Shown: positions 1 through 64,000 of the stretch, in pieces
Layout of the letters: each line of letters starts with the position of its first letter
Numbering within the stretch: position 1 is the stretch's first letter
DNA from: a bacterium HR11
Lineage (GTDB): Bacteria > Acidobacteriota > HRBIN11
Assembly: GCA_002898535.1 (NCBI GenBank)
Contig: BEHN01000001.1
Location: forward strand, 261,564 to 325,563
Direction: 5' to 3'
DNA: 64,000 nucleotides
Notes under the pieces: generated by a model
Database searches by the model: none
Told to the model about the DNA's origin: nothing
Seen by the model: the letters and a program-made list of their open reading frames with translations, nothing else
Translations under genes and position numbers: made by a program

Positions 1-247
1 CCGACAACTGGCAAACTGCCCCGGCCCACAGGGAGCTGTTACACGAATGACGATCTGTTCCGAGGCCGAGGGCGGGGTCTGCGTCTGCGCCCGGGGCGGC
101 AATTTCGACAAATAGCCCATCTGGGCGATCAGGACCGTGACGACGATCATGAAGATGATCAGGAGCACCAGGCAGATATCGATAAAAGGAATCACGTTCG
201 GGTCCGACATCGGCCCGCCGCGGCGTCCTCCGACTTGAATGCCCATG
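1..247 (-). CDS. exbD: ExbD/TolR-family biopolymer transport protein (partial, runs off the window start)
   Basis: Reverse-strand translation from the ATG at 247 reads MGIQVGGRRGGPMSDPNVIPFIDICLVLLIIFMIVVT, matching the ExbD/TolR N-terminal TM motif of the downstream paralog. It is not in the ORF track because no stop codon falls inside the window. Confidence 0.6.
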
Positions 248-267
248 ACCGACACCTCCCCGGCAGA

Positions 268-714
268 TTAAGAGCGACGGCTCTTGTCGACGATCAGGCC
301 CACGTTGGCAAACCCCGACGCCTGCACATATTTCATGAGGTTCCGCACGTCGCCATACTTGACGCGGCGGTCGGCCTTAATCAGGACCTGGCGACCCGGA
401 TTGCGAGCGTTCAGTTCCTTCATCTTCGCCTCAAACTTGGACATGTCCCCGTAGAGGTTGGTCGCATACCGCGTATCGCCGATGTACACGCTGAGGTCAT
501 GGCGCAAGGAGACCGTCAACTGCTTTTCTTCCCGCTTGATCTCCTCGGGATTATTGGTCATCGGCAGTTGCACGGCGGCCCCGACCTGGAGCATGGGCGT
601 GATGACCATGAAGATGATCAGTAAGACTAACGTCACGTCGATCAGGGGGATCACGTTGGGGTCGGAAGTGACTTCCGGCGGCTCCGACTGCCAACGCTTA
701 AACACGCTTGGCAT
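268..714 (-). CDS. exbD: ExbD/TolR biopolymer transport protein
   Basis: 148 aa with a single N-terminal TM helix (NVIPLIDVTLVLLIIFMV) and the ExbD/TolR periplasmic domain signature. It is tandem with exbB. Confidence 0.85.
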   Translation of the reverse strand: MPSVFKRWQSEPPEVTSDPNVIPLIDVTLVLLIIFMVITPMLQVGAAVQLPMTNNPEEIKREEKQLTVSLRHDLSVYIGDTRYATNLYGDMSKFEAKMKELNARNPGRQVLIKADRRVKYGDVRNLMKYVQASGFANVGLIVDKSRRS

Positions 715-1450
715 ACAGGACCTCCTGGACGTCGACCAGGTAATCTAACAGGTCCGCCGCGATATTTCCCATCTCGTGTTGGATGCGTTCCACACGAACG
801 GTAAAGTAATTGTACAGCCACACGGCTGGAATGGCGACCAGCAGACCAAAAGCTGTCGTGACGAGGGCCTCGGCGATGCCGCCCGACACCTGCCCGATGG
901 CGGCCGCCCCGGCCGTCTTAATGGCCTGGAAGGCATTGATGATGCCGACGACCGTCCCGAAAAGACCGACGAAGGGTGCCGTCGCCCCCACGGTGGCCAG
1001 GGTCCCCAAGCCGCGCTTGAACTCATGAATCTCTAAGATGCTGGCCCGCTCCATAGCGTGCTGAGTCCGCTCCAAGATCTTGTGGGGCTGGAGAGCCTCT
1101 TCCAGCCCGGCCGGCTTGGCCCCGTGCGGATTGGCCGGCGAAGAAGTCTGAGCCGCCGTTTCCATGATGCGTAAGAACTCTTGAAGGCCGTGGTTGACGA
1201 TCTTGGCCACATGGCTGTGACGGAACTGTTTTTGACGCGTCAACTCCAGGGCCTGTTGGAGGTCCCGCTTGTCCAACTCCTGGGTCAAGGCTTCCACGAA
1301 CCGGAGCGACTGCTTACGAGCCCGTCGGAACAAGATGAACTTCTCGGCGGCGACGACCAGACTCCATATAGACATCCCTAACATCACGAACACGACGAGC
1401 CGGACGACCCAGCCCATGGCGTGCCAGATTTCGATCAGGGAAACCTGCAT
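698..1450 (-). CDS. exbB: ExbB/TolQ/MotA-family proton channel
   Basis: 250 aa with the MotA/TolQ/ExbB C-terminal TM segments (GLFGTVVGIINAF ... GGIAEALVTTAFGLLVAIP). It overlaps exbD in the way typical of this operon. Confidence 0.85.
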   Translation of the reverse strand: MQVSLIEIWHAMGWVVRLVVFVMLGMSIWSLVVAAEKFILFRRARKQSLRFVEALTQELDKRDLQQALELTRQKQFRHSHVAKIVNHGLQEFLRIMETAAQTSSPANPHGAKPAGLEEALQPHKILERTQHAMERASILEIHEFKRGLGTLATVGATAPFVGLFGTVVGIINAFQAIKTAGAAAIGQVSGGIAEALVTTAFGLLVAIPAVWLYNYFTVRVERIQHEMGNIAADLLDYLVDVQEVLYAKRV

Positions 1451-1525
1451 GGAGTAACCTCCTTTCGGTAAGGTTTACCAGAATCCAAAAGTTTTCCCGC
1501 CTCCGCGGGTCCCACCCCGGGGAGG

Positions 1526-2272
1526 TCATCCCCCCTGAAGGGTGTATCGAACCGACAAGACATAGTACGAATCGACCGGCCGCCCGTTAATCTTGCCCGG
1601 GTCAAAACGGTATGACCGGAGGCAGTCGACGGCGGCCTGGTCTAAAAGCTCGTTGAGCGACCGAAGGATGCGGACGGAACCGACCGTCCCATTCTTCAGG
1701 ATGATGGCTTCTAAGACGACGAGCCCCTCGATCCGGAGACGCCGGGCCGCCTCCGGGTATGTGCACTGGATCGGGGACAGGGGCTTGGGCGGCGTCCCAC
1801 CGACCGTCTCGATCCGAACGGGGCCGCCGCCGGGGATACCGCCCGGCACGCCGCCGGGGATACCGCCCGGCACGCCGCCTTCTACGCCGCCTTCTACGCC
1901 CCAATCGATGCCGCCCTCGACCCCCTGGACGACTTCCGTCTCGCTCACCGTTTCCGCCGGCAGGATCTCAGGGGTATACTCCGGGATGGCGATCGGGGCG
2001 ACCTCGGCCTGGGGTTGCGGTGGAGGCTTCGGTTGCTGAGCTTGCTGTTGTTGCGGCTGACGGGCCGGCCGAGCCGCCGGGGGTGGCGGCGGGGGCGCCG
2101 CAAAGAGGGTGACCTGAAGCGGAGGCTCCTCGATATAAGTCACCGACCAGACGGACGAAATGATGAGAACTCCCAAGCCGATGGCATGGATCGCGATAAC
2201 GATAGGAAGGAAAATGATACGGCGCCGATTCAGCCGCGTACGGCGGCTTTCAACCAGGTCTTCTAATAGCAT
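1526..2272 (-). CDS. tonB: Energy transducer TonB (Pro-rich linker, GGV/GGI repeat region, TonB C-terminal domain)
   Basis: N-terminal TM anchor, a PPPPPP/QPQ proline-rich spacer, and a C-terminal TonB domain (YPEAARRLRIEGLVVLEAIILKNGTV ... FDPGKINGRPV). Confidence 0.8.
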   Translation of the reverse strand: MLLEDLVESRRTRLNRRRIIFLPIVIAIHAIGLGVLIISSVWSVTYIEEPPLQVTLFAAPPPPPPAARPARQPQQQQAQQPKPPPQPQAEVAPIAIPEYTPEILPAETVSETEVVQGVEGGIDWGVEGGVEGGVPGGIPGGVPGGIPGGGPVRIETVGGTPPKPLSPIQCTYPEAARRLRIEGLVVLEAIILKNGTVGSVRILRSLNELLDQAAVDCLRSYRFDPGKINGRPVDSYYVLSVRYTLQGG

Positions 2273-2307
2273 CCTTGGCCCCCGTCGTGCGATGTTCCCG
2301 GGCCCCT

Positions 2308-3219
2308 TTATTGGGAAGAAGACGCGGTCGGGGCCTCTGCCTTTCGCTTCTTACGGACCTCGACTAACTGCTGGGCCTTGTCCCGGTACTGATCGGCCAG
2401 TTGCAAGTCCTCCTGTTGTTTCGCCGGGTCGCTGGCATCGACCCACTTGGCCTTTTCTCGGTACAACAGGTTCAAGTAAGCGTATGCCTCTGCATACTCT
2501 GGATCAATCTGAACAGCCTTTTGAAGAGCTTCGATCCCACGTCTAATATACTCTCCCCGGACCTCGTTGGAAAGGGTCGGGTCTAGGCATCGGGCCGGAG
2601 CGCAGTATACCTTCTGCCAAGCCAGGGACCCGATGATATACCAGGGTTCCGCCGTGTCCCGTTGGACGGTCCCCCACTTCTCGTACCAATCAAAGGCCGC
2701 ATCGTACTGATTGGCCTTTACATACAGAGAGGCCACGTTTTTCAGGAGATCGGGGTCGTTGGGATTCGACTGCAGTTGCTGTTGAAGCAAGTCGATGGCG
2801 TCCGTGTACCGGTTGGCGTTCAGATACAGGGTCATCAGGTCTTCCTGGATGCGACGGTTGTCCGGTTGAAGGGCCAGGATCTCCTTAAAGAGCTGAGCGG
2901 CCTTATCGACCAGGGCCTGGTTTTCCGGCGAAGGGTCCAGGGGCTTATACCAGGCCATGTAGCAGTAAGCCAGGGAGCGCTTCAGGTTCAGATTGTCGGG
3001 CATGAGCTGTAGGGCCTGCTCATACCGGGGGCACGCATCGGCATAGTCCTCTTTCTGGTAAAACTCCTTAGCTTCCCGAATGAGTTGTCGGGCCTTCAGC
3101 TCGTTCCAGAACCGTCGGCATCCGATGCTCCCGACCAGCCCGACGGCCGTCAGGGCCACAAGAATCCCTGAAGGAGTACGGTAGAAACGGCGCGACTGCA
3201 ACGCTGACCTCCCCATCAT
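2308..3219 (-). CDS. TPR-repeat protein, membrane-anchored, last gene of the Ton operon
   Basis: 303 aa with an N-terminal TM helix followed by repeated TPR-like helices (AEAYAYLNLLY, YDAAFDWYEKWG). Confidence 0.7.
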   Translation of the reverse strand: MMGRSALQSRRFYRTPSGILVALTAVGLVGSIGCRRFWNELKARQLIREAKEFYQKEDYADACPRYEQALQLMPDNLNLKRSLAYCYMAWYKPLDPSPENQALVDKAAQLFKEILALQPDNRRIQEDLMTLYLNANRYTDAIDLLQQQLQSNPNDPDLLKNVASLYVKANQYDAAFDWYEKWGTVQRDTAEPWYIIGSLAWQKVYCAPARCLDPTLSNEVRGEYIRRGIEALQKAVQIDPEYAEAYAYLNLLYREKAKWVDASDPAKQQEDLQLADQYRDKAQQLVEVRKKRKAEAPTASSSQ

Positions 3220-3596
3220 CGTCGTCAGGCATATCGATTATAAAGCCCCCCACGTCCGTACCGTCACCCCCTCGCCTCTCTCCCTGGGGGAAAACCGCCG
3301 CGGGGAGACCCATCGATAGAGGTCGGTAGACTCCGCTTTTTTCAACGACGTCGGGACCCGCCGCGTTCGCGGCCTTTTAAGTGGGACGACGAACACCTGC
3401 TCACTCCGACCTCGTCAGCCTCCGAACTCCCGTCCATAGGCCCCGCCGCGTGCCCCTCCCCACCCAGATGGATCAAACGGACCTTATGTTAAACCCCTTT
3501 ATGGAGTGTGTCAACCAAAAGTAACGAAGTGACGGGGTGACGATCCAGGGGATGGATGGTTCATAGCCGCTATGAGCCAATAAGGCTGAATCCATG

Positions 3597-3625
3597 CGGG
3601 TTTTCACGAACCGAACGGCCTTGTC
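3597..3625. repeat. Solo terminal-inverted-repeat fragment of repeat family A
   Basis: atgcgggttttcacgaaccgaacggccttgtc is the reverse complement of the family A terminus CAGAGCCGTTCGGTTnGTGAAAAyCCGCaT. Confidence 0.5.
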
Positions 3626-3626
3626 A

Positions 3627-3755
3627 TGCGGATGGGGCCGTGGGCTCATAGGTCATGACCATGAGCCATCAGCTACCAGCCATGAGCCGATATGGGTCTT
3701 GGGTTCCCTTCTCTTGCATCCTGCATCTTGCATCCTGTATCCTGCACCCTGAGGC
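3627..3755. repeat. Short tandem/palindromic repeats: family C (CATGAGCC/GGCTCATGG) followed by GCATCCT heptamer repeats
   Basis: gggctcataggtcatgaccatgagccatcagctaccagccatgagcc, then gcatcctgcatcttgcatcctgtatcctgcaccctg. A second family C block lies at about 22052-22140. Confidence 0.6.
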
Positions 3756-3781
3756 TTCACGCCGAGAGCCCCGGGGGACCC

Positions 3782-4231
3782 ATGGACCTGGACGAAGTCA
3801 TCCGCCACATCCTGCAGACTTATCGGCACATCGCCGTCGTCGGCATGTCCCGAGACCCCAGCAAAGCGGCCTATGGCGTACCGGCCTTTCTGATGCGGCA
3901 GGGCTATGTGATTTATCCCGTGAATCCCCACGCCGGCGAGATCCTGGGTCGCCGGGCCTACGCCCGCATCCTGGACATCGCCGACCCCGTCGAGGTCGTC
4001 CAGATATTTCGTCCGTCGGACCAGGTGTTACCCTTTGTCGAGGAGGCCGTCCAGCGGTCCCAGACTCGGGGAGACGTGCGGGCCGTCTGGCTTCAGGAGG
4101 GGATTCGAAATGAAGCCGCCCGGGCCCTGGCCGAGGCGGCGGGCCTCCTGTTCGTGCAGGACCGCTGTATGCTCCAGGAGTGGCTTCGGCTCAGGCCGCC
4201 TAATTCCAGCCGCTATGGAGGCGTATCATGA
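3782..4231 (+). CDS. CoA-binding domain protein (YccU-like)
   Basis: MDLDEVIRHILQTYRHIAVVGMSRDPSKAAYGVPAFLMRQGYVIYPVNPH is the CoA-binding (YccU/succinyl-CoA-ligase-like) fold signature. The upstream in-frame ORF extension is probably not translated. Confidence 0.7.
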   Translation: MDLDEVIRHILQTYRHIAVVGMSRDPSKAAYGVPAFLMRQGYVIYPVNPHAGEILGRRAYARILDIADPVEVVQIFRPSDQVLPFVEEAVQRSQTRGDVRAVWLQEGIRNEAARALAEAAGLLFVQDRCMLQEWLRLRPPNSSRYGGVS

Positions 4232-5337
4232 ACGTCTTCTCCATCATGCAAGCCGAACGCTTCGAGCAGATCGTCTTCTGCCATCATCCCGACATCGGCC
4301 TCCGGGCCATCATCGTCATCCACGACACGACCCTGGGACCGGCCCTGGGCGGGACGCGAATGTGGCCGTATGCCTCGGAGGAAGAGGCCCTGACGGATGC
4401 CCTCCGCCTGGCCCGGGGCATGACCTACAAGGCCGCCGCGGCGGGCCTCAACGCCGGGGGCGGCAAGGCCGTCATCATCGGGGACCCCAAGAAGGACAAG
4501 TCCGAGGCCCTCTTCCGGGCCTTCGGCCGCTTTGTCGAAAGCCTGAAGGGCCGGTTCATCACGGGCGAAGACGTCGGGATCGACGTCAACGACGTGGAAT
4601 ACATGGCCATGGAGACCCGTTACGTGGTCGGCCTGTCCCGGGAGCACGGCGGGGGCGGCGACCCCTCGCCCGTGACGGCCTACGGGGTCATGCAGGGCAT
4701 CCGGGCGTGTCTGCTGGAGCGCTTTGGGAGCCAGGACCTCCAGGGCCGCCGCGTCGTGATCCAGGGCCTCGGCAAGGTCGGCTTCCACCTGGCCCGGCTC
4801 CTGAGCCGGCACGGGGCGACGGTCATCGGGGCCGACATCGACCCCGACCGGGTCGCCTTCGCCCGGCGGCACGTCCCGAAGCTTCAGGTCGTCGAGCCGG
4901 AAGCCGTCTATGACGTGGAGGCCGACGTCTTTGCCCCCTGCGCCCTGGGGGGCGTCCTGAACGACGCGACGATTCCCCGCCTGCGGGCACCCATCGTGGC
5001 CGGCGCCGCCAACAATCAGTTGGCCGAGGACCGCCACGGTGAGCTCCTCCACCGGCGGGGCATCCTGTATGCTCCGGACTACGTCATCAACGCCGGCGGC
5101 CTCATCAACGTCTACGTCGAGATCGAGGGCTACGACCGGCGGCGGGCCATCACCTTAACGCGGGGGATCTTCTACAATCTGCGACGGGTCTTCGAGATCA
5201 GCCGTCGGGAGAATATCCCGACTTATATCGCCGCCGACCGGATGGCCGAGGAGCGGATCGCCGCCATCCGGCGGGTCCGGAACCTCCACGTCGAACAGCC
5301 GTACCTGGCCAGGTATCCCCGCTATGCGCGGCAATGA
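4228..5337 (+). CDS. Leucine dehydrogenase (Glu/Leu/Phe/Val dehydrogenase family)
   Basis: 369 aa with the Glu/Leu/Phe/Val dehydrogenase motif GGGKAVIIGDPKKDKSEAL, an NAD Rossmann motif GLGKVGFHLARLL, and a length typical of Leu/Val dehydrogenases. Confidence 0.85.
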   Translation: MNVFSIMQAERFEQIVFCHHPDIGLRAIIVIHDTTLGPALGGTRMWPYASEEEALTDALRLARGMTYKAAAAGLNAGGGKAVIIGDPKKDKSEALFRAFGRFVESLKGRFITGEDVGIDVNDVEYMAMETRYVVGLSREHGGGGDPSPVTAYGVMQGIRACLLERFGSQDLQGRRVVIQGLGKVGFHLARLLSRHGATVIGADIDPDRVAFARRHVPKLQVVEPEAVYDVEADVFAPCALGGVLNDATIPRLRAPIVAGAANNQLAEDRHGELLHRRGILYAPDYVINAGGLINVYVEIEGYDRRRAITLTRGIFYNLRRVFEISRRENIPTYIAADRMAEERIAAIRRVRNLHVEQPYLARYPRYARQ

Positions 5338-5367
5338 GGCCGTGAGGCGATAAGGCAGTTATTCTAA

Positions 5368-5627
5368 CAGAGCCGTTCGGTTGGTGAAAATCCGCGTGGA
5401 TTCGGCCTTTTCGACCCTTCGGGAAGGACGGTTTTCAAGCTTTGGCAGATAGGCAGTTCGGCAGGTGGGCAGATGGTCCCAAAAGCCCTGGGGCTGATCC
5501 TTGCCCACCCGGCTTCTATCTGCCTATCTGCCGACCTGCCCATCTGCCGGATGCTTGAAAAATCGTGCTTCCCGGGGGATGGGAAAGATTGTTCCGACGC
5601 CATTCTCACGAACCGAACGGCTCTGCT
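5368..5627. repeat. Repeat family A copy 1: ~260-bp MITE-like palindromic element with terminal inverted repeats
   Basis: The termini cagagccgttcggttggtgaaaat and attctcacgaaccgaacggctctg are reverse complements of each other. An internal palindrome has the arms ttggcagataggcagttcggcag and ctgccgacctgcccatctgccgg. Near-identical copies are at 15383-15627 and 57477-57744, with partial copies at 13629-13700 and 49913-50112. Confidence 0.8.
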
Positions 5628-5711
5628 AAGCTGGCTCCGATCAACCTATCGCCCGGCCTGCTAATCGCCTTACCGCCTTACTGCCTTATTGCCTTGTTCA
5701 TTTGACGGCTC

Positions 5712-7823
5712 ATGTCTTTCCAACGATTGATCGAAGACCTGGACGAGTCCCAACGGCAAGCCGTCACGACCCCGTCCCCGCAGGTCCTGGTCCTGGCCAG
5801 CGCCGGGGCCGGCAAGACCCGCGTCCTGACCCATCGGCTGGCCTGGCTCGTCGGCCATCATCCCCGGGCGGCCTTCCTGGCCGTGACCTTCACGAACAAG
5901 GCGGCCGACGAGATGCGTCAGCGGGTCGAGGCCCTCCTGGGGGACGCCCGCTCGGCGTGGAAGGCCGAGCACACCTGGATCTCGACCTTTCACCGCTTTT
6001 GCGCCCGCATCTTGCGGAAGTACGGCTATCGGATCGGCATCCCGTCCGACTTCATCATCGCCGACGAGTACCAGCAACGGCGGGTCTTCGAGGACTGCCT
6101 CCGGGCCCAGGGCCTCGACCCGAAGGCCCACGCCGGGGCCTTCCGGTCCTTCCAGCGGCTTCGGTCCGAGTTTGCCGATCCGCCGCCCCATCTGGACGAA
6201 CCGTGGCCGACCCTGTGGAAAGACTACCTTCGGCGCCTCCGGAGCCTGCGGGCCCTGGACTTCGACGACCTCCAGTACGAGACGATCCGTCTCCTGGAAA
6301 CGGATGCGGCCCTTCGGACTTATCTGGCCGAGTACTTTCACACGGTCCTGATCGACGAGTTCCAGGACACGAACCCGCCCCAGTACCGGCTCCTGCGGCT
6401 CCTGCGGGAGGCCGACGCCCCGTTCTTCGTCGTCGGCGACCAGGACCAGTCGATTTACGGCTTTCGGGGGGCCCGACCGGACCACTTTCACGACCTCCTT
6501 CGGGACTATCCGAGGACGGAGGTCATCCCCTTGCGGTACAACTACCGGTCCCGGGCCGTCATCGTCCGGGCCGCCATGGAGGTGATCGCCCGAGACGAGC
6601 GGCGTCTGCCTCACGAGGTCCAGGCCCTCCAGCAGGGCGGTCGTGTCCTGATTTATGGAGCCGTGGACGACCGAGACGAAGCCCGGTGGGTCCGCCAGCA
6701 GGTCGAGCGCATCCGGGACGCCTCGCCGGACGCCCAGGTCGCCGTCCTCGTCCGGGCCCGAAGCCAACTGCCGGCCCTCGAGCAGGCCTTCCAGGGCGCC
6801 CGCTTCCCCTACGTCGTCATCGGCCTCCGGAGCTGGTGGGACAGTCCGCCGATCCGGGCCGTCCTCGACTATGCGGCCTTCTGTGCCCATCCCGAAGTCG
6901 ACTTCTACCTGGAGGCCGTCTGCAACGTGCCGTCCCGGGGGATCGGCCCCCGGGCCCTTCAGAAGCTCCGGGAGCGGGCCGGGGACCGGCCGCTGTGGAC
7001 GTACCTGACGGAAGCCGTTCAGGCCGGGGAGGACACGCTTCCGACGGTATGGCAACGGTTTTATCGGGAGATGTCCGAGTGGATCGCCCTCCGGCCGGAG
7101 GTCCCGCCCGTCGAGTGGGTCCGCCGCCTGACGGAGTTCCTGCAAGAGCGGGGCTTTGGCGATGCCCGCCAGCGAGCGTCTTACGCCGATCGATGGAAGG
7201 AGCTCCTCCAGCTCCTCCGGGACGTGAAGACGTGGCCCGAGTTCATCGAACAGTTGAGCCTCCGGGCGCCAGACGACCGGCGCCTCGACGCCTCCGAACA
7301 GCGCGCCGTCCTCATCATGACGGTCCACGCCGCCAAGGGCCTCGAGTTCGACTACGTGTTCATCCCGGGCGTCGAGGACGGCCTGTTCCCTCACTTCCTG
7401 GCCGAGACGCCGGAAGAGGCCCGGGAGGAGCGGCGAATATTTTTCGTGGCCGTCACGCGCGCCCGTCAGGAGGTCTTCATCTCGTGGTCGGCCGAGCGGT
7501 ACAACCACCGACGGTCGCCGTCGCCGTTCCTCGGGGACATGCCTCTGGCGGAGCTTCGGGTCGAGGGTCTCCCGCTCCGGCGGTGGTTCCCGGAGGCTTG
7601 GCGGGCGGCCGTCGCCGCCAGCGCTCCTGCGGCGGCCGGCCCCGAAGAGCCGCTCCAGCCCGGCGACCTCGTCGAGCATGCCGCCTACGGTCGGGGGATC
7701 GTCCGGTCCGTTCACGGGGAAGGCGACCGCATGAAGGTCCGCATCTGGTTCTTCACAGGCGAGACCCGAGAGTTCCTCTTACGGCAGGCACCGATCCGTG
7801 CCCTCCGGGGCCGGCATAAATGA
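5712..7823 (+). CDS. UvrD/PcrA/Rep-family ATP-dependent DNA helicase
   Basis: 703 aa with Walker A (ASAGAGKTRVL), helicase motifs (FTNKAADEM, VLIDEFQDTN, VGDQDQSIYGFRGA) and a C-terminal UvrD_C region (MTVHAAKGLEFDYVFIPG). Confidence 0.85.
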   Translation: MSFQRLIEDLDESQRQAVTTPSPQVLVLASAGAGKTRVLTHRLAWLVGHHPRAAFLAVTFTNKAADEMRQRVEALLGDARSAWKAEHTWISTFHRFCARILRKYGYRIGIPSDFIIADEYQQRRVFEDCLRAQGLDPKAHAGAFRSFQRLRSEFADPPPHLDEPWPTLWKDYLRRLRSLRALDFDDLQYETIRLLETDAALRTYLAEYFHTVLIDEFQDTNPPQYRLLRLLREADAPFFVVGDQDQSIYGFRGARPDHFHDLLRDYPRTEVIPLRYNYRSRAVIVRAAMEVIARDERRLPHEVQALQQGGRVLIYGAVDDRDEARWVRQQVERIRDASPDAQVAVLVRARSQLPALEQAFQGARFPYVVIGLRSWWDSPPIRAVLDYAAFCAHPEVDFYLEAVCNVPSRGIGPRALQKLRERAGDRPLWTYLTEAVQAGEDTLPTVWQRFYREMSEWIALRPEVPPVEWVRRLTEFLQERGFGDARQRASYADRWKELLQLLRDVKTWPEFIEQLSLRAPDDRRLDASEQRAVLIMTVHAAKGLEFDYVFIPGVEDGLFPHFLAETPEEAREERRIFFVAVTRARQEVFISWSAERYNHRRSPSPFLGDMPLAELRVEGLPLRRWFPEAWRAAVAASAPAAAGPEEPLQPGDLVEHAAYGRGIVRSVHGEGDRMKVRIWFFTGETREFLLRQAPIRALRGRHK

Positions 7824-7831
7824 CCACGAAC

Positions 7832-7930
7832 TATAGACCATGGACCACAGACCTAAGGGTGGTCTGGTTTCTTCGTGCCAGGACGGGGAACGGAGTGAAT
7901 GGGGTCTGAGGTCTGTAGTCTATGGTCCCT
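7832..7930. repeat. Repeat family B copy (ATAGACCAyrGACC tandem units forming a palindrome)
   Basis: ctatagaccatggaccacagacc ... ggtctgaggtctgtagtctatggtcc. Other copies are at 15188-15327, 18603-18727, 32064-32206, 41459-41574, 55598-55862, 56428-56520 and 63900-63940. Confidence 0.7.
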
Positions 7931-7945
7931 TTTAGCCTGGGACCT

Positions 7946-10288
7946 TCACTGGGTCACGACTTCAAAGGGGACCTGCCGCCGGGCCACGCAAGGCGGGTCG
8001 GTCGTCCGGACCTCGACCTCCAGACGGTAGCCGCCCGCCGGGAGACCCCGGTAGGGAAGCAGGAAGAAGTTCGTGACGACCTCCGGGGCCGAGCCCTGGA
8101 ACTTCAAGGTCGTCGGGGGCGTCTCGTTGACCGGTTGGCCGTCGGCCCGATACAGACGGAAGAGGACCTGCATGGCCTCGGCCTTCAAAAGTGAGGCCGG
8201 GAGCAGGACCTGATAGAGGCCCCCGAGTTGGCCCTGGGGCGGGAAGTTCTGATACGGCGTCAGCCGGATCAGGTAGTTCTTGTACTGGGCATGGCCTCCG
8301 GACGTCCACTGAAGCTGGGGCACGCTCGTGTCGGCCTGCCGGATTTCGCTACTCAGGATGAAGGTCCCGACCTCGGGGCAACTCGTGGGCCGGACGTCGG
8401 GCCACTGCCACCGGGTCGCCATCGTCTTCCAGCCGCCGGCCTCGAGGACGCCCCACACGACGGTCACGCCGGGCTGTTTGATGGACAGGACCTTCGAGTA
8501 ATGGACGGCCGCCTGGGCCTTCTCCAGCTCCGGCAGGTCTTTCAAGGGAATCTGAATCGGCAGACGCTCGTAGCCCTTATCGACGACCTTGAAGTCGGCG
8601 TCCCGGACGACCCAGGCGACGTGGATCTCGTCGTACAGGACGTCCGGCGTCGTCGTCAGGGGCGTCAGGTGCCGAATCGGGACGGCCAGACTCATGTGGA
8701 GGTCGAGCGTCTGGGGCGTCCGCCAGAGATGCCGCAGAGACATCGGGACGTCCGGCCAGGGGAAGAGGTCCGCAAAGTCGAGGGCCGCCGCCAGCTGGCG
8801 GCTCACCCGGAGAGACCAGGGGATTTCGGCATAGGCCCTCCGGGTCCGGACCCTCAGGCCGGGCCGTCGGACCTTCAACTGAATCGAATGGTGCTTGATG
8901 CTGTCGGGAAGCGACCCGAGGTCAAAGCTGATGAGGTAGTAATGCCGAAAGTCGCTCCCGATTTGCTGAAAGAACTTGTCGAGACCCGTCGGCGACGTCC
9001 AGGCCACGCCGCCCGTCTGCTCGGCGATGCCCGCCATCTGGTACTGAATGTTCACGACGTTGAACTCGGCTGTGATCGTGGGCCGGATGTTCGTCTCGGC
9101 GCCCCACTCGGGATTCGGCTGGGTCGGATTGACCCAGTAAATGGTCAGACCCGCTGTGTTGGCCGAGCGGACGATTTCCTCATAGGTGCGAACCTCAGCC
9201 GAGTAGGTACTCAATTCTCGCTGGAACTCCTGCGCGATCGAAACCTCTACCGTGGGGGGAATGTCATGCCGCTGGACGTTCCATCGGAAGGCTTGGAGTG
9301 CATACGACAGGTAGTAATTCCCCGTCGGGTCGAAGCCCTCGGAGACGAATAAGACGCTCTTCCGACCCGGCACGTGGGCCAGAAAGTCAAAGACCGTCCG
9401 GAGGGATGCCTCCAGGTTCTGGGCGACCCGCCGGTCCTCGAGGCCCATGTTGCGGGCCGTATGGAAGGCATCTCGGGCGATCTGCTCGTAGCACATCTGC
9501 CGCCGGTCGAGGTCCTCATAGATGGAGCAACCCTCGAGCCGCTCCAAGATGCCGTCGAGGGTCGAAAGCCGACTGACCGTCCACGCGGCCCCCCGCACGC
9601 CAGCCCCGACCCGCTCCAGGGTCTTCAACACCAGGTCTACGTCTTGGGTCAATCCGTGCTCGACCCGAAAGCCCCCGCTGGCGTCCAGACTCACGAACAT
9701 GAAGTAAGCCCCCATCCGGTGGAGTTCCTCCAAGAACCGGCGCAGGGATTCCTTCAGCGTGGCCAGGGTCAGGCCGCCCGTGTGGGCCTTGTCATACAGG
9801 ATGATGAACGTATTGAAGGGCGTCCTCGGCGGCACGGCGCCCGCCTGCTGATAGGGTCGGACGACCTCGCCGGTGACCTGGACCGGCGGCGGTGCCTCCG
9901 GGGTGGCCGGGGGCTTTTCGACGGCGACGAGGTCCACGTAACGGACGGGATAGGCCTTCCCGTCGACGGTCAGCTCGAAATCTTCGGGCTTGAGGCCGTA
10001 TACGAATTGGCCCTTATCGTCGTAAACGAAGACCTCGACCTGCCCCAGACGGACCTCAACCCGAGCCTGGGCACCCGGGAAGGTGTAGACCTGCTCTTGC
10101 GGGGACGGCGGCTTCGGCGTCTCCTGGGCCGGGACCGGCAGGACGCTCCACAGCCAAAGGGACAGGAGGATGAGGCAGATAGGCAAGTGGGCAGGTGGGC
10201 AGGTGGGACGGTAAGGAGCGCCGGCCTCCGGCCCGTGAGAAGATGACGAGCCGGAAACGGCGCGACGATGGGATGGTATAGGCCTCAT
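7946..10288 (-). CDS. VWFA-domain protein of the Acidobacterial TIGR03436 type, secreted/membrane-anchored
   Basis: About 780 aa. The N-terminal signal/TM segment is LPICLILLSLWLWSVLPVPAQE, and the VWA-like core carries FVSLDASGG and LFVSEGFD motifs. The listed ORF extends to 10426, but the ATG at 10288 (MRPIPS) is the more plausible start. Confidence 0.65.
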   Translation of the reverse strand: MRPIPSHRRAVSGSSSSHGPEAGAPYRPTCPPAHLPICLILLSLWLWSVLPVPAQETPKPPSPQEQVYTFPGAQARVEVRLGQVEVFVYDDKGQFVYGLKPEDFELTVDGKAYPVRYVDLVAVEKPPATPEAPPPVQVTGEVVRPYQQAGAVPPRTPFNTFIILYDKAHTGGLTLATLKESLRRFLEELHRMGAYFMFVSLDASGGFRVEHGLTQDVDLVLKTLERVGAGVRGAAWTVSRLSTLDGILERLEGCSIYEDLDRRQMCYEQIARDAFHTARNMGLEDRRVAQNLEASLRTVFDFLAHVPGRKSVLFVSEGFDPTGNYYLSYALQAFRWNVQRHDIPPTVEVSIAQEFQRELSTYSAEVRTYEEIVRSANTAGLTIYWVNPTQPNPEWGAETNIRPTITAEFNVVNIQYQMAGIAEQTGGVAWTSPTGLDKFFQQIGSDFRHYYLISFDLGSLPDSIKHHSIQLKVRRPGLRVRTRRAYAEIPWSLRVSRQLAAALDFADLFPWPDVPMSLRHLWRTPQTLDLHMSLAVPIRHLTPLTTTPDVLYDEIHVAWVVRDADFKVVDKGYERLPIQIPLKDLPELEKAQAAVHYSKVLSIKQPGVTVVWGVLEAGGWKTMATRWQWPDVRPTSCPEVGTFILSSEIRQADTSVPQLQWTSGGHAQYKNYLIRLTPYQNFPPQGQLGGLYQVLLPASLLKAEAMQVLFRLYRADGQPVNETPPTTLKFQGSAPEVVTNFFLLPYRGLPAGGYRLEVEVRTTDPPCVARRQVPFEVVTQ

Positions 10289-10462
10289 GGAGCCACCTCC
10301 CGGGGTGCGGACGGACGAAACCCGGCACCCGATCCCTGGCACCTCCATTATAGCGCGGGGGGAATCGTGGGGGATTGGGGACCCGGCGTCGGGTAAGTGG
10401 AGGCGCATGGGGGCGCCGCCGTTCAAGGCGACGCCCCCAAAAGAGGGCCTTAGGCGTTCACG

Positions 10463-13400
10463 TTACCAGCTGAAACGCAGACCCAGACGGAGCGCAAAGG
10501 GCGCCGAGCGGCGCGTCACCCGCCCGTAGTCGGGGTTCGTCGGAGCACCCGTTTCTTCGAATTCCAGCATTTCAAGTTCTACGTTCTGCTGGTAATTCGT
10601 CGCCGCCTGCCGGTTGAAGATGTTGAAGGCGTCGACCACGAGGGCCAGCCGACGGCCCCCGCCCAGCTTGAAGGTGTAATCCGCATGCACGTCCGCATTG
10701 AAGATCGTCTCGGTCCGCTTGACCAACTTCCCTTCCGGCGTCTGGATGCCCGTGCCCCGCTTCTGGAGGTACCGCATGCCGCAACCGTACAGAGTGATGC
10801 AACCATTCGGCGCCAGCGGCGTGCCTGACTCGACCGACAGGCCGACGCCCAGGTTCAGGCCGAAGTTAAAGCTGTAGGACCCAAAGATCCGGGCCACGTG
10901 GAGACGCTCACCCGGTAGCGGCCCGTCTATGTACGTGAAGCCCATGATATTGTCGTTCTGGGGGAAGTCATAGAGCGCCGTGATGTTCGGGTCCGACTGA
11001 CCGTACTCGGGGAAGTAGAGACCCGAGTAATGGCCCCGCAGGGTCGCATAGCGGTATGCCGCCTGGACCTGCCAGTTCTTGCTGAACCGCTTCGTGACGG
11101 CCAACTCGAAAGCGTTGTAGTCCCGCTTGGGGTCCGGGAACAACTGACCGGGACTGCTACAACCCAGAACGACTCCAAGGCTTGGGTCGTAAAACTTCAC
11201 GTCATCGCCCGGATTACACACGTACTTGGCGCTCGGGTTCGTCACGACGAAGGTCCCAAAGTCGACGGGCAGACCCGACTGGGATTCGCCCGTCACGAAA
11301 ATGTCCTGGGCCGTGTTGAGCTGGGTGTCCTCGATGACCTGGCCGATCCAGCGACGCTGATAGCGGGCCGACACGACGATATCTTCGAAGACCTGCCGCT
11401 CGAAGCCGACGGTGAACTCGTGCACGTGCTGGGCCTTCATCTTCACGCCCTTGCACCAGGGCTCGTCACTGACCTCCTGACCCGTCGCCTTGTCGATGAA
11501 GGACTTGCCGTCGCACCAGATCGTCGGCGTGGCGCCGTACTCGATGGCCGCGTACTGAAGACTCAGGTTCGTGATGTAGTCCAGCCAGGCGAAGGGGTCG
11601 GCGTTCAGGGGAGCGGCCGAGAAGATATCGATCGACTCTTCCGACGACAGAGACCGGAACACGGCGTCCAGGGGGATCTTCTCATAGAAACGCCCGTAGT
11701 AGGCGTAAATCTTGCCCTTCCGGTCGTTCAGGAAGTCCCACACGAAGCCGACCCGCGGGGACCAGTTGTTCGACAACGTGACCTCCTGCGCTAAGTCGCC
11801 GGCGCCTTTCAGGTGCTGGCGCTCCCACCGGACGCCGAGCTTGAGGGTCAGGTTCGGCAGGATGCTCCAGCTGTCCTGCGCAAAGAAGTTCAGGTAGTCC
11901 GTCGAGACCTCGAGGGTGTTCGGGCTGACCCGGTTCCGCCGTAAGTCCACCCGGGCACAGGGCCGACTAAAGCCGAGAGCCGTGCAGATCCCGCTGTTGA
12001 AAGTCCGCCACCGGATGATATTGCCCGTCGTCGTGCACTTCTCCTTGATCGTCCCCGTCGCCGCATCATAGAACTGGAAGCAGTGCTTCTCGCCCGTGTA
12101 GTTCGTCGTGTGCTCGTACTCCAGCCGCTGGAAGTTGCCGCCGATCTTAAACTCGTGCCGTCCGGCCAGGTTCGGGACGATATAAGTCAATTTTAAAGCG
12201 CCCTGCAGGTTGCGGTTCTTATCGACGGAAGCAAATCCCAGACCGCCATACAGCCGAGACGGCGTCGTCCGGAGGTCGATGATGGACTCGATATTCGCAT
12301 AGTCTTTCTCGGTCGTTTCGTCAAAGTGGTTCGCCACCTGCGCCTCGACCAGGACGTTGGACCCGAACATGCCCGTCCAGCGGCCGACCTGATTGTGACC
12401 GCCAAACCTCAAGGCTTCTTCTACGTTGGCCTGAATGTCCCGCAGGAAGCTCTCGTCACGCCACAGGCCCTTGTCGCCCACGCCGGGGTCGCCAAACAGG
12501 GAGACTTCCAGGATGTGGTTGGGGTTGACGTTGAACGTGAGCTTGCCGGCGTAGTTGTAGATCCGACGGGTCGTCGTGTGACCCGATTTCTCGCAGAACT
12601 GCTCCTCGGGCCCACAGGGGCTCAGGGGGAATCCGGGCGGGGCGACCCGCTCGACCTGATTCCACGTCGGGTCGAAGGCCAGAAACCAGAACAGCTTGTC
12701 CTGGACGAGCTTGCCGCCGGCGTCAAAGCCCACGTCAAACTGCTGGGTCCCGATGGTATAAACCTCCGGTACTTGAACCAGCTGGATGTGCTCCCGCTTG
12801 GCTTCCAGGGCCTTCGGCTGAATATACCCGAAGACGTCGCCCGTAAAGGTGTTCCCGCCCGACTTCGTGATGACGTTGATGACGCCGCCGAGGGCCTCCC
12901 CGAATTCAGCTTCGTAGCCGCCCGTCTTGACCTGCACTTCCTTCACGTAGTCGAAGTTGATGCCCGTCCCGAGCGAACCCAGGACGATGGAGTAGCTCCC
13001 CAGAGCACCGTAAGCGGCATTCGTGATGTTCACGCCGTCCACGATGTAGGTGTTCTCCAGACCCGTCGCACCGGCGATCGAGGGATTCGGCGCCCCGACG
13101 GCCGCCGGACCCGTGACGACCTGCGGGGAAATGTACGTCACGGCCGAGAAGGTCCGTCCGACGGGGACGCTCCGCATCAGTTCGTCGGTCACCGTCGTTC
13201 CCGCCGTCGTGGCCGTGATGTCCACGACCGGCGCCGCCGTGACGACGACCTCGGCCCCCGGCTGGAGCGTCACGTTCAACGTGATCCGTTGGCCCAGCGA
13301 CAGCGTCACCGGCGCCTTGAACGGCGCAAACCCCTCGAGCCGGACCTCGACATCATACCGGCCCGGCGTCAGGAAGGGAATCGAAAATTCCCCGTTGGCG

Positions 13401-13585
13401 TCCGTCACGGCCGAGCGTTTGACGCCCGTCTCGGACGTCGCCGTCACCGTCGCCCCCGGCAGGGGCGCACCCTGCGGGTCCACGACCTTCCCGAAGATCG
13501 AGCCGGTCGTGACGCTCTCCTGCGCCCAGGCCACGCCCCAGGCGACGACGGCCAGGAGTCCCAGCCAAATCGCCATCCTTCGCAT
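10463..13585 (-). CDS. TonB-dependent outer-membrane receptor with N-terminal carboxypeptidase-regulatory-like (CarboxypepD_reg) domain
   Basis: 1040 aa. Signal peptide MRRMAIWLGLLAVVAWGVAWAQ, followed by a CarboxypepD_reg domain (GSIFGKVVDPQGAPLPGATVTATSETG ... ANGEFSIPFLTPGRYDVEV) and a plug domain (TYIVDGVNIT). The C-terminus ends in an aromatic beta-barrel residue (LRLGLRFSW). Confidence 0.8.
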   Translation of the reverse strand: MRRMAIWLGLLAVVAWGVAWAQESVTTGSIFGKVVDPQGAPLPGATVTATSETGVKRSAVTDANGEFSIPFLTPGRYDVEVRLEGFAPFKAPVTLSLGQRITLNVTLQPGAEVVVTAAPVVDITATTAGTTVTDELMRSVPVGRTFSAVTYISPQVVTGPAAVGAPNPSIAGATGLENTYIVDGVNITNAAYGALGSYSIVLGSLGTGINFDYVKEVQVKTGGYEAEFGEALGGVINVITKSGGNTFTGDVFGYIQPKALEAKREHIQLVQVPEVYTIGTQQFDVGFDAGGKLVQDKLFWFLAFDPTWNQVERVAPPGFPLSPCGPEEQFCEKSGHTTTRRIYNYAGKLTFNVNPNHILEVSLFGDPGVGDKGLWRDESFLRDIQANVEEALRFGGHNQVGRWTGMFGSNVLVEAQVANHFDETTEKDYANIESIIDLRTTPSRLYGGLGFASVDKNRNLQGALKLTYIVPNLAGRHEFKIGGNFQRLEYEHTTNYTGEKHCFQFYDAATGTIKEKCTTTGNIIRWRTFNSGICTALGFSRPCARVDLRRNRVSPNTLEVSTDYLNFFAQDSWSILPNLTLKLGVRWERQHLKGAGDLAQEVTLSNNWSPRVGFVWDFLNDRKGKIYAYYGRFYEKIPLDAVFRSLSSEESIDIFSAAPLNADPFAWLDYITNLSLQYAAIEYGATPTIWCDGKSFIDKATGQEVSDEPWCKGVKMKAQHVHEFTVGFERQVFEDIVVSARYQRRWIGQVIEDTQLNTAQDIFVTGESQSGLPVDFGTFVVTNPSAKYVCNPGDDVKFYDPSLGVVLGCSSPGQLFPDPKRDYNAFELAVTKRFSKNWQVQAAYRYATLRGHYSGLYFPEYGQSDPNITALYDFPQNDNIMGFTYIDGPLPGERLHVARIFGSYSFNFGLNLGVGLSVESGTPLAPNGCITLYGCGMRYLQKRGTGIQTPEGKLVKRTETIFNADVHADYTFKLGGGRRLALVVDAFNIFNRQAATNYQQNVELEMLEFEETGAPTNPDYGRVTRRSAPFALRLGLRFSW

Positions 13586-13628
13586 AGATGCCTCCTTTTT
13601 AGAAATGCAGAAGACCTAAGACCCTATC

Positions 13629-13700
13629 CAGAGCCGCTCGGTTCGTGAGAATGACATCAGAACCACCTTTCCCATCCCCCGGGAAGCACGATTTTTCAAA
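13629..13700. repeat. Repeat family A, truncated half-copy
   Basis: cagagccgctcggttcgtgagaatgacatcagaaccacctttcccatcccccgggaagcacgatttttcaaag matches the right arm of family A in reverse orientation. Confidence 0.65.
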
Positions 13701-14480
13701 GGGACGGAGTGACGATGTAAGCCTGCCCGTCGGCCCAGGACCGTGGCTCGTCCCTTCGTCCCTTCAAAAAACCGTCCTCCGACTCTTTTGCCGCACGCCC
13801 ATCCTCAAATCCCGGCTTCTCGGTCCTCCGCCCCTCCCGGGACCCAACACGTTGTATCCTGCACTTTGGGGGTCTTGATTACAAGCAAAAAGCGTTCCGG
13901 AACGGCGGGCACACCGGGGCCCATCCGGATTCCGCATCAGAGGCCGATCGGGCCCGACCTCCGCCCCAGGCCCTCGACCCGCTCCGACGTCCATTTTTTT
14001 GAATCCCCCGGCAGGGTATCCAAAAAATTGAACGTAGGGCCATGGGCAGATAGCAGAGCCGCGACGCAGGGTCGGACCCGCGTCCCATCGCACCGACGGC
14101 TGATGGATCGGACCGGCCGTAGTTTGACAACTGCGGGGGCTTCCGGTACCATAAAGCGAAGTGGGGTCGGCTCGTTTCAGCCGCGCGGGGGCTTTCAGGA
14201 CGGTGTCCAACGGAGGTTAAAATTTGTTTTATCCGATTTGTAATCCCAAGCCGACATCAGTCCAGGACGGGATGTGCGCCTTACTTAGAGCGTATTTCAA
14301 AAACTCCATTTCACCGCTGAGACGCCGAGAACGCAGAGAAAAATCGAAGAAACACCCTCGGCCTCTGCGTCCTCTGCGCCTCGGCGGTGAGTTTTGGAAC
14401 AGGCTCTAAGGGTCCTGTTAAGGTGAAAGGTCGACGGAAACGGAAGGCCATCTTATGAAATCTCGTCGAGGAGGACGAAC

Positions 14481-14984
14481 ATGGCCAGCAAACTCATGGT
14501 CGGCGAGGCTCTGGTCGGCGACGGCAACGAGGTCGCCCACATCGACCTGATCATCGGTCCGAAGGACGGGCCGGTCGGACAGGCTTTTGCGAATGCCTTT
14601 GTGAGCCAGCGGGCGGGCCACACGGCCCTCCTGGCGGTCGTCGCCCCGAACCTGCCTGCGAAACCTGACGTCGTGATCGTCAACAAGGTCACGATCAAGG
14701 GGGAAAAGCAGGCGGTCCAGATGTTCGGTCCGGCGCAGGAGGCCGTGGCCCGGGCGGTCGTCGATTCGGTCAAGGAAGGGGTCATCCCCAAAGATCAAGT
14801 CGACGACCTGTGTCTGGTCGTCGGGGTGTTCATCCACTGGGAAGCCCAGGACAACAAGAAGATTTATGACTTCAACTACCAGGCCACGAAGCTGGCCATC
14901 GCTCGGGCCCTCAAGGGCGAGCCGAAGGCTGACTATGTGATCCAGCAGGCGGCCACGACGACGCATCCCTTCCGGGGATTCTAA
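14481..14984 (+). CDS. fae: Formaldehyde-activating enzyme (5,6,7,8-tetrahydromethanopterin hydro-lyase)
   Basis: 167 aa with near-colinear similarity to methylotroph Fae ([20 protein letters not shown] ... [10 protein letters not shown] ... [18 protein letters not shown] ... VGVFIHWEA ... ATHPF). A strong RBS gaggagg lies upstream. Confidence 0.9.
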
Positions 14985-14995
14985 TCATTCATTTA

Positions 14996-15052
14996 TGTGT
15001 CGGGTGCTGGGTGTTCGGTCGGGTGCCCTGACCCGACACCCAGCACCGTCTC
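14996..15052 (+). terminator. Long near-perfect hairpin immediately downstream of fae (putative intrinsic terminator)
   Basis: gtgtcgggtgctgggtgttcggtcgggtgccctgacccgacacccagcaccg forms a ~20-bp stem starting 11 nt after the fae stop codon. Confidence 0.45.
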
Positions 15053-15187
15053 GTATCCCGCATCCCGTATCCCGCATTTCGTATCCGGGTGTCTCGGTCG
15101 GAGACTTTCTCTCATAGGGCCTTACCTGGGAGCATGGGCCTTTTCAAGCGTGGTGACGAAGTCCAGGGACGCATAACGAGAGCCAGT

Positions 15188-15327
15188 CTCATCAATCCGA
15201 CGGGACGGGGATCGGACCCTCGATATCCGACCCCAGACCGTAGACCACAGACCATAGACCATGGACCTTAGACCCCGTGGGTCTAAGCCGGTCTGTGGTC
15301 TGGGGTCGATGGTCGGATTTATGAGAT
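15188..15327. repeat. Repeat family B copy with terminal inverted repeats (tctcatcaatccgac / gtcggatttatgaga)
   Basis: Central ccccagaccgtagaccacagaccatagaccatggacc is mirrored by ggtctgtggtctggggtcgatggtc. Confidence 0.7.
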
Positions 15328-15382
15328 CGCTTGGAGGGACGGGATTCAGGTCATGCATGCGTCCTCGGCCTGGGGAACCTAA

Positions 15383-15627
15383 CAGAACCGTTCGGTTCAT
15401 GAGAATGGCGTCAGAACAATCTTTCCCATCCCCCGGAAAGCACGATGTTTCAAGCATTTGGCAGATGGGCCGTCGGCAGATAGGCAAGTCGGCCGATGGG
15501 CCGGTCGGGCGACTGCCCATCTGCCGACCTGCCGATTGGCCCATCTGCCGAGTGCTTGAAAAATCGTGCTTTCGTGGAGGTGCCCTTTCCGCTTCCCATC
15601 GCACTTCTCACCTCCCGAACGGCTCTG
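15383..15627. repeat. Repeat family A, full copy in inverted orientation
   Basis: Starts cagaaccgttcggttcatgagaatggcg and ends cacctcccgaacggctctg. The internal ggcagat(a/g)ggc... palindrome is conserved. Confidence 0.8.
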
Positions 15628-15666
15628 CTAAGTTGAACGCCCAACACCCGGCACCTGACACCTACG

Positions 15667-16422
15667 ATGGGTCGTCTGGCGGGATTGAAAGCCGTCGTCA
15701 CGGGGGGCAGTAGCGGCATCGGTCGGGCCATCGCGGAGGCCTTCGCCCAAGAGGGCGCCACAGTCTTGCTGACTTATCGGGTCTCGGCCGAGGCGGCGCA
15801 GGAAGTCGTCCAGGCGATTCAGGCCCGGGGCGGCCAGGCCGAGGCTTTCCAGGTCGACCTGAGCACGCGGGCGGCCTGCGAGGCCCTCGTCCGAGAGGCC
15901 CATGCCCGGCTCGGCCGTCTGGACGTCTGGGTCAACAACGCCGGGGCCGACATCCTGACGACGGAGGCGGCTGGGTGGGACTGGGAGCGGAAGCTGGACC
16001 TGCTCTTGGCCGTCGACCTGAAGGGGACGATCGCCTGCTGTTATGCCGTGGCGCCCCTCATGCAGGCCCAGGCCGAGGGCGGTTGCATCCTGAATATGAG
16101 TTGGGACCATGTCCTGTTCGGCATGGCCGGCGAGAACCCCCAGCTCTTTGCGGCCGTCAAGGGGGCCATCTTTTCTTTCAGCAAGAGCCTGGCCCGGGCG
16201 TTGGCCCCGAAGGTCCGGGTCAACGTCCTGGCCCCGGGCTGGATCGAGACCCGCTTTGGAGCGACCGTCGACCCGAAGTTTCACCGCGCTGTCGCCGACA
16301 GCATTCCCCTCCGCCGGTGGGGGCGGCCGGAGGACGTCGCCGCCGTCGCCGTCTTTCTGGCTTCCCCGGAGGCGACCTATCTGACGGGGCAGGCGATCTT
16401 GATCAACGGGGGCGTGATATAA
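15667..16422 (+). CDS. Short-chain dehydrogenase/reductase (SDR) family protein, atypical active site
   Basis: 251 aa with TGGSSGIGRAIA (NAD(P)-binding) and NNAG motifs. The canonical YxxxK appears as FAAVK, a Tyr-to-Phe change based on my hand alignment to classical SDRs. Confidence 0.85.
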   Translation: MGRLAGLKAVVTGGSSGIGRAIAEAFAQEGATVLLTYRVSAEAAQEVVQAIQARGGQAEAFQVDLSTRAACEALVREAHARLGRLDVWVNNAGADILTTEAAGWDWERKLDLLLAVDLKGTIACCYAVAPLMQAQAEGGCILNMSWDHVLFGMAGENPQLFAAVKGAIFSFSKSLARALAPKVRVNVLAPGWIETRFGATVDPKFHRAVADSIPLRRWGRPEDVAAVAVFLASPEATYLTGQAILINGGVI

Positions 16423-16423
16423 T

Positions 16424-16528
16424 ATTCGGGAATTCGGGAGTTCGGGCATTCGGCCGTCGGGCCGTCGGGCCGTTCGGGCGCCGCCCGACTTCCCACGGCC
16501 GGACTGCTGAATTCCCGGTATCCTTCCG
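16424..16528. repeat. Repeat family D: tandem GAATTCCCG / TTCGGGC-type short repeats
   Basis: attcgggaattcgggagttcgggcattcggccgtcgggccgtcgggccgttcgggc ... gaattcccgg. Related blocks are at 22830-22875, 47168-47325 and 57796-57885. Confidence 0.6.
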
Positions 16529-16569
16529 CCGACCGCCCCTCATGACCCGAAATTCTCAGGAGGGCGGTC

Positions 16570-16935
16570 ATGGCACGACCCCAATTGAAGGTTTACTCGG
16601 AAGAGGAGATCCAGGTCAAGCTCAAGGAGATGGGCCTCGACGAGTGGTACTACGAGGACGGCTGGCTCCGGCGCAAATACAATACCGACGGCTGGCCGAC
16701 GACCCTGATGCTCGTCAACGCCATCGGGTACCTCGCCGAGGCGGCCTGGCATCACCCGGACCTGTCCGTCACGTGGGGCAAGCTTTGGGTCAAGCTCCGC
16801 ACGCATCACGCCAACGGCATCACCGACAAGGACTTCGAGCTGGCCCGGAAGATCGAAGACGTCGTCCTCTGGCGGCCGGGCCCCGAGAGTGCCCTCGAAG
16901 GCACGCCCAACAAGTTCGTCTTCAGTAAGAAGTAG
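16570..16935 (+). CDS. Pterin-4a-carbinolamine dehydratase (PCD/DCoH family)
   Basis: 121 aa with the PCD signature EAAWHHPDLSVTWGKLWVKLRTHHANGITDKD. Confidence 0.85.
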   Translation: MARPQLKVYSEEEIQVKLKEMGLDEWYYEDGWLRRKYNTDGWPTTLMLVNAIGYLAEAAWHHPDLSVTWGKLWVKLRTHHANGITDKDFELARKIEDVVLWRPGPESALEGTPNKFVFSKK

Positions 16936-17212
16936 GTGTCGGGTTGGACAGGGGGGCGTCCGTCCCAACGTTCAGGCCACGTACCCGGGTCCTGGGGACC
17001 GGCGAGGACGGTTTGAAGTCCGCCCTGACTCACGCTACGTCGGTGGGTGGGCAGGACCGCTTGTGGGACAGGACATGTCCGATGTGCGTGTTTGAATGGA
17101 AGACGCTTGCAGGACGGCGAGGACCCGGTGTTTTTCGACGCTGTTATGGGAGTTCACGGGAGGGACGCCGGGCCCGGGACCCGGGACCTGACACTCGGGA
17201 CCTTTTCGTGGG

Positions 17213-18610
17213 GTGGCGACGTCCGTGGGGGAAAAGTATCTGTTCGTGACGGGAAAGCTGGCGGCCCCGGCGCTACGGGCGACCCTGGCGCAGGCCCATC
17301 TGCCCTTCGACTACGAGGTCGCCGTCATGAACATCAGCGTCGCCGCCCTGATGACACCGGAGTGGATCGCCCGCTTCTTGGAAGTCCCGCCGGGCGTCAC
17401 CCGCATCATGATCCCCGGCCTCTGCAAGGGCGACCCGCAAGTCCTGACGCAGAAGTTCGGGATTCCGGCCGAGAAGGGGCCGCCGGACCTGAAGCAGATC
17501 CCGAGCTACTTCGGTCGGGCCGGCGTGCGAGAGGACTACGGAGCGTATAACATCCGTATCTTCGCCGAGATCAACGACGTCCAGCGCCTGACTCTCGACC
17601 AGATCGTGACGATGGCCGAGTACTATCGGGCCAGCGGGGCCGACGTCATCGACCTGGGCCTGGCTTTAGACCGGCCGTGGGATGAAGGCCCGGCCGTCAT
17701 CGCCGAGCTGAAGGCTCGGGGCTTGACCCTCAGCATCGACACGATGAATCCCGACGAGATCCTCCGGGCCGACGCCGCCGGCGTCGACTATGTCCTCAGC
17801 CTAAACGGGTCGAACCTTTACCTGGCCGAGCGCATCCGGGCGACGCCCGTCCTGATCCCGGACAGCCCGGGCGACTTGGCGAGCCTGGAGCGGTCGATGG
17901 CCGTCCTGGAGCGTCTCGGCAAGCCCTACCTGGTGGACCCCATCCTGGAGCCGATCAACTTCGGATTTGCCGAGAGCCTGGCCCGCTACGTCGAGGTCCG
18001 CCGTCGGCATCCCGACGTCGAGATCCTGATGGGCATCGGCAACGTCACCGAGCTGACGGAGGCCGACACGACGGGGATGACGGCCTTGCTCATCGGCTTC
18101 TGCCAGGAACTGGAAATTCATCACGTCCTGACGACGGAGGTCATCCCCTGGGCCCGGGGCGTCGTCCGGGAGACGGCCATCGCCCGTCAGTTGATGTACT
18201 ATGCCAAACGGCACGGCGTCCTGCCCAAGCATATCGACAGCCGCCTCCTGACGGTCAAGGACGCCGAGTTCATGCCCTACACGGAGGCCGAGCTCCGTCA
18301 GCTCCAGGCTCAGGTCACGGACCCCAACTACCGTATCTTCGCCGACGCCGATTGGATTTACGTGTTCAACGCCGACCGCTTCGTCAAGGGCGTGGACATC
18401 AATGAAATCTTCGACCAGCTGGAGGTCGACGAGGCGACCCACGCCTTCTACCTGGGCAAGGAACTGATGAAGGCTTACATCGCCCGGTGCCTGCGCAAGA
18501 ACTACCGGCAGGAGAACCCCCTCGACTGGGGATACCTGACGTTTGACGAACCCCGGCGGGAACATGTCAAACTGACCCAGCGGGGCAAGGCGAAGCGGGG
18601 CGTGATATAG
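17213..18610 (+). CDS. Dihydropteroate-synthase-like (pterin-binding) protein with C-terminal DUF4346-like domain, H4MPT biosynthesis type
   Basis: 465 aa starting at a GTG. Pterin-binding DHPS-like core (GADVIDLGLA ... LSIDTMNPDEI ... GVDYVLSLNG) in the fae/mtd cluster. The same architecture occurs in archaeal and bacterial methanopterin biosynthesis loci. Confidence 0.7.
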   Translation: MATSVGEKYLFVTGKLAAPALRATLAQAHLPFDYEVAVMNISVAALMTPEWIARFLEVPPGVTRIMIPGLCKGDPQVLTQKFGIPAEKGPPDLKQIPSYFGRAGVREDYGAYNIRIFAEINDVQRLTLDQIVTMAEYYRASGADVIDLGLALDRPWDEGPAVIAELKARGLTLSIDTMNPDEILRADAAGVDYVLSLNGSNLYLAERIRATPVLIPDSPGDLASLERSMAVLERLGKPYLVDPILEPINFGFAESLARYVEVRRRHPDVEILMGIGNVTELTEADTTGMTALLIGFCQELEIHHVLTTEVIPWARGVVRETAIARQLMYYAKRHGVLPKHIDSRLLTVKDAEFMPYTEAELRQLQAQVTDPNYRIFADADWIYVFNADRFVKGVDINEIFDQLEVDEATHAFYLGKELMKAYIARCLRKNYRQENPLDWGYLTFDEPRREHVKLTQRGKAKRGVI

Positions 18611-18727
18611 ACCACGGACCTCAGACCACGGAGTCGGGACCCTTGACCTGGGTCGGCCGGAGGGCCCCGTCTTGGAATGTAGCGGCCCGAGCTCCCCAGG
18701 TCAGTCTGTAGTCTGTGGGCCACAGTC
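18603..18727. repeat. Repeat family B, degenerate copy
   Basis: atagaccacggacctcagaccacggagtcggg ... cagtctgtagtctgtgggccacagtc. Confidence 0.5.
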
Positions 18728-18750
18728 TTTTTCACACCGCGAGGTGGGCC

Positions 18751-19626
18751 ATGAAGAAAATCCTCATCCAACTCGACACGGACAAGCATCCGAGCACCTT
18801 CGACCGCATCGTCGCTTATGACGCCGGGGCCGACGAGGTCCTCAGTTACGGCGGCGTCACGCCGGGCGACGTGCGGGGCCTCGTCCTGAGCGCCGTCTTC
18901 ACGCGGGGCGTGCCGGACCTGAAGACCATCGCCGTCTGGATCGGGGGCTTTAACGTCGCCCTGGGCGAGCAAATCCTGGCCGAGGTCCAGCGGTCCTTCT
19001 TCGGACCCTTCCGGGTGTCCGTCATGCTGGACTCGAACGGATGCAATACGACGGCGGCGACGGCCATCGCCAAGCTCGTCAAGGCCCACGACCTCAAGGG
19101 CAAGAAGGCCGTCGTGATCGGCCTGGGGCCGGTCGGCCTCCGGTCGGCCCTGCTCCTCCAGCAGGAGGGCTGTTCGGTCACGGTCACGTCCATCCCGCCG
19201 GACCTCCTGGGCGCTCGGTACAACCCGGAAATCGCCCGCCAGAGCTTGGAGATGGCTCGGCAGGTCCCGAACCTTACCGTCGAGGACGTTCCCGACCGGA
19301 CGGCCCTCGAGCGCTGTCTGGAGGGGGCCGAAATCGCCATCACCGCCGGTCCGGCCGGTGTCCAGCTCCTGCGTTATGACTTCTGGTCGAAGCATCCGAC
19401 GCTCCGGTGGCTGGTCGATTTCAACCTGACCGAACCCTTAGGGATCGAGGGTATTAAGCCGTCGGACGACCTGACCGAACGGGACGGCAAGCTCGTCCTG
19501 GGTCCGCTGGCCATCGGGAATCCCAAGATGAAGGTCCACAAGGCGTGCGTCGCCAAGCTCTTCGAGCGCAACGACCTCGTCTTGAACATCGAAGGGGTCT
19601 ACGCCGTCGCCCGAGAAACGGTGTAA
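18751..19626 (+). CDS. mtdB: NAD(P)-dependent methylene-tetrahydromethanopterin dehydrogenase (MtdA/MtdB family)
   Basis: Colinear with methylotroph MtdA/MtdB (ILIQLDTDKHPSTFD ... FFGPFRVSVMLDSNGCNTTAA ... KGKKAVVIGLGPVG ... KVHKACVAKLFE). The start is set at the ATG at 18751, preceded by ggtggg. Confidence 0.85.
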   Translation: MKKILIQLDTDKHPSTFDRIVAYDAGADEVLSYGGVTPGDVRGLVLSAVFTRGVPDLKTIAVWIGGFNVALGEQILAEVQRSFFGPFRVSVMLDSNGCNTTAATAIAKLVKAHDLKGKKAVVIGLGPVGLRSALLLQQEGCSVTVTSIPPDLLGARYNPEIARQSLEMARQVPNLTVEDVPDRTALERCLEGAEIAITAGPAGVQLLRYDFWSKHPTLRWLVDFNLTEPLGIEGIKPSDDLTERDGKLVLGPLAIGNPKMKVHKACVAKLFERNDLVLNIEGVYAVARETV

Positions 19627-19663
19627 GGAATCGGTGAAGTCCGACACCCAGCCCTGAGGGCTC

Positions 19664-20758
19664 ATGCGTGTCCTCGGCATCGACCCGGGTACGGTCTCCT
19701 TTGACGTATGCGGTCTGGAGGACGGCCGGGTCTTCTTGGACTTACAGGTCGCCTCGCCGGACCTGGCGGAGGACCCGTCCCCTCTGGTGGAAACTCTGCG
19801 GGCCTGCGGTCCGGTCGACCTGGTCGTGGGTCCGTCCGGTTACGGCCTGCCCCTTGTGCGCGGCGACCAGGTCGGGGAGCGGGAACTGGCCCTGATGGTC
19901 CTCGTTCGAGCCGACGACCCGACGGCGGGACAGGGCGGGATCCAGGGATTTCGCCGCATTGTGCAGGCCCTGATCGCTACCGGCCTGCCCGTTGTATTCG
20001 TCCCGGGGGTCATCCACCTCCCGACGGTCCCGGCTTATCGGAAGGCCAATCGCATCGACATGGGGACGGCCGATAAGGTTTGTAGCGCCGCCCTGGGGAT
20101 TTATGACCAGGCTCGACGCTACGAGATCCCGTACGCAGAGACGTCCTTCATCTTGCTGGAGCTGGGCGGCGCCTTCACGGCGGCCCTGGCCGTCGAGAGA
20201 GGCCGGATCGTGGACGGTCTCGGCGGCGCCTCAGGCCCCATCGGCCTGCGGAGCGGCGGGGCGATGGACGGTGAAGTCGCCTACCTCATCGGTGGGGCCC
20301 TTTCCAAAGGAACGGTCTTCAGCGGCGGGGCGGCGGACATCGCCGGAGCCGATCCGGCCACGGATATCGAGACATGGCCGGACGATCCCCGCTACCGACC
20401 GGCCTGGCGGGCGTGGGTCGAGGGCGCCGTCAAGGCCGTCCGGGCCCTGACGGCCGTCCTGCCGCGGCCTCGGGAGATCTTGCTATCGGGCCGGATGAGT
20501 GCCTTGGGACGGGTCATCGCCGAGATGACTGACCGTCTTTCCGATATCGCCCCCGTCCGGCGGATGGGCGGCTTGGCCTGGCCTGACGGGACGCCGGTCC
20601 GGGCGAAGGAGGCGGCCCAGGGGGCGGCGCTCCTGGCCGACGGCCTCGCCGGAGGTCCCTTCGAACCTCTCGTCGAGGCCCTGGAACTCCGCCGGGCTTC
20701 GGGGACCGTCCTCGATTACCTATATCTTCGGGGCGCCGAGACGATTCGCCTCCGATAG
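19664..20758 (+). CDS. DUF1464-family protein (ASKHA/actin-like ATPase fold) associated with H4MPT-linked C1 clusters
   Basis: 364 aa with an N-terminal MRVLGIDPGTVSFD phosphate-1 motif typical of the ASKHA fold. DUF1464 genes are conserved in methanopterin pathway loci. Confidence 0.65.
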   Translation: MRVLGIDPGTVSFDVCGLEDGRVFLDLQVASPDLAEDPSPLVETLRACGPVDLVVGPSGYGLPLVRGDQVGERELALMVLVRADDPTAGQGGIQGFRRIVQALIATGLPVVFVPGVIHLPTVPAYRKANRIDMGTADKVCSAALGIYDQARRYEIPYAETSFILLELGGAFTAALAVERGRIVDGLGGASGPIGLRSGGAMDGEVAYLIGGALSKGTVFSGGAADIAGADPATDIETWPDDPRYRPAWRAWVEGAVKAVRALTAVLPRPREILLSGRMSALGRVIAEMTDRLSDIAPVRRMGGLAWPDGTPVRAKEAAQGAALLADGLAGGPFEPLVEALELRRASGTVLDYLYLRGAETIRLR

Positions 20759-20804
20759 GCAGGGCCGTAAGGCGATATCGCCTCACTGCCTGACTGTCCT
20801 TCCC

Positions 20805-21974
20805 ATGGCGATTCTCCTCGTCGGTTACAGCGTCCGCATGCTTGCTGAGCTGGCCGTCCGGGCCGGCTACGACGTATTCGCCCTGGACTACTTCGGCGAC
20901 GCCGACCTGCGGGCCTTGTGTCCGGGCCTGTCGCTCCGGCACGACTTCAATGGCCAGTCTTACGACCCGAGGACGCTCGTTCGTATCGCCGCCACGCTGA
21001 GTCACCCGGCCGTCGTGTACGGGGCCAGCTTTGAAAACCATCCTGCGTTGGTCGTCCGTCTGGCCCGGGGACGGCGGCTCCTGGGCAACTCGCCGGCGAC
21101 CCTTCGGGGCGTCCGAAACCCCTTCCGTCTCGGCGACGTCTTACGGTCGGCCGGCCGGGCCTTTCCCGAGACGCTTCCGGCGGACCCAGTGAAGCGGCCG
21201 GACCCGAAGCGCCGATGGCTCCTGAAGCCCCTGCGGAGCGGCGGCGGGCACGCCGTCCGGGTCTGGTCCGGGGGTGCCGTCCCATCGGATGCCGTCTTGC
21301 AGGAATACCGTCCCGGCATGGTCGGCTCGGCCGTCTTCGTGGCCGACGGTCGGCGGGCCGTCCTGCTCGGCGTGACCGAACAACTCGTCGGCCGCCGAGC
21401 CTTCGGCGCTCGGGACTTCCGGTACTGCGGGAACCTCGTCCCGCCCCGCTTGGCATCCGACGAGCTGCGGGCCCTCATCGATGAGGCTCGGGCCGTCGCC
21501 GCCGTCCTGACCGAGGCCTTTGGGCTTCGGGGCTTGAACGGCATCGACTTTGTCTGGTCGGGGGGGCGCCTCTGGACGATCGAGGTCAATCCCCGGCCGC
21601 CGGCTTCCTTAGAGCCCCTGGAGATGGTCTACGGGTATCGGACTTTCGAGCTCCACGTGCGGGCCTTCGACGGGGACCTACCGGAATTCGACCTCGGGCA
21701 GGCCGAACGGCGGGTTTCGGCGGCGGGCAAGGCGGTCCTCTACGCGACCGAGGACGTGACAGTCGGTGATACGGGGGACTGGCCCGGGCGAGGCATTCGG
21801 GACGTGCCCCATCCGGACGAGTTCATCCCGCGAGACCGGCCGATTTGTACCCTGCGGGCGGTGGGCCCGACGCCGGCGGCGTGCTTGAACCGACTCCGGC
21901 GGCGGGCCCGCTGGATTTACTCCCGACTGGGGTGCTCCTCATTCGTAGGGCGATGGAAAAGGCCCAGGGCATAG
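20805..21974 (+). CDS. ATP-grasp domain protein (methanopterin/cofactor glutamate-ligase-like, orfY-type)
   Basis: 389 aa with ATP-grasp features (LLKPLRSGGGHAVRV ... NGIDFVW ... IEVNPRP). It sits at the 3-prime end of the fae-mtd cluster. Confidence 0.65.
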   Translation: MAILLVGYSVRMLAELAVRAGYDVFALDYFGDADLRALCPGLSLRHDFNGQSYDPRTLVRIAATLSHPAVVYGASFENHPALVVRLARGRRLLGNSPATLRGVRNPFRLGDVLRSAGRAFPETLPADPVKRPDPKRRWLLKPLRSGGGHAVRVWSGGAVPSDAVLQEYRPGMVGSAVFVADGRRAVLLGVTEQLVGRRAFGARDFRYCGNLVPPRLASDELRALIDEARAVAAVLTEAFGLRGLNGIDFVWSGGRLWTIEVNPRPPASLEPLEMVYGYRTFELHVRAFDGDLPEFDLGQAERRVSAAGKAVLYATEDVTVGDTGDWPGRGIRDVPHPDEFIPRDRPICTLRAVGPTPAACLNRLRRRARWIYSRLGCSSFVGRWKRPRA

Positions 21975-22051
21975 GGTTGGCAACACCTGACATCCCTGTG
22001 GTTTTTCATGGAATCCCGGGGTATGGGGAAAACTTGCGTCGGCCGTCTTCG

Positions 22052-22140
22052 GCGATGGCTCATGGCTCGTATTAGCTCATGGGTCATAGCTCATGGCTCA
22101 TGGTCCCATGAGCTATCAGCCATGAGCTATGAGCCAACCG
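22052..22140. repeat. Repeat family C (GCTCATGG / CATGAGCT tandem-palindromic repeats)
   Basis: ggctcatggctcgtattagctcatgggtcatagctcatggctcatggtcccatgagctatcagccatgagctatgagcc. Confidence 0.6.
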
Positions 22141-22252
22141 GAAGTGGCGTCGCAAAAGGTGATATGATGGGTCGACCGGCGGACTTGACTTGGAGGGGAC
22201 TTGGAGTATAATTGGAGGTCGATTGGCCCTCTAAGACGAGGAGGATGGGTCG

Positions 22253-22390
22253 ATGACAGGCCATCTGTGGACGACGGGGTCGGTCGTTCGGCCGTCAGGG
22301 GTTGACCCCGTGAACCGGATGGGCGTCGTGTCGCAACTCGTCCTCTCCCTGCTGTGCCTGTCTCTGCTGCTGATCTCCCCCTGGGGGTAG
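22253..22390 (+). promoter_or_regulatory. Candidate Leu/Val-rich leader peptide ORF (possible attenuator) upstream of ilvD
   Basis: A 45-codon ORF (ATG at 22253) lies 8 nt downstream of a gaggagg SD: MTGHLWTTGSVVRPSGVDPVNRMGVVSQLVLSLLCLSLLLISPWG. Its last 18 codons include 8 Leu (ctc/ctg), 3 Val and 1 Ile, and the stop codon sits inside the palindrome ctccccctgggggtagggggag. Confidence 0.3.
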
Positions 22391-22903
22391 GGGGAGAGCC
22401 GCACTCAATCATCACCACACCACATTTCGTCAGGGTCTCTCGCTTTCCATCCTCAGCGGTCGGGTCCCGCGCGGACCGTCGATGGAGCGGGTGTAGGACT
22501 TTCGGCAAAACGCCAAGGGCGGAGAGTCCGATACCCCGCTCGCCCCATCCTATCCAAGCCCCGCTCGCCTGAAAGTGGGGTCATGAGATAGACCCCGGAC
22601 CACCGACCGTTGGCCATTCGCTGAGGGGGTGGTCGCCCCGGGACGGATGCCCGCATGACGGCGGGCTCTGAATCGGATGACGCCGGCGCGACTGAGGACA
22701 CCGGACACTCCCCAAGAGGTCTCCTTCATTTCGGCCTATCGGCCCATCGGCCGACCGGCCCGACGGCCGGGCGGCCGGATGGCCGTGACCCCGCTCGGGC
22801 GAGCGGGGCTTGGATAAAAAAACTGCCCATCGGCCGACTGCCGGACTCCCGAATTCCCGGACGGCCGATCCTGAGACCCGGGACCTGATATCGGAGGCAT
22901 TGG

Positions 22904-24586
22904 ATGAAGGACACGCCGCATCGTCGGTACCGAAGCGACGCCGTCAAGCGGGGTCCCCAGTGGGCGCCCCACCGGGCCATGTATCGGGCGATGGGCCTGA
23001 CGGACGCCGACATCGAGCGGCCCTTTGTGGCCATCGCCACGTCCTGGAACGAGGCGACGCCCTGCAACATCCATCTGGACCGCCTCGCTCGGGCCGCCCA
23101 AGCGGGCGTCCGGGCCGCCGGCGGGACGCCCCGGATATTCGGGACCATCGCCGTCTCGGACGGTATCGCCATGGGTCACGAGGGCATGAAGGCCTCCCTG
23201 GTCAGTCGGGAAGTCATCGCCGACAGCGTGGAGCTGATGGTCCATGCCCATCAGTACGACGCCCTCGTCGGCATCGCCGGCTGTGACAAGAGTCTGCCCG
23301 GGATGGTCATGGCCATGGCTCGGCTGAACGTCCCGTCGGTCTTTGTTTACGGGGGTACGATCCTCCCGGGCCGCTTTCGGGGTCGGGACGTGACGATCCA
23401 GGACGTCTTCGAAGCCGTCGGGGCCTATGCCGCCGGCCAGCTCAGCGAGGCCGACCTCTATGAGCTGGAGTGCGCCGCCTGTCCGACGGAGGGGTCGTGT
23501 GCGGGCATGTATACGGCCAACACGATGGCCGTCCTCATGGAGGCCCTGGGCCTGGCCCTGCCGGGAAGCGCCACCCCGCCGGCGCCCGACCCCCGTCGGG
23601 ACGACGTGGCCCGCCGGAGCGGCGAGGCCGTCCTGCGTCTACTCGAGATGGACCTCCGGCCCCGGGACATCCTGACCCGGGCGGCCTTCTTGAACGCCAT
23701 CACGGTCGATGCGGCCATCGGGGGTTCGACCAACGCCGTCCTGCATCTCTTGGCCATCGCTCGGGAGGCCGGCGTCGAGCTGTCGTTGGAAGACTTCGAC
23801 CGCATCAGTCGGTGCACGCCCCACATCGCCGACCTGCGGCCCGGGGGCCGATACGTCATGGCCGACCTGGACCGGGTCGGCGGGGTTCCCCGACTGATGA
23901 AGGTCCTGCTGGAAGCGGGCCTGCTCGACGGGGACTGCCGGACGGTCACGGGGAAGACCCTGCGGGAGAACCTGGCCGAGTTCGTCTTTGAGGACGAGCC
24001 CCAGGACGTCATCCGCCCGGTCGAGGACCCCATCGCCCCGACCGGGACGATCTGCGTCCTGTGGGGGAACCTGGCGCCGGAGGGGGCCGTCGTCAAGCGG
24101 GCCGGCGTCCGGCGGCTGGTCCACACGGGACCGGCCCGGGTCTTCGATTCGGAGGAGGCGGCCTTTCAGGCCATCTCCCGGCGGGAGATTCGGCCCGGCG
24201 ACGTCGTCGTCATCCGCTATGAGGGCCCGAAGGGAGGCCCCGGCATGCGGGAGATGCTGGCCGTGACGGCGGCCCTGGTCGGGCAGGGCCTGGGCGAGCG
24301 GGTCGCCCTCATCACGGACGGGCGCTTTTCAGGTGCGACCCGCGGCCTCATGGTGGGCCACGTATCGCCGGAGGCCGCCGTCGGCGGGCCCATCGCTCTC
24401 CTTCGGGACGGCGACGAGATCACCATCGACGTGCCGAATCGGCGTTTGGAAGTGAAGCTGTCGCCCGACGAGATGGCGGCGCGTCGGGCCGTTTGGACCC
24501 CGCCCCCGCCCCGGTACACGCAGGGGGCCCTGGCCAAGTACGCCCGGCTGGTGTCCTCGGCGGCCGAGGGAGCCGTATGCCGCTGA
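22904..24586 (+). CDS. ilvD: Dihydroxy-acid dehydratase
   Basis: 560 aa with hallmark IlvD motifs ([12 protein letters not shown], the Fe-S ligand context [11 protein letters not shown]). Confidence 0.95.
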
Positions 24587-24641
24587 CCCCTTCTCAGACC
24601 ATCGGGCATGGACCTGGCCCCATGCCGACGGGAGGAAGGCT

Positions 24642-26369
24642 ATGCAGATGACCGGTGCCGAGATGATCCTGGAGTGCCTCATCCGGGAAGGCGTGGAAGT
24701 CGTCTTCGGCCTGCCCGGCGGGGCGAACCTCCCCCTGTATGACGCCCTTCCCCGCTACTTTCCCCGGATCCGGCACTACTTGGTCCGGCACGAGCAGGCG
24801 GCGGCCCTGGCGGCCGATGCCTACGCCCGGGTGACGGGCCGGGTCGGCGTGTGTTTTGCGACCTCGGGGCCTGGGGCCACGAACCTCGTGACGGGCATCG
24901 CCAACGCCTGGATGGATTCGGTCCCCGTCGTCGCCATCACGGGCTCGGTCGTCCGGGGCCTCATCGGGCGGGACGGCTTCCAGGAGGCCGACATCACGGG
25001 CATCACGATCCCCATCACGAAACACAACTACCTCGTCCGAGACGTCCGGGCCATCCCCCGGGTCCTCCGGGAGGCCTTCTACATCGCCCGGTCCGGGAGG
25101 CCCGGGCCGGTCCTGGTCGACATTCCCCGGGACGTCCAGCAGGAGCGGGCCGAGTTCGAATGGCCCGAGGAGGCCCGCCCGCGGGGATACCGACCGCCGG
25201 TCGAGCCGGACCCCCGGGCGGTCGAGCAAGCCGCCCGGCTCATCGCCGAGTCGGACCGACCCCTCATCCTGGCCGGCCACGGGGTCATCATCGCCCAGGC
25301 GTATGACGAACTCCGGGAGCTGGCCGAGCGGGCCAACGTCCCGGTCATCACGACGCTTCTGGGCATCAGCGGCTTTCCGCCGGACCACCCCCTGTATCTC
25401 GGGATGCCGGGTATGCATGGAATGCACTGGAACAACCTGGCCATCTCGGAGGCCGACCTCCTCATCGCCGTCGGGATGCGGTTCGACGACCGGGTCACGG
25501 GTCGGCTCAAGGACTTCGCCCCCCGGGCCCGGGTCATCCACATCGAGGTCGACCCGGCGGAGGTCGGCAAGAACGTGCGGCCGACGGTGACCCTGCTGGG
25601 CGACGCCCGCGTGTGCCTCCGACGGCTCAACGGGGAAGTCCGCTACAAGGAGCGGTCCGAGTGGTTCGCCCGTCTGGAGGCCCTCAAACAGGCCTATCCC
25701 TCGCTGGTCTATCCCGACGACCCGGAGGAAGTCCGGCCCCAGTACGTCATCCAGAAGATTTACGAGATGACCGACGGGGACGCCTACTTCGTGACCGGCG
25801 TCGGTCAGCACCAGATGTGGGCCGCTCAGTTCTTTCGAGGCCGTCGGCCCAATTCGTTCATCACCTCCGGGGGCCTGGGGACGATGGGCTACGAGATTCC
25901 GGGCGCCATCGGCGTTCAGGTCGCCCGACCCGGCGACCTTGTGTGGGCCATCTGCGGGGACGGCGGATTCCAGATGACGTGCCAGGAGCTGGCGACGGTG
26001 GCCGAAAACGGCCTGCCCATCAAGTTCGCCATCATCGACAACGGCCATCACGGGATGGTCCGTCAGTGGCAACAGCTCTTCTACCGGGGGAACCTGGTCG
26101 CCAGCCGGCTCCGGAACCCGGACTTCGTCCGGCTGGCCGAGGCTTACGGCATCCTGGGCCTCCGGGCCGTCCGGCGGGAAGACGTCCCGGCGGTCATCGA
26201 CCGGGCCCTCCGTCATCCGGGGCCGGTCCTCATCGACTTTCGGGTCAAGCAGGACGAGAACTGCTACCCGATGGTCCCGCCGGGGGCGTCGTTACAGGAG
26301 ACCATCGGCCTGCCGGAGGAGTACAGGGCCCTGGCCCCAAAGCCATCCGCCGTGGAGGTCGAGTCATGA
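24642..26369 (+). CDS. ilvB: Acetolactate synthase large subunit (biosynthetic AHAS)
   Basis: 575 aa with a ThDP-binding motif (GDGGFQMTCQELAT ... IIDNG) and FAD-binding regions typical of IlvB/IlvI. Confidence 0.95.
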   Translation: MQMTGAEMILECLIREGVEVVFGLPGGANLPLYDALPRYFPRIRHYLVRHEQAAALAADAYARVTGRVGVCFATSGPGATNLVTGIANAWMDSVPVVAITGSVVRGLIGRDGFQEADITGITIPITKHNYLVRDVRAIPRVLREAFYIARSGRPGPVLVDIPRDVQQERAEFEWPEEARPRGYRPPVEPDPRAVEQAARLIAESDRPLILAGHGVIIAQAYDELRELAERANVPVITTLLGISGFPPDHPLYLGMPGMHGMHWNNLAISEADLLIAVGMRFDDRVTGRLKDFAPRARVIHIEVDPAEVGKNVRPTVTLLGDARVCLRRLNGEVRYKERSEWFARLEALKQAYPSLVYPDDPEEVRPQYVIQKIYEMTDGDAYFVTGVGQHQMWAAQFFRGRRPNSFITSGGLGTMGYEIPGAIGVQVARPGDLVWAICGDGGFQMTCQELATVAENGLPIKFAIIDNGHHGMVRQWQQLFYRGNLVASRLRNPDFVRLAEAYGILGLRAVRREDVPAVIDRALRHPGPVLIDFRVKQDENCYPMVPPGASLQETIGLPEEYRALAPKPSAVEVES

Positions 26370-26932
26370 GGGACGGAAACATCCGTCGCCGTCGCCACAC
26401 CGTCATCGCCCAGCTGGAGGACCGACCGGGCGCCCTCAACCGCATCGTTTCCCGGTGTCGCCAGCGGGGCTTCGACATCGAGAGTCTGGTCGTCGGCCGG
26501 TCGGAGACGCCGGGGCTTCTCCGGATGACCCTGGTCGTCGACGGCGGCATCGACGCCGAACAGGTCGTCCGCCAGTTGGGCAAGCTGGTCGACGTCCTGG
26601 ACATCCGGGACGTCTCGGACGAGGACACCCTCGTCCGGGAGATGGCGCTCATCAAGGTTCGATGGGATGCAGACCGCCGGACCCACATCACCGAGGTCGT
26701 CCGAGCCTTCCGGGCCCGGATCGTCGACGTCTCGCCGGCCTCCGTCATCGTCGAGGTCACGGGCGATGAGGGCAAGGTCGACGCCCTGGTCCGGCTCCTG
26801 CAGGACTACGGGGTCATCGAGATGGTCCGGACGGGCCGACTGGCCATGCTTCGGGGTCCGGCGCCCTCACACCCGCCGCTGGAACAACTGGAAGAGGCTT
26901 ACGAGTACTGTCCAGTGCCTCAACCCCGATAG
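26366..26932 (+). CDS. ilvN: Acetolactate synthase small (regulatory) subunit
   Basis: The ATG at 26366 overlaps the ilvB stop (ATGA). An ACT domain (HTVIAQLEDRPGALNRIVSRCRQRGFDIESLVV) is followed by the IlvN C-terminal domain. Confidence 0.9.
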   Translation: MRDGNIRRRRHTVIAQLEDRPGALNRIVSRCRQRGFDIESLVVGRSETPGLLRMTLVVDGGIDAEQVVRQLGKLVDVLDIRDVSDEDTLVREMALIKVRWDADRRTHITEVVRAFRARIVDVSPASVIVEVTGDEGKVDALVRLLQDYGVIEMVRTGRLAMLRGPAPSHPPLEQLEEAYEYCPVPQPR

Positions 26933-27001
26933 GGCTCCGTTTCGTCGGAAGCGGGCGGGGACGCCTGCGCTCCGGTAGAAGCGGAGCGATAGGAGGAGAC
27001 G

Positions 27002-28006
27002 ATGGCCAAAGTTTACTACGACGCGGACGCCGACCTGGGCCTGCTTCGAGATAAAAAGGTCGCCGTCATCGGTTTCGGCTCCCAGGGCCACGCCCATGCC
27101 CTCAACCTGAAGGACTCGGGCGTCGACGTGACGGTCGGACTGTACCCGGGCTCTCCTTCCTGGTCGAGGGCCCAGGCCGCCGGCCTGCGGGTCGTCTCGG
27201 TCGCCGAGGCCGTCCAGCGGGCCGACATCGTCATGCTGTTGGTCCCGGACCCCGTCCAGCCCCAGGTGTACCGGGAGAGCATCGGCCCCCATCTTCGGCC
27301 GGGTCAACTCCTGATGTTCGCCCACGGGTTCAACATCCATTTTCGTCAGATCGTCCCCCCGCCGGAGGTGGACGTGACGATGGTCGCCCCGAAGGCCCCG
27401 GGGCATCGGATGCGGGAACTCTTCACGCAGGGCATCGGGGTCCCGGCCCTCCTGGCCGTCCATCAGGACGCCACCGAGCGGGCCAAGCCCCTGACGCTGG
27501 CTTACGCCAAGGGCATCGGCTGTACGCGGGCCGGCGTCATCGAGACGACCTTCGCCGAGGAGACGGAGACGGACCTCTTTGGCGAGCAGGCCGTCCTGTG
27601 CGGGGGCGTGACGGCCCTCATCCAGGCGGCCTTCGAGACGCTGGTCGAGGCGGGCTATCAGCCCGAGATCGCCTACTTCGAGTGTCTCCACGAGCTGAAG
27701 CTCATCGTGGACCTCATGTACGAAGGCGGGATGTCCTACATGCGGTATTCGGTCTCCGACACGGCCGAGTACGGCGACTACACGCGGGGACCGCGCGTGA
27801 TCGACGACCACGTGCGCCGGACCCTGCGGGAGATCCTGCGGGAGGTCCAGACGGGCGTCTTTGCCCGGGAGTGGATCCTGGAGAACCAGGCCGGTCGGCC
27901 CGTCTTCGAGACCCTGCGACGCCGGCAGGCTCAGCATCCCATCGAGGAGGTCGGCCGGCGCCTGCGGGCCATGATGCCCTGGCTCAAGGGCGGGCCGACT
28001 CGTTAA
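27002..28006 (+). CDS. ilvC: Ketol-acid reductoisomerase
   Basis: 334 aa; [21 protein letters not shown] and the remainder are colinear with class I KARI. Confidence 0.95.
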
Positions 28007-28097
28007 CAAGGCCGTGTCGGGCGTTAAGGAACCCCGACTCTGGCCTTAGGACCGACCTGCCCACCTGCCGAATTGCCGAAAATAAGGAGGTCTTGCG

Positions 28098-29801
28098 ATG
28101 GAAAGGGTCTGGATTTTGGACACGACGCTTCGGGACGGGGAGCAGTCCCCGGGCGTCGCCTTGAACGCCGATCAAAAGCTGGAGATCGCCCGCGCCTTGG
28201 CGGCCCTGCGAGTCGACGTCATCGAGGCCGGATTCCCCGCCTCCTCGCCGGGCGACTTTCAAGCCGTCCGCCGTATCGCCCGGGAGGTGCGGGGTTGCGT
28301 CATCGCCGGGCTGGCGCGGGCGGTGCCGAACGATGTGGATGCTTGCTGGGAGGCCCTGCGGCCGGCCGAGTCTCCCCGCATCCACATCTTCATCTCCAGC
28401 TCGGACATCCATATTATGCACCAACTGGAAAAGAGCCGGGAAGAGGTCCTCGAGATGGCGCGGGCGATGGTCGCCCGGGCCCGGAGGTACTGCCCGGACG
28501 TCGAGTTCTCCCCGATGGACGCCACCCGGTCGGACCGGCGGTTCGTCTACCAGATGTTAGAAGCCGTGATCGACGCCGGGGCGACGGTCGTCAACATCCC
28601 CGACACGGTCGGCTACGCCATCCCGGAGGAGTTCGCCGACTTCATCCGGAGCATCCGGGAGAACGTCCCCAACATCGACCGGGCGGTCATCTCCGTGCAC
28701 TGCCACGACGACCTGGGCTTGGCCGTCGCCAACAGCCTGGCCGCCATCCGGGCCGGTGCCCGGCAGGTCGAGGGGTGCATCAACGGCATCGGCGAACGGG
28801 CCGGCAATGCGGCCCTCGAGGAAATCATCATGGCCCTTCGCACACGGCGGGACTTCTTCGGGGTCGAGGTCGGCGTCGACACGACCCAAATCTATCGGGT
28901 CAGCCAGCTCGTGTCCCGGCTCACGGGCATGCCCGTCCAGCCGAACAAGGCCATCGTGGGCGTCAACGCCTTCCGGCACCAGTCGGGCGTCCACCAGCAC
29001 GGCGTCGTCAAGCTCCGGGAGACCTACGAGATCATCGACCCCCGGGACATCGGCCTCCCCCGGGGCGGGATCATCGTCCTCAACAAGAATTCCGGCCGGG
29101 CCGGCTTGCAGGCCCGGCTCAAGGAGTTGGGCTACACGCTAAGCGAAGAGGAGATGGACCGGGTCTTCCGGGCCTTCAAAGAGCTGGCCGACCGAAAGGG
29201 CGAGGTCCACGACGCCGACCTCGTCGCCCTCATGGCGGCCGAACGGACCCCGGCCCGGGAGACTTTCCAACTGGACCTCCTGCAGGTCTCCTGTGCCAAC
29301 GGGACGCCGACGGTCACGGTCCGGCTCGTCGGGTCGGGCGGCCGGGTCGTCGAGACGACCGTCACGGGGACGGCGCCTCCGGAGTCGTCTTACCGGACGA
29401 TGGGCGACCTGGTCGGCACGTCCCACCGCCTGGTCGAGTCCTATCAGGTCCGGACCGTGCCCCAGCCGACCGACGATGCGCCCTGTGCCGTGACGGTCTG
29501 GATCGACGTGAACGGATACAGCTTCATCGGCCGTGGCGCCGACCCCGACGTCATCGTGGCCGCCTCCCGGGCTTTGCAGGACGCTCTCGGCCAGTTTCTG
29601 ACGCGGGGCGTCCCCTCGGCGACGCACCGGCCCGGTGAGGTCATGGTCCGCATCGACGTCGATGGCCGTCAGCTGGTCGGTCGGGCCCGCAATACGGATG
29701 TCATCGTGGCCTCGGCCCGGGCCTTGATGGACGCCCTCCAGGGCGTCCTGGTAGCGGGCGTGGCCGCCGAGGAGACCGTGCCCCTCGTCTCCGGCCGGTG
29801 A
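28098..29801 (+). CDS. leuA: 2-isopropylmalate synthase (with C-terminal LeuA dimerisation/regulatory domain)
   Basis: 567 aa with a DRE-TIM barrel ([15 protein letters not shown]), HxH metal site ([10 protein letters not shown]) and a LeuA_dimer region. Confidence 0.9.
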
Positions 29802-29883
29802 AGGCGGGACATGCTCCAGATCGGCGTTCCACGGGATCGCTCGCCCGTCGACCCCTATCGAGTGGCCTGAGGAGGAACCCCGG

Positions 29884-31293
29884 ATGCCGCCGAAGACGCT
29901 CCTGGAAAAAGTGTGGGAGGCCCACGTCGTCGACGAGGCCGACGGCCGGGCTCTTCTCTATGTGGACCTTCACCTCGTCCACGAAGTCACCTCGCCCCAG
30001 GCGTTCGAGGGCCTCCGCCTGGCCGGCCGCCGGGTCCGCCGCCCCGACCTGACGGTGGCGACGGCCGACCACAACGTGCCGACGGAGGCCCGACCGGTGC
30101 CGATCGCGGACGCCGTCGCCCGACGCCAGGTCGAAGCCCTGCGGGCGAACTGTGAGGCCTTTGGGATTACCTACTTTGGACTCGAGTCCGACCGTCAGGG
30201 AATCGTCCACGTCATCGGCCCCGAGCTGGGCCTGACCCAGCCCGGCATGGTCATCGTGTGCGGCGACTCCCACACGTCGACCCACGGGGCCTTCGGGGCC
30301 CTGGCCTTCGGCATCGGGACGTCGGACGTCGAGCACGTCCTGGCGACCCAGTGCATCTGGATGAACAAGCCTAAAACGATGGAGATTCGCGTCGAGGGCT
30401 CGCTCCCCCGGGGCGTCACGGCCAAGGACCTGATCCTGGGCATCATCGGCCGGATCGGCGTCGACGGCGCCGTCGGCCACGTCGTCGAGTACACCGGTCC
30501 GGCCATCCGGGCCCTCTCGATGGAGGGCCGGATGACCGTCTGCAACATGTCCATCGAGGCCGGCGCCCGGGCCGGGATGGTCGCCCCCGACGACACGACC
30601 TTCGCCTACCTCGAGGGCCGTCCCTTCGCCCCTCGGGGCCGGGACTGGGAACGGGCTCTCGCCTACTGGCAGAGCCTGCCGACGGACCCCGGCGCCGTCT
30701 ACGATAAGACCGTCGTCATCGACGCCTCCACGATGGAGCCTTACGTGACCTGGGGGACTCGACCCGACCAGGTCGCCCCCGTCACGGGCCGGGTGCCCGA
30801 CCCGGCCTCCTTGGCCCGACCCGAGGACCGGGCGGCGGCCGAACGGGCCCTCCAGTACATGGGCTTAGAGCCGGGGACGCCGATTCAGGAAATCTGGGTC
30901 GACCGGGTCTTCATCGGGTCGTGCACGAACGCCCGCATCGAGGACCTCCGGGCGGCGGCCGCCGTCGTACGGGGCCGGCGGGTCCACCCCCGGGTCCGGG
31001 CGATGGTCGTGCCCGGTTCGACCCAGGTCAAGCGCCAGGCCGAAGCCGAAGGCCTCGACCGGGTCTTCAAGGAGGCCGGCTTCGAGTGGCGGGAGTCGGG
31101 GTGTTCGATGTGCCTCGGCATGAACCCCGACATCCTGCGACCCGGCGAGCGGTGCGCCTCGACGTCCAACCGCAACTTCGAGGGCCGGCAGGGCCCCGGG
31201 GGACGGACCCACCTGGTCAGCCCGCTGATGGCGGCGGCCGCCGCCATCGCCGGCCGATTCGTCGATATCCGGACCTGGGACTGGGACGAGTAA
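29884..31293 (+). CDS. leuC: 3-isopropylmalate dehydratase large subunit
   Basis: 469 aa of the aconitase family with cluster-ligand cysteines in the CGDSHT ... [11 protein letters not shown] ... [11 protein letters not shown] context. Confidence 0.95.
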
Positions 31294-31410
31294 GTCCCGG
31301 GCCCCAGAAACATGCGAACTGCGGATCGGGTAGATTCATCATCCAATCTTGCATCCGACCCAACACCCCGCACCGGACACCCGACCCTGAAGACCGAGGA
31401 GGTCAGGCCG

Positions 31411-32025
31411 ATGGAACCGTTCCGGCGCCACACCGGAATCGTCGCCCCCTTAGACCGGACGCACGTCGACACGGACCAGATCATGCCCAAGCAGTTCCTG
31501 AAGCGCATCGAGCGGACCGGCTACGGGGCCTTCCTGTTCTTCCACTGGCGCTACCGGCCCGACGGCCAGCCGGACCCGACGTTCGAGCTGAACCGACCCG
31601 AATATCAGGGCGCTACCATCCTGGCGACGGGCCGCAACTTCGGATGCGGTTCCTCCCGGGAGCATGCCGTATGGGGCCTGAAAGACTACGGCTTTCGGGT
31701 CATCATCGCTCCGTCGTTTGCCGACATCTTCTTTCACAACTGCATTCAGAACGGCCTCCTGCCGGCGGTCGTGACGGAGGAGGCCGCCCGGGCCATCATC
31801 GACCGGGCCCGGACCCGGCCCGGATGGCGGCTGACGGTCGACTTAGAGCGTCAGGTCCTCTCTGACGAGGCTGACCTGCGCATCGAATTCCACATCGACC
31901 CCCAGGCCCGGGAACGGCTCCTGAACGGGTGGGACGACATCGACCTGACCCTCCTCCGGGAGGACCGCATCCGGGCTTACGAGCGACGACGACCCAAGTG
32001 GCTCCCCCGTGTCAGTCAGCAATAA
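31411..32025 (+). CDS. leuD: 3-isopropylmalate dehydratase small subunit
   Basis: The ATG at 31411 is preceded by gaggaggtc. It reads MEPFRRHTGIVAPLDRTHVDTDQIMPKQFL ... GCGSSREHA (aconitase swivel domain). The upstream part of the listed ORF is probably untranslated. Confidence 0.9.
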   Translation: MEPFRRHTGIVAPLDRTHVDTDQIMPKQFLKRIERTGYGAFLFFHWRYRPDGQPDPTFELNRPEYQGATILATGRNFGCGSSREHAVWGLKDYGFRVIIAPSFADIFFHNCIQNGLLPAVVTEEAARAIIDRARTRPGWRLTVDLERQVLSDEADLRIEFHIDPQARERLLNGWDDIDLTLLREDRIRAYERRRPKWLPRVSQQ

Positions 32026-32063
32026 TAAGCCATCTCATATAAAGGTGCCTGGAAGCGCTCGCA

Positions 32064-32206
32064 TCCATCCGACCATAGACCATAGACCACAGACCACGGA
32101 CCATAGACCGGCTTGGGCCCAGGAGCTCCATGGTCCATGGTCTATGGTCTATGGGCTGTGGTCGGATATCGAAGGTCCGATCCCGGTCCCGTCGGATTTA
32201 TGAGAT
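32064..32206. repeat. Repeat family B copy (terminus gtcggatttatgag)
   Basis: ccgaccatagaccatagaccacagaccacggaccatagacc ... ggtccatggtctatggtctatgggctgtggtcggat ... cgtcggatttatgagattgg. Confidence 0.7.
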
Positions 32207-32420
32207 TGGTTTTAGGCAGATGGGCCGATAGGCAGTCGGCGATTGGAAGTGCGAGGCGCGGAAAGATTGCGAATTGCGAATTTCAGATGGCGAATTCGCG
32301 ATCCGCCATTCGTATTCCGAAGTCCCTCAGTCCCTGACGTCCGATACCCATTCTGCATCCTGTATCCTGACTCATGACCTATTTCGTGCATCCTACAAGC
32401 TCACGCCAGGAGGGCTCACG

Positions 32421-33242
32421 ATGTTCCAAGACAAGCGCATCGCCGTCATCGGCGTCGGCAAGATCGGCGGTGCCCTCATCGCCGGCCTGCTCCAGAGCGG
32501 CATGGTCCGGCGGGAGGCCATCGCCGGGAGTACGGGCCACGCGGAGACGGCCCGTCGAGCGGCCCAGACTTACGAGATCCCTGTCCTGACCGATAACCGG
32601 GCCCTGGTTCGGGACCGAGACATCATCATCCTGGCCGTCAAACCCCAGACCATTCGAAAAGTCGTCGCCGAGGTCCGGGACCTGATCACGCCGGACCAGC
32701 TGGTCGTCACCCTGGCGGCCGCCACGCCGACGGCCCGGATCGAGGAGGTCTTGGAACGGCCCGTCCCGGTCGTGCGGGCGATGCCCAACATGCCCTGCCT
32801 CGTACAGAAGGGGATGACCGTCCTGTGCCCGGGCCGTTATGCGCAAGAGGCCCACGTCCAAATGGCCTGCGCCCTCTTTCAGCCCCTGGGCCGGGTCGAG
32901 GTCATCGACTCCGAGGACCTGATGGACGCCGTGACGGCCCTCTCGGGAAGCGGGCCGGCCTATGCTTACATCATCATCGAGTCGCTGGCCGAGGGCGGCG
33001 TCAAGGTCGGCCTCCCCCGGGACCTGGCGACGACCCTGGCGGCCCAGTCTCTCCTGGGCGCGGCGGCCATGGTCCTGGAGACCCGGGAGCACCCGGCCCG
33101 CCTGAAAGACGAGGTGACGACCCCGGCCGGCGTGACCATCGACGGCATCATGGAACTCGAAGACGGAGGCCTGCGTGTGACCCTCATCAAGGCCGTCGAC
33201 CGGGCGACCCGGAAGTCCAAGGAGCTGTCCCGCGCCCATTGA
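32421..33242 (+). CDS. proC: Pyrroline-5-carboxylate reductase
   Basis: The ATG at 32421 reads MFQDKRIAVIGVGKIGGALIAGL (Rossmann motif), followed by the P5CR dimerisation domain (LSGSGPAYAYIIIESLAEGGVKVGLPRDLA). Confidence 0.9.
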   Translation: MFQDKRIAVIGVGKIGGALIAGLLQSGMVRREAIAGSTGHAETARRAAQTYEIPVLTDNRALVRDRDIIILAVKPQTIRKVVAEVRDLITPDQLVVTLAAATPTARIEEVLERPVPVVRAMPNMPCLVQKGMTVLCPGRYAQEAHVQMACALFQPLGRVEVIDSEDLMDAVTALSGSGPAYAYIIIESLAEGGVKVGLPRDLATTLAAQSLLGAAAMVLETREHPARLKDEVTTPAGVTIDGIMELEDGGLRVTLIKAVDRATRKSKELSRAH

Positions 33243-33357
33243 GTAGGGCCCAGGGCAAATGCCCTGATTCTATGCTCCGTGCGCTGTACCTTTTGCGCTT
33301 TGCTCTGGGCCTTCTTCATCTCTCCCCTCCAACCGGTGATGGGTTCGGGGCGCCCAC

Positions 33358-33392
33358 CCTTGACAGGCCTGGGGTGAAAACTTATTTTTGAG
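33358..33392 (+). promoter_or_regulatory. Candidate sigma-70-like promoter (TTGACA-N17-TATTTT)
   Basis: cccTTGACAggcctggggtgaaaactTATTTTtg lies between proC and gltB. A short SD-preceded ORF follows (MECADRRRVHG...), and the AT-rich tract at 33600-33660 is a probable UP/promoter region for gltB. Confidence 0.3.
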
Positions 33393-33737
33393 GCGGTACC
33401 CGATATTCCCCTCAAGGGAGGCCCAGCATGGAATGTGCAGACCGCCGTCGGGTCCATGGCTTCTCTGGAATTGCTTCCTCTTCGGTTTTCCCCCGCTCGC
33501 CGTCCCCGCGAGTTTTGGTCCTGCGTCGGATCCTGCATAGGCCGGTCCGGGCCGCCCGGTAAGCCGGCACTCCATCGCCGCACGCGTCCCTGCGGAGCTC
33601 ATGGCGCAGGTTTGATCGCGTCGAAATTTTTGGAGTTTTAATTCTTTATTTATATTTTATAAAGCCGGGAAGCGGTACGACCCGGCCATCCAACACTGAA
33701 CTCTGCCCGCCCCGCTCCACGACTTCGGGAGGTACAG

Positions 33738-36700
33738 GTGATGGGGACGCCGGTTCGACGCCCAACTCCCTTGTACGATCCCCGGCACGAGCAAGACGCC
33801 TGCGGCGTCGGCCTCATCGTCCGCCTGGACGGTCAAAAGACCCACGCGGTCGTCCGGACGGCCATCGAGGCCGTCGTCCGCTTGAGCCATCGGGGTGCCC
33901 TCGACGCCGACGCCCGGACGGGTGACGGCGCCGGTATCCTGGTCCGTCTGCCCCGACCCTTCTTCGCTCGGGAAGCGGTCCGGTTAGGTCTCCACATCTC
34001 ATCTCTCCATCAGCTCGCCGTGGCGATGGTCTTCCTGCCGTCCGACCCGGCGGCCGCCGCCGAGGCCCGGCGGGTCTTCACGCGCGCCTTCGCCGACCGG
34101 CAACTTCAAGTCCTGGGCTGGCGCCCCGTCCCCGTCTGCCCCGATGTCCTGGGCGACCGGGCCCGCCGGGATTGTCCGACGATCGAACAGGCCCTGATCG
34201 TCCCGGCGACGGACCTCACGGGCGTGGACTACGAGCGGCGTCTGTACTTAGCCCGGAAGACGGCCGAGGCCCGCTGGCGGGCTGGGTCCATCGATGGGGC
34301 CTACGTCGTCTCATGCTCCCACCGGACGCTGGTCTACAAGGGCCTGCTGGCCGCCAAGCAGTTGGCGGCCTTCTACCCGGACCTGTCCGACCCGGACTTC
34401 GCTTCGGACTTTGCGATCTTCCATCAGCGCTATAGCACGAACACCCTCCCGAGCTGGCCCCTGGCCCAGCCCTTCCGATTTCTCGCCCACAACGGTGAGA
34501 TCAATACGTTGACCGGAAACGTCCTCTGGATGCAGGCGCGGGAGGCGGACCTGACGGCCTCCGTGTGGGGGTCCGACGGAGACGTCCTTCGGCCCGTCGT
34601 CGTGCCGGGCGGAAGCGATTCGGCGATGCTCGACAACGTCCTCGAACTCCTGGTCCTCTCGGGACGGAACGTCCTGCACGCGATTCGACTCCTGATCCCC
34701 GAGGCGTGGGAGCACCGGCGGGACCTGCCGCCTGAGTGGCGGGCCTTCTATGACTTTCATGCCGGCGTGATGGAGCCCTGGGACGGGCCGGCCGCCATCG
34801 CCTTCACGGACGGACGCTACGTGGGTGCCGTCCTGGACCGGAACGGCCTGCGGCCCCTGCGGTATCAGGTCCTGCGGGACGGCTGGCTCATCGCCGCCTC
34901 CGAGGCCGGCGTCATCGACGTGCCGCCCGAGCGGGTCCTCCACCGAGGCCGCCTGGGCCCCGGCGACATCATCGCCGTCGATACGGCGACGGGGGCCCTC
35001 TTGCAGAAGGCCGAGATCATGGACCGACTCACGGCGGCGCGGCCTTACGCGCATTGGGTCCGGCGGCGCTTCCGCTTTCAGCCGGGCCGACCTCCCCAGA
35101 CCTTCGGTCCGGTGCCCGAGCCCTTGACCCGGTGGCAACGGGCCTTCGGGTGGACCCACGAAGACGTCCGGATGGTCGTCCAGGCCATGGCCGAGCAGGG
35201 GCAGGACCTGGTCTGGTCGATGGGCGACGACACGCCCCTGGCGGTCCTGTCGAGCCGTCGGCGGCCCCTGACGTTCTACTTCAAGCAACGCTTTGCCCAG
35301 GTCACGAACCCGCCCATCGATCCCCTGCGGGAAACGCTCGTCATGTCCCTGGACGTCTACCTGGGTCCCCGACCGAACTTCCTCGAGGAGTCCCTCGACC
35401 ACGTCCGGGCCGTCCACCTGACGAGTCCCATCTTATCCGAGGCCGACCTGGCGGCCTTGCTCCGGTCGGCGCCCCTGCGCTACCGGACCCTGGGATGTCA
35501 CTTCCCGGCCGACGACCCGGCGCGTCTGGCCCCGGCCCTGGCGGCCCTCCTTCAGGAAGCCGAAAAGGCCGTCGACGACGGCGCCGAGCTCCTCGTCTTG
35601 ACCGACCGATGCATCGGACCCGACCGGGCGCCGATCCCCATGCTCCTGGCCGTCTCGGCCGTACACCATCACCTCATCCGGCGGGGCAAGCGGCTTCAGA
35701 CCGACATCGTCGTCGAGACGGGTGCCGTGTGGGACATCCACCATGCGGCCCTCCTGATCGGCTTTGGGGCCAGTGCCGTCTGCCCCTACCTGCTGTTTGC
35801 GACGGCCCGCCACTTAGCGACCCACGAACGGAACCTGGGCGGACTTTCACCGGAAGAGGCCGTCGAGCGTTGCCGTCGGGCCTTGGAGAAGGGCCTCCTC
35901 AAGATCATGGCCAAGATGGGGATCTCGGCTCTCCGGTCCTATCGGGGCGCGCAGGTCTTTGAGATCCTGGGCCTTGCCCACGAGGTCGTCGAGCGCTACT
36001 TTCCCCACACGCCGGCCCGCCTGGGCGGCGTCGGCCTGGAGGACATCGCCGAAGACGTCCTGGCGTGGCACCGGGCGGCTTTTCAGGAATCACCGGAATC
36101 GGATCGGCTTCCCGACATCGGCTACATCCGGTACCGGGGGGACGGGGAGTTCCACGGCTTCCATCCCGAGATGGTGCGGGCTCTCCACCGGGCCGTCGAG
36201 ACGGGCGATTGGGAAGACTACGAGCGCTACCTGGAGGTCCTTCGCAAGGCTCCGCCCCATACCCTGCGGGACCTCCTGGAGGTCGTCTCCGACCGCCCGC
36301 CGGTCCCCCTCGAGGAGGTCGAGCCGGCCGAGGCGATCATCCGTCGACACTTCGTCGTCTCGGGCATGTCCCTGGGTGCCCTCTCGTGGGCGGCCCACCG
36401 GACCTTGGCCATCGCCATGAACCGACTGGGAGCCCGGAGCAATTGCGGAGAGGGCGGCGAAGACCCGGCCTGGTATCGACCCCACCCGGGCGGCGACCGG
36501 GCCGACCATCGAGTCAAGCAGGTCGCCTCGGGCCGCTTCGGCGTGACGACCGAGTACCTTGTCCGGGCCGACGAGCTCGAGATCAAGATCGCCCAGGGGT
36601 CCAAGCCGGGCGAGGGCGGTCAGCTCCCGGGCCTCAAGGTCAGCGCCTTCATCGCCCGCATCCGGCACACCGTCCCGGGCGTCGCCCTGATCTCACCGCC

Positions 36701-38264
36701 GCCCCATCACGACATTTACAGCATCGAGGACCTGGCTCAGCTCATTTACGACCTCAAGGCGGTGAACCCCCGTGCCCGGGTCGGCGTCAAGCTCGTCGCC
36801 GAAAGCGGCGTCGGGACCATCGCCGCCGGCGTCGCCAAGGCCTATGCCGACTACGTCCAGGTCGGGGGGATGGAGGGCGGGACGGGCGCTTCGCCCCTGT
36901 CGTCCATCAAGAACGCCGGCTGTCCCTGGGAACTGGGCCTGGCCGAGACCCAGCAGGCTCTCATCCGGAACGGCCTCCGGGGTCGGGTCCGTGTGCGGGT
37001 CGACGGCGGGTTCAAGACAGGCCGAGACGTCATCGTGGCGGCCCTCCTCGGGGCCGAGGAGTTCGGATTCGGAACGGCCGCCCTCCTGGCGATGGGTTGC
37101 AAGATGGCCCGCCAGTGCCACCTGAACACGTGCCCGACGGGGATCGCCACCCAACGGGAGGACCTGATCCGGGAGCGCTTCCGGGGAACGCCCGAGGGCG
37201 TCATCCGGTTCTTTACCTTCATCGCCGAGGAAGTCCGGCGATGGCTGGCCGCCCTGGGCTACCGGCGGCTGGAAGAGGTCGTCGGCCGCGTCGACCTGCT
37301 TCGCCCCCGGGCCCAGGTCGACCATCCCCGGGCGGCGAAGCTGGACCTGACGCCGCTCCTGGCCGACGGGGCCGCTGAAGACTCCGAACCCCGCCGGTGC
37401 GTCCAGGACCGGAACGACCCGCCCCATCCGGTCTTCGACGACCGCGTCCTGGCGGTCATTCGGCCGGCCCTCGAGAAGGGCGAGCCGGTCGTCTATGAGG
37501 GTTCGGTCCGGAATTCAGACCTGACCGTCGGGGCCCGCATCGCTGGTGAGATCGTCCGGCGCCACGGCCTCCGGGGCCTGCCACCACGAACTGTCGAACT
37601 TCGGCTCCGGGGCGCGGCCGGCCAGAGCTTCGGGGCCTTCTGCGTCGAGGGCCTTCGGCTGGTCTTAGAGGGCGAGGCTAACGATTACGTCGGCAAGGGC
37701 ATGAGCGGCGGCGAGATCGTCATCCGGCCCCCCTCGAATGCGACCTTCCGGCCGGAAGAAAACGTCATCGTGGGGAACACGGTCCTCTACGGCGCCACAG
37801 GCGGCCGGGTCTTCATCGCCGGTCGGGCCGGCGAGCGGTTCGCCGTCCGCAACAGCGGGGCCGTCGCCGTCGTCGAGGGCGTCGGCGACCATGCCTGCGA
37901 GTACATGACCCAGGGTTGCGTCGTCGTCCTGGGGCCGACGGGATGGAACTTCGGGGCCGGCATGAGCCACGGCCGGGCCTATGTCTACGACCCGGCCGGC
38001 GAGTTTCCCGAACGGTGCCATGCCGAATGGGTCGTCGCCCGGCGACTGGAGCTCGACCGGGCCGAGGAGCTCCGAAGCCTCCTCCAGGACCACTGGGCGG
38101 CGACGGGAAGCCCCCGGGCGGCGGCCCTGTTGGCCGCATGGCCGGCCTGCGTCGGCGACTTCTGGGTCGTCGAGCCGAAGGCGGCCCCGGCTGTCGCTCC
38201 ACCGCCGGAGACGACCCAGCAAGCCGAACCCGTCCCCGTCCGCGTCCGCCGGCCGCAGAATTAG
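33738..38264 (+). CDS. gltB: Glutamate synthase large subunit (GOGAT alpha chain)
   Basis: 1508 aa with an N-terminal Ntn amidotransferase Cys (CGVGLIV), the central FMN/3Fe-4S domain and a C-terminal GXGXG domain. No gltD-like small subunit is adjacent. Confidence 0.95.
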   Translation: MMGTPVRRPTPLYDPRHEQDACGVGLIVRLDGQKTHAVVRTAIEAVVRLSHRGALDADARTGDGAGILVRLPRPFFAREAVRLGLHISSLHQLAVAMVFLPSDPAAAAEARRVFTRAFADRQLQVLGWRPVPVCPDVLGDRARRDCPTIEQALIVPATDLTGVDYERRLYLARKTAEARWRAGSIDGAYVVSCSHRTLVYKGLLAAKQLAAFYPDLSDPDFASDFAIFHQRYSTNTLPSWPLAQPFRFLAHNGEINTLTGNVLWMQAREADLTASVWGSDGDVLRPVVVPGGSDSAMLDNVLELLVLSGRNVLHAIRLLIPEAWEHRRDLPPEWRAFYDFHAGVMEPWDGPAAIAFTDGRYVGAVLDRNGLRPLRYQVLRDGWLIAASEAGVIDVPPERVLHRGRLGPGDIIAVDTATGALLQKAEIMDRLTAARPYAHWVRRRFRFQPGRPPQTFGPVPEPLTRWQRAFGWTHEDVRMVVQAMAEQGQDLVWSMGDDTPLAVLSSRRRPLTFYFKQRFAQVTNPPIDPLRETLVMSLDVYLGPRPNFLEESLDHVRAVHLTSPILSEADLAALLRSAPLRYRTLGCHFPADDPARLAPALAALLQEAEKAVDDGAELLVLTDRCIGPDRAPIPMLLAVSAVHHHLIRRGKRLQTDIVVETGAVWDIHHAALLIGFGASAVCPYLLFATARHLATHERNLGGLSPEEAVERCRRALEKGLLKIMAKMGISALRSYRGAQVFEILGLAHEVVERYFPHTPARLGGVGLEDIAEDVLAWHRAAFQESPESDRLPDIGYIRYRGDGEFHGFHPEMVRALHRAVETGDWEDYERYLEVLRKAPPHTLRDLLEVVSDRPPVPLEEVEPAEAIIRRHFVVSGMSLGALSWAAHRTLAIAMNRLGARSNCGEGGEDPAWYRPHPGGDRADHRVKQVASGRFGVTTEYLVRADELEIKIAQGSKPGEGGQLPGLKVSAFIARIRHTVPGVALISPPPHHDIYSIEDLAQLIYDLKAVNPRARVGVKLVAESGVGTIAAGVAKAYADYVQVGGMEGGTGASPLSSIKNAGCPWELGLAETQQALIRNGLRGRVRVRVDGGFKTGRDVIVAALLGAEEFGFGTAALLAMGCKMARQCHLNTCPTGIATQREDLIRERFRGTPEGVIRFFTFIAEEVRRWLAALGYRRLEEVVGRVDLLRPRAQVDHPRAAKLDLTPLLADGAAEDSEPRRCVQDRNDPPHPVFDDRVLAVIRPALEKGEPVVYEGSVRNSDLTVGARIAGEIVRRHGLRGLPPRTVELRLRGAAGQSFGAFCVEGLRLVLEGEANDYVGKGMSGGEIVIRPPSNATFRPEENVIVGNTVLYGATGGRVFIAGRAGERFAVRNSGAVAVVEGVGDHACEYMTQGCVVVLGPTGWNFGAGMSHGRAYVYDPAGEFPERCHAEWVVARRLELDRAEELRSLLQDHWAATGSPRAAALLAAWPACVGDFWVVEPKAAPAVAPPPETTQQAEPVPVRVRRPQN

Positions 38265-38541
38265 ACCGACGGCTTCGAGGGCAAAGATATCCGAATATGG
38301 CATGGGCGGCTGGACGTTTAAAGACTTGTGGTTTATCAACGATCCGGAGCTTCAGGGGGCCCTACGATGTCAGTGCAAGCGAGGTCATCACTTTCCAGAC
38401 GATTTCCGTCCCTCCGGGTCCCAACGTCGACCTGGCAGAGGGCGGTAATTTTTCGCTGAACGGATGACAGGACAATGGGGACCGTACTTGGGGAGAAGTC
38501 GTCGCCGAGAGCCGGACGGACCGGGAGGCCTTGGGACTTTG

Positions 38542-39660
38542 TCATGCCATCTCCCCGTCACCTTTTCCAAGGGCGGCGGCAATGCGCTCGCCCATCGTGA
38601 TCGTGTCTACGACGGTCGTCCCGGGCGCGGCGATGTCGGGCGTCCGGTATCCGGCGGCCAGGACGGCCTCGACGGCCCGTTCGACGGCCTCGGCCGCTTG
38701 GGGCAAGCCCAGGGAGTAGCGGAGCATGAGAGCGGCCGACCGGATCATGCCGATGGGATTGGCGACGCCTCGGCCGGCGATGTCGGGGGCCGACCCGTGG
38801 ACGGGCTCGTAGAGGCCCAGGCCTGTACCGTCCCGGCGGCGTCGGCCCAGGCTGGCCGACGGAAGTAAACCGAGGCTCCCCGTCAGGGCGGCCGCCTCGT
38901 CGGTCAGGATGTCGCCGAACATATTCTCGGTCACGAGGACGTCGAAGTCGGCCGGCCGCCGGACCAACTGCATGGCGCAGGTGTCGACCAGCATGTGACG
39001 GAGTTCCACGTCGGGATACGCCCGGGCGACTTCCTCGGCGAGGGCCCGCCAGAGGCGGCTGGAGGCGAGGACGTTGGCCTTATCAACGCTGGTCAGCCGT
39101 CGGCGCCGCTGGCGAGCCAGCTCGAAGGCGACCAGCAGGACCCGTCGGATTTCCGCTTCCGAATATCGAAGGGTGTCGACGGCCTGACGGCCCCGGCGGT
39201 TCCGCCACTGGCGTTGGGGCCGTCCGAAGTACAGCCCGCCGGTCAGCTCCCGGACGACGATGAAGTCGACGTTGCGGGTCACGTCCGGCTTAAGGGGAGA
39301 CGCCTCTTGGAGCCATGGGTACGTCTGGACGGGCCGAAGGTTGGCGAAGAGGCCGAGACCCTTCCGGAGGGTCAGGAGTCCCTGCTCAGGTCGGACAGGC
39401 GCTCGCGGGTCGTCCCATCGAGGGCCGCCGACGGCGCCCAAGAGGACGGCGTGAGCCCGGCGACACCGCTCCAGGGTCTCGGGCCGGAGGGCCACGCCGT
39501 AGCGCTCGATGCAGGCCCCGCCGATGAGGTCTTCATGAAACTCGAAGCGGACGCCGAACCGTCGCTCGACGACCCGGAGGACCCGCAAGGCCTCAGCCAT
39601 GACCTCGGGCCCGATGCCGTCGCCTGGTAGTACGATGATGCGGTAGATGCGTGTCTGCAT
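38542..39660 (-). CDS. leuB: 3-isopropylmalate dehydrogenase
   Basis: The start [20 protein letters not shown] is typical of the IMDH/IDH family, and the [20 protein letters not shown] motif is present. It is convergent to gltB. Confidence 0.9.
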
Positions 39661-39721
39661 GGTACCAGGATGCGTGGCGCGGGATGCGAGATACAAGGTA
39701 CAGGATTATGAATTTGAAGAA

Positions 39722-39741
39722 TGGCCGACGAGGCGTCGGCC
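39722..39741 (-). terminator. GC hairpin between the MarR gene and leuB (possible terminator on the minus strand)
   Basis: ggccgacgaggcgtcggcc is a perfect 8-bp stem, followed on the minus strand by a T-rich segment attcttcaaattcat. Confidence 0.3.
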
Positions 39742-39990
39742 TGGCCCATAGGCCAGAAGCCTCCCTCTACGGCTTGACTCTCCAGCCGGCCCCGACGGAC
39801 TCGTCGGCGCCGGTATGTTCTCCGAGTTCCTGTCTGCACGTGTTGAATGAGGACCTGTCCCCCTCGGGTGCATCTCGGAGGAAGCGCTCCTCTGCCCAGC
39901 CCTGGGATCAATCAGGTACGACGTCACGGCCGGTACGTCCAAAACGGCTGACCGGCTCATCCGGGTTCCTCGGACTGTGACATGGCTACA

Positions 39991-40659
39991 TTACAACAAG
40001 GAGCGCTGACCCGGGTTCCCCATGGAAATAGCCGCCTCGGCGCCGACGTGTTCCGGACAATCGACGCGCAGTGTCGTCGGCCCCAAGGGTCGGTCCAGCA
40101 GGGCACAGTGGTGGGGCGTCGGCGTGCCGGGGTGGACATCCTGTCGAAAGAACCGACAGGTGAGGCACATCCGGGCGACCGTGATGACGCCGGCCCGCTG
40201 GAGTTCGACGATAAGCCGCATCAGGAAATTCAAGACGGACGTCTTCTCGTCCAGTCCTGCAAAGCTCAGGGAGTCCCGGACAGTGTTGGCCCACGCCGCC
40301 AGGCGACGGGCCAGCCGGCGGCCGTCAGGCGTCAGGTCCAGGACGGACGACCGGCGGTCCGAGATGTCGGGCCGGCGACGGACTAAACCTTTGGATTCCA
40401 AAGCCGTCACGGCGTCACTGACGGTCGCCTTGGTCAGCCGGAAGGCCTGGGCCAAGCCGCTCACGCGGCGGTGCGCCTCGGGTTGATACAACAAGTAACA
40501 CAGGAACTGGACCTGGATAGGACTCAAGCCGTGGGTCTGGCCGACCCGCCAGAGAAGGACCCGGAAGGCCTGGGCCAGACGCTCGAGGGCGGCGACGAGC
40601 TTGCTGTCGACGTCGTCGTGCTGGAAGGTGAGGTCCCATACCGGGGGACGTTGGGTCAT
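39991..40659 (-). CDS. MarR-family transcriptional regulator with Cys/His-rich C-terminal extension
   Basis: The MarR wHTH core is LSPIQVQFLCYLLYQ ... LTKATVSDAVTALESKGLVRRRPDISDRRS. An extra ~60-aa tail contains CLTCRFF, HHC and CPEH. Confidence 0.8.
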   Translation of the reverse strand: MTQRPPVWDLTFQHDDVDSKLVAALERLAQAFRVLLWRVGQTHGLSPIQVQFLCYLLYQPEAHRRVSGLAQAFRLTKATVSDAVTALESKGLVRRRPDISDRRSSVLDLTPDGRRLARRLAAWANTVRDSLSFAGLDEKTSVLNFLMRLIVELQRAGVITVARMCLTCRFFRQDVHPGTPTPHHCALLDRPLGPTTLRVDCPEHVGAEAAISMGNPGQRSLL

Positions 40660-40903
40660 GGGGACTTTCTCCGCACCGTCCGCAAGATAAGTCGTCGGGC
40701 CGGGTCCGTCAAGCGGCTGGAGCTGGTAGGGGTGGGGGAGGGCCGTCTCATCAGGTCCGGGACGGCCCTTGGGAAGAGGCGAATCGGCTCGACGGATTTC
40801 CGGCCCTCGCTTGCGGGCCCTCCTCCTGGCTTCCTTCGGGATTCTTGACAGGGGAGACGGCTTCGGATAAAATGATTAGGAATCCTAACTAAAAGGAGGT
40901 CCG

Positions 40904-41398
40904 ATGATGCGAGGCTCACGTCTCCTGACCCTCCTCGGCGGGACCCTCTTGGCCCTCTCGACCCTCCCCCTCCGACCGACCCCCGCCGCCGACCCCGTCC
41001 CCTACCCGAAGGGCTACCGCCAGTGGACTCACATCAAATCCATGGTCATCCAGCCGGGCCACCCCCTCTTTGAGGCCTTCGGCGGGATCCACCATATCTA
41101 CGCCAATCCCAAAGCCCTCACGGCTTACCAAAAGGGCGCCCCCTTCCCCGACGGAAGCGTCATCGTCTTCGACCTCCTCGAAGCCAAGGCCGAAGACGGC
41201 GCTCTCGTCGAAGGTGCCCGCAAGGTCGTCGGCGTGATGGTCAAGGACCGCCGCCGCTACGCCTCGACGGGCGGCTGGGGATTCGAAGGCTTCAAGGGTG
41301 ACACGCAAGAACGGGTCGTCCAGGACATGAATCAGTGCTTCGGCTGTCACATGTCGGCGAAGGACACGGATTACGTCTTCAGCCGGTACCGTCCGTAA
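40904..41398 (+). CDS. Cytochrome P460-family protein (periplasmic, mono-heme)
   Basis: Signal peptide, then the P460 family pattern with a single C-terminal CFGCH heme-binding site (NQCFGCHMSAKDTDYVFSRY). It is divergent from the MarR gene. Confidence 0.8.
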   Translation: MMRGSRLLTLLGGTLLALSTLPLRPTPAADPVPYPKGYRQWTHIKSMVIQPGHPLFEAFGGIHHIYANPKALTAYQKGAPFPDGSVIVFDLLEAKAEDGALVEGARKVVGVMVKDRRRYASTGGWGFEGFKGDTQERVVQDMNQCFGCHMSAKDTDYVFSRYRP

Positions 41399-41458
41399 AA
41401 CTCCCGAGCGATGTCGGCCCCCGGGTCGTCCCCCTATCCCGGGGGCCCCTTTATTAAA

Positions 41459-41574
41459 CTCATAAATCCGACCATAGACCACAGACCATAGACCTGCTTA
41501 GGCCCAGGTGGGCCTATGGTCCATGGTCTGGGGTCGGATGTCGAGGGTCCGATCCCGGTCTTATCGGATTCTTA
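41459..41574. repeat. Repeat family B copy flanked by 9-bp direct repeats (ttattaaac)
   Basis: ttattaaaCTCATAAATCCGACCatagaccacagaccatagacc ... cggtcttatcggattcTTATTAAACtacgg. The direct flanks could be a target-site duplication. Confidence 0.65.
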
Positions 41575-41722
41575 TTAAACTACGGCCTGCCGTCCTGTCG
41601 TCACGCCGTTACGAACCCTGAAAATCGTGCTTCCTAAAGGTCGCCGATCCAGCCCGCATGTCGCTTCCATCGAATGAAACCTACTGTCAATAAAGAGTCG
41701 GACGGGACCTGCGCTCCTCACG

Positions 41723-43615
41723 TCATCCCGGCGAAGGCCCCAAACGATGGAGGCCGGAAGCCCGTTCGAGGTCTATCAGTTCCCGGGTCAGCTCGTAGAC
41801 CTGGCGGGCCACGTCGGGGTCGAGCCGTTCCCGCCGGCGGGCCAACTCATTCCGCAAGCGCCGGAAATAAACGATGTGGAGGAGCTCGACGGCCTCGGTG
41901 AAGACCCGTTCGTCCCACGGAGTCTCATCCCGGAGCAAGTCGTGCACCCAAAGGCTTTCCGGTGGTTCGGAGAACACCTCCAGCAGGAGGGGCCAGTCCA
42001 CGGTCCGGCCGGCGTACCAGGCGTCGTAGAGGAACCGCAGGAGGCGGTGACTCCGGGCGACCTCCAAGATGGCCTCCCCGACGCGAGTCATCAGCCGCTC
42101 GAAGAGGTCGGGCCGCTCTATAAGGGCCCGGAGAATCCATTTTTCATAGGACGGCAGGGACGTTCTCTCGAGCGTCAGAGCCGGTGGGGGCGAGCCGGGA
42201 CCCGGGGCCTGGGACTCGGCACCCGATTTCCGGCGGAGCCAGCGGAGGAAGTCGGCATATAACTGGGCAGGCGGTTCGAGGCCCAGGCGGCGGGCGATCT
42301 GGAGAGCGGCGTAGTAGCGGCTCGACTGATGGGGAACCCGGGTCAGGAGTTGGAAGAGGGCCTGAAGGGCCTGGCGGTTCTGTACGATGGCGGCGGCCGA
42401 CCGTTCCCAGCGGGCGTCGTCCTGCCGCAAGGTCGGCCATTCATCGGGACTCACGCCGGCATGGCGGGTCATCAGGTAGAACAAGGCGAAGTCCCACCCG
42501 TCCATCGCTTCGGCGAAGGCCCGTCCGAGGGCTGGGGTGCCGGCTCGTTGGAGGACTTCGGCGGGGTCCTTCCCTTCGGTCCACCGCAGAAATGACGGCG
42601 CAAAGCCGCCGCCGACGAGTTCGTGGAGGGCCTCCCAGGCGGCCTTTTGGCCCGACTCGTCGGCATCGAAGCCAACCCACACGCGGTCGGCATGCCGTTG
42701 GATCCATCGGACGTGGTCGGCCGTCAGGGCCGTCCCCATCAGGGCGACCGTATGGGGCCAGCCGTGGAGGGCCATGAGTACGGCGTCAAAGTAACCCTCC
42801 ACCAGGACGACGGCCCGCCGCTGGCGGACCGCCGGGGCGGCCCATCCGAGACCAAACAGGGTCTGGGATTTCCGAAAAACGGGCGTCTCGGGGCTATTTA
42901 GATACTTAGGGACGCCTTCTTCCAGGGCCCGGCCCGCCAAGGCCACGACTCGCCCGGCCGGGTCGTGAATCGGGAACACGATACGGTTTCGTAAGAGGTC
43001 GAACCACCGGCCGTCTCGCTCGATAAAGAGTCCGCACTGGGCGATGACCCATGTCGGGACGTCGGCCTGCCTGAAGTGGTCATACAGGGCTTGGCCATCC
43101 GGCGGTGCGTAGCCGAGGCCATAGGCCTCCCAGGCCGTCTCGGGGACGCCCCGACCCTCGAGATAGGCCCGGGCCTCGGCGGCCGCCTCCGTATAAAGGG
43201 CCTGCCGGTAAAATCGGTGCGCCCGGTCCAGGGCCTGAATGAGGGCGGCGACCTGGCGGTCCCGGTCGGTCGTCGGCTCACCGGGTGGCGGCGGGAGCTT
43301 CCAACGTTCTTGAAGCAGACGCAGGACGCCCGGAAAGTCCAGATTCTCGGCCGTCTGGAGAAATCGAAAGACGTCCCCGCCCCGGTGGCATCCGAAGCAG
43401 AAGAAGCTGTTCGTCTCGGGAAATACGTAGAAACTCGGCGTCCGTTCCGGATGAAGGGGACAGAGGCCCACCCACCGACGACCCACGCGCCGGAGTTTCG
43501 TGTAAGCGCTGAAGACCTCGATGGGGTCGATGTGCTCACAAAGCCACGTCAGCCATGGACTGGCCATAGACCCGCCGTCCAAAGATGATGCATCGCGAGG
43601 GGCGGACATCGCCAT
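41723..43615 (-). CDS. dnaG: DNA primase
   Basis: A CHC2 zinc finger (CPLHPERTPSFYVFPETNSFFCFGCHRGGDVFRF) is followed by a TOPRIM domain (VVLVEGYFDAVLMALHG ... VGFDADESG). The start could be the ATG at 43615 or the downstream one at 43567. Confidence 0.9.
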   Translation of the reverse strand: MAMSAPRDASSLDGGSMASPWLTWLCEHIDPIEVFSAYTKLRRVGRRWVGLCPLHPERTPSFYVFPETNSFFCFGCHRGGDVFRFLQTAENLDFPGVLRLLQERWKLPPPPGEPTTDRDRQVAALIQALDRAHRFYRQALYTEAAAEARAYLEGRGVPETAWEAYGLGYAPPDGQALYDHFRQADVPTWVIAQCGLFIERDGRWFDLLRNRIVFPIHDPAGRVVALAGRALEEGVPKYLNSPETPVFRKSQTLFGLGWAAPAVRQRRAVVLVEGYFDAVLMALHGWPHTVALMGTALTADHVRWIQRHADRVWVGFDADESGQKAAWEALHELVGGGFAPSFLRWTEGKDPAEVLQRAGTPALGRAFAEAMDGWDFALFYLMTRHAGVSPDEWPTLRQDDARWERSAAAIVQNRQALQALFQLLTRVPHQSSRYYAALQIARRLGLEPPAQLYADFLRWLRRKSGAESQAPGPGSPPPALTLERTSLPSYEKWILRALIERPDLFERLMTRVGEAILEVARSHRLLRFLYDAWYAGRTVDWPLLLEVFSEPPESLWVHDLLRDETPWDERVFTEAVELLHIVYFRRLRNELARRRERLDPDVARQVYELTRELIDLERASGLHRLGPSPG

Positions 43616-43918
43616 TCGCTATCCATGCTATGGCAGGACCGCGCCGGCGTCAAAGGGGCGATGCCCCTTAGATTGCGAATTCCGAATTGCGGATTGGGGA
43701 GTCCTGGTCGGGTAGGAGGGGATCCCTTCGGGACCCCGAGAGTCGTCCCGACGTCTATCTTGTCGGGCGCCGCCGGTAACGGCGGCGTCGAAAACTCGGA
43801 ACGCCGGCTGTCATACGGACGGCCTCTCCGCTGTCGGCTTTAAGGTACCGCATTCGCAATCTGAGGATGGATTTGCCTTTTCACGTCTTCCGACCCAAAA
43901 TAGAAAAGATGCATCCCG

Positions 43919-44239
43919 ATGAGGAGGCTTTCTATGACGGCCCAGCAGAGCGGCGGGCCGGGTGTGCCCGGAGGGCGCCCGCCTCAAATGCGGCCCAAGC
44001 CGGCCCCGCGCCCGGGAGGCGGATATCCAGCCATCGGTGGTCCCCAGTTCGGCTTTAATAGCTTGGTGCGGCAGGCGATCGAGACCCGGAAGGCTGTCAT
44101 CCTGGAGCTCATGACGGGGGAGACCCTTCAAGTCACCCTGCTTCGGGAAGACCAGTTTACGCTGACGGTCCTCCTGAAGGACGAGATCCGCATCGTTTAC
44201 AAACATGGCATCAAGCAGTTGATCTTTACCAAAGAATGA
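43919..44239 (+). CDS. hfq: RNA chaperone Hfq (Sm-like) with Gly/Pro-rich N-terminal extension
   Basis: The Sm core is NSLVRQAIETRKAVILELMTGETLQVTLLREDQFTLTVLLKDEIRIVYKHGIKQL, with the YKHAI-like motif. It is preceded by ~45 aa of G/P-rich sequence. Confidence 0.75.
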   Translation: MRRLSMTAQQSGGPGVPGGRPPQMRPKPAPRPGGGYPAIGGPQFGFNSLVRQAIETRKAVILELMTGETLQVTLLREDQFTLTVLLKDEIRIVYKHGIKQLIFTKE

Positions 44240-44261
44240 GGCCAGGTGGGGGCTTGGGGGC

Positions 44262-45266
44262 TCAATCCAACGCTCGATAAAATCCCCACGTAGCGTCCCA
44301 AAGCGGTTTCCAGGCCCACCCTGCGCGCCCGAGGGGGGCGTCCGTCTCGACGTGCGTCAGGACGGGGACTTCCACGAAGCGGACAGTCGGCGACTGCCAG
44401 GCCTGGGCCAGACGTCGAGACTCTTCGATAGGAATGGCGGGGTCGGCTGGACTGTGCAGGATCCACGTCGGTACGTTCCAGGGGCGGATGACATGGGCCA
44501 TCGGGGAGAGTTCCCGAAGCACGGCCTGAAAGTCTGGTGGGGCCTGCCGGCACCAAGCATCGACCTCTTCGACCGACTGACAGGCTAAGAGGCGTTCGAC
44601 TTGACGTCGGATCGTCTCCTCCGACCATCCGTGAGTCCGGCCCCATCCTTCTAAAGCTTGGCGGACGGCCGACCGGACACGGGCCGTGTCCCATCCGTAC
44701 AAGCGCTCACCGATGAGCCCGACGGCCATCAGGCGGCAGGCATCGGCGTAGGCCCCGACGGTCGCCACGGCCCGCAGGCGGGGCCATGAAGGTTCGGACC
44801 CAAGAGCCCGCAAGGCCGGACCGGCGCCGACACTGATGCCGACCAAGGCCCACGCCGGACATCGACCCTCTACTTCCTGAAACAGCCGTTTCATTTGAGG
44901 GACGACCTGGGGGTCGAATCGAAATTCAGCCAAAGCGGGGACGTGAGGCACGTAGGCGTCCAATCCGCTCCAGGCCAGGGCCCGAGCGAAGTCCTTCAGG
45001 CGGGGGTCATCCTTCCCGTCCGGCGTAAGACCGTGGATGACGACGATACAGGGCCGGCCCGGCGTCGCCATGTGGGAAAACCAGTGGTCCACGGCCCATC
45101 CGCCGGCCATCGAGAGGGTCTCCACGCCGACAGGGAGCGGGGCCGACGCCGGAGACCGCAGGCCCCCCATCAGGGCCAAGGCCGGTAGGACCGTCCGCAT
45201 CCCCCAGAGGACCAGGCCATAAGCGACGATCCCGAGTCCGATCCAAGCGACCCGACGATACGCCAT
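44262..45266 (-). CDS. Alpha/beta-hydrolase fold protein, N-terminally membrane-anchored
   Basis: 334 aa with a TM helix and a nucleophile-elbow-like GISVG motif (ALVGISVGAGPAL). Confidence 0.6.
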   Translation of the reverse strand: MAYRRVAWIGLGIVAYGLVLWGMRTVLPALALMGGLRSPASAPLPVGVETLSMAGGWAVDHWFSHMATPGRPCIVVIHGLTPDGKDDPRLKDFARALAWSGLDAYVPHVPALAEFRFDPQVVPQMKRLFQEVEGRCPAWALVGISVGAGPALRALGSEPSWPRLRAVATVGAYADACRLMAVGLIGERLYGWDTARVRSAVRQALEGWGRTHGWSEETIRRQVERLLACQSVEEVDAWCRQAPPDFQAVLRELSPMAHVIRPWNVPTWILHSPADPAIPIEESRRLAQAWQSPTVRFVEVPVLTHVETDAPLGRAGWAWKPLWDATWGFYRALD

Positions 45267-45405
45267 CGGCCCGTCCCCGAGTCGTCAGGGTTCGGTGTTG
45301 AGTCTCGCCATTCTGGGTATCGCCCTTGCGTCTGGGGAAGCTTATACTACAATGGACACTCGGCCGCTTCCAAGGCCCCTGTCGGGAAGGACGGGCCGAG
45401 ACCGG

Positions 45406-45984
45406 ATGGAGACGATGCTCAAAAAGGACACTTTGGTGGACCTGTTTGAGAATCCTTACTTCCAAGAGGTGCTGGATCAGGCCCTGCGTCAGATCGTCGC
45501 CTTGCGGTCGGACCGACGACCCTTTCAGCTCCTTATCGAATTTCTTCAGTCGGCCAACATCGACTTCGACTGGGAGCAATTTCAAGCCCTGGCCCAACGG
45601 AATGCCCGCTGGTATTTGGTCAACTCAGAGCCCTTTCTGAAGGAGCTGGCGGCGACCCTCGAGGAAATGCAGGGTTGCAAGAACTCCTGGACTTCTATGA
45701 ACTGCGCGGTCGTGCTGTCCGGCGGGACACCCAAACTGGAAGTGTCTGCTCGCTCCGGCTTGCGGGAAATATTCACGATGCGGGATAACTTTGACAACTG
45801 GCTCCGCTTCGTCAACAACATCTTGGAGACGATGGCCAGCACCCTGAATCAGCAGGTATGGATGCCGTCCGAGGCCGAGCAACTCGTCACCTGGGACGAA
45901 CTCCTGAATCAGACCGAGCAATGGCTGGAGGCCATCAAGAGCGCTCTCCAGCAGTGGCACAACCGATACAACAGCAAGCAGTAA
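45406..45984 (+). CDS. Hypothetical alpha-helical protein, no family recognised (ORF may start at 45295)
   Basis: An uninterrupted ORF whose codon usage is visibly less GC-biased than its neighbours. It reads METMLKKDTLVDLFENPYFQEVLDQALRQIVALRSD ... QQWHNRYNSKQ. Confidence 0.5.
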   Translation: METMLKKDTLVDLFENPYFQEVLDQALRQIVALRSDRRPFQLLIEFLQSANIDFDWEQFQALAQRNARWYLVNSEPFLKELAATLEEMQGCKNSWTSMNCAVVLSGGTPKLEVSARSGLREIFTMRDNFDNWLRFVNNILETMASTLNQQVWMPSEAEQLVTWDELLNQTEQWLEAIKSALQQWHNRYNSKQ

Positions 45985-46145
45985 GGTAAGGCATCGGGTC
46001 AGGTGCCGAAGGACGGAGGGCCTCATCGATCATGGGGCGGATGGCGAGTAGCGGGGCGACCACGTACTATCCCCACTTGCTACTCGCTATGGGCCATTCT
46101 CTCCCGCACGTCATGGCTCCCGATCCATGAACTGCTCCATCGCTT

Positions 46146-47165
46146 TCACTCCGGAAACGTCTCCAGGGGGGCCATCCGCAGTCGCAAGGAGGGGACTGGG
46201 GCGTTAGGTATTAACCGGTCAGACCGGACGGCCGACTGCAGGGCGGGCCATGTCGTCTGAAGACGTCGGAAGAGAGCCTCGGCGGCGACCCGGTGAGCGA
46301 TCTCGCTGGGATGGGGATCCAGGGCCGGGACGGCTTGCAGGCGTCGGGTGTCCATCCCCCAGAAAACCTGAAGTAAGTCCAACCACGGGAGGCCCTCCGC
46401 CTGGAGGAGCCGGTGGACTTGCTGGTGGATGTCTTGAAACGGATAGCCCCCGTCCATCGGAAAGCCCACGTGAGGCCAGATCACGAACAAACAGGGCACG
46501 CCGTGACGCCGACACTCCTGCCCGACCTCGGCGACGACCCGCCGGTGCCGTTGCCACGGCCGTCCCTGCGGATCGTAGAGGCCCCGAATGTAGTGCTCCT
46601 GAGCCCGACGGAACCGGCGAGCCCACCGCTGATAGTCGATCCAGTAAACCAGTCGAGAGGACCGGCGCAGTCGCTGGACCCAGGCCGGCGTGGCCGCCAG
46701 ACTCTGCTGGAGACGTAAGATCTCCGCCGGGATCGGCCCCGTGTCGGGGTCGTTGATAAAGTACCCGAAGATCACGAGGTCCGGTCGATAGCCCCAAGCG
46801 GCCCGAAGCTGGCCGAGTTCGTCCTCGGTCGAAGCCCCACTGACGGCCCAGTTTAGGACCTCATAGGTCTCCTGACCTGTCGCCGTGTTCAGGAACCACT
46901 CTAAGAGCTTCGGATAGGTCTGCGGGGGCTGCACGTTGGCGCCCCAGGTGTAGGAGTCGCCGAGGACCAAGACCCGGATGACCCCTCGGGGTTTCTCGGG
47001 GGCGTACACGCGATCCCGGTAGGGTCGTTGGGGGTCTTCGACGACGACAAAGGCCGGCCGGTCCCATACCCGGGAGGGCGGTGTCCAAAGCCACCGGAGT
47101 CCGGTCTCGGCGACAGCCAGGACGACGATCAGGCTGTACGCTGTCCCTCGAATCCAACGTCCCAC
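46146..47165 (-). CDS. SGNH/GDSL-family hydrolase, membrane-anchored
   Basis: 339 aa with block I (VLVLGDSYTWGANV) and SGNH-like downstream blocks. Confidence 0.7.
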   Translation of the reverse strand: MGRWIRGTAYSLIVVLAVAETGLRWLWTPPSRVWDRPAFVVVEDPQRPYRDRVYAPEKPRGVIRVLVLGDSYTWGANVQPPQTYPKLLEWFLNTATGQETYEVLNWAVSGASTEDELGQLRAAWGYRPDLVIFGYFINDPDTGPIPAEILRLQQSLAATPAWVQRLRRSSRLVYWIDYQRWARRFRRAQEHYIRGLYDPQGRPWQRHRRVVAEVGQECRRHGVPCLFVIWPHVGFPMDGGYPFQDIHQQVHRLLQAEGLPWLDLLQVFWGMDTRRLQAVPALDPHPSEIAHRVAAEALFRRLQTTWPALQSAVRSDRLIPNAPVPSLRLRMAPLETFPE

Positions 47166-47167
47166 GG

Positions 47168-47325
47168 GGTACCTCGGAAATTCGGCAGTTCGGCAATCCG
47201 GCAGACGGGGGCCACGGAAGAAGGAGCGGAAGATAAGTTTTGTCAGGGCTTCGGTCTTGTGCCTGCTATGCTTATCTGCCGAATTCCGAACGGCCGAACT
47301 CCCAAGCTCCCGAATTCCCGTTCAC
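47168..47325. repeat. Repeat family D (GGAAATTCGGCAG / CCGAATTCCCG tandem short repeats) in the priA / SGNH-hydrolase spacer
   Basis: cggaaattcggcagttcggcaatccggcag ... ctgccgaattccgaacggccgaactcccaagctcccgaattcccg. Confidence 0.55.
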
Positions 47326-49907
47326 ACGAGCTCATAGGGGTCGACCTGCACCCGCAGGAAGTCCCGCCGGAAGGGAAGCCGCCCCAGGACGTCCCGGAGC
47401 GCCTGCCGTACGGCCCGCCGGTCCGTCGTCCGGATGAGGACGTGGTACCGGTACTTCCCCTGAAGCCGCCACAGGAGCGGCTGGACCGGTCCGTGGACCT
47501 GCGTCTGGGGGATCGACCGTTCCGTCAGGAGCTCCGTCAGCGTCTGCGCATACTGTCGGGCCAGGGCGTGCTCGGGATGGACGACCGTCAGCAGGACGAT
47601 GCTCGTGAAGGGCGGATACTGAAACCGCTGACGGTACGCCAGCTCCTCCCGGAAAAAGCCCTCGTAGTCGTGCTGACACGCATACCGGATAGCGTAGTGC
47701 TCGGGCCGGTACGTCTGGATGATGGCCCGGCCCGGTCGGTCCGCCCGGCCCGAACGACCGACGACCTGCGTGATGAGCTGAAACAGACGTTCGTGGGACC
47801 GAAAGTCCGGCAGGCCCGTGCTCGTGTCGGCCTCCAAGACGCCGACCAGCGTGACCCGCGGGAAGTGATGCCCCTTGGCGACCATTTGGGTCCCGACGAG
47901 GACCTGAACCCGGCCCTCGTAAAAGTCGCCCAGCAGTCGAAACAGCTCCCGGGGCCGGCTCAGCGTGTCCCGGTCGAGGACGCCGACCCGCACGTCGGGG
48001 AACTCTCGTTCGAGGAGGGCCTGGACCCGTTCGGTCCCGATGCCCGTGGCGATGAGGTACGGACGCTCGCAGACGGGACATCGCTTCGGGACCGGCTCCG
48101 TCGCATCGCAGTAGTGGCATCGCAGGACGCCGGCCTTCTTGTGCAAGACCATGTGGATGCTACACTGCGAGCATGTCAGGACGTGGCCGCAGGCCCGGCA
48201 CTGCACGAAGGGCGCATAGCCCCGACGGTTGATCAGGACGATGGCCGTCTCCCCCCGGTCCAGCGTCTCCCGAAGCGACGTCATCAGGAGGGGAGAGAAA
48301 AAGGGGTGACTCCCCCGAGCATAGGCGTCTCGCATGTCGACCAGGACGACCTCGGGCAGGACGGCCCCCGGGACGGCCCGCTGGGTCAACCGATACAGGC
48401 CGTACGTGCCCTGCCGGGCATGGGCATAGGTCTCGACCGACGGCGTGGCCGTCACGAGGAGCGCCACGGCGTTTTCGAATCGAGCCCGGGCGAGGGCCAC
48501 CTCCCGGGCGTTGTAAACCGGAAGCTCGTCTTGGCGGTACGACCCGTCCTGCTCCTCGTCGACGACGAGGACGCCGACGTCCTCCAGGGGCGCGAAGATG
48601 GCCGACCGGGCGCCCAAGACGATGCGGGCCTCGCCCGTCCGGATCCGCCACCACTCGCTCGTCCGCTGGGCCGGCGTCATCTCGCTGTGGAGAACGGCCA
48701 GGAGGTCACCAAACTGACGACGGAACCGCTGGGTCACGGCCGGAATCAGGGCAATTTCGGGCATTAGGACGAGGGCCGTCTTGCCCCGCCGGACGGCCGC
48801 CTCGATGAGGCGTAGGTAGACCTCTGTCTTGCCGCTCCCGGTCACGCCGTACAGGACGCCGGCGTGGAAAGTCCCGGCCTCGACGTACTTCTGAAGGGAC
48901 TCCAGGACGGCCCGTTGTTCGTCGTTGAGGACGACAGGGGCCTCGCTACCGACGGGGGCGTCCCAGACGATAGGACGGGGATGATATTGCACGTAAACCT
49001 GAATCCATCCCCGGGCGACCATCCGGCGGAGCCGGTCCCGAAGTCGCCGCTGGGCTACCTGGGGGTCAGCCCCGGAGGATTCGGCGTCCCGGACCTGCTC
49101 GGCCAGCTCCTCCAGCAGGACGTCCCGACCCGCCTGCGTCAAGTACGTCAAGATGTCCCGATAGGCTCCCGGCACCCGCTCGCCGTCCGCCGGCGGCCGC
49201 ACGAGATGGACGACCGTCGTCTTGGGGACCTTCGCCCGCTGATGGAGACGTTCCCGGACCTCGACCCAGCCCCGGGCCCGCAGGTACTGGACGGCCGCAT
49301 GGAGGCTCCTCGACCCGACGGCCCGCCGGACCTTCGGGAGCGTCGCCTTCCGAGCTTCGGCCACGTACAGAAGCACGCGCGCCCACAGGGGCAGACGCCT
49401 CTGCCGAGCGCCGGCGGCCCACTCGGCGGCGGCCTGCAGGCCCGCCGGCGTGATGCGGACCTCGGCCCGGTGGAGAGCGTGGAGGCCCGGCGGGATGGCC
49501 AGGTGGAGGTAAGCCCCTAAGGGCTGAAGGTAGTAGTCGGCCGCCCATCGGAGGAGGCGGACCAGCGTCGGCGGACACAGGGGCTGCGGGTCCAGGACGA
49601 GGTCGACGGGCTTGTACCGGACCCCCGGCCGGTCCAAGGGGGTCGCCTGGGGATCGACGACGTAGCCCGTCACCCGCCGGTTCCGCAGGGGCACGACGAC
49701 CCGCAGGCCGACCTGGGGCTCGACGCCCGCCGCCTCGGGCCACAAGTACGTCAGGTTCTCATACGGAAACTGCCGGGTCCAGACCTGCACGAGGCGGCCC
49801 GGGACCGTCGTCGGCCTCGGCTCCGCCTCGGCCGCCGGGACCCACAGCGCCGTGTCCGTCGTCTTTGGATTCGCCATCCGAACCTTCCGCTCACCCCGTC
49901 CGATCAA
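47322..49907 (-). CDS. priA: Primosomal protein N-prime (replication restart helicase PriA)
   Basis: A 3-prime-DNA-binding N-terminus, DEAH helicase core (GVTGSGKTEVYL ... VVDEEQD) and Cys-rich zinc-binding insertion (CRACGHVLTCSQCSIHMVLHKKAGVLRCHYCDATEPVPKRCPVCE). The start may be the downstream ATG at 49877. Confidence 0.9.
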   Translation of the reverse strand: MIGRGERKVRMANPKTTDTALWVPAAEAEPRPTTVPGRLVQVWTRQFPYENLTYLWPEAAGVEPQVGLRVVVPLRNRRVTGYVVDPQATPLDRPGVRYKPVDLVLDPQPLCPPTLVRLLRWAADYYLQPLGAYLHLAIPPGLHALHRAEVRITPAGLQAAAEWAAGARQRRLPLWARVLLYVAEARKATLPKVRRAVGSRSLHAAVQYLRARGWVEVRERLHQRAKVPKTTVVHLVRPPADGERVPGAYRDILTYLTQAGRDVLLEELAEQVRDAESSGADPQVAQRRLRDRLRRMVARGWIQVYVQYHPRPIVWDAPVGSEAPVVLNDEQRAVLESLQKYVEAGTFHAGVLYGVTGSGKTEVYLRLIEAAVRRGKTALVLMPEIALIPAVTQRFRRQFGDLLAVLHSEMTPAQRTSEWWRIRTGEARIVLGARSAIFAPLEDVGVLVVDEEQDGSYRQDELPVYNAREVALARARFENAVALLVTATPSVETYAHARQGTYGLYRLTQRAVPGAVLPEVVLVDMRDAYARGSHPFFSPLLMTSLRETLDRGETAIVLINRRGYAPFVQCRACGHVLTCSQCSIHMVLHKKAGVLRCHYCDATEPVPKRCPVCERPYLIATGIGTERVQALLEREFPDVRVGVLDRDTLSRPRELFRLLGDFYEGRVQVLVGTQMVAKGHHFPRVTLVGVLEADTSTGLPDFRSHERLFQLITQVVGRSGRADRPGRAIIQTYRPEHYAIRYACQHDYEGFFREELAYRQRFQYPPFTSIVLLTVVHPEHALARQYAQTLTELLTERSIPQTQVHGPVQPLLWRLQGKYRYHVLIRTTDRRAVRQALRDVLGRLPFRRDFLRVQVDPYELV

Positions 49908-49912
49908 GTTAG

Positions 49913-50112
49913 CACAGCCGTTCGGTTCGTGAGAATGGCGTCAGAACAATCTTTTCCATCCCCCGGAAAGCGCGATGTTTCAAGCATTCGGCAGGTGGGC
50001 AGTCGGCAGGTTGGCAGGTGGGCAGTCGGCAGATAGGCAGGTTGGCAGATGGGCAGTCGGCAGGTCGGCCGAGAGTCCCAAAAAGCCCTGCCATCCGGGG
50101 CTCTATCAGCCC
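49913..50112. repeat. Repeat family A, partial copy plus tandem GTCACTTCGTTACTTCGTCACTCC units
   Basis: It begins cacagccgttcggttcgtgagaatggcgtcagaacaatc. There follows a run of ggcag(g/a)t(g/t)ggcagtcggcag units, then gtcacttcgttacttcgtcactccgtcacttcatcgc. Confidence 0.65.
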
Positions 50113-50142
50113 AAGGCCGTGGATCGTCACTTCGTTACTTCG

Positions 50143-50916
50143 TCACTCCGTCACTTCATCGCTTACGGACTCCTGCACGGTTCGGGTCGGGAGCGTCGGT
50201 CCCCGGAGGTGAACGGGCTCGGCGGCGGCCCGGAGCCGGAGGTTCAGGGCCTCGACGAAGAGCGAAAAGCCCATCGCAAAGTAAATGTAGCCCCGCTCGA
50301 TATGGCGGCCCAGGCCCTCGGCGACCAGCATGACGCCGATCAGCAGGAGGAAGCTCAGGGCCAGCATCTTAACCGTCGGGTGCCGCTCGATGAACCGATG
50401 GACGGCCTCGGCGCTGACGAGCATGACGCCAATGGCCAGGACGATGGCCGTCACCATGACCCACACTTGGCGGGCCATCCCGACGGCCGTGATGACCGAA
50501 TCCAGGGAGAATACGACGTCGATCAGAGCGATCTGGACGACGACCCCCACGAGAGACCCCGTCTGCGGGGCCGACCGTGTCCCGGCGGCCCCCTCCAGCT
50601 TATCGTGAATTTCATACGTGCTCTTGGCGATTAAGAACAAACCGCCCAGGAGCAAGATGAGACTCTGTCCGGAGACGGGCGTGTCGAGAACAGGCAGGAC
50701 AAACAGGGGCTTTGTCAGCCGCATGATCCAGGTCAACGTAAACAGGAGCGCCAGCCGCGTGACGAGAGCGGCCAAGATGCCCAACCGGCGGGCAAGGGGT
50801 TGCCGGTCTCGGGGAAGCCGACCCGAGACGACCGAGATGAATACGATGTTGTCGATCCCCAGGACGACCTCCATGGCCGTCAGGGTCGCCAAGGCGATCC
50901 AAGCCTCGATTGTCAC
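50143..50916 (-). CDS. TerC-family integral membrane protein
   Basis: A GTG start at 50916 is preceded by gaggagagg. It reads VTIEAWIALATLTAMEVVLGIDNIVFISVV (TerC signature), with ~7 TM helices. The 404-aa listed ORF overlaps ribD and is rejected. Confidence 0.75.
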   Translation of the reverse strand: MTIEAWIALATLTAMEVVLGIDNIVFISVVSGRLPRDRQPLARRLGILAALVTRLALLFTLTWIMRLTKPLFVLPVLDTPVSGQSLILLLGGLFLIAKSTYEIHDKLEGAAGTRSAPQTGSLVGVVVQIALIDVVFSLDSVITAVGMARQVWVMVTAIVLAIGVMLVSAEAVHRFIERHPTVKMLALSFLLLIGVMLVAEGLGRHIERGYIYFAMGFSLFVEALNLRLRAAAEPVHLRGPTLPTRTVQESVSDEVTE

Positions 50917-50929
50917 ACCTGTCCTCTCC

Positions 50930-52039
50930 TCATAAGCAGTCAGTGTCGGCCCGTTCCAGGACGCACAGCCAGTCATCGTCCAGGGGGCAAAGATTACGGA
51001 GTCGCCATCGCAGAGGACCCGTCGCCCAGGTGTCGAGATAACTCGCCAGGCCGAGGCTGTGGACGTCGCCGAAGACGGTCGGGGCGACAAACAGCCACAT
51101 CTCGTCGGCCCGGCCCTCGGCCAAAAAGGACGAAAAGACCCGGCTTCCGCCCTCGACGAGGAGCCGGTGGACGTCGTAGTCGGCCAAGCGTCGGAGGACG
51201 GCGCCCAGGTCGAGGTACCCGGGCGCCGTCGTCGGGGCGCCCTCGTAGCGAATGAACTCCGGCCCGGTCGGCGGCGTGCGGGCGGCGTCGTGGAAGACGA
51301 CCGTCGGGGCGGCGACCCGGAAGACGGGGTGGTCCGGCGGCAGGGAAAGGTCTGCATCGAGAAAGACCCGCCAGACGGGCTTATCGGGGACCAGCCGGGG
51401 CAGGCGGGGCCGGAGGTCGGGGGCGTCCAGGTCGGCCGTCCGGGCCCCGACGAGGACGGCGTCGCAGGTCGCCCGCAAATGGTGGACCCACGAGCGAGTG
51501 CGTTCCGACGTGATCCACAAGCGCCGACTGTCGGGCCGGGCGATCCGGCCGTCGGCCGTCAGGGCCGCCTTCAGGACGACCCAGGGACGGCGGGCCTGAA
51601 CCCACGTCGTGAAGCCCCGCAGGAGGTCTTGCGCCTCGGCCTCCAGGACGCCGACCTCGACGTCCAGGCCGGCCCGTCTCAGGGTCTCGACGCCCCGGCC
51701 GTGGACCCGGGGATTGGGGTCGAGGGTCGCGACGACGACACGTCCGACGCCGGCCTCGAGGATGGCGTCCGTGCAGGGCGGCGTTCGGCCGTGGTGACAG
51801 CAGGGCTCGAGTGTCACATAGAGGGTCGCCCCCCGCGCCCAGCGGCCGGCTTGGCGGAGGGCCCAGACTTCGGCATGAGGCGTCCCGGCCCGGACGTGGA
51901 AGCCCTGGCCGACGGCCCGGCCGTCCCGGACGACGACGGCCCCGACGGGCGGGTTCGGGGCCGTCGAGCCGAGGCCCAGGCGCGCCAGCCGCAGGGCCGC
52001 CGCCATCCAGAAGGCGTCGGAAGTCCGATGCCCGGCCAC
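50930..52039 (-). CDS. ribD: Bifunctional riboflavin biosynthesis deaminase/reductase
   Basis: CMP/dCMP deaminase zinc motif (HAEVWAL ... PCCHHGRTPPC) followed by the RibD C-terminal reductase domain. Confidence 0.9.
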   Translation of the reverse strand: MAGHRTSDAFWMAAALRLARLGLGSTAPNPPVGAVVVRDGRAVGQGFHVRAGTPHAEVWALRQAGRWARGATLYVTLEPCCHHGRTPPCTDAILEAGVGRVVVATLDPNPRVHGRGVETLRRAGLDVEVGVLEAEAQDLLRGFTTWVQARRPWVVLKAALTADGRIARPDSRRLWITSERTRSWVHHLRATCDAVLVGARTADLDAPDLRPRLPRLVPDKPVWRVFLDADLSLPPDHPVFRVAAPTVVFHDAARTPPTGPEFIRYEGAPTTAPGYLDLGAVLRRLADYDVHRLLVEGGSRVFSSFLAEGRADEMWLFVAPTVFGDVHSLGLASYLDTWATGPLRWRLRNLCPLDDDWLCVLERADTDCL

Positions 52040-52046
52040 AGCGCCG

Positions 52047-53156
52047 TCATTCGCTGTGGGGCCGGATCTGGAAGCGCTTCTCGAGGTCCTTCATCCGCTC
52101 GACGATGCCGCCGTATTCGAGCTCCTCGTAGGGGAGCATGGCGGGGCCGAAGAAGCCCTGCCGCCGGAGCTCGAGGGCCTTCTCGGCGATGCGGTCCTGG
52201 ACCGACCGCCAGAACGGATGGTCGAAGGGGTCGGCCGCCTCGGTGAACTTCCCCTTGTGGACGCACAGGGCGTGGCAGGTCACGATAGGCGGTCCGTCGA
52301 AGTACGAGACGTGCGTGTTGTGCGGGACGGGCATCAGGGGGCCGTTATGGGACCCCCGCATGAAGCCGGCGACGTAGTGCCCGATGGCGAAGGGGGCCAG
52401 CACTTCGCCAGCCGCCGGGAAGTCGCCCTGGACGCGGACGATCATGACGGGGTCGTCCTTGCCGACGTACTTGCCGGCGATGTTCCGAAGCCGGCTCGTG
52501 CTGACGACGGCGGCCTGCTCGCCCGTGGCCCGATTGTAAATGGCTTCGATGGAGAAGCGCTCCGTGTCCCGGAGCAGGGCGGCCAGGTCGTAAAGGTCTT
52601 CCGGCGTGTTCAGCTCGATGATACGGTCGGCCTCCGTGTAGTTGACGTCCATGACGACGAACTTGAAGCCCTTGCCCAGCTTGGGGCTGAGGATCAGGCC
52701 CGAGCAGAACATGGGGTCGGCGAAGGCCAAGTACAGCGGCAGGTTGTAAGCCCCGGGGCTCGTCTTGTCGGCGGCAAAGAAGAGGAACGGCTCGTTGGGT
52801 CGTTCCTCGAACTCGATCTCGGCGACCATCGGGCCCATGCCCCGGACGTTGCCGGAGAAGGCGTCTTTCAAGAGGTCCTGGCCGGCCCCGTAGAGGCCCT
52901 GGGCCTTGGCGACCTGCGTCCCCTTCATGAAGGCCTCGAAGGCCAGCTTGTGGACGTCGGCGTCGTTGGGGCCCCGGTGATGGGCCATCAGGATGGCGAT
53001 GTCATCGCCCGTATAGCTGACGTAGACGTCCGAGATCAGGTCCCGTCCGTTTTCCCGGACGTACCCCTCGACGGTCTCCAGGAGGGCCCGGGAGGGCTTG
53101 ATGTGGCCGCCGATACTGCCGATATCGGCCTTGATGACCGACAGCGTCGTCTTCAT
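52047..53156 (-). CDS. Bifunctional fructose-1,6-bisphosphate aldolase/phosphatase (class V FBPase, archaeal type)
   Basis: The ATG at 53156 has a perfect gaggagg SD. It reads MKTTLSVIKADIGSIGGHIKPS ... YVSYTGDDIAILMAHHRG ... highly colinear with archaeal/deep-branching FBPA/P. The upstream in-frame extension is rejected. Confidence 0.85.
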   Translation of the reverse strand: MKTTLSVIKADIGSIGGHIKPSRALLETVEGYVRENGRDLISDVYVSYTGDDIAILMAHHRGPNDADVHKLAFEAFMKGTQVAKAQGLYGAGQDLLKDAFSGNVRGMGPMVAEIEFEERPNEPFLFFAADKTSPGAYNLPLYLAFADPMFCSGLILSPKLGKGFKFVVMDVNYTEADRIIELNTPEDLYDLAALLRDTERFSIEAIYNRATGEQAAVVSTSRLRNIAGKYVGKDDPVMIVRVQGDFPAAGEVLAPFAIGHYVAGFMRGSHNGPLMPVPHNTHVSYFDGPPIVTCHALCVHKGKFTEAADPFDHPFWRSVQDRIAEKALELRRQGFFGPAMLPYEELEYGGIVERMKDLEKRFQIRPHSE

Positions 53157-53317
53157 CGTCGCCTCCTCGAATTGATGGGACTGGCCGACGTCGGCCCGGT
53201 CGGGGGCCTGAGCCGACGGATGGCCGGAACGGTCCCCCCAGGACGTAGGCAAGACCATTGTATCGGAACCCATGTCCGATTGCAACCTTTCCCCGAGAGT
53301 CCTAAACTTATCTCGGT

Positions 53318-54015
53318 GGGGGCGAACAGGTTTCGACGGAGGTGCGTGGGAGGACAGGCGGCATGCCGTGGGCCTGTCCGCTCGTCAACTGGACAGGGGC
53401 CAATAAGTGCCAACACCGATCTCGCCCTGGCGGCTTAACCGATAGCCGTCACGCCGCCAGACGGGCGCCCGTCCCGTCTGGGCCGGTGTCACATCACGGG
53501 CTCGGGCGCCGGGTGCGCCTCGGTCCCGGTGCCGAGATCGAAGGGGCTGGTCCTCGCCTTGACCCTGCCCGTCGGGGCCGGCGAGGACGAGAGGTAAAAG
53601 ACGGGCTAAGCATGTAGAAGCCTGTCCGACTGGCCTCCGGACGCGGGTTCGATTCGTGAGGGGTTATAGCGCGCAGGTTCGAAGGCTGTCAATTCGCGGC
53701 TATAACCCCGGAGTCGCCCCACATAGCAATATGTGGGTGAAAACGGGGCTCACATCGGCGAAGCCTACGGCCACCGAATGGCTATGGTAACGCCGAGGGG
53801 TCGGAAGGGGGCCAACCCCAGGCCGGCCCTGTAGAGACTCATCGGCCCGCCGGCCTGGACCGGGTGGGTGGGTCCGAGGAGCGTAGCGGATTGGGAAGAA
53901 ACTTGACGGCTACGCTAAGACGCCCCGCATCCTCGGTCCCGGGAGGGACTCGGGGATGAAGGCATAGTCCAGCCCAGTCCGAAAGGACTGGAGTGCTGTC
54001 CCGCCGCCTCCACCA
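53318..54015 (+). ncRNA. ssrA: tmRNA (ssrA) interrupted by a ~347-nt intervening sequence in the T-loop; mature length ~351 nt
   Basis: 5-prime GGGGGCGAACAGGUUUCGACGGAGG (acceptor and D-analog region). Tag ORF gcc aac acc gat ctc gcc ctg gcg gct taa encodes ANTDLALAA at 53409-53438. The 3-prime region GACGGGCUAAGCAUGUAGAAGCCUGUCCGACUGGCCUCCGGACGCGGGUUCGAU ends at 53651. UCCCGCCGCCUCCACCA resumes at 53999. The acceptor stem GGGGGCG/CGCCUCC has a G3-U wobble (Ala identity). Confidence 0.85.
53652..53998 (+). other. Intervening sequence within the tmRNA T-loop (group-I-intron-like; alternatively a processed IVS)
   Basis: The 5-prime exon ends with U and the insert ends with G. It contains R-like (GUAGAGACUCA) and S-like (CAUAGUCC) elements in the right order, flanking a P8-like hairpin (gcgtagcgg ... 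ggctacgc), plus a GNRA-capped hairpin (cagtccgaaaggactg) just before the terminal G. No clean P1 pairing with a U-G at the splice site could be found. Confidence 0.4.
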
Positions 54016-54110
54016 AAATATCCGGGTCCTGGGTCTTGAAGGTCCCGAGGGAAGCGACCGACGGCCAGACCGTATCTCCCGGGCAGGGACGTTCTTTGAA
54101 ATCGTCGGGC

Positions 54111-55595
54111 ATGTGGCGTGAGGTCCTGATCACCCAGCTCGGCTCGGAGGCCCTGGTGGCGGTCGTCGAGGACGACCGCCTCGTCGAGTTCCATGCCGAC
54201 GAACCTCAGGGTTCCAGTCTGCTGGGTAATATCTACAAGGGCCGGGTCAAGTCGATCCTGCCCGGTATGGACGCCGCCTTCATCGACATCGGCGAGCCCC
54301 AGGACGGTTTCCTTTATATCGCCGACGTCCGCCCCGTCGTCGCCCGGCTCCTGTACGGCGACACGGATGGTCTACCGGCCGGCCGTTGGAGGCGCCCCCA
54401 GCATATCGGGGACGTCCTTCATGAGGGTGACGAAGTCCTCGTCCAGGTCAAACGGGACCCCATCCAGTACAAGGCTCCCCGAGTCTCGACCAAGATTACC
54501 CTGACAGGCACGTATCTGGTTTACACGCCCGTCCAGCCCCACGTCGGCGTTTCATCCCGCATCACGAATCCTCAGCGCCGTCAGCACCTGAAGGCGCTCG
54601 GTCGGGCCTGGGCCGCCGGCCGGGGCGGCCTCATCTTCCGGACGGCCAGCGCCGCCATTCCCGACGAGACCCTGGAGCAGGAATGGCGGAGCCTGCAACA
54701 GACATGGCAGAAAGTCCTTCGGCTGGCTCGGTCCCGCCCGGCCCCGTGCTTACTGTACCGAGAACCGCCGACCCTGCTCCGCTTGATCCGGGACCTGGTC
54801 AATCCGGGCCTTCGCCGCATCTGGGTCGATTCCCCGAACCTCTACCGTTGGCTCCAAGAGCAGTTGGGCGAACACCATCCCGAGTGGCTTCCCTACCTCC
54901 AGTTGTATACCGACAGCTCGCCCCTCTTTTACCGGTACCAGATCCACCGGGAACTCCAGCGGATCTTGAAGCCCCGGGTGTGGCTGAAGTCCGGCGCTTA
55001 CCTGGTCATTAATCAGACGGAAGCCCTCGTGGCCATCGACGTGAACACGGGGAAGAATACCGGCCTAACGGACTTCCAGGACAGCGTCTTTCGGGTCAAC
55101 CTGGAGGCCGTCGGGGAGATCGTCCGCCAGATCCGCCTTCGAAACCTCGGTGGGCTCATCCTGATCGACTTCATCGATATGACCTCGCCGGAACACTGGC
55201 AGAAGCTCCGAGAGGTCCTGGAGGCCGAGCTCAAGGGGGACCGGATGCGGACCTACATCCTCCCCCAGTCCAGCACGTCCCTCGTCCTCCTGACCCGTCA
55301 GAAGGCGCAAGCCTCCCTCCTCCATCACCTGGGTCAGGTATGCCCCCGATGCCACGGTCGGGCCTTCGTCTACAGCCCCCGGGTCATCGCCTGGGAGGTC
55401 ATCTGGAAGCTGTCCCAAATCAAGAAGGGTCTCTTTCAGCGGGCCGTCGTCCGGGCTCATCCCCGGGTCATCGAGCTCCTCCGGGGGCCTTACCGGGAAA
55501 ACTTGCGGACGATCTGCCGCCAGATCCGGGCCGAGGTCGAACTCCGGGAAGACAGCAACCTGGCGTGGGAATCCTACGACCTGACGTTTCATTAG
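54111..55595 (+). CDS. rng: Ribonuclease G / RNase E-family endoribonuclease
   Basis: S1 domain (GNIYKGRVKSILPGMDAAFIDIG), DNase-I-like catalytic region (ALVAIDVNTGK ... GGLILIDFIDM) and Zn-link CPRCHG. The start is taken at the ATG at 54111 (MWREVLITQ), because the listed ORF start at 54036 would overlap tmRNA. Confidence 0.85.
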   Translation: MWREVLITQLGSEALVAVVEDDRLVEFHADEPQGSSLLGNIYKGRVKSILPGMDAAFIDIGEPQDGFLYIADVRPVVARLLYGDTDGLPAGRWRRPQHIGDVLHEGDEVLVQVKRDPIQYKAPRVSTKITLTGTYLVYTPVQPHVGVSSRITNPQRRQHLKALGRAWAAGRGGLIFRTASAAIPDETLEQEWRSLQQTWQKVLRLARSRPAPCLLYREPPTLLRLIRDLVNPGLRRIWVDSPNLYRWLQEQLGEHHPEWLPYLQLYTDSSPLFYRYQIHRELQRILKPRVWLKSGAYLVINQTEALVAIDVNTGKNTGLTDFQDSVFRVNLEAVGEIVRQIRLRNLGGLILIDFIDMTSPEHWQKLREVLEAELKGDRMRTYILPQSSTSLVLLTRQKAQASLLHHLGQVCPRCHGRAFVYSPRVIAWEVIWKLSQIKKGLFQRAVVRAHPRVIELLRGPYRENLRTICRQIRAEVELREDSNLAWESYDLTFH

Positions 55596-55597
55596 GT

Positions 55598-55862
55598 AAG
55601 ACCATAGACCATGGACCATAGACCACGGACCACGGACCCCCAACGATAGACCGGGCCGGGCGGACCGAGCCTCCCCGTTGTGGAGAAGGAGTCTCATAAA
55701 TCCCCCCTACAGGGGAAGACCTGGAGATGGGTTCTCAGCCATCCTCTCGAGACGAGGCGCTCCCCCTTGGCCCAGTCAGGTCTAAGGCCTATGGTCCATG
55801 GTCTATGGTCCATGGTCTGACATGGAGAGTCCGACCCCGGTCTCATCGGATTGATGAGACCG
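55598..55862. repeat. Repeat family B, large composite copy (two palindromic arms around a unique core)
   Basis: gaccatagaccatggaccatagaccacggaccacggacc ... gtctcataaatcccc ... ggcctatggtccatggtctatggtccatggtctgac ... ggtctcatcggattgatgagaccgc. Confidence 0.7.
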
Positions 55863-55921
55863 CTTCGAGACACCGGATGAGAGCCTCGTAAACCGTTTGA
55901 TGCGACGGGTCGTGGTGGGGC

Positions 55922-56434
55922 ATGGTGGAGCGACCATACTGTGTGGCCGGTATCGACCCCCACAAGGACTTCATCGCCGTGGCCGTCCTGGCCCCCGACC
56001 GGGTCGTCCGGGTCGGCGTGATCCGGTGCGAGCCCTTCGTCCGCCTGCGACGGCGACTGGAACGTATCCTGGCCGACGTCCGCTACGTCGGCATCGAGTG
56101 GCCCTATCTGGGCAAGAGTCCCCACAGCTATGCGACGGTCCTGGAAACGGCGGCGACCGTCCGGACGCTCGTCCGCCTGATGGGGATCCCGAGCGTGCGT
56201 GTCCGGGGGAGCCAGTGGATGCGGGTTCTCCGGGTCCGACGCCGAACGCGAGCTTACCTCAAGCAGGCGGCCCGGCGCCTGGCCCGGCAGGCCACTCGGC
56301 GAAGCCTGACCTCGGACCAGAGCGACGCCGTCTGCATCGGCCTCTGGCTCCTGGACCGCCTGGTCGTCCACGGCCGCCTGGACCCACCCGTCCCCCTCCT
56401 GGAACGCACGGGCCTCCGGCCTGGGGGTCCATAG
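55922..56434 (+). CDS. RuvC-like (RNase H-fold) Holliday-junction-resolvase family protein
   Basis: 170 aa with acidic residues at RuvC-equivalent positions (AGIDPH, VGIEWPY, SDQSDAVCIGLW). It is isolated from any ruvAB. Confidence 0.45.
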   Translation: MVERPYCVAGIDPHKDFIAVAVLAPDRVVRVGVIRCEPFVRLRRRLERILADVRYVGIEWPYLGKSPHSYATVLETAATVRTLVRLMGIPSVRVRGSQWMRVLRVRRRTRAYLKQAARRLARQATRRSLTSDQSDAVCIGLWLLDRLVVHGRLDPPVPLLERTGLRPGGP

Positions 56435-56508
56435 TGCAGACCATAGACCACGGGCCCCAGACCTCTACGGTCCGTGGTCTATCGTCCATGGTCGATGGTC
56501 TTGGGTCC

Positions 56509-57390
56509 ATGGTCCATAACGTGCCTGCGCTGTCGGCTTGGCGGGCGGCCCTGGAGGCCCTGGTCCGTCGATTTCCCCGGCCGCAGACGCCCGGGGACGA
56601 CCCCCTGGCCTTCGCTTACCGGTATGACGACCCCCACGACCGGACGGTCGTCGCCTATCTCGTCAGCTTTCTGGCTTTCGGCCACGTGCAGGCCATCGCC
56701 CGGGCCGTCGAGCCCCTCCTTGACCGCCTCGGCCCCCGACCGAGCCGGGCCCTCGTCGAGGCCGCCCGGGCCGACCTGCGTCGGTGGGTCCACGGGTGGC
56801 GCTATCGCTTCGTCCCGGCCGAGGCCCTCTACGGGCTCCTCGCCTGGATTCAAGACCGGCTTGCGCGATGGGGGTCGCTGGAAGCGTACTTTCGGGCGGC
56901 AGTCGAGAGGTCGCCTTCCCTGCGGGACTTTGCCGAGGCTCACGGTCAGGCCGGTCGCCGATTCTTCCGCCGTCACGTCTCGAGCGTATCCCCGGTGAAG
57001 GCCCGGTTTCTCTTCCCGCTCCCGCCTCGGAGCGCCTGCAAACGTTTGGCCCTGTTTGTCCGGTGGATGACCCGCCGGGCGCCGCCGGACCTGGGTCTTT
57101 GGGACTTCTGGCCCCGGGCCTGGGTGTTCGTTCCCCTCGACACCCACATGGCCTTTCTGGCTCGTTTGTGGGGCTGGGCGGACCGGCGGGCCCCGGACTG
57201 GGCCTTCATGGAGCAGGTCGCTTCCGTCTTGGCCGCCCTCTGTCCGGAAGATCCGCTTCGGTACGATTACGCCATCGCCCACCTGGGGATCCGTCGTCTC
57301 TGTCATCGCCGGCCGGAGCTTCGGCGGTGTGGGGTATGTCCCATGCGGAGCGTTTGCCCCTATCCGGCTGGAAGCGATCCGTGTGGGTGA
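56509..57390 (+). CDS. DUF2400/TIGR02757-family protein with C-terminal 4-Cys motif
   Basis: The ATG at 56509 reads MVHNVPALS. The listed 497-aa ORF's N-terminus runs through repeat DNA and over the upstream gene and is rejected. C-terminal CHRRPELRRCGVCPMRSVC gives C-x8-C-x2-C-x5-C. Confidence 0.6.
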   Translation: MVHNVPALSAWRAALEALVRRFPRPQTPGDDPLAFAYRYDDPHDRTVVAYLVSFLAFGHVQAIARAVEPLLDRLGPRPSRALVEAARADLRRWVHGWRYRFVPAEALYGLLAWIQDRLARWGSLEAYFRAAVERSPSLRDFAEAHGQAGRRFFRRHVSSVSPVKARFLFPLPPRSACKRLALFVRWMTRRAPPDLGLWDFWPRAWVFVPLDTHMAFLARLWGWADRRAPDWAFMEQVASVLAALCPEDPLRYDYAIAHLGIRRLCHRRPELRRCGVCPMRSVCPYPAGSDPCG

Positions 57391-57476
57391 AAAGGCCCGA
57401 CGGGTGGGTGAAAAGGCCCAGCGGCCAGGGGCGAAGAGCCCAAGGCATAGAGCCCAAGGCAGAGCAACTGTCTTGA

Positions 57477-57744
57477 CAGAGCCGTTCGGTTGGTGAAAAC
57501 CCGCATGGATTCGGCTTTTTCGACCCTGCGGGAAGGACGGTTTTCAAGCTTTGGCAGATAGGCAGTTCGGCAGATGGGCAGATGGTCCCAAAAGCCCTGG
57601 GGCTGATCCTTGCCCACCCGGCTTCTATCTGCCTATCTGCCGACCTGCCCATCTGCCGGATGCTTGAAAAATCGTGCTTCCCGGGCGTTGGGAAAGGCCG
57701 TCCCGACGCCATTCTCACGGGCCGAATGGCTCTGCTAACTTTCC
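57477..57744. repeat. Repeat family A, full copy (near-identical to 5368-5627)
   Basis: cagagccgttcggttggtgaaaacccgcatggattcggc ... cgacgccattctcacgggccgaatggctctg. The internal ~200 bp is almost base-for-base identical to copy 1. Confidence 0.85.
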
Positions 57745-57795
57745 GCCTCCTCCTGTCGCCGACCGCCGGCGCTGGCCTCCAGGCCTTATATCTGC

Positions 57796-57885
57796 CCCGG
57801 CCGGCCCCCAATGCCCGGGTTCCCGAACTCCCGAATTCCCGGATTGCCGAACTCCCGAATTCCCGAATGGTATAATCGGACTTCC
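57796..57885. repeat. Repeat family D tandem array (CCCGAATTCCCG / CCGAACTCCCG units) overlapping the histidine-kinase upstream region
   Basis: cccgggttcccgaactcccgaattcccggattgccgaactcccgaattcccgaatgg. Confidence 0.65.
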
Positions 57886-57903
57886 GAAGAGGGGAGGTCG
57901 GCG

Positions 57904-59304
57904 ATGCGGTCGATAGCCCTCAAGATTTCTATCCCCATCATATTAAGTATATTTATATTTTTTGGAATTTTGGGGTATCACACCTACACGGAGCGGCGGG
58001 CGGCGTTCCGACGCCTCGTCGAACAGGACGCCCAGGCGGTCCTCCGGGTCGTCGCCCAGGGGATCGCCCTCCTGATGGAGGCCGAATCCCGGGACCACGT
58101 CCTGGAATTGATGCGGAGCGCCCGGACCGAGATAGGGGCCTTCTATCTGGAGGCCCGTTCGCCCGACGGACGCTATACCCTCCGGGCATCGGACCCCGCG
58201 GCAATCCCCCAGGGGTCGACCGAGTGGCTCCAAGTGCGAGTGCCTCTACCGGCTCGGAATACCTGCCGCCGATGTCACACGATGGCTACTCAGACAGAGG
58301 GATATTTAGAGGTCCGACGGAACATCGGTCCCCTAATGGCCATGGCCCGTTCTTGGTACACCCGGGCGAGTCTGACCCACCTTCTGGCATCGATCTTGCT
58401 TAGTCTATCCATTGCCGTGACGGTCCACTGGACCGTTCGGCGACCCCTCCAGCGGCTGATCGGAGCCATGGAACGGGTAGCCCAAGGCCATTGGGACGTG
58501 ACCTTACCGATTCAGGGACAGGACGAGATCGCCGCCCTGGCCCGCCACTTCAACTCGATGCTGGAGCGGCTCCGGGCGTATCAGGAGGAGCGGGAACGGG
58601 AACAGCGAGCCAAGCTCCAGCAGGCCGAGCACATGATGACGGTCGCCGAGATGGCCGCCTCGCTGGCGCATGAGCTCAAGAACCCCCTGGCCGGCATCCA
58701 GTCGGCGTTGACGGTCCTATTTGAGCAGGAGGACCTCCGGCCGGAAGCTCGAGAGGTCTACGAGTCCATCATTCAGGACCTGAGTCGTATTAACCAAGTC
58801 CTGGAGGACCTCTTGCAGTACGCGCGGCCCCGGCCCATCGAGTGGACGGCCGTAGACCTGGGGAGCCTGGTCGAGTCGGTCGTCCACCGGGTTCTTCCGA
58901 TAGTACGGGAAAAGGGCCTCCAGCTTCATACAGACCTGACGGCCGACGTCCCCGTCGTCCAGGCCGACCCCCATCAACTTCATCAGATGCTGTACAATTT
59001 ACTCCTCAACGCCATCCAGGCGACCGACGAAGGGGGCCGGGTGACGGTCGGTCTTCGGTCCCGTCCGGAGGCCGATGAGGTCGAGCTGTGGGTCGAGGAT
59101 ACGGGCCACGGGATTCCGCCCGACAAGCTGGACCTCGTCCTCAAGCCTTTCTATTCGACGAAACCGGGCGGGACCGGCTTAGGACTTCCTATTTGTTTGC
59201 GGATCATCGAAAACCATGGAGGGCGGCTCTCGATCGAGTCGGAAGTCGGTCGGGGCTCGACCTTCCGGGTCTACCTCCCCATCCGGGGGGCAGGTCGTGC
59301 ATGA
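57904..59304 (+). CDS. Sensor histidine kinase (TM sensor, HAMP, HisKA, HATPase_c)
   Basis: The ATG at 57904 reads MRSIALKISIPIILSIFIFFGILGY (TM). A HAMP domain is followed by an H-box (MAASLAHELKNPLAGI), N-box (LYNLLLNAIQAT) and G-boxes (DTGHGI ... GTGLGL). Confidence 0.85.
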   Translation: MRSIALKISIPIILSIFIFFGILGYHTYTERRAAFRRLVEQDAQAVLRVVAQGIALLMEAESRDHVLELMRSARTEIGAFYLEARSPDGRYTLRASDPAAIPQGSTEWLQVRVPLPARNTCRRCHTMATQTEGYLEVRRNIGPLMAMARSWYTRASLTHLLASILLSLSIAVTVHWTVRRPLQRLIGAMERVAQGHWDVTLPIQGQDEIAALARHFNSMLERLRAYQEEREREQRAKLQQAEHMMTVAEMAASLAHELKNPLAGIQSALTVLFEQEDLRPEAREVYESIIQDLSRINQVLEDLLQYARPRPIEWTAVDLGSLVESVVHRVLPIVREKGLQLHTDLTADVPVVQADPHQLHQMLYNLLLNAIQATDEGGRVTVGLRSRPEADEVELWVEDTGHGIPPDKLDLVLKPFYSTKPGGTGLGLPICLRIIENHGGRLSIESEVGRGSTFRVYLPIRGAGRA

Positions 59305-59323
59305 CATAGATATTTCGGGAAAG

Positions 59324-60697
59324 ATGAAGGTCCTTATCATAGACGATGAAAAGCTCCTCCGGTGGTCCATCGCCCAGAAGCTTCGGGCCTGGGGGTATAC
59401 GCCCCTGGAGGCCCGTACGGGCAAGGAGGGCCTTCGGCTGTTTCGGTCCATGTACCCGGACCTCGTCCTGCTGGACCTGCGGCTTCCTGACGAGGACGGG
59501 ATGGAGCTTTTGAAGACCTTTCGGAGCGAGGACCCCGACGTTCCCATCGTCGTCATCACGGCTTACGGGAGCGTCGACGAGGCCGTTCAGGCGATGAAGC
59601 TCGGGGCCGACGACTTCATGACGAAGCCCCTGGACTTTACCCGTCTTCAAGTCACCCTGGAGCGCCTCCTGGAGAACGTCCGGTTGAAGCGCAAGGTCCG
59701 GACCCTTGAGGCCGGTCCGTGGACGCTCGATGCCGTCGTCACCGAGTCACCGGCGATGAAGGTCATCGTTCGGGACCTGCGGCGGATCGTGACGGCGATG
59801 CCCTCCAGCGTCCTCATCACGGGCGAGAGCGGTACGGGCAAGGACCTGCTGGCCCGGGTCCTGCATTACTCATCCGACCGGGCCTCGGGTCCTTTCGTCG
59901 TCGTGGATTGTACGGCCATCCCGGAGACCCTTATCGAGAGCGAGCTCTTTGGGTACGAGCGGGGGGCCTTCACGGACGCCAAGACGAGCAAGAAGGGGGC
60001 TTTCTTGCTGGCCAACGGCGGGACCCTCGTCCTGGACGAGATCGGCGAGATGCGGCCTTCCCTGCAGGTGAAACTCCTCCGGGTCTTGGAGGACCGGGCC
60101 TTTCGGCCCCTCGGGGGGACGATGGACATCGCGGTCAACGTCTGTGTCATCGCGACGACCAACCGCGACCTGGAGGAGGCCGTCCGGCGGGGCGAATTCC
60201 GGAGTGACCTCTACTACCGGCTGAACGTCGTGCGGATTCATATCCCGCCCCTGCGGGAGCGGAAGGAGGACATCCTACCCCTGGCGATGGCCTTTGTCCG
60301 TCAGTTCAACGCCCAATTCCGCCGGCACGTCCAGGGGTTCACGGAAGAGGCCGCCCAAGCCCTGCTCCAGCACCCCTGGCCTGGCAATGCCCGAGAGCTT
60401 CGGAATGTGATCGAGCGGGCCATGATTCTGTATGATGTTCCCTTACTGGACACGGCCCACCTGGGTCTTCGGCCGACGGCGCCGCCCAGTCTGTTTCGTT
60501 TGCCCCCGGAGGGGATCGACTTGGAGAAGCTGGAGGAACAGCTCATCCTGCAGGCCCTGGAGATGGCGCAGGGGAACAAGACGCAGGCCGCCCGGCTCCT
60601 GGGCCTGTCCCGGGACGCCTTCCGGTATCGGCTAAAGACGATCCTGGAACGTCGGGGGATGTCGGAGGACGCCTCCTTTTCGATGCAGGATGCATGA
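59324..60697 (+). CDS. Sigma-54-dependent response regulator (NtrC family: REC, AAA+ sigma54-activation, Fis-type HTH)
   Basis: REC domain (MKVLIIDDEKLL ... DLVLLDLRLPDEDG). Sigma-54 interaction domain (GESGTGKDLLARVLH, GAFTDA, ESELFGYERGAF), followed by a C-terminal HTH (KTQAARLLGLSRDAFRYRLK). Confidence 0.9.
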   Translation: MKVLIIDDEKLLRWSIAQKLRAWGYTPLEARTGKEGLRLFRSMYPDLVLLDLRLPDEDGMELLKTFRSEDPDVPIVVITAYGSVDEAVQAMKLGADDFMTKPLDFTRLQVTLERLLENVRLKRKVRTLEAGPWTLDAVVTESPAMKVIVRDLRRIVTAMPSSVLITGESGTGKDLLARVLHYSSDRASGPFVVVDCTAIPETLIESELFGYERGAFTDAKTSKKGAFLLANGGTLVLDEIGEMRPSLQVKLLRVLEDRAFRPLGGTMDIAVNVCVIATTNRDLEEAVRRGEFRSDLYYRLNVVRIHIPPLRERKEDILPLAMAFVRQFNAQFRRHVQGFTEEAAQALLQHPWPGNARELRNVIERAMILYDVPLLDTAHLGLRPTAPPSLFRLPPEGIDLEKLEEQLILQALEMAQGNKTQAARLLGLSRDAFRYRLKTILERRGMSEDASFSMQDA

Positions 60698-60722
60698 TAT
60701 TCGGGATAGAGGGAGGGGTAAG

Positions 60723-62789
60723 GTGGGTGGTTTTCGGAGGGGGCTCTTTTGGGCCTGGGGGAGCCTCATCGGTCTGGCGGCTTTGGCGTGGGCTCAAACG
60801 CCGCCCTGTCAAACGTGTCATAAGGACGTCCATATCACGTCCCCGGCCCATGCCGACCTGGACTGTATGGATTGCCACTCCAACGTGACGAAGGTCCCCC
60901 ATCCGCCCAAGCTCTTGAAGCAATTGGGCGGCGACGCTCTCTGTCGGCAATGTCACGACGACGTCGTTCCCCAAGTCGCCGCCAGTGTCCATGGGCCTGG
61001 AGCCTGTGGCGACTGTCACGGACCGGCCCACGAGATCCCGCCCCCCCGATGGACCGTCTGTGGGGACTGTCACGCGGAGGCGACGGAAGCCTTTCAGGCC
61101 AGCTCTCATCGAAAGAGTCTGAACTGTAGCTCCTGCCATGAAGTCGTTCACGCCATTCGGTCCCCGAAACGACCCGGCTCGAGGGTCCACCCCTTCCAGC
61201 AGATTCAAACCTGCGGGACTTGTCATGGGAAGCCGCCCCAGCTCATCGACGGATACCTCCAGAGCGTCCACGGCCGGGGCCTGCTCCTGGCCGGCCTGGC
61301 CACAGCACCGGCCTGTAGCGACTGTCACGGAAGTCATGGGGTCTTTCCGGTCCGGGACGTCCGCTCGACGGTATCGGCCCGAAATGCGCCCCTCACGTGC
61401 GGGCGGTGTCACGTGGGCGTCCTGGACGTATGGTCGAAAGACAGCGTCCACGGCCAGCTCTGGCGGGCGGGCCGGACCGGGGGACCCGTCTGCACGACCT
61501 GTCACGGGTCTCACCGGATTCAAGAGCCGAGGGCCGGCATCCAACGCTTGAAGTTTCCCGAGACCTGCGGCGGGTGTCACGGGGAGCGGTACCACACCTA
61601 CCGGGACGGATTCCACGGGCAGGTCACGGCCCTTGGATTCCTGACGGCGGCCATCTGTTCGGACTGCCATACGCCGCATCAGAACGAACCGGCCCGGGAC
61701 CCGAAGTCATCTGTACATCCGGCGAATCTGACTCGAACCTGCGGTCGGTGCCACGGCCCGGTCACGGCCGCCTTTGTGACCTTTGACCCCCATGCGGACC
61801 CCCGGGACCCCCGACGGAACCGGCCGCTTTATTACGTATGGCTCTTCATGACGGGCTTGCTGGTGTTCGTCTTTGGATTCTTCGGGATTCACACCCTCCT
61901 CTGGCTTCAGCGATCGGTCGTGGGCGCGCTCCGGGGAGAGTTTCACTCGATCCGGCGATGGAAGGGGGAGACCGTCTGGGTCCGACGATTTTCGCCGGTC
62001 CACATGTGGACCCACGTGGCCATCGTCGTGAGTTTTCTGCTCCTGGCCGCCACGGGCCTGCCCCTCAAGTACCACGATACCCGGTGGGGACCGGTCCTCG
62101 CTTCGTGGCTGGGCGGCGTCGAAACGACCCGCCTGCTTCACCGGGCCGGGGCCGCGATCACGTTCGGATACGCCGTTTTCCATTTGGGTTACATCCTTTA
62201 CTGGGCGGCCTTCCGGGGGGACCGGGGGATCCTGTGGGGCTGGCGGTCGATGATGCCCCGGTGGCAGGATTTCATAGACCTCTGGCGTAACGTCCGGTAC
62301 TTTCTGTACTTGGGTCCCCGACCCCGTCTGGACCGATGGACGTACTGGGAAAAGTTCGACTACTTCGCCGTCTTCTGGGGCGTCGTCATCATCGGGCTCT
62401 CAGGCCTCTTTCTATGGTTTCCCAAGTTCTGGACCCGGTTTCTCCCCGGTTGGCTCTTGAATGCCGCTTTTGTCGTCCACAGCGACGAGGCCCTCTTGGC
62501 CGTGGGCTTCATCTTCATCTTCCACTTCTTCCACAATCACCTCCGGCCGGAGAACTTCCCGATGGACCCCGTCGTGTTCATCGGGAGCCTGCCCCTGAAG
62601 CGGTTTCAGGAAGAACGACCCGCCGAATATCAGCGTCTGGTCGAAAGCGGCGAGCTGGAGAAGTACCTGGAAGGCCCGCCGTCCAAGTGTCAGGTCCGCC
62701 TGGCCTACGTCTTTGGGTTCCTGACGCTGACGATAGGGGTCTTGCTGATTGTCCTCATCCTCGCCACGGCCCTGGGGGCCCTTCGGTAG
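60723..62789 (+). CDS. Multiheme (13x CxxCH) c-type cytochrome fused to a C-terminal membrane cytochrome-b-like domain (CbcL-like)
   Basis: A GTG at 60723 follows ggaggg. Signal peptide, then 13 CxxCH motifs (CQTCH, CMDCH, CRQCH, CGDCH x2, CSSCH, CGTCH, CSDCH x2, CGRCH x2, CTTCH, CGGCH). About 6 TM helices with conserved His (HTLLWLQ, HMWTHVAIV, HRAGAAITFGYAVFHLGY, HFFHNH) resemble FdnI/HydC-type dihaem cyt b. It overlaps the stop of the response regulator. Confidence 0.8.
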   Translation: MGGFRRGLFWAWGSLIGLAALAWAQTPPCQTCHKDVHITSPAHADLDCMDCHSNVTKVPHPPKLLKQLGGDALCRQCHDDVVPQVAASVHGPGACGDCHGPAHEIPPPRWTVCGDCHAEATEAFQASSHRKSLNCSSCHEVVHAIRSPKRPGSRVHPFQQIQTCGTCHGKPPQLIDGYLQSVHGRGLLLAGLATAPACSDCHGSHGVFPVRDVRSTVSARNAPLTCGRCHVGVLDVWSKDSVHGQLWRAGRTGGPVCTTCHGSHRIQEPRAGIQRLKFPETCGGCHGERYHTYRDGFHGQVTALGFLTAAICSDCHTPHQNEPARDPKSSVHPANLTRTCGRCHGPVTAAFVTFDPHADPRDPRRNRPLYYVWLFMTGLLVFVFGFFGIHTLLWLQRSVVGALRGEFHSIRRWKGETVWVRRFSPVHMWTHVAIVVSFLLLAATGLPLKYHDTRWGPVLASWLGGVETTRLLHRAGAAITFGYAVFHLGYILYWAAFRGDRGILWGWRSMMPRWQDFIDLWRNVRYFLYLGPRPRLDRWTYWEKFDYFAVFWGVVIIGLSGLFLWFPKFWTRFLPGWLLNAAFVVHSDEALLAVGFIFIFHFFHNHLRPENFPMDPVVFIGSLPLKRFQEERPAEYQRLVESGELEKYLEGPPSKCQVRLAYVFGFLTLTIGVLLIVLILATALGALR

Positions 62790-62798
62790 CCCGGCTGT

Positions 62799-63872
62799 AT
62801 GGAGGCCTGCATGGTCCGATTTCCCGCCATGGGCAAAATCAGTCCCGAATTTTTCGACCGACACGTCTTCCCCCGGCTGGGCGCCCGGCGGCCTGAGGTC
62901 CTCGTCCTGCCCCGGCACGGCGTGGATGTCGGGGTCGTCCAGATCGGCCCGGACCGGGTCATGGCCGTGACGACGGACCCCATCTACATCGTCCCCCAAT
63001 ACGGTTGGGAACGGGCGGCCTGGTTCGCCTGGCATATCCTGGCCAGCGACGTGACGACCAGCGGATTCCCGCCGGCCTACGCCGTCTTCGACTTCAACCT
63101 GCCGATGGAAATGACCGAAGAGGCCTTTGAGCGCATCTGGGCCGTCATCGACAGGGAGAACCGGAAATACGGCGTGACCGTCATCGCCGGCCATACGGGG
63201 CGGTATCCCGGCGTGGACTACCCGATGGTCGGCGGGGCGACCTTCATCGCCGTCGGTCCCCGGGACCGCTACCTGACGGCCGAGATGGCCCGCCCCGGCG
63301 ACCTGGTCGTCGTCACGAAGGGGGCGGCCATCGAAGCCGTCGGGATTCTGAGTAACACTTTCCCGAATTACGTTCGGGCTCATTTAGGCGAGGCCGTCTT
63401 CCGAAAGGCGGCGGCCCTCTTTGAGCAGATGAGCACCGTCGAGGACGCCCTGACGAGCGTCTCGGTCGGCGTCCGGGATGAGGGCGTCACGGCGATGCAC
63501 GACGCCACCGAGTGCGGGGTCCTGGGGGGCGTCTGGGAAGTCGCCGAGGCCAGCGGTCAGGGGGTCGTCCTGTACAAGGACGAAATCCCCGTCTCGGCGG
63601 AGGTCCGGGCCGTCTGTGACCTTTTCGAGATCGACCCCTACACGGCCATCAGCGAGGGTACGCTGATCGTCACGGTCCGACCGTCTCGGGCCGACGACCT
63701 CCTGGAGGCCCTCGGCGACCGGGGCATCCTGGCCCGGGTCGTCGGCGAAATTCGGCCGCCGGAGCAGGGCAAGGTCCTTATCGAAGGCGGTCAGGCCCGG
63801 CCCCTTGAACACCCGCGGGTCGACCCCTTCTGGGGTGCCATGCAGAAGGCCCTCGAGCAGGGCCTCCCGTGA
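62799..63872 (+). CDS. AIR-synthase-related (PurM-like) protein, HypE/ThiL/SelD superfamily
   Basis: 357 aa with PurM-like N-terminal and C-terminal domains (VDVGVVQIGPDRVMAVTTDP ... VIAGHTGRYPG ... MHDATECGVLGG). No C-terminal PRIC motif of true HypE is present. Confidence 0.6.
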   Translation: MEACMVRFPAMGKISPEFFDRHVFPRLGARRPEVLVLPRHGVDVGVVQIGPDRVMAVTTDPIYIVPQYGWERAAWFAWHILASDVTTSGFPPAYAVFDFNLPMEMTEEAFERIWAVIDRENRKYGVTVIAGHTGRYPGVDYPMVGGATFIAVGPRDRYLTAEMARPGDLVVVTKGAAIEAVGILSNTFPNYVRAHLGEAVFRKAAALFEQMSTVEDALTSVSVGVRDEGVTAMHDATECGVLGGVWEVAEASGQGVVLYKDEIPVSAEVRAVCDLFEIDPYTAISEGTLIVTVRPSRADDLLEALGDRGILARVVGEIRPPEQGKVLIEGGQARPLEHPRVDPFWGAMQKALEQGLP

Positions 63873-64000
63873 TGTTGGGTGTTGGGTCTTGGATGCTGGG
63901 TGCCCGGTAGAAAGACCACAGACCACCGACCCTCGACCTGTTTCGGAAGCCTGGTTCGCTTCGTCTCGAGACGGGTATTCCGATGACTCCGTCAGGTCTA

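Follow-up and report, generated by a model that had tools for sequence, protein, structure and literature searches.

The spacer between a leucine dehydrogenase (LeuDH) gene and a UvrD gene harbours a palindromic repeat element, which is referred to here as copy 1 of family A. Further members of this family are scattered over the window, i.e., the whole 64-kb stretch of DNA that was analyzed, in which repeat finding and self-BLAST recovered three full copies, three truncated copies and one weak remnant. That these dispersed repeats are real, as the initial annotation had proposed, is also evident from their 23-nt terminus CAGAGCCGTTCGGTTSGTGARAA, which was found nine times in the window if up to three mismatches were allowed, whereas no occurrence is expected by chance and none was seen in 100 shuffles.

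Copy 1 spans positions 5368-5625 on the plus strand (self-BLAST, folding and terminus search) and exhibits the order L arm, core, R arm. Its left terminal repeat (5368-5391) opens an L arm which reaches to about 5440 and ends with TTTTCAAGC. This is followed by an array of GGCAGNTN units (5444-5474), a loop (about 5475-5515), the inverted array (5516-5548) and the R arm (5553-5625), which includes the right terminal repeat (5602-5625). On both sides the element is bordered by the 4-bp direct repeat CTAA (left 5364-5367, right 5626-5629; no strand assigned). The palindromic nature of the interior, for which RNA folding had been suggested as a check, was borne out by such folding, as the whole of copy 1 forms a single hairpin of ~130 bp with an RNA folding energy of -169 kcal/mol (z = -16.5; z = -10.7 when folded as DNA). 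The terminal repeats had been described as perfect; they are indeed inverted repeats, but in copy 1 they agree in 22 of 24 positions.

Full copy 3 (57477-57734, plus strand) has the same L-core-R order and is flanked by TTGA (57473-57476) and CTAA (57735-57738). With their borders included (5367-5629 and 57476-57738), copies 1 and 3 share 95% identity over 263 nt (BLAST E = 1e-117), and apart from the CTAA flank on the right this likeness stops at the termini. Full copy 2 (15383-15627, no strand assigned) is built differently: its left arm is of the R type, its right arm belongs to a third type, R', and between them lies a GGCAG/GGCCG octamer core; CTAA is present at 15379-15382 as well as at 15628-15631. 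Its similarity to copy 1 amounts to ~78% identity over 198 nt and appears in inverted alignment only, so that the near-identity originally attributed to all three full copies holds for copies 1 and 3 only. The arm type R' was also observed in two of the related loci described below (L043 and L005). With regard to the boundaries given before, 5368, 57477 and 15383-15627 were retained, while the right ends of copies 1 and 3 were moved from 5627 and 57744 to 5625 and 57734.

The longest of the truncated copies lies on the minus strand between the stop codon of a TerC gene and the start codon of a PriA gene (49913-50090, previously thought to end at 50112) and carries a TTAG flank at 49909-49912. 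It retains a terminus, the R arm, an enlarged array of about 10 GGCAGNTN units and the loop start GTCCCAAAAAGCCCTG, and it lacks the L half. A 12-nt flank, CCGATCAAGTTA, adjoins the family A terminus both at this site (49897-49912) and in the relative L083, at opposite sides of the element; one possibility is that there were once two neighboring insertions, of which one was lost in each lineage. The second truncated copy, a solo R arm with terminus on the minus strand (13629-13700, as annotated before), is followed by a different short repeat, GGGACGGA GTGACGAT, and is located 44-53 nt upstream of the start codon of a TonB-dependent receptor gene. A solo terminus, already noticed at 3597-3625, is of the L type and in fact covers 3582-3626 on the minus strand (terminal base 3623); it is flanked by a TPR gene and a CoA-binding gene, which are divergently oriented. 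The weak remnant (41583-41632, no strand assigned), which is additional to the copies listed before, shows 84% identity over 51 nt to the CGTCACG array and inner R arm of an element from the related genome JAUQPV01.

Codon-usage gene calling together with Pfam confirmed that every copy in the window is intergenic; the remaining full copies are positioned between Fae and SDR genes (copy 2) and between DUF2400 and histidine kinase genes (copy 3). The open reading frames inside the copies, for example 5364-5609 on the minus strand, had been suspected to be phantom genes. They have no Pfam support, were outcompeted by real genes in the codon-usage gene calling and are artefacts of the palindromes. 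A larger inverted repeat around copy 1 was likewise found as claimed (GGCGATAAGGCAG at 5348-5360 and CTGCCTTATTGCC at about 5682-5694). It belongs to an older hairpin of short tandem repeats with GGCGATAAGGCAG as left arm and a GCCTTACT array (5667-5695) as right arm, into the loop of which copy 1 is inserted.

An alignment of 85 termini from the window and related loci, together with 23 full elements, revealed the anatomy of the family. The canonical element measures 245-260 bp, which is also the mode of the recorded range of 69-391 bp, and carries at each end a terminal inverted repeat of 24 bp, CAGAGCCGTTCGGTTSGTGARAA, beginning 5'-CAGAGCCGTTCGG. The L arm of ~73 nt contains ...GTGAAAACCCGCATGGATTCGGC...GGACGGTTTTCAAGC, and the R arm, also of ~73 nt, reads inward from the terminus as ...GTGAGAATGGCGTCGG...GAAGCACGATTTTTCAAGC. 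Both arms are diverged inverted homologues of each other (about 70% alike), with each L arm being closer to other L arms than to any R arm and with constant differences between the two types. As this distinction is constant and 16 of the 23 full elements exhibit the L...R polarity, the element is copied as a whole unit. The core between the arms is made up of 7-8-nt tandem repeats, mostly in the form of two inverted arrays, by which the whole element becomes one long hairpin. The type of core repeat defines subfamilies, namely GGCAGNTN, CGTGACGN, GGTGYTG, GGGATRC, GCGAAYA and AAGGGCAG-like, of which the GGCAGNTN core was found in all window copies and in some JAUQPV copies. The junction from arm to core follows TTTCAAGC, or in two subfamilies CCCTTCG about 20 nt earlier. 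Array lengths vary among copies, and deviating forms were observed as well: short forms that have no core (L025 with 110 bp, L032 with 69 bp), chimeras with two non-complementary arrays (L010 at 1675, L043 at 748) and a fused double element of 391 bp (L013).

The four bases that adjoin the 85 termini are strongly non-random, with Y at position -4, T at -3 in 59/85 and A at -2 in 56/85 cases, and R at -1, i.e., YTAR. Counted as tetramers, these flanks include TTAG 15 times, CTAA 11 times, TTAA three times and CTAG not at all, in a genome with a G+C-content of 65%. Target-site duplications, for which a search had been recommended, are present as perfect 4-bp direct repeats in five of the 23 full elements, including copies 1 and 2 with CTAA (permutation p = 0.0066). 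The duplication is imperfect in the other 18, copy 3 (TTGA versus CTAA) among them, and most older copies have degraded duplications. As CTAA and TTAG are reverse complements, duplication of a non-palindromic 4-mer yields one of each per element, as is the case for copies 1 and 2 (CTAA...CTAA when read on the plus strand). Furthermore, in two instances a pair of elements abuts with no more than a single CTAA or TTAG in between (L010 3947/3952 and L043 743/748). A 3-bp duplication (TWA, PIF/Harbinger-like) was also considered and was rejected, since it would require asymmetric element ends.

A different reading of the same flanks would be that only the TA is duplicated by a partner of the IS630/Tc1-mariner type, with the element ends lying one base further out (R-CAGAGCC) and YTAR merely being the preferred target. 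TA is in fact the steadiest part of the flanks and occurs on both sides in 9 of the 23 full elements. IS630 duplicates TA inside NTAN or YTAR sites, and Tc1-like ends commonly begin with CAG. A precedent is also provided by IS711, which targets YTAR, prefers palindromic repeats and duplicates TA (PMC2266754). However, the outer positions -4 and -1 agree between the two flanks beyond what permutation yields (p = 0.006), and five elements carry perfect 4-bp repeats. Moreover, CTAA/TTAG outnumber TTAA by 26 to 3 although TTAA is about equally common in the genome, which fits a duplicated 4-mer. These observations favor a 4-bp duplication over one of TA alone, and a partner of the IS630/Tc1-mariner type appears unlikely.

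The target motif also bears on where the copies are found. YTAR sites are about three times as dense in non-coding (1.1-1.7 per kb) as in coding DNA (0.4-0.5 per kb), and their availability thereby helps to explain the intergenic placement in part. Still, 48 of the 78 CTAA/TTAG sites are coding, yet all six copies are located in non-coding DNA; the chance of this, (30/78)^6, is about 0.003, which points to selection against insertions inside genes.

The distribution of the family beyond the window was determined by a terminus-pattern scan of 185,579 species genomes, followed by BLAST for arms and cores. The scan matched about 30 contigs of one MAG (JAUQPV01, 'Acidobacteriota bacterium JZ-1.bins.94') as well as a single contig from an uncultured Blastocatellia MAG, and only in these two genomes were full arms and cores confirmed by BLAST. 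JAUQPV01 contains more than 40 further copies, the Blastocatellia MAG three, so that the termini are conserved in dozens of copies outside the window; a family with local copies only, which the initial annotation had named as a possible refutation, is thereby contradicted. About a dozen loci outside the Acidobacteriota (Syntrophomonadaceae and others, roughly six distinct sequences) also matched the pattern, but this is a chance-level number and their sequences exhibit no arm similarity. Similarly, 22 metagenome contigs matching the pattern had nothing in common beyond the 20-mer and were regarded as chance matches. No family members were detected in plasmid (BLAST), phage/viral and metagenome collections, and full-text literature searches yielded no description of the family or of repeats of this lineage. 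Among the collections searched, family A was thus found only in this clade. Contigs of JAUQPV are syntenic with the window, with ~86-96% nucleotide identity across blocks, mostly 90-93%; L041, for example, matches window positions 18.7-26.5 kb with about 90% and L080 positions 50.2-63.6 kb with mostly 92-93% identity. By this synteny, the window derives from a congener of the JAUQPV01 MAG. The nearest named relatives of the leucine dehydrogenase from the window are from Blastocatellia and 'bacterium HR08' (about 71-72% identity). Window positions 3713-5394 were also recovered, with 100% identity, in a Logan contig of run DRR101363 that ends inside copy 1, as is expected of a dispersed repeat.

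A comparison of orthologous sites revealed that family A insertions differ between close relatives. The LeuDH-UvrD spacer, which holds copy 1, has a length of 374 nt in the window as compared to 30 nt in the ~90% identical relative L067. In the Fae-SDR spacer the window possesses an element of a second family, family B, in addition to copy 2, and neither of them is present in L074, L075 and L076-79. The DUF2400-kinase spacer, which holds copy 3 in the window, lacks the element in L080, which belongs to JAUQPV itself, as well as in L084. The reverse case exists as well, with a JAUQPV copy upstream of ilvD (L041 4083-4319) and none at the corresponding site of the window. At all of these sites the alignments break within a few bases of the insertion points and no empty site is base-exact, because intergenic DNA turns over fast in this clade. 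Any single absence could in principle be a deletion in the relatives; that the differences are reciprocal and concern several sites speaks for insertions later than the split of the lineages. The elements had previously been called recently active, and this applies in a relative sense, as the insertions are younger than the split from a ~90-93% identical relative.

Taken together, the external copies, YTAR flanks, 4-bp repeats and reciprocal presence and absence support the earlier reading of a non-autonomous element, and family A is probably a DNA transposon of the MITE type with foldback architecture that is moved in trans. A transposase encoded elsewhere would recognize and bind the 24-bp terminal repeats, and the element would then be either cut out or copied. 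Insertion would take place at 5'-YTAR-3' (mostly CTAA/TTAG) with duplication of these 4 bp. Copies would persist only between genes, with insertions inside genes presumably being purged by selection, and after insertion the copies would decay as they acquire point mutations, are shortened to solo arms and gain or lose units in their repeat arrays. IS5-group terminal repeats usually begin with GG or GA, whereas that of family A starts with CA, so that any assignment to a transposase family is weak. IS711, which targets the same motif, is a relative of IS5. Judging solely from the target behavior, a derivation from the IS5 family may be proposed, with an IS5-like DDE transposase as putative partner acting in trans, because YTAR insertion with a 4-bp duplication is documented for IS5, which duplicates all 4 bp of its YTAR sites (PMC5009759).

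As stated by the initial annotation, no transposase was found among the window ORFs scanned by Pfam, and neither these ORFs nor about 0.35 Mb of related loci contain one that is bounded by the terminal repeats. The Pfam scan covered the gene calls of the window except 1-210, 33771-38264, 55943-56434, 59324-60697, 60723-62789 and 62799-63872; these six are, apart from 1-210 and 33771-38264, covered by the annotation of orthologs in L080. Inspection of the ORFs adjoining solo termini gave no transposase, nor did an all-against-all BLASTP search for multi-copy genes among 234 called proteins. Thus, of the two features that had been recommended for a search, duplications were recovered and the autonomous partner was not. 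Many accepted bacterial MITEs, Correia elements among them, also have no known partner, for which reason the absence of one is no bar to counting family A as a MITE.

Several explanations that do without a MITE were weighed against these data. The local clustering of copies might be taken for a segmental duplication or an assembly artefact. However, the genes flanking the copies are unrelated housekeeping genes, the similarity ends at the terminal repeats, and the family recurs in independent assemblies, i.e., the NCBI MAGs and the Logan contig mentioned above, which leaves this explanation with next to no credibility; one segmental duplication, the other refutation envisaged by the initial annotation, is contradicted by the same flanks and termini. 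Intergenic location, palindromic structure, high copy number and a G+C-rich genome would also suit REP/BIME-type palindromes spread by a RAYT (Y1 HUH) transposase, an alternative that had been named from the start. It is very improbable here, since the elements, with 245-260 bp as compared to the 20-40 bp given for REPs (PMC3733652), are about ten times too long, are bounded by genuine terminal inverted repeats of 24 bp and by direct repeats of 4 bp, and end in CAGAGCC instead of carrying a GTAG or CGTC tag. Furthermore, no RAYT-like gene (Y1 domain) was detected among the window ORFs scanned by Pfam.

It might also be supposed that the elements, once mobile, are now kept by host selection as structural or regulatory hairpins, for example as stabilizers of transcript ends, RNase III sites or terminator-like barriers. 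The stability of the hairpin is extreme. Among the best-preserved copies, folding of the L-to-R strand is favored by about 20 kcal/mol over that of the opposite strand, which hints at a G-U asymmetry and is at most a weak hint of function. Of the window copies, three are informative and lie between same-strand genes, namely copies 1 and 3 and the one at 49913, and all of them are co-directional with these genes, but over all informative elements 10 co-directional cases are opposed by six of the other orientation (p = 0.45), so that no orientation bias is seen. With 12 copies between divergent and three between convergent genes, many elements are positioned in divergent promoter regions. Hairpins of short tandem repeats follow many genes in this lineage, and the one behind the Fae gene is found at the same position in relatives. 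The orthologous sites of relatives manage without the family A element. A terminator or promoter role was rejected, as no T-run follows the hairpin on either strand and the sole promoter-like match relies on flanking sequence specific to copy 1. RNAalifold returned a covariation contribution of -0.76 kcal/mol for eight L...R elements, with compensations confined to single sequences, and in Rfam nothing reached the gathering score, with only chance matches to miRNA hairpins below it; the elements thus show neither the curated-family match nor the supporting covariation of a structured non-coding RNA. Maintenance by host selection is accordingly considered a minor possibility. No function beyond that of a selfish element is required, while effects of a 130-bp hairpin on neighboring genes are plausible.

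With the MITE reading thus preferred, family A can be placed beside known systems. It is short (<1 kb) and has no coding capacity, bears conserved terminal repeats and target-site duplications, is dispersed (six or seven sites in 64 kb with unrelated flanks) and exhibits filled and empty sites; of the features of a MITE, an autonomous partner with the same terminal repeats was not encountered in the window or the related loci. The bacterial MITEs Nezha (Anabaena/Nostoc), Chunjie (Geobacter) and Correia (Neisseria) are likewise small (about 70-390 bp), non-coding and intergenic, with terminal inverted repeats of about 24 bp, short direct repeats and a very stable predicted hairpin, but share no sequence similarity with family A. 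They also differ from it in that the interior of family A consists of 7-8-nt tandem repeats which change with the subfamily, and in its thermophilic-looking Acidobacteriota host. Nezha shares its terminal repeats with ISNpu3, whereas no partner insertion sequence was found for family A. With the IS5 family (IS5 group, and IS427 group including IS711) it has the 5'-YTAR-3' target site and the insertion with a 4-bp (or TA) duplication in common, and the preference of IS711 for palindromic repeats is matched by the position of copy 1 in the loop of an older hairpin; unlike members of that family, it contains no transposase gene and its terminal repeat starts with CA. REP/BIME elements are likewise intergenic, palindromic and abundant, but family A does not agree with them in size, terminal repeats, direct repeats and end tags. 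Eukaryotic Foldback (FB) transposons possess long inverted arms made largely of short tandem repeats, form hairpins and vary in array length, yet they are kilobases long and some of them have coding regions; the likeness is one of architecture only and implies no homology. For Nezha and others, terminal repeats, direct repeats and a stable fold have served as operational criteria, and filled and empty orthologous sites between close relatives have provided the same argument as is used here for family A (PMC3184786). As a precedent for tandem repeats within a bacterial MITE, the BrickBuilt MITE of Porphyromonas gingivalis has a body formed by a tandem array between a conserved 'leader' and 'tail', small inverted-repeat ends and an exclusively intergenic location (PMC4596501). 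Its single direct array is composed of 23-nt units, while family A contains two inverted arrays of 7-8-nt units in a foldback arrangement, long arms that are mutually inverted copies and a repeat type that changes between subfamilies. Family A is thus a new and genuine MITE family that is restricted to its lineage, while the kind of element it represents is well known.

The sole unusual feature of family A is its interchangeable tandem-repeat core. The L and R arms, which are homologous, enclose at least six repeat types, and in some chimeras the combined arrays are non-complementary. The same style of tandem-repeat core is seen in the unrelated family B of this window and in the hairpins of 7-8-nt repeats that are present in most intergenic regions. 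It is conceivable, though rather doubtful, that families A and B represent a lineage-specific class of 'foldback MITEs' with a swappable 7-8-nt cassette joined at two fixed points (TTTCAAGC or CCCTTCG), and that a distinct process of building, exchanging or capturing short-repeat hairpins would operate here instead of ordinary drift of the interior.

For genome annotation it follows that the family should be masked, as it gives rise to phantom ORFs on either strand and causes breaks in short-read assemblies, such as those in many JAUQPV contigs, which terminate in family A copies. The copies constitute insertion polymorphisms which separate closely related populations of hot-spring Acidobacteriota. 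The YTAR target and the 4-bp duplication point towards an IS5-like transposase, still active or active until recently, in a lineage without cultured members. Transcription or mRNA processing could be influenced by the 130-bp hairpins, which adjoin promoters and sit in operon-like gene pairs (LeuDH-UvrD, Fae-SDR and DUF2400-histidine kinase). Finally, the tandem-repeat cores tie family A to the genome-wide hairpins of 7-8-nt repeats, a feature that may merit a study of its own.

Besides family A, the foldback MITE family with YTAR flanks, the window contains a second foldback repeat family, termed family B, which is found at 15183-15340, 32045-32209, 41456-41570 and 55600-55860, with smaller arrays at 7822-7935, 18610-18720 and 63900-64000. 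Its members are built from terminal inverted repeats of approximately CTCATMAATCCGAC, the arm GGGACGGGGATCGGACCCTCGATATCCGACC and a core of inverted arrays of GACCAYR heptamers. Orthologous positions lacking the element were present in the related loci L074-L079 for the site at 15.2 kb, and in L080 (a contig of the congeneric genome JAUQPV) and L083 for the site at 55.6 kb. As the flanks of family B are not YTAR, the partner mobilising it is probably different from that of family A.

A further element at 22480-22830 is a long palindrome, CCTATCCAAGCCCCGCTCGCC ... GGCGAGCGGGGCTTGGATA, which contains CGGCCGAC-type arrays and fills the intergenic position which in JAUQPV is taken by a family A element. 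This spacer appears to be an insertion hot spot. In JAUQPV, the family A element lies between ilvD and a conserved non-coding block (22137-22462; counterparts at 3563-3887 of the JAUQPV contig L041 and 10365-10715 of L074). This block, situated upstream of the ilvD-ilvBN-ilvC-leuA-leuCD cluster, includes a promoter-like site (TTGACT...TATAAT) and a ribosome-binding site, together with a short ORF whose product (MTGH...VVLQPVLSLLCLSLPLISPWG) is enriched in Leu, Val and Ile. It resembles a leader peptide or attenuator. Upstream of PriA, a family A terminus adjoins the 12-nt flank CCGATCAAGTTA (49897-49912; approximately 757-772 in L083). The family A elements of the window and of L083 are located on opposite sides of this flank and in opposite orientation. 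One possibility is that two insertions were once adjacent and that a different one was lost in each lineage.

Nearly all intergenic regions of the window longer than about 100 nt exhibit tandem repeat arrays with units of 7 or 8 nt, each composed of 5 constant nt and two to three variable bases (for example, 3654-3751, 10174-10207, 16424-16479, 22055-22136, 22731-22785, 32266-32301, 43671-43700, 47174-47320, 50124-50157, 56469-56517, 57806-57868 and 63873-63931). Inverted pairing is common among them, and the pairs fold as hairpins. The array 3′ of the Fae gene keeps its position in relatives while its unit number varies. These arrays are a genome-wide trait of the lineage, for which no description was found in the literature.

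The tmRNA gene (53326-54014) is interrupted. Its alignment to the Rfam model breaks off in the T-loop at 53656 (...GGGTTCGATTC), and the 3′ end CCCGCCGCCTCCACCA, absent from that alignment, resumes 343 nt downstream of the break. The gene is uninterrupted in three relatives (L080/JAUQPV, L083 and L084). The insert (53657-53999) is single-copy and has a strong predicted structure (-183 kcal/mol). Either an intron or intervening sequence of an unusual kind or an insertion that disrupts the gene would be conceivable. Regarding a group I intron, no Rfam family matched the insert at E ≤ 1, hence none of this type was hit, and its 3′ end is, contrary to such introns, not G.

The genes at 14481-21974 form a cluster for formaldehyde oxidation linked to tetrahydromethanopterin, which is conserved in every relative examined. 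It encodes Fae, pterin-4a-carbinolamine dehydratase and a DUF6513 pterin-binding protein, together with Mpt_N (methylene-H4MPT dehydrogenase-like), DUF1464 and an ATP-grasp protein, and provides metabolic context for this uncultured lineage.

Follow-up and report, generated by a model that had tools for sequence, protein, structure and literature searches.

What does a compact run of seven genes that opens with fae, the gene for the formaldehyde-activating enzyme, do in an Acidobacteria-like genome when the genes for the last steps of formaldehyde oxidation do not accompany it? The locus lies in a 64,000-nt stretch of DNA (the window), and a preliminary description had read it as a tetrahydromethanopterin (H4MPT)-linked C1 and cofactor cluster, either split across the genome or partial. 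The region probably corresponds to the first half of an island for H4MPT/methanofuran-dependent formaldehyde oxidation, in a conserved variant that is non-proteobacterial, separated here from the fhc-mch half. Islands of this type are widespread and detoxify formaldehyde with an archaeal-type cofactor, tetrahydromethanopterin. The kind of island is already known; the novelty lies in the cofactor genes. Three of the seven are members of uncharacterised families that could well supply steps missing from cofactor synthesis.

Gene content of the locus

Between positions 14481 and 21974, seven intact genes follow each other on the plus strand in the order fae, SDR, pterin-4a-carbinolamine dehydratase (PCD), DHPS-like, mtd, DUF1464 and ATP-grasp (Table 1). 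All ORFs of the co-directional set described earlier were recovered, each with a strong coding signature (GC3 between 0.81 and 0.89).

Table 1. Positions of the genes and other elements of the locus, numbered from the first nucleotide of the window.
Feature	Position	Strand	Length	Domain match or remark
sigma-70-like promoter match	14124..14152	+		TTGACA-17-TACCAT; ~330 nt upstream of fae
fae, formaldehyde-activating enzyme	14481..14984	+	167 aa	Pfam Fae 3e-72
stable RNA hairpin	14994..15055	+		directly after fae stop codon; no T-run
two dispersed intergenic repeat elements	15183-15340 and 15373-15635	.		within fae-SDR spacer
SDR, W-D-H/Q clade	15667..16422	+	251 aa	adh_short_C2 4e-56
PCD	16570..16935	+	121 aa	Pterin_4a 1e-24
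DHPS-like pterin-binding protein	17213..18610	+	465 aa	DUF6513 3e-23; PterinBD-DUF4346; weak Pterin_bind
mtd, MtdA/MtdC-type methylene-H4MPT dehydrogenase	18751..19626	+	291 aa	Mpt_N 1e-27
DUF1464 protein	19664..20758	+	364 aa	DUF1464 1e-90; ASKHA fold
ATP-grasp_3 ligase	20805..21974	+	389 aa	PF02655 1e-19

Fae scored 259 bits against TIGR03126, well past the NCBIfam equivalog cut-off of 118, and shares 62% identity over 162 residues with the solved Fae of M. extorquens (1Y5Y); the identical protein is encoded on at least 23 metagenome contigs. The RNA hairpin behind the gene is unusually stable (minimum free energy of positions 14980-15100, −49.4 kcal/mol; z = −4.7; equalled by 0 of 200 shuffles), and a comparable one is present in locus L026. 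As it lacks a T-run, it is possibly a transcript-stabilising or attenuating element. The fae-SDR spacer is 682 bp long in the window, compared with ~150 bp in loci L001-L008 and 294 bp in L026, because it is enlarged by the two dispersed repeats, which have no part in module function. Sigma-70-like sequences occurred twice in the region versus 0.8 times expected, and the one upstream of fae is a consensus match only, not functional evidence.

The mtd reading frame opens at 18715 (18715-19626), but the true start is likely the ATG at 18751, which gives a length matching the homologues P0001 and P0002 (Mtd homologues range from 291 to 304 aa). The protein matches MtdA (1LU9) with E = 4e-66 and falls on the MtdA side of the tree, with 43% identity to MtdA and 28-34% to the Mtd of classical loci, which were taken as MtdB-like from gene order only. 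Thus, of the earlier label “MtdA/B-type”, the MtdA/MtdC side holds and MtdB does not. MtdC had also been listed as a clade of unknown function; it is said to have been characterised in 2005, by Vorholt et al, as an NADP-dependent methylene-H4MPT dehydrogenase, and placement of Mtd with MtdC would therefore not refute the H4MPT reading.

The module in other lineages and the fhc-mch half

The same genes recur in the same order in independent lineages, so their clustering is not due to chance. Two NCBI metagenome-assembled genomes named Acidobacteria or Acidobacteriota bacterium share the synteny of TonB receptor, module and ilvD-ilvB-ilvN at 85-95% protein identity, which agrees with the “Acidobacteria-like” assignment. 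In a sister lineage, the module has different flanks and the ATP-grasp gene is inverted; there the module lies between unrelated genes, and the proximity of the branched-chain amino acid operon, previously considered noteworthy, is incidental. Two lineages share Fae and PCD with 100% protein identity although the remaining proteins of their modules diverge by 6-16%, a sign of strong purifying selection. Solirubrobacteraceae carry the module as well.

In relatives, the module is contiguous with fhc, mch and biosynthesis genes for H4MPT and methanofuran. In locus L033, the same order continues straight into fwdD-fhcB-fhcA-fhcD-fhcC-mch-rimK (rimK encoding a RimK-type ligase), and the window is therefore taken to hold the first half of an island type already known. 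FhcB, FhcA, FhcD and FhcC of L033 pass their NCBIfam equivalog cut-offs; the frameshift-split Mch is just under its own, and FwdD and the RimK ligase are under theirs. The order mtd-DUF1464-ATP-grasp-fhc-mch-rimK occurs in L067, L111 and L119, and in Thermoleophilaceae the run SDR-PCD-DHPS-like has mch/ATP-grasp on one side and a PQQ dehydrogenase with pqqBCE on the other. SDR, PCD and DUF1464 are conserved components of this island type rather than loose neighbours. The family assignments agree with the H4MPT-linked C1 and cofactor reading, for which the comparative context is the stronger support.

Pfam scans of the other ORFs with a coding signature bore out that the window is devoid of mch, fhcABCD and mptG. 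Neither these nor any other H4MPT/methanofuran gene was found in the 64-kb window or in about 6 kb past its left edge, nor, in the sister lineage, at distances of up to 10 kb from the module. Of the 120 database entries that best matched a related Mch (64% identity or higher), few carry names and none is named as Acidobacteria; two that were looked up belonged to other organisms. The comparators nevertheless favour a split over a partial module in this genome.

Candidate roles of the cofactor genes

According to the proposed scheme, Fae would condense formaldehyde with H4MPT, the MtdA/C-type dehydrogenase would convert methylene-H4MPT to methenyl-H4MPT, and Mch and Fhc, presumably encoded elsewhere, would carry the latter to formate. 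The DHPS-like protein, in which a pterin-binding barrel is set between DUF6513 and DUF4346, scored 167 bits against TIGR00284 (cut-off 257) and matched DHPS and Sul enzymes in the PDB weakly (FolP/Sul, E 0.005 and worse). This bacterial protein is related to the archaeal TIGR00284 family; homologues occur in Thermoleophilaceae, Solirubrobacteraceae, Methylomirabilota, Planctomycetes and Methanobacteriaceae, and an HPPK gene adjoins it in L035 and L067. We propose that it forms the pterin-arylamine bond of H4MPT by an H4MPT-specific condensation of hydroxymethyl-dihydropterin diphosphate with an arylamine ribosyl phosphate. PCD passes NF002017 (82.7 bits; cut-off 80), matches PCD/DCoH entries of the PDB and displays the full catalytic signature E-x3-H-H-P-x5-W-x9-H-x8-D. 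In 7 of the 10 lineage groups, its gene separates SDR from the DHPS-like gene, and the enzyme may dehydrate a 4a-hydroxy-pterin arising on cofactor oxidation.

Alignments to FabG structures place W146 of the SDR at the position of the catalytic serine and F161 at that of the catalytic tyrosine. The motif was kept in 13 homologues and about 55 representative clusters and defines a “W-D-H/Q” clade. In 10 lineage groups, of which the four with a name cover four phyla, the gene immediately precedes that of the DHPS-like protein; three representative proteins are fusions of the SDR with HPPK; and in L067 AfpA/DmrB fills the slot used by SDR elsewhere, no locus carrying both. The SDR is therefore proposed to be an NADPH-dependent, H4MPT-specific pterin reductase, either the dihydromethanopterin reductase or one feeding the HPPK step. 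A conserved arginine after strand β2 suggests, by SDR cofactor rules, the use of NADPH, as for DmrA. Against this role, the AfpA replacement is known from one locus only, and the HPPK fusions would indicate an HPPK-adjacent step as much as the final reduction of dihydromethanopterin. Since both serine and tyrosine of the catalytic tetrad are absent, the SDR might not be an oxidoreductase at all. A search of the accessible literature found no link between dihydromethanopterin reductase and short-chain dehydrogenases.

The DUF1464 protein had no PDB match by sequence, but its structure model (pLDDT 85, pTM 0.90) was closest to butyrate and acetate kinases (TM about 0.58), which points to a fold of that kind and to a possible ATP-dependent kinase of cofactor synthesis. 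In L033, L067, L111 and L119, its gene stands next to fhc with mtd on one side and the ATP-grasp gene on the other; together with these two it adjoins fhcD in L101 and L106; and it follows mtd, with no ATP-grasp match, in L076 and L077. In L035, it follows the DHPS-like gene, and this company of pterin genes there and of fhc/ATP-grasp elsewhere leaves its pathway ambiguous. The ATP-grasp protein is most similar in the PDB to an uncharacterised ATP-grasp protein (3DF7) and 24-34% identical to the mch-mtd-flanked ATP-grasp of classical loci, and fwdD-fhcB lies directly downstream of its gene in L033, L067 and L119. It may be a MyfA/OrfY- or MfnD-like glutamate ligase (roles of MyfA and MfnD after PMC8141765). 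Both proteins would serve methanofuran/methylofuran synthesis for the Fhc complex or possibly the H4MPT side chain. The open-access literature holds essentially nothing on DUF1464, DUF6513 or DUF4346.

No second-half genes turned up in the window, in the short stretch past its left end or in the 20-kb loci of the sister lineage, which could also mean that mch and fhc were lost and that a remnant, which no longer turns formaldehyde into formate, is decaying or used otherwise, for example, only to bind formaldehyde to H4MPT. Partial H4MPT gene sets have been reported in other taxa (PMC5020050), and the lack of an Acidobacteria-named Mch among the 120 best matches fits as well, although few of these carry names. 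However, all seven ORFs are intact with full coding signature, Fae and PCD are under the purifying selection noted above, and an ATP-grasp ligase for methanofuran synthesis, if that is its role, would be useless without Fhc; such a loss is thus rather improbable. That the cluster serves tetrahydrofolate or another pterin, Mtd being a methylene-H4F dehydrogenase and DHPS-like, SDR and PCD belonging to folate or biopterin metabolism, is very improbable indeed. In its favour, the nearest relative of solved structure, M. extorquens MtdA, was deposited as a bifunctional dehydrogenase of methylene-H4MPT and methylene-H4F, close Mtd homologues in JGI bear the combined H4F/H4MPT name, and biopterin metabolism is the classic setting of PCD and SDR-type reductases. 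Yet, Fae, the first gene of the module, is H4MPT-specific, relatives set Mtd, DHPS-like and SDR among fhc, mch, AfpA/DmrB, DUF447 and CitG-like genes, and the DHPS-like protein fits archaeal TIGR00284 far better than bacterial FolP.

Within the favoured H4MPT island, SDR and PCD might form a couple for repair or salvage rather than biosynthesis, which is unlikely but the least so of these alternatives. PCD would dehydrate 4a-hydroxy-H4MPT and SDR reduce the quinonoid dihydro form, as in tetrahydrobiopterin metabolism; or SDR would return dihydropterin-6-aldehyde, a cleavage product, to hydroxymethyl-dihydropterin for HPPK. Dihydropteridine reductase is itself an SDR, the intact signature of PCD and its frequent place next to SDR suit repair, and the HPPK::SDR fusions suit a product that enters at HPPK. 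For salvage, plants offer a documented case of a pterin aldehyde reductase that feeds HMDHP (PMC5372827), but an aldehyde reductase normally needs the catalytic tyrosine that this SDR lacks. Furthermore, SDR occurs without PCD in planctomycete loci and L035, and the slot it occupies is that of AfpA/DmrB, a biosynthetic reductase.

Comparison with known systems

The “archaeal-like” H4MPT/methylofuran gene cluster of methylotrophic Proteobacteria (PMC8141765) comprises fae, mtdB, mch, fhcABCD, orfY/myfA, orf5/myfB, orf7, orf9, orf17, orf19-22, afpA or dmrA, and mptG. The window shares with it the pathway logic, Fae, an Mtd-family dehydrogenase, an ATP-grasp gene near mtd and a DHPS-like gene, and relatives of the module also carry fhcBADC, mch, RimK-type ligase, CitG-like, DUF447 and GHMP-kinase-like genes. 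In contrast, the window's Mtd is of the MtdA/C type, DUF1464 comes between mtd and ATP-grasp, a W-D-H/Q SDR, in most cases accompanied by PCD, stands ahead of the DHPS-like gene (where L067 has AfpA/DmrB), and the fhc-mch half is missing. SDR, PCD and DUF1464 are not named as cluster members in the consulted passages of PMC8141765. The planctomycete MtdC islands are likewise non-proteobacterial; in them an MtdA-like dehydrogenase takes the part of MtdB, and Afp is reported to be absent (PMC5020050). This absence was counted as support for SDR as the reductase. In the planctomycete loci L021 and L023, a W-D-Q SDR immediately precedes the DHPS-like gene, behind which L023 carries DUF447 and a GHMP-kinase-like gene. 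No PCD lies between SDR and DHPS-like, and identity to the window is only 42-50%.

The adjacency of a signature-bearing PCD and an SDR-fold protein in a pterin context resembles the pair of PCD and dihydropteridine reductase (DHPR) that regenerates tetrahydrobiopterin. The pteridine reductase PTR1, too, replaces the catalytic serine of SDRs, with aspartate. The window SDR, however, lacks the tyrosine that DHPR and PTR1 retain, and its context is H4MPT, not biopterin; no aromatic amino-acid hydroxylase was found near the module in the window or in the sister-lineage loci. Among dihydromethanopterin reductases, DmrA is DHFR-like, and DmrB/AfpA and DmrX are FMN proteins. The window SDR has the gene position of AfpA/DmrB beside the DHPS-like gene but is unrelated in sequence to all three, and it is a putative reductase of a different make: a Rossmann-fold SDR in which tryptophan and phenylalanine replace the catalytic serine and tyrosine.

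Gene content of the module

Profile searches and coding signature recovered seven intact ORFs on the + strand, all with high third-position G+C as in real genes (the window has 65.5% G+C), which agrees with the row of seven co-directional genes in the preliminary description. Its reading of the module as tetrahydromethanopterin (H4MPT)-linked C1 or cofactor metabolism is supported by the family matches and by the contiguity of these genes with fhc and mch in relatives. The start of mtd is probably the ATG at 18751, because Mtd homologues are 291-304 aa long.

Positions (window numbering), strand and profile matches of the module genes, and positions of the two dispersed repeat families
Feature	Position	Strand	Match or character
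fae	14481-14984	+	Pfam Fae 3e-72; TIGR03126 259 bits (cut-off 118)
SDR	15667-16422	+	adh_short_C2 4e-56
PCD	16570-16935	+	Pterin_4a 1e-24; NF002017 equivalog 82.7 bits (cut-off 80)
DHPS-like	17213-18610	+	DUF6513 + PterinBD-DUF4346 + weak Pterin_bind; TIGR00284 166.7 bits (cut-off 256.65)
mtd (ORF)	18715-19626	+	Mpt_N 1e-27
DUF1464	19664-20758	+	DUF1464 1e-90
ATP-grasp	20805-21974	+	PF02655 ATP-grasp_3 1e-19
Repeat family 1	5367-5629, 13626-13739, 15373-15635, 49906-50085, 57474-57744		intergenic, ~260 nt
Repeat family 2	7822-7869, 15183-15340, 32045-32209, 41456-41570, 55598-55860, 56437-56502, 63900-63947		intergenic

The predicted Fae corresponds closely to the crystallised enzyme of M. extorquens (62% identity over 162 of 167 residues), and it is on this high identity that a Fae2/Fae3-like paralogue is excluded in favor of a true Fae. 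An apparent Fae::SDR fusion among the comparator proteins (P0397) was not counted, as its domains are truncated on both sides, likely by a frameshift or a gene-calling artefact. Mtd matched MtdA (1LU9) over its full length (E = 4e-66), and its orthologue is the sole mtd inside the fhc/mch operons of relatives; the protein is predicted to be an Mtd-family methylene-H4MPT dehydrogenase. In a neighbor-joining tree with 27 Mtd sequences from comparator loci, it grouped with MtdA (43% identity) and with the mtd products of variant-island fhc operons. Its identity to Mtd of classical loci (gene order rimK-mch-ATP-grasp-mtd) was 28-34%, where the classical proteins are labeled MtdB-like from gene order alone and MtdA is the named reference in the tree. 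Thus, from the initial label "MtdA/B-type," the MtdA(/MtdC) side stands and the grouping with MtdB does not; the window enzyme, apparently of the MtdA/MtdC type, appears to do the job of MtdB. Nor is MtdC a clade of unknown function, as had been assumed: it is said to have been characterized as a methylene-H4MPT dehydrogenase (by Vorholt, in 2005).

The translated pterin-4a-carbinolamine dehydratase (PCD) gene contains a full catalytic signature, EAAWHHPDLSVTWGKLWVKLRTHHANGITDKD, which satisfies the COG2154/PF01329 family pattern reportedly given by Naponelli et al. in 2008, [EDKH]-x3-H-[HN]-[PCS]-x5,6-[YWF]-x9-[HW]-x8,15-D. The protein also matches PCD structures in the PDB, and the predicted activity fits dehydration of the 4a-hydroxy-pterin formed by cofactor oxidation. 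In the DHPS-like protein, the TIGR00284 match spans the barrel and the C-terminal region, preceded by an extra N-terminal DUF6513; a methanogen homologue is 26-30% identical. Scoring below the curated threshold for membership, it is treated as a putative bacterial sister group of archaeal TIGR00284. Its gene neighbors that for hydroxymethyl-dihydropterin pyrophosphokinase (HPPK) in two comparator loci (L035 and L067).

For the DUF1464 protein, no solved relative was found in the PDB by sequence. The closest folds to its structural model (pLDDT 85, pTM 0.90) were butyrate and acetate kinases (TM ~0.58, 17% identity), and because of this an ATP-dependent kinase is our best guess for its function. 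Its genomic context is mixed: in four loci, beside fhc, the gene separates mtd from ATP-grasp, in two more it accompanies mtd and ATP-grasp adjoining fhcD, and in one it follows the DHPS-like gene and adjoins HPPK. The ATP-grasp protein itself gave only weak PurT matches in the NCBIfam search. It is 24-34% identical to the product of the ATP-grasp gene between mch and mtd in classical loci, whose place relative to mtd and fhc the window-type gene holds. That classical gene we take, from the M. extorquens gene order, to be OrfY/MyfA. MyfA/OrfY is described as a glutamate ligase of methylofuran synthesis (PMC8141765), and the window protein is a candidate ligase of this kind or of the MfnD (MJ0815) kind from methanofuran synthesis. 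In two comparator loci (L119, 8698-8844; L121, 654-800), mtd and DUF1464 are separated by a 48-aa ORF that weakly matches LysW-type zinc ribbons, with ATP-grasp farther downstream, an arrangement that resembles amino-group carrier systems (LysW, the ATP-grasp LysX and the kinase LysZ). The 37-bp gap between mtd and DUF1464 in the window leaves no room for such an ORF.

The module as the probable front half of an island

An identical Fae protein is encoded on at least 23 metagenome contigs; the eight inspected (L001-L008) belong to a sister lineage. There, fae-SDR-PCD-DHPS-like-mtd-DUF1464 are ordered as in the window, with the ATP-grasp gene inverted. The two lineages share Fae and PCD proteins of 100% identity, against 84-96% for the other five module proteins, which points to strong selection for a functioning module. 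In Solirubrobacteraceae MAGs, the same six genes keep this order at 48-73% identity, and the ATP-grasp gene precedes them on the opposite strand.

On a further contig (L033; ENA ERZ25039533), all seven genes occur in window order (58-77% identity), interrupted by an inserted PemK toxin gene, and run straight into genes for a FwdD-like protein, FhcB, FhcA, FhcD, FhcC, methenyl-H4MPT cyclohydrolase (Mch) and an MptN/RimK-type ligase. The four Fhc (formyltransferase/hydrolase) proteins exceed the cut-offs of TIGR03129, 03121, 03119 and 03122, respectively; Mch is frameshifted and scores slightly under the TIGR03120 cut-off. Since loci of this type continue the module into fhc and mch, the window would hold the front half of an island that recurs in complete form elsewhere. 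In three other loci (L067, L111 and L119), mtd-DUF1464-ATP-grasp precedes fhc genes (in L111 just fhcD), mch and rimK; in L060, L097 and L107, an ATP-grasp gene adjoins fhc and mch genes, and the first two have fae-SDR-PCD(-DHPS-like) on the other strand. A DUF2193 protein ("conserved in archaea") is recurrent among the variant H4MPT islands: its gene adjoins mch in L029 (6386-9051) and L119 (10001-12930) and mtd in L067 (291-2635); it is accompanied by a small glutaredoxin-like ORF in the former two and by a MIP channel in the latter, and L119 has two mch copies. Neither DUF2193 nor these companions are found in the window.

Thermoleophilaceae have SDR-PCD-DHPS-like flanked by mch/ATP-grasp on one side and by a PQQ dehydrogenase gene with pqqB/C/E on the other. 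In two loci from Thermoleophilaceae and Methylomirabilota MAGs (L010, 11423-17349; L014, 1656-6255), these three genes are followed by genes for an MSMEG_3727-type PQQ-associated protein and a PQQ-dependent dehydrogenase and by pqqB/pqqC, L010 also having pqqE. This suggests that alcohol oxidation is coupled to the H4MPT route there.

The absence of mch, fhcABCD and mptG from the window, as originally reported, was borne out: neither mch nor fhcABCD was found in the 64 kb, and no H4MPT or methanofuran gene was present among the other ORFs with a coding signature. Exact-protein matches extended the sequence by ~6 kb past the left window edge (ExbD, TPR, epimerases, ABC transporter) and not at all past the right; no second-half gene was found in this extension or, in the sister lineage, within 10 kb to each side of the module. 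When a related Mch was used to query a database, none of the best 120 matches was attributable to the window lineage, and context look-ups placed two of the Mch matches in other organisms. A metagenome scan with FhcD returned 80 loci, none of this lineage. Because a putative methanofuran-type ligase is retained and the module is strongly conserved, we favor a split island, with fhc-mch probably elsewhere in the genome.

A short-chain dehydrogenase with an altered active site

When the SDR was aligned to FabG structures by HMMER, the position of the catalytic serine was found to be occupied by tryptophan (W146, followed by D147; NMS-W-DH) and that of the catalytic tyrosine by phenylalanine (F161; L-F-AAVK). 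The classical Asn-Ser-Tyr-Lys tetrad is therefore absent; the lysine, the TGxxxGxG glycine motif and an arginine after strand β2 are retained. This W-D-H/Q pattern is kept in 13 homologues (His in one) and, in a search of 1.84 billion representative proteins, occurred with phenylalanine in ~55 of the best 150 representatives and with tyrosine in a few. Judged by sequence, it marks a distinct SDR clade. A classical SDR with intact YxxxK is encoded between fhcA and fhcD at 9209-9967 of L067, a complete island that also has AfpA/DmrB.

The W-D-H/Q SDR gene was directly upstream of the DHPS-like gene in 10 out of 10 bacterial lineage groups with a visible upstream flank (the window and sister lineages, Thermoleophilaceae, Solirubrobacteraceae, Planctomycetia, Isosphaeraceae, L033, L035, L060 and the partly visible Methylomirabilota), with PCD between the two in seven. 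Full-length HPPK::SDR fusions carrying the W-D-Q motif were seen in three representative proteins (P0404, P0413 and P0414), each representing its own 50%-identity cluster; to our knowledge, this domain combination has not been described before. In L067, the DHPS-like gene is instead directly preceded by one for a flavoprotein that matches solved structures of the dihydromethanopterin reductase AfpA/DmrB (3WIS/4MWG, E = 3e-35). No locus contained both this flavoprotein and the W-D-H/Q SDR, and neither the window nor any W-D-H/Q SDR locus gave a tblastn match to the L067 AfpA. Planctomycetes are described as being without Afp (PMC5020050).

Because of the adjacency to the DHPS-like gene, the HPPK fusions and the slot shared with AfpA/DmrB, the SDR is proposed as a candidate NADPH-dependent pterin reductase of the H4MPT pathway, most likely a dihydromethanopterin reductase. 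The known enzymes of this activity are DmrA, DmrB/AfpA and DmrX (PMC6193120), and no link to an SDR-type enzyme was found in the literature searched. Alternatively, the SDR might supply or salvage hydroxymethyl-dihydropterin, a role that the HPPK::SDR fusions would suit equally and for which plants offer a precedent, pterin aldehyde reduction feeding HPPK (PMC5372827). Taking the SDR as a dihydromethanopterin reductase, or as a reductase of an H4MPT-precursor pterin, it would constitute a fourth, non-flavin, NADPH-dependent class, which would take the place of AfpA/DmrB/DmrA in Acidobacteria, Thermoleophilia, Methylomirabilota and Planctomycetes and might use tryptophan stacking plus the aspartate in place of the Ser/Tyr pair. 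In aerobes, SDR and PCD could also form a couple for H4MPT repair, and DUF1464 would add a new kinase to the synthesis of methanofuran or H4MPT. All these parts taken together make a tentative proposal, which we regard as possible rather than probable.

Genomic surroundings and relation to known H4MPT islands

Upstream of the module, the window carries exbBD/tonB, a Leu-dehydrogenase-like gene, uvrD and a TonB-dependent receptor gene; the last two are separated by an 826-aa ORF (7946-10426, - strand) whose coding signature is strong and for which no Pfam match was found. Downstream are ilvD, ilvB, ilvC, leuA, leuCD, proC, gltB and leuB, a MarR-family regulator gene divergent from that for cytochrome P460 (39991-41398; 2e-38), dnaG, priA, ribD, terC, an archaeal-type class V fructose-1,6-bisphosphatase gene (52047-53285; FBPase_3, 3e-157) beside the tmRNA gene (53326-53656; Rfam, 125 bits), and genes for RNase G, a two-component system and a multihaem cytochrome. 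Two MAGs labeled Acidobacteria/Acidobacteriota bacterium, GCA_033582755.1 and GCA_025061865.1 (isolate SKYB104), have the receptor, the module and ilvD-ilvB-ilvN as in the window, at 85-95% protein identity, and exact copies of the window ExbB occur in assemblies of runs DRR101362-DRR101364. In the sister lineage, the module is flanked by 3-hydroxyacyl-CoA dehydrogenase, enoyl-CoA hydratase and DciA genes on one side and PEMT, PCC and AIRS on the other. Because these flanks are quite different, a meaningful association with the BCAA operon was rejected, and the neighborhood is considered incidental.

The 682-bp spacer between fae and the SDR gene is filled by a very stable hairpin (14994-15055, z = -4.7), directly after the fae stop codon, and two dispersed repeat elements; a hidden gene or RNA in this gap was accordingly dismissed. 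The tmRNA, far from the module, was the sole match when the window was scanned for Rfam families and tRNAs, and the long module spacers contain no known riboswitch according to Rfam. Repeat family 1 consists of runs of GGCAGATA/GGCAGGTG octamers with conserved arms containing TTGAAAAATCGTGCTT, two copies being 95% identical over 263 nt. Family 2 is made of heptamer runs (GACCATA/GACCACA/GACCACG) that form palindromic elements of 80-160 nt, a layout resembling REP or MITE elements. Use of the repeats as a lineage barcode was abandoned, because one motif pattern per family was absent from every comparator locus, including that of the closest MAG.

H4MPT-dependent formaldehyde oxidation is central to methylotrophy and to the debate on its shared ancestry with methanogenesis. 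The module suggests that an acidobacterial lineage, so far represented only by metagenomes and MAGs, may detoxify formaldehyde or carry out C1 oxidation. A 2016 survey of H4MPT-bearing phyla did not list Acidobacteria (PMC5020050); because fae genes are now routine in diverse MAGs (PMC10994693), the added phylum is in itself a modest extension. Several steps of cofactor biosynthesis still lack an assigned enzyme, and the island variant supplies three candidates for such steps, namely the SDR with its rebuilt active site, PCD and the kinase-like DUF1464, each with a conserved context across several phyla, the SDR with gene-fusion support as well, and all clonable and directly assayable. The searchable literature says almost nothing about DUF1464, DUF6513 and DUF4346, and no published description of this island architecture was found in it. 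H4MPT/methanofuran islands are familiar from Proteobacteria and Planctomycetes, and several other phyla have been reported to carry them. We infer that the region is the split half of a variant within this known system, one that differs from the known islands by an Mtd of probable MtdA/C type, by DUF1464, and by the W-D-H/Q SDR plus PCD, which would replace AfpA.

Follow-up and report, generated by a model that had tools for sequence, protein, structure and literature searches.

The window analysed here, a 64,000-nucleotide stretch of the genome of 'bacterium HR11' (thermophilic, uncultured and unclassified), has a G+C content of 65.5% and carries housekeeping and C1-metabolism genes (uvrD, fae, mtdB, leuD, P460, dnaG, RNase E/G, gltB). 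Its DnaG protein has 100% identity to the HR11 DNA primase. Between these genes lie hairpins whose arms are head-to-tail arrays of 7-nt units with the pattern GACCAYR, here called family B. Both TRF and a period-7 scan gave a period of 7 for these intergenic arrays, and the period-7 scan located clear GACCAYR-heptamer hairpins at seven loci in the window (7832, 15188, 18603, 32064, 41459, 55598 and 56428), each forward GACC-core array being partnered by an inverted GGTC-core array. In all units five positions are invariant and two vary solely by transition; ATAGACC is the most frequent form, while GTAGACC is seen a single time among the arms listed. When up to 2 mismatches were allowed, ATAGACCAYRGACC gave 42 matches in the 64-kb window against 1.0 expected, and the 14-mer CTCATAAATCCGAC gave 6 matches against 0.31 expected. 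Copies measure 95-270 bp with loops of ~10 to 140 nt, and they are non-coding, lying between genes as called by GC3 bias. At least nine other families of 7- or 8-nt units also occupy intergenic DNA of the window, some of them in divergent promoter spacers.

An initial sequence-only reading of this DNA had counted eight array loci. Seven of these were clear, the eighth (63900) was completed from an identical contig, and a ninth, weak site was added at 22588. The same reading had placed the elements at almost every operon boundary, which was overstated, as family B occupies ~9 of ~40 intergenic regions, but which comes nearer the truth if the other tandem-unit families are counted. Extension of the window by ~9 kb with identical Logan contigs completed the 63900 copy and added one degenerate arm and zero new composite copies. 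The individual copies, with the z-scores of their folds, are as follows.

15186..15327, + strand: most complete composite copy, both termini intact; TIR-L 15186-15201 (GTCTCATCAATCCGAC), 30-nt subterminal module 15202-15231, arm ~15229-15274, loop, arm ~15283-15314, TIR-R 15312-15327; fold -81.0 kcal/mol, z -8.0.
32060..32206, - strand: composite copy, inversely oriented, with a subterminal module; TIR-L 32191-32206 is intact and TIR-R 32060-32073 (CGCATCCATCCGAC) degenerate; arms 32071-32109 and 32125-32166; z -6.9.
41460..41571, - strand: composite copy inside a direct repeat, with the subterminal module and the conserved loop motif; TIR-R is present as its core (41459-41472) and TIR-L is cut to ATCGGATTC (41563-41571); arms 41470-41494 and 41511-41535; z -6.1.
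55597..55862, - strand: composite copy, the loop of which is enlarged by ~140 nt and holds a solo third terminus (55690-55706); arms 55597-55638 and 55779-55820; module plus TIR-L 55821-55862; z -6.6.
7832..7930, no strand assigned: simple heptamer hairpin with neither termini nor module; 45-nt loop between the arms 7833-7853 and 7903-7927; z -3.7.
18605..18727, no strand assigned: simple degenerate heptamer hairpin; arms 18607-18627 and 18698-18727; z only -1.2.
56428..56520, no strand assigned: simple heptamer hairpin; arms 56436-56463 and 56469-56517; z -3.2.
63905..64000, no strand assigned: simple heptamer hairpin cut at the window end, complete in Logan contig L154:2425-2555; z -4.1.
22588..22640, no strand assigned: weak, short family-B-like hairpin, ATAGACC CCGGACC ACCGACC ... 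GGTGGTCGCCCCGGGAC.

Alignment of four loci (15186+, 32206-, 41571- and 55862-) showed that they have a common chassis, the parts of which are 79-89% identical. It begins with the terminus RTCTCATMAATCCGAC (~16 nt), followed by the subterminal 30-nt module GGGACCGGGATCGGACCYTCGAYATCCGAC, which folds into a small hairpin of its own, a heptamer arm, a loop with the motif CYTGGGCCYAAGCMGG, a second arm and the inverted terminus. The inverted termini that had been reported for several copies were confirmed in part: for the RTCTCATMAATCCGAC terminus (n=6), both ends are intact in one copy, at 15188, and a single intact end is left in three, whereas five hairpins have none. The 55597 copy is without a terminus on the side of the rng gene. 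The five simple hairpins consist of the arms alone, with unrelated loops, and as they are without the terminus they may differ in origin. Since termini, module and loop motif are common to otherwise unrelated loci, they indicate that a defined sequence reached these sites by copying, instead of arising at each of them, and the dispersal of a defined family B element is well supported. The number of heptamers per arm ranges from ~3 to 7 among copies with the common chassis; this variation on a constant chassis indicates that slippage acts as well, and resizing of the family B stem by slippage is also well supported.

A second repeat of the same genome, family A, is an element of ~265 bp with inverted termini RCAGAGCCGTTCGGTT... 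(~16 nt or more) around a central hairpin built from GGCAGNTN octamers in tandem; of the 7 termini observed, 6 have TA next to them. TA-flanked inverted termini are a signature of the IS630/Tc1 type. The combination of transposon-like ends and a tandem-unit hairpin follows the same plan as the composite copies of family B and, by analogy, supports the reading of family B as a MITE.

It could also be proposed that nothing moved, and that each locus is a microsatellite which grew its arrays in situ by slippage and intrastrand template switching between the arms. According to Mrazek 2007, as summarised in PMC4679880, long simple-sequence repeats of prokaryotes are most often heptamers, and polymerase slippage is put forward to explain them. 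In addition, copies differ in unit number, as do strains in the case of other unit families, arrays of GACCAYR have been found in many phyla, and five family B copies are without defined ends. Against this, one unit is found at 9 loci, every time as inverted pairs, and non-repetitive termini, a 30-nt module and a loop motif are common to four copies. The arms are also not mirrored at their variable positions, contrary to the prediction of templated copying; complementarity between arms at the Y/R positions was at the level of chance (30/46 observed, 30.6 expected), which argues against templated copying of arms and against strong selection for pairing. Family B was furthermore not found in the sampled relatives, which are equally prone to tandem arrays. 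We therefore regard an origin purely by growth in place as improbable. CpG deamination was considered as the source of the Y/R variation and rejected, as the counts of TA (21), CA (17), TG (11) and CG (6), made by hand, fit independent marginals.

The sample of relatives consisted of ~150 kb of redundant loci around two genes, with DnaG 84-87% identical and the Fae protein identical. BLAST of families A and B against this ~150 kb gave no match, and no array of the family B unit was present in it. Gene order downstream of fae is kept in the relatives, and the orthologous spacers contain unrelated tandem 7/8-nt hairpins in which strains differ by whole units; such whole-unit differences between close strains are direct evidence of slippage in these other unit families. 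The spacer between the cytochrome P460 gene and dnaG is 65 bp long with a plain hairpin in a relative, versus 324 bp in HR11, but as its flanks could not be aligned to the relative, the 65-bp spacer is not a true empty site. Logan contigs from DRR101361-DRR101364, four read sets of one culture series, were 100% identical to the window, and no strain polymorphism at family B was found among these four assemblies. Short-read contigs of HR11 end within family B arrays, which fits a multi-copy repeat. In the JGI metagenomes, a pattern of TIR-L plus module had 0 matches, and a pattern of TIR-R plus the first units had 1 match, by chance, within a coding region. As it was not found in the sampled relatives or in the JGI metagenomes, family B appears to be young and, as far as sampled, lineage-specific.

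The copy at 41459, which follows the cytochrome P460 gene, is the only one inside a significant direct repeat, the two copies of which are as follows.

41451..41460, + strand: left direct repeat TTATTAAACT, 10 bp, which is also the T-rich tail of the P460 terminator-like hairpin 41428-41446.
41572..41581, + strand: right direct repeat TTATTAAACT, 10 bp.

This repeat had been noted from the letters as 9 bp long and is genuine. It extends to 10 bp, and the 9-mer TTATTAAAC has two occurrences in the 64 kb, at 41451 and 41572, even with 1 mismatch allowed. In shuffles it gave p≈5e-4, the sole significant flanking repeat when 8 family B and 4 family A copies were tested. As the left repeat is the T-tail of the hairpin closing the cytochrome P460 gene, the family B copy sits in a terminator tail. 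The claim that the repeat is a target-site duplication implying transposition is supported only in part, since the flanked copy is truncated at both ends (the outer 2-3 nt are missing from one terminus and ~8 nt from the other), while flanking duplications were found neither at the intact copy, 15186..15327, nor at any other family B copy. A 7-bp repeat around the 15188 copy, AGGGACG, was rejected as a target duplication; it is offset from the termini, and its p≈0.04 is the value before correction for 12 tests. Transposase-mediated insertion with a 9-10-bp duplication is plausible, resting on one imperfect case. The contrast originally drawn, transposition rather than slippage, is a false choice, as slippage is evident too, but its first half gains from the dispersal seen in the common chassis, from the lack of family B in the sequence sampled from relatives and from one real direct repeat.

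A Pfam scan of 21 window proteins found no transposase. The terminus CTCATAAATCCGAC has 9/14 matches to the IS10 outside end CTGATGAATCCCCT, over a short length and in a comparison chosen post hoc, and the solo terminus CTCATAAATCCCCC has 11/14 matches to the same end, again in a comparison chosen post hoc. The IS10 end was confirmed beside an IS4-family transposase on plasmid R100. IS10 makes 9-bp duplications, and the family B terminus seems to reach 2 nt further out (RTCTCAT) than the IS10/Tn10 end. Because IS10 was picked post hoc among many IS families, the resemblance would not survive correction and serves as a lead, not a test.

The scarcity of target duplications is reminiscent of REP/REPIN-type elements, hairpins that are recognised as single-stranded DNA and spread by a REP-associated tyrosine transposase (RAYT) without such duplications. 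Family B resembles them in being made up of abundant extragenic palindromes 3' of genes, most copies of which are without a target duplication, and in some units that read GTAGACC, reminiscent of the GTAG head of REPs. However, the stems of family B are built of tandem 7-nt units, where a REP is one imperfect palindrome of 20-40 nt; the most frequent unit begins ATAG and not GTAG, the composite copies have true terminal inverted repeats, which are absent from REPINs, and the scan of window proteins turned up no Y1-transposase domain. It is thus unlikely that family B is a REP/REPIN-type element.

Single strands of family B were predicted to fold with energies of -44 to -133 kcal/mol, and the folding was similar on either strand. 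The z-scores were -3.2 to -8.0 in 7 of the 8 copies folded, the exception being the 18603 copy (z -1.2, not significant), and for 6 of 8 complete copies no shuffle of 200 folded as well. G-U pairs in the hairpins showed no strand bias consistent between loci. An Rfam search of the whole window at the gathering threshold assigned no family to any family B copy, the sole match being tmRNA at 53326-53656.

All family B copies are located 3' of a gene, often 0-40 nt past the stop codon. At least three copies (7832, 41459 and 63905) lie between convergent genes and the remaining ones between co-directional genes, and both orientations of the element are present. The 7832 copy is the whole spacer of the convergent uvrD gene and a gene of 826 aa, and CCCTTTT comes directly after it. 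The DUF6513 gene takes its TAG stop from the first unit of the 18605 copy, which is located within a likely operon and has TTTTT after it, and the stop codon (TAG) of a 170-aa gene is overlapped by the 56428 copy; a relative has another C-terminus where these window stop codons lie in repeat units. The 63905 copy is nested within a hairpin of a different unit, TGTTGGG, with convergent genes on both sides. Of 7 copies, 4 have a T-rich sense-side tail, taken as 4 T or more within the 10 nt that follow the stem (the background mean is 1.7), and 3 have none. Position and tails are suggestive only, and would be compatible with family B acting as a terminator or stabiliser of transcripts.

If such a role were the reason for their spread, the copies would be host-selected structural RNA or DNA elements, serving as bidirectional terminators or mRNA 3'-end stabilisers in a GC-rich thermophile and multiplied by selection, not by selfish mobility. 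This would agree with the position of every copy and with the T-rich tails, and also with the relatives, whose orthologous spacers hold unrelated tandem-unit hairpins at the same positions; GACCAYR arrays of other phyla face gene 3' ends at a ratio of about 2:1 (75 facing 3' ends versus 40 facing 5' ends among the matches listed, by a rough ORF analysis). On the other hand, changes in one arm are not compensated in the other and G-U pairs show no strand bias, so that there is no sign of selection on RNA structure. The 41459 copy adjoins a terminator-like hairpin that is already complete, copies stand in both orientations, and divergent promoter spacers also hold other tandem-unit families. As there are only ~6 divergent spacers in the window, the lack of family B at promoters is not significant. 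We consider spread by host selection rather improbable.

The regularity of the units could also point to a protein. The omega protein of pSM19035 binds heptads in direct and then inverted order, and the GACCA core of family B, recurring at a 7-bp spacing in the same arrangement, might form an operator- or centromere-like site for a protein of the ribbon-helix-helix type. The five invariant and two transition-only positions of each unit would suit such a site. However, at least nine different unit families are found in one genome, loop length ranges from ~10 to 140 nt, the arrays are located at gene 3' ends and not at promoters, and there would be dozens of chromosomal sites. We consider protein-binding heptad arrays a very improbable explanation.

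A genome collection was scanned with (GACCAYR)3GACC, which gave at least 120 loci in many phyla, several genomes having 2-5 loci each; the heptamer unit is therefore not lineage-specific. Among the matches listed, an inverted GGTC-heptamer array (at least 3 units, within 250 nt) was present near 22 of 105 non-edge arrays. By record titles, the arrays with an inverted partner among the 125 listed arrays belong to about ten phyla, namely, in the matches listed, Chloroflexota, Bacteroidota, Actinomycetota, Acidobacteriota and Verrucomicrobiota, with Planctomycetota, Methylomirabilota, Armatimonadota, Omnitrophota and 'Deltaproteobacteria' as further ones. The family B terminus and module were found in none of the listed arrays of other phyla. 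Such recurrence raises the idea that the heptamer hairpin itself propagates, as a foldback-type class that seeds at hairpins or terminator tails and then grows by 7-nt slippage, with many unit families per genome and GACC-core units recurring in ~ten phyla; the MITE chassis of families A and B would then merely have captured hairpins. We hold this to be rather doubtful. If true, taking the hairpin as the unit would describe a general, unrecognised de novo origin of long terminator-like stem-loops in bacteria.

The explanation that we favour, with confidence slightly better than even, is that family B is a lineage-specific, non-coding, MITE-like repeat of the foldback type in 'bacterium HR11', which was dispersed by transposition and the stems of which were resized by slippage. 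The chassis version would have been copied into further intergenic locations as a small transposon of the non-autonomous, miniature kind, by a transposase that is presumably encoded elsewhere in the genome and is perhaps IS4/IS10-like, to judge from how the terminus is shaped and from the one 9-10-bp duplication. After insertion, replication slippage would add or remove 7-nt units in each arm independently, and stem length would drift. Older copies may have shed their termini and remained as bare heptamer hairpins. Copies would persist chiefly just 3' of stop codons, where some of them, in combination with neighbouring T-rich tracts, probably stop transcription in both directions or protect 3' ends.

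The family has practical consequences as well. Its arrays fragment short-read assemblies of the lineage, with contigs ending inside them, and it reshapes gene 3' ends, two stop codons of the window being supplied by repeat units. In a single element of a single genome it combines the dispersal of a defined inverted-repeat sequence with microsatellite-type slippage, two processes usually discussed apart. If mobility were confirmed genome-wide, family B would give bacteria a clear equivalent of foldback transposons, and could partly explain the frequent inverted pairing of heptamer arrays, the abundance of which in prokaryotes has long been known. Among the systems compared below, MITEs, REP-like elements, heptamer arrays and inverted heptamer pairs are already known; what appears to be new is a heptamer-stem hairpin set in a defined inverted-repeat chassis, together with a second family of the same design, with TA-flanked ends, in the same genome.

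Several known repeats share features with family B. The cyanobacterial STRR heptamers and TAACTGA repeats comprise several heptamer families per genome, and are intergenic with a patchy phylogenetic distribution. The STRR heptamers were reportedly described by Mazel in 1990, and one of them, STRR2, reads GACCAAT on its other strand, which is close to GACCAYR. The STRR and TAACTGA arrays are mostly one-directional, in contrast to the inverted pairs of family B; TAACTGA repeats precede start codons, and among ~170 sets a single inverted pair was reported (MacGregor 2015, PMC4679880). Inverted pairing is common in the GGGAATC heptamers of Xanthomonas, which form intergenic tandem arrays; often two of these converge and can fold into stem-loops or cruciforms, as in family B. 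A genome has 70-75 of these inverted pairs, and related genomes differ in array length (Rehm et al. 2015, PMC4692102). That unit, however, is G-rich and G-quadruplex-prone, its host is a mesophilic gammaproteobacterium, and the terminal inverted repeats, subterminal module and flanking duplication of family B are not described for it (PMC4692102).

REP, BIME and REPIN sequences with RAYT are likewise abundant, lineage-specific extragenic palindromes downstream of genes and without target duplications, but a REP is one short imperfect palindrome headed by GTAG, and terminal inverted repeats are absent from it (PMC3116915). Bacterial MITEs, such as IS630-type MITEs, Correia/NEMIS and ERIC, share with family B a small size, a non-coding nature, dispersal in intergenic DNA, terminal inverted repeats (in family B, intact at both ends in one copy), a long hairpin and a position often 3' of genes (PMC3184786). 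Unlike in those elements, the interior of family B is a variable stem of tandem heptamers, and a duplication is found in only 1 of 4 composite copies. The eukaryotic Foldback (FB) transposons have long inverted arms of short tandem repeats, with a variable loop and variable arm length. Family B is like them in each of these respects, having arms of short tandem repeats and a loop and arms of variable length; FB transposons differ in being eukaryotic, with arms of hundreds to thousands of bp, and have no relationship to family B in sequence or host.

The TAG stop codons of two genes lie inside family B units, that of the DUF6513 gene at 18605-18610 and that of a 170-aa gene at 56428-56434. The DUF6513 C-terminus reads ...RGVI* in the window versus ...RGVAT* in a relative, indicating that the family B element has replaced the end of the gene. 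The terminus region GGTCTCATCGGATTGATGAGACC of another family B copy (55838-55862) is a perfect palindrome with a 9-bp stem. In L154, a Logan short-read contig identical to the window that completes the copy cut at the window end, a hairpin of TGTTGGG / CCNAACA units encloses the family B hairpin (L154:2393-2579, window 63873 onward). Taken with the loop insertion in the copy at 55597-55862 (55639-55778), this nesting gives a hint of a preference for hairpin loops or tails as insertion sites.

At least nine more families of tandem 7- or 8-nt units occupy intergenic DNA across the window, frequently as inverted pairs, with units such as CATGAGC, TGCATCC, TTCCCGAA, GCCTTACT, TCGTCACT, GGCCGTCG, ATTGCGA and TGTTGGG. 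Example arrays are listed below with two other features of the window.

Further tandem-unit arrays and other features (window positions)
3654-3751, array
5667-5695, array
15052-15086, array
16424-16479, array
22055-22136, array
22731-22785, array
32266-32301, array
43671-43700, array
47174-47320, array
50124-50157, array
57806-57868, array
63873-63902, array
53326-53656, tmRNA gene (Rfam, 125.5 bits)
7946-10426, - strand, 826-aa ORF, strongly coding by GC3 (0.84)

The tmRNA was the sole Rfam match at gathering threshold in the window, and no Pfam domain was found in the 826-aa ORF.

Orthologous spacers in relatives (loci L138, L139 and L144) hold other tandem-unit hairpins, for example of GTGACGGN and TCCTGCA units. 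Because strains differ there by whole units (e.g., L138:13488-13817 versus L139:13489-13809), these spacers provide direct evidence of slippage and fast turnover of tandem units in the relatives. Among the matches listed from the genome collection (L003-L122), GACCAYR heptamer arrays were found in many phyla (e.g., L012, L021, L068, L099, L113 and L118); approximately one-fifth of those listed have an inverted GGTC-heptamer partner, forming long hairpins directly beyond ORF ends. Dyadobacter fermentans alone accounts for at least five of the array loci, with two-tier stems of GACCATR units inside and GC-rich heptamers outside.

Family A, the second element family of the window, is represented by the following copies.

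Family A copies (window positions)
5367-5629, copy
57476-57738, copy
15383-15610, copy
49906-50100, copy
13629-13699, partial copy

Logan short-read contigs of the same organism stop within family A or B arrays (window 41488, 55790 and 57505, and the ends of contigs L149 and L154), and repeats of both families break up assemblies of this lineage. A fragment at 41612-41640, CTGAAAATCGTGCTTCC, located approximately 40 nt from a family B copy, resembles the family A segment TTGAAAAATCGTGCTTCC that adjoins the octamer array. The family A element is approximately 265 bp long, with 94.7% identity between two copies in the window, and tandem GGCAGNTN octamers make a hairpin at its centre. Its inverted termini read RCAGAGCCGTTCGGTT..., and TA adjoins six of the seven seen in the window; such TA-flanked inverted termini are the signature of IS630/Tc1-type MITEs.

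Follow-up and report, generated by a model that had tools for sequence, protein, structure and literature searches.

A predicted group I intron in the T-loop of the tmRNA gene of the thermophilic bacterium HR11

tmRNA is present in nearly all bacteria, and its gene occurs in standard, permuted, and "intron" forms (PMC11915505). Its intron form was originally discovered in Clostridium botulinum (Williams 2002, which is reference 11 of PMC11915505), and a 2025 tmRNA database holds 883 unique sequences of this form from 21 phyla, with one catalogued case in the Acidobacteriota (PMC11915505). Most of the catalogued introns lie at T-loop position 7, the previously known site; they are described as self-splicing, and a homing endonuclease is found in only 4.1% of them (PMC11915505). 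For the tmRNA_intron model of the same authors, the lowest known member scores 225 bits and the length is at least 500 bp (PMC11915505). Two tmRNA introns with annotated structure are included in the supplementary alignment (gpI.sto) of a preprint (10.1101/2020.01.27.920355).

Two other systems invite comparison with the locus described here. The group I introns of bacterial tRNA anticodon loops (cyanobacterial tRNA-Leu(UAA), tRNA-fMet), like the element that we predict, are small, splice themselves, and interrupt a loop of a tRNA-like domain whose flanking stem brings the exons together, and the published alignment includes them in one model with the tmRNA introns; they differ in that they occupy the anticodon loop, which is missing from tmRNA, and that most are without P7.1 and P7.2. 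The permuted two-piece tmRNAs of Alphaproteobacteria, some Betaproteobacteria, and Cyanobacteria likewise come from a non-standard gene and build their tRNA-like domain from separated segments, but their order is circularly permuted and the pieces stay unligated, whereas the HR11 gene has the standard order and its insert is predicted to be a ribozyme.

Continuous cultures at 65 and 70 °C, inoculated with mat from a subsurface geothermal stream, yielded HR11, a "Fischerbacteria" metagenome-assembled genome (MAG) (PMC5877337). Among named genomes, Acidobacteriota MAGs are its closest relatives, and HRBIN11 is a GTDB class within the Acidobacteriota (PMC11778308) that is tied to HR11 by name only. 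We analyzed a 64-kb stretch of this genome (the window), in which a sequence-only reading had noticed a split tmRNA gene. That reading held interrupted tmRNA genes to be very rare, with one clostridial case known and none described for such an organism. This premise is outdated in view of the catalogue, whose single Acidobacteriota instance may be the HR11 gene itself. Compared with the known intron-form genes, the HR11 gene differs in its host, a thermophilic "Fischerbacteria"/Acidobacteriota lineage.

The interrupted ssrA gene

The whole split gene spans 698 bp (53318-54015), which exceeds the 500 bp length criterion of tmRNA_intron. The sequence-only reading had placed the interruption in the T-loop and had proposed running a tmRNA model over the locus; the outcome bore it out. 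The Rfam model RF00023 matched 53326-53656 of the intact gene with 125.5 bits (gathering score 47), so that the curated threshold was passed despite the missing 3' end, and the last 14 model positions (3' T-stem strand and acceptor strand) were unmatched. ARAGORN reported no tRNA and no tmRNA in the intact 64-kb window. When 53654-53998 was cut out exactly, it called a complete 353-nt tmRNA with both tRNA-like domains (at 1-27 and 315-353 of the spliced gene) and with the tag ANTDLALAA-stop that had been read earlier, at 92-121 of the gene; the call was also obtained with nearby removal offsets. The tRNA-like domain, with an acceptor stem of 7 bp that includes the G3·U70 pair noticed in the earlier reading, a T-arm, and CCA, is complete only after removal of the same segment.

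The presence of an insert in the T-loop thus stands, and its span does not: it had been given as 347 nt at 53652-53998, but the T-loop segment UUCGAU ends at 53653, and the insert is therefore 53654-53998, or 345 nt. A TC dinucleotide (2 nt) is repeated at both junctions, which makes three boundaries formally possible. Of the three, only 53654-53998 leaves a U at position -1 and lets the insert end in G. Joining the exons there restores the T-loop UUCGAUU, and the resulting 3' end, GGACGCGGGTTCGATTCCCGCCGCCTCCACCA, is identical in the uninterrupted genes of the 6 relatives compared. The coordinates of the gene and of the elements within it are collected in Table 1.

Around the gene, we found no consensus promoter for ssrA and no intrinsic terminator. 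On the minus strand, a match to a sigma-70-like promoter lies at 53285-53257 and is consistent with the fructose-1,6-bisphosphate (FBP) aldolase/phosphatase gene, which is upstream of ssrA on that strand. A mechanical open reading frame of 460 aa (52056-53438, plus strand) runs antisense through that gene and ends in the tag frame (...ANTDLALAA*). We rejected it as a gene and regard it as a high-GC artefact, one that a naive gene caller could report.

Table 1. Positions in the window of the ssrA exons and of the predicted intron elements, with the evidence for each
Feature	Position	Strand	Evidence or remark
ssrA exon 1	53318..53653	+	RF00023 125.5 bits; ARAGORN on spliced sequence; alignment to uninterrupted relatives
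Exon 1 parts: acceptor 5' strand GGGGGCG, tag-coding region, pseudoknot region	within 53318..53653	+	
Tag frame GCC AAC ACC GAT CTC GCC CTG GCG GCT TAA (ANTDLALAA*)	53409..53438	+	ARAGORN; tag of L128 identical
T-stem 5' strand GCGGG	53643-53647	+	part of ssrA exon 1
T-loop nucleotides 1-6, UUCGAU	53648-53653	+	end of ssrA exon 1
P1 5' strand CGAU/UC (slash: 5' splice site; U53653 is -1 U)	53650..53655	+	minimum-free-energy folds
Predicted 345-nt group I intron at T-loop position 7, after U53653, ending in omega-G53998	53654..53998	+	covariance model R1
50-nt hairpin in loop L1 (P1 extension)	53660..53709	+	11+3 bp stem inside P1 (fold)
Internal guide sequence GGAGUCG	53710..53716	+	P1 by fold; P10 inferred from sequence
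P10 candidate: GGA with exon 2 UCC	53710-53712	+	inferred from sequence
P1 3' strand GAGUCG, G53713 opposite U53653	53711-53716	+	folds
P2, 8 bp, GCAA tetraloop	53718..53737	+	fold; all 8 family pairs change on both sides (helix 3)
P3 5' strand CGGGGC (partner 53922-53927)	53744..53749	+	covariance model alignment; family pair 72:285
P4 (UCGGCG/CGCCGA), P5, P5a	53755..53796	+	fold; covariance model alignment; covariation helix 5
P6 and P6a	53797..53830	+	fold; covariation helices 7 and 8
J6/7 and P7 5' strand (R box GUAGAGACUCA)	53831..53841	+	helix 9 covariation; published annotation in gpI.sto
P7.1	53842..53877	+	fold -27.1 kcal/mol, z -3.3; P7.1 position of family model
P7.2	53880..53916	+	fold; columns 239 and 276; six family pairs covary (helix 11)
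P3 3' strand GCCCCG	53922..53927	+	sequence; covariance model alignment
P8, GGGA tetraloop	53928..53958	+	fold; covariation helix 12
J8/7 and P7 3' strand (S box AAGGCAUAGUCC); AGUCC at 53966-53970	53959..53970	+	family covariation
P9, 7 bp, GAAA tetraloop, then AGUGCUG to omega-G53998	53974..53991	+	fold; six pairs covary (helix 13)
ssrA exon 2	53999..54015	+	sequence; alignment to relatives; ARAGORN on spliced sequence
Exon 2 parts: T-loop nucleotide 7 (U), T-stem 3' strand CCCGC, acceptor 3' strand CGCCUCC, ACCA	53999..54015	+	

Structure and family of the insert

The insert had been suspected of being a group I intron on account of an R-like box (GTAGAGACTCA, 53831-53841) and an S-like box (GGCATAGTCC, 53961-53970), and both boxes are where they had been seen. 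P7 pairs G53834 and G53836-U53839 with 53966-53970 and leaves A53835 bulged. Each helix of the intron folds in isolation. We found no homing endonuclease, the longest plus-strand open reading frame inside the intron being 44 aa, and in this the element is like 96% of the tmRNA intron family (PMC11915505).

The sequence-only reading could not build a convincing P1 with a U-G pair. We recovered P1 in both the whole-region and the local folds as 6 bp between CGAU/UC and GAGUCG, with the pair U53653·G53713; it was overlooked because a 50-nt hairpin interrupts loop L1. The covariance model described below placed P1 inside this hairpin (53697-53716), a spurious, local pairing to which we prefer the one that includes the splice site (53650-53655). 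In the C. botulinum tmRNA intron, the two P1 strands, CGAUUC and GAGUCG, are identical to those of HR11. That intron is reported to splice itself in vitro, and the subgroup assignment is IA3.

Loop L1 has 55 nt in the HR11 intron versus 2-26 nt (median 5) in 114 relatives, and its hairpin, which is absent from all gammaproteobacterial tmRNA introns compared, is the sole feature that sets the HR11 copy apart from its relatives. Shorter L1 hairpins are present in other introns (L078 and Tpc1.fMet). The 64-kb window contains no further copies of the 50-nt hairpin or of its stem, so that nothing in it points to a repeated mini-element. When metagenomes were scanned for the L1-insert variant (GTTCGATTCGTGA N{35,65} GGAGTCGCC), no other intron that carries the hairpin was found; the two matches lay in apparent coding sequence, had no match to the family model, and were set aside as chance. 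The long L1 may affect the docking of P1.

The apical part of the hairpin, GCGCAGGTTCGAAGGCTGT, contains the classic T-loop consensus GGTTCGAA (within 53660-53709), and this apical part is similar to the T-arm of the tmRNA itself, GCGGGTTCGATTCCCGC, located 15 nt upstream. The similarity may have arisen by chance, may mark a T-loop structural module, or may be left over from a partial duplication of the site of insertion.

Of the two annotated tmRNA introns, Tsu4.tmRNA from Thioalkalivibrio (gpI.sto) showed 78% identity to the HR11 insert over 258 columns, with an alignment score of 278 compared with 127 +/- 7 for shuffled sequence. Between the HR11 insert and Tsu4 there is no difference in the R box, the S box, J2/3-P3-J3/4 (UGAAAACGGGGCUCACAUCGG), or P3'-P8 (GCCCCGCAUCC). 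We then have a broader sample from a scan of 185,579 species genomes with a pattern of the R and S boxes, which gave at least 120 loci, one per species genome (L006-L125); the taxonomic spread obtained in this way is a minimum, and the sample favours Gammaproteobacteria. Among the matches listed, the hosts are mostly Gammaproteobacteria, especially Steroidobacteraceae, and also include a Bacillota MAG and a Bipolaricaulota MAG. In 114 of the listed loci the intron comes after the 5' half of a T-loop (GGTTCGAT), and the 3' T-stem strand, the acceptor strand, and CCA follow it in all 119 of the listed loci that have a downstream flank. The intron ends in CUG in 114 of 114 relatives.

The introns of Thioalkalivibrio, Steroidobacteraceae, and other Gammaproteobacteria in this sample are 76-88% identical to that of HR11 over aligned columns with the L1 insert removed. 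Their hosts belong to another phylum, and the 3' strand of P1 is GGGUCG or UGGUCG in them versus GAGUCG in HR11. The HR11 intron is also longer (345 nt versus 270-308 nt in 114 collected relatives) because of its 50-nt L1 hairpin and of longer P7.1 and P8. With the intron-form tmRNAs as a class it shares the host gene, the insertion after UUCGAU, the U·G pair at -1, the omega-G, and the helix order P1-P2-P3-P4-P5-P6-P6a-P7-P7.1-P7.2-P3'-P8-P7'-P9.

Introns of the Tsu4 type are very common in soil and sediment gammaproteobacterial MAGs, including Steroidobacteraceae. The 2025 catalogue counts 159 instances from Pseudomonadota (PMC11915505), a figure similar to the at least 120 species representatives that one narrow pattern recovered, and the present number of Pseudomonadota tmRNA introns is probably above those 159.

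To an alignment of 63 introns that were pairwise less than 88% identical (A2), from which the HR11 window was left out, we transferred the published P1-P9 annotation. The P1-P9 structure was 90.1% paired in this alignment, compared with 36-41% when partners were slid by 1-3 columns; 38 pairs had changed on both sides, and double-change cells numbered 527 observed versus 171 expected. None of 500 shuffles reached the observed pairing and covariation values. Covariation was strong in P2, P6, P6a, P7.2, P8, and P9; pair 72:285 of P3 switches between GC and AU in 24 sequences, and all 63 relatives keep the splice-site U·G (columns 4:34).

A covariance model built from this alignment (R1, window excluded) had a single match in the 64 kb, at 53697-53998, with 219.3 bits and E of about 1e-79 over the full model length. 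The HR11 intron agrees with the family at 99 of 101 invariant columns, 23 of which were preset by the search pattern and carry no independent agreement. The two mismatched columns (239 and 276) form one P7.2 pair, in which HR11 has a compensatory change from U-A to G-C relative to the 63 relatives. The general Rfam model Intron_gpI (RF00028), to which the earlier reading had pointed for confirmation, gave no match in 53250-54100 at E <= 10. This negative carries no weight because that model is nearly blind to the tmRNA intron family: on three undoubted relatives it scored 33.6 bits, 23.9 bits, and nothing, against a gathering score of 50.

The score of the family model, the homology to published tmRNA introns, and the covariation among relatives all support the group I reading. 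We conclude that the HR11 ssrA gene very probably represents the known intron form of tmRNA, with a 345-nt group I intron that lacks a homing endonuclease between T-loop nucleotides 6 and 7.

Uninterrupted relatives and other explanations

The ssrA gene is flanked upstream by the FBP aldolase/phosphatase gene (minus strand) and downstream by a gene for an Rne/Rng-family ribonuclease; the proteins of both flanking genes match GenBank entries of "bacterium HR11" exactly. The wider neighbourhood (50143-55595) is kept in relatives, with genes for a TerC-family protein, a RibD-like deaminase/reductase, and the class V FBP aldolase/phosphatase (minus strand), then ssrA and Rne/Rng (plus strand). We sampled relatives at syntenic loci in which RNase G is 90-97% identical. 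Ten of them (L003, L004, L128, L130, and L131-L136) have in the corresponding intergenic space a tmRNA gene without interruption, 352-353 nt long, that scores 167.6-176.6 bits on RF00023, versus 125.5 for the split HR11 gene, and model R1 detected no intron at any of the syntenic loci. The tmRNA of the closest relative (L128, GCA_030550225.1) is 96.6% identical to the spliced HR11 gene, has the same tag, and contains no insert. A more distant genome (L005, RNase G 68% identical) has no tmRNA beside that gene and has lost synteny, and we discarded it as uninformative on the intron. The uninterrupted genes of the syntenic relatives identify the insert as a discrete, lineage-specific addition at a defined site.

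In the closest relatives, the CCA of the tmRNA is followed immediately by a tandemly duplicated sequence, AAAATATCCG AAAATATCCGGG (L128 1394-1420; L129, L137, and L138 1-50), where HR11 has a single copy, AAAATATCCGGG (54016-54030). L129, L137, and L138 are independent Logan contigs whose position 1 falls within the T-arm of the tmRNA (GCGGGTTCGATTCCCGCC...), in the very region where HR11 has its intron. These breaks could reflect populations that differ in the presence of the intron, or repeated T-arm k-mers.

How far do these data leave room for other explanations of the split gene? The sequence-only reading had itself offered an RNase III-type intervening sequence, cut out without ligation to leave a two-piece tmRNA. 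Two-piece tmRNAs exist, and the insert is rich in long helices; they come, however, from permuted genes (PMC11915505), and the Rfam model tmRNA_permuted (RF04321) made a partial match of 31.4 bits to the HR11 gene (threshold 47), the order of which is standard. Together with the full-length match of the insert to R1, the conserved catalytic core, and the -1 U and omega-G at its ends, this leads us to reject the proposal, which has next to no chance of being correct. Equally hard to credit is the view that the split reflects chimeric assembly, or the junction of a genomic island, at the tmRNA gene. It is true that genomic islands often integrate at such genes (PMC11915505), that the source genome is a MAG, and that 3 Logan contigs of relatives begin inside the T-arm. 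But an independent Logan assembly (L001) carries the identical whole gene with its intron, a second run (L002) has the first 448 nt and so crosses the exon 1-intron junction, there is no integrase, only 345 nt separate perfectly matching exon halves, and the flanking gene order is as in the relatives.

It also seems quite unlikely that the element is a dead relic, a member of the intron family that no longer splices (for example because the L1 insertion disturbs P1) and that leaves the host with a pseudogene or dependent on another copy. An L1 of 55 nt in place of the at most 26 nt seen in 114 relatives would fit such a relic, as would the absence of the intron from 10 of the 10 close relatives examined, and the case for splicing of the HR11 copy is indirect. 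Decay is nevertheless hard to reconcile with a core that keeps 99 of the 101 invariant positions and whose sole change is compensatory, with the preservation of the U·G pair, the omega-G, the bulged A of P7, and every helix, or with exons that are fully tmRNA-like and 96.6% identical to the closest intronless gene. L1 hairpin insertions are known from the L078 and Tpc1.fMet introns, and the near universality of tmRNA in bacteria (PMC11915505) also argues against loss of the gene product. The state of the core and exons suggests that the HR11 copy splices.

With the insert read as a group I intron, its restriction to HR11 among the syntenic genomes suggests a recent, lineage-specific gain, for which recent horizontal transfer into the HR11 lineage is the most likely route. 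A more elaborate scenario, which we regard as doubtful, combines a very recent horizontal gain from a gammaproteobacterial-like donor pool with an adaptation of the fold to 65-70 °C through the L1 hairpin and the longer P7.1 and P8.

Predicted splicing path and implications

We infer that the precursor would splice itself by the standard two-step pathway of group I introns. The ssrA precursor would be transcribed as a single RNA of ~700 nt, and its intron would fold to the P1-P9 core, with P7.1 and P7.2 between the 5' strand of P7 and the 3' strand of P3. P1 would present the 5' splice site as U53653·G53713, and a free guanosine bound in P7 would attack after U53653. With exon 2 held by the guide sequence through P10 (UCC with GGA), the freed 3'-OH of U53653 would attack after omega-G53998. 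Ligation would yield the T-loop UUCGAUU and a 353-nt tmRNA, which would then have its ends processed, be charged with alanine, and act together with SmpB in trans-translation.

The kind of element is well known, its insertion site is the commonest one, and its host phylum has one catalogued case. What is particular to the HR11 copy is the thermophilic host, the probably very recent gain (relatives with tmRNA identity of up to 96.6% are without the intron), and the long P1 extension. For annotation, the locus matters because ARAGORN misses the HR11 tmRNA entirely and Rfam gives a truncated gene and no intron, so that the HR11 genome would look as if it were without an intact ssrA. Because very close relatives differ in whether they carry the intron, mobility in the absence of a homing endonuclease can be studied against clean empty sites. 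The element is otherwise of modest interest for the growth of its host at 65-70 °C and for its unusually long P1 loop extension, with a possible effect on folding or thermostability. The L1 hairpin is GC-clamped and unique, and in the adaptive scenario, if that is true, it would keep P1 and the core folded at 65-70 °C; the HR11 intron would then be a natural thermostable variant of the tmRNA intron ribozyme family.
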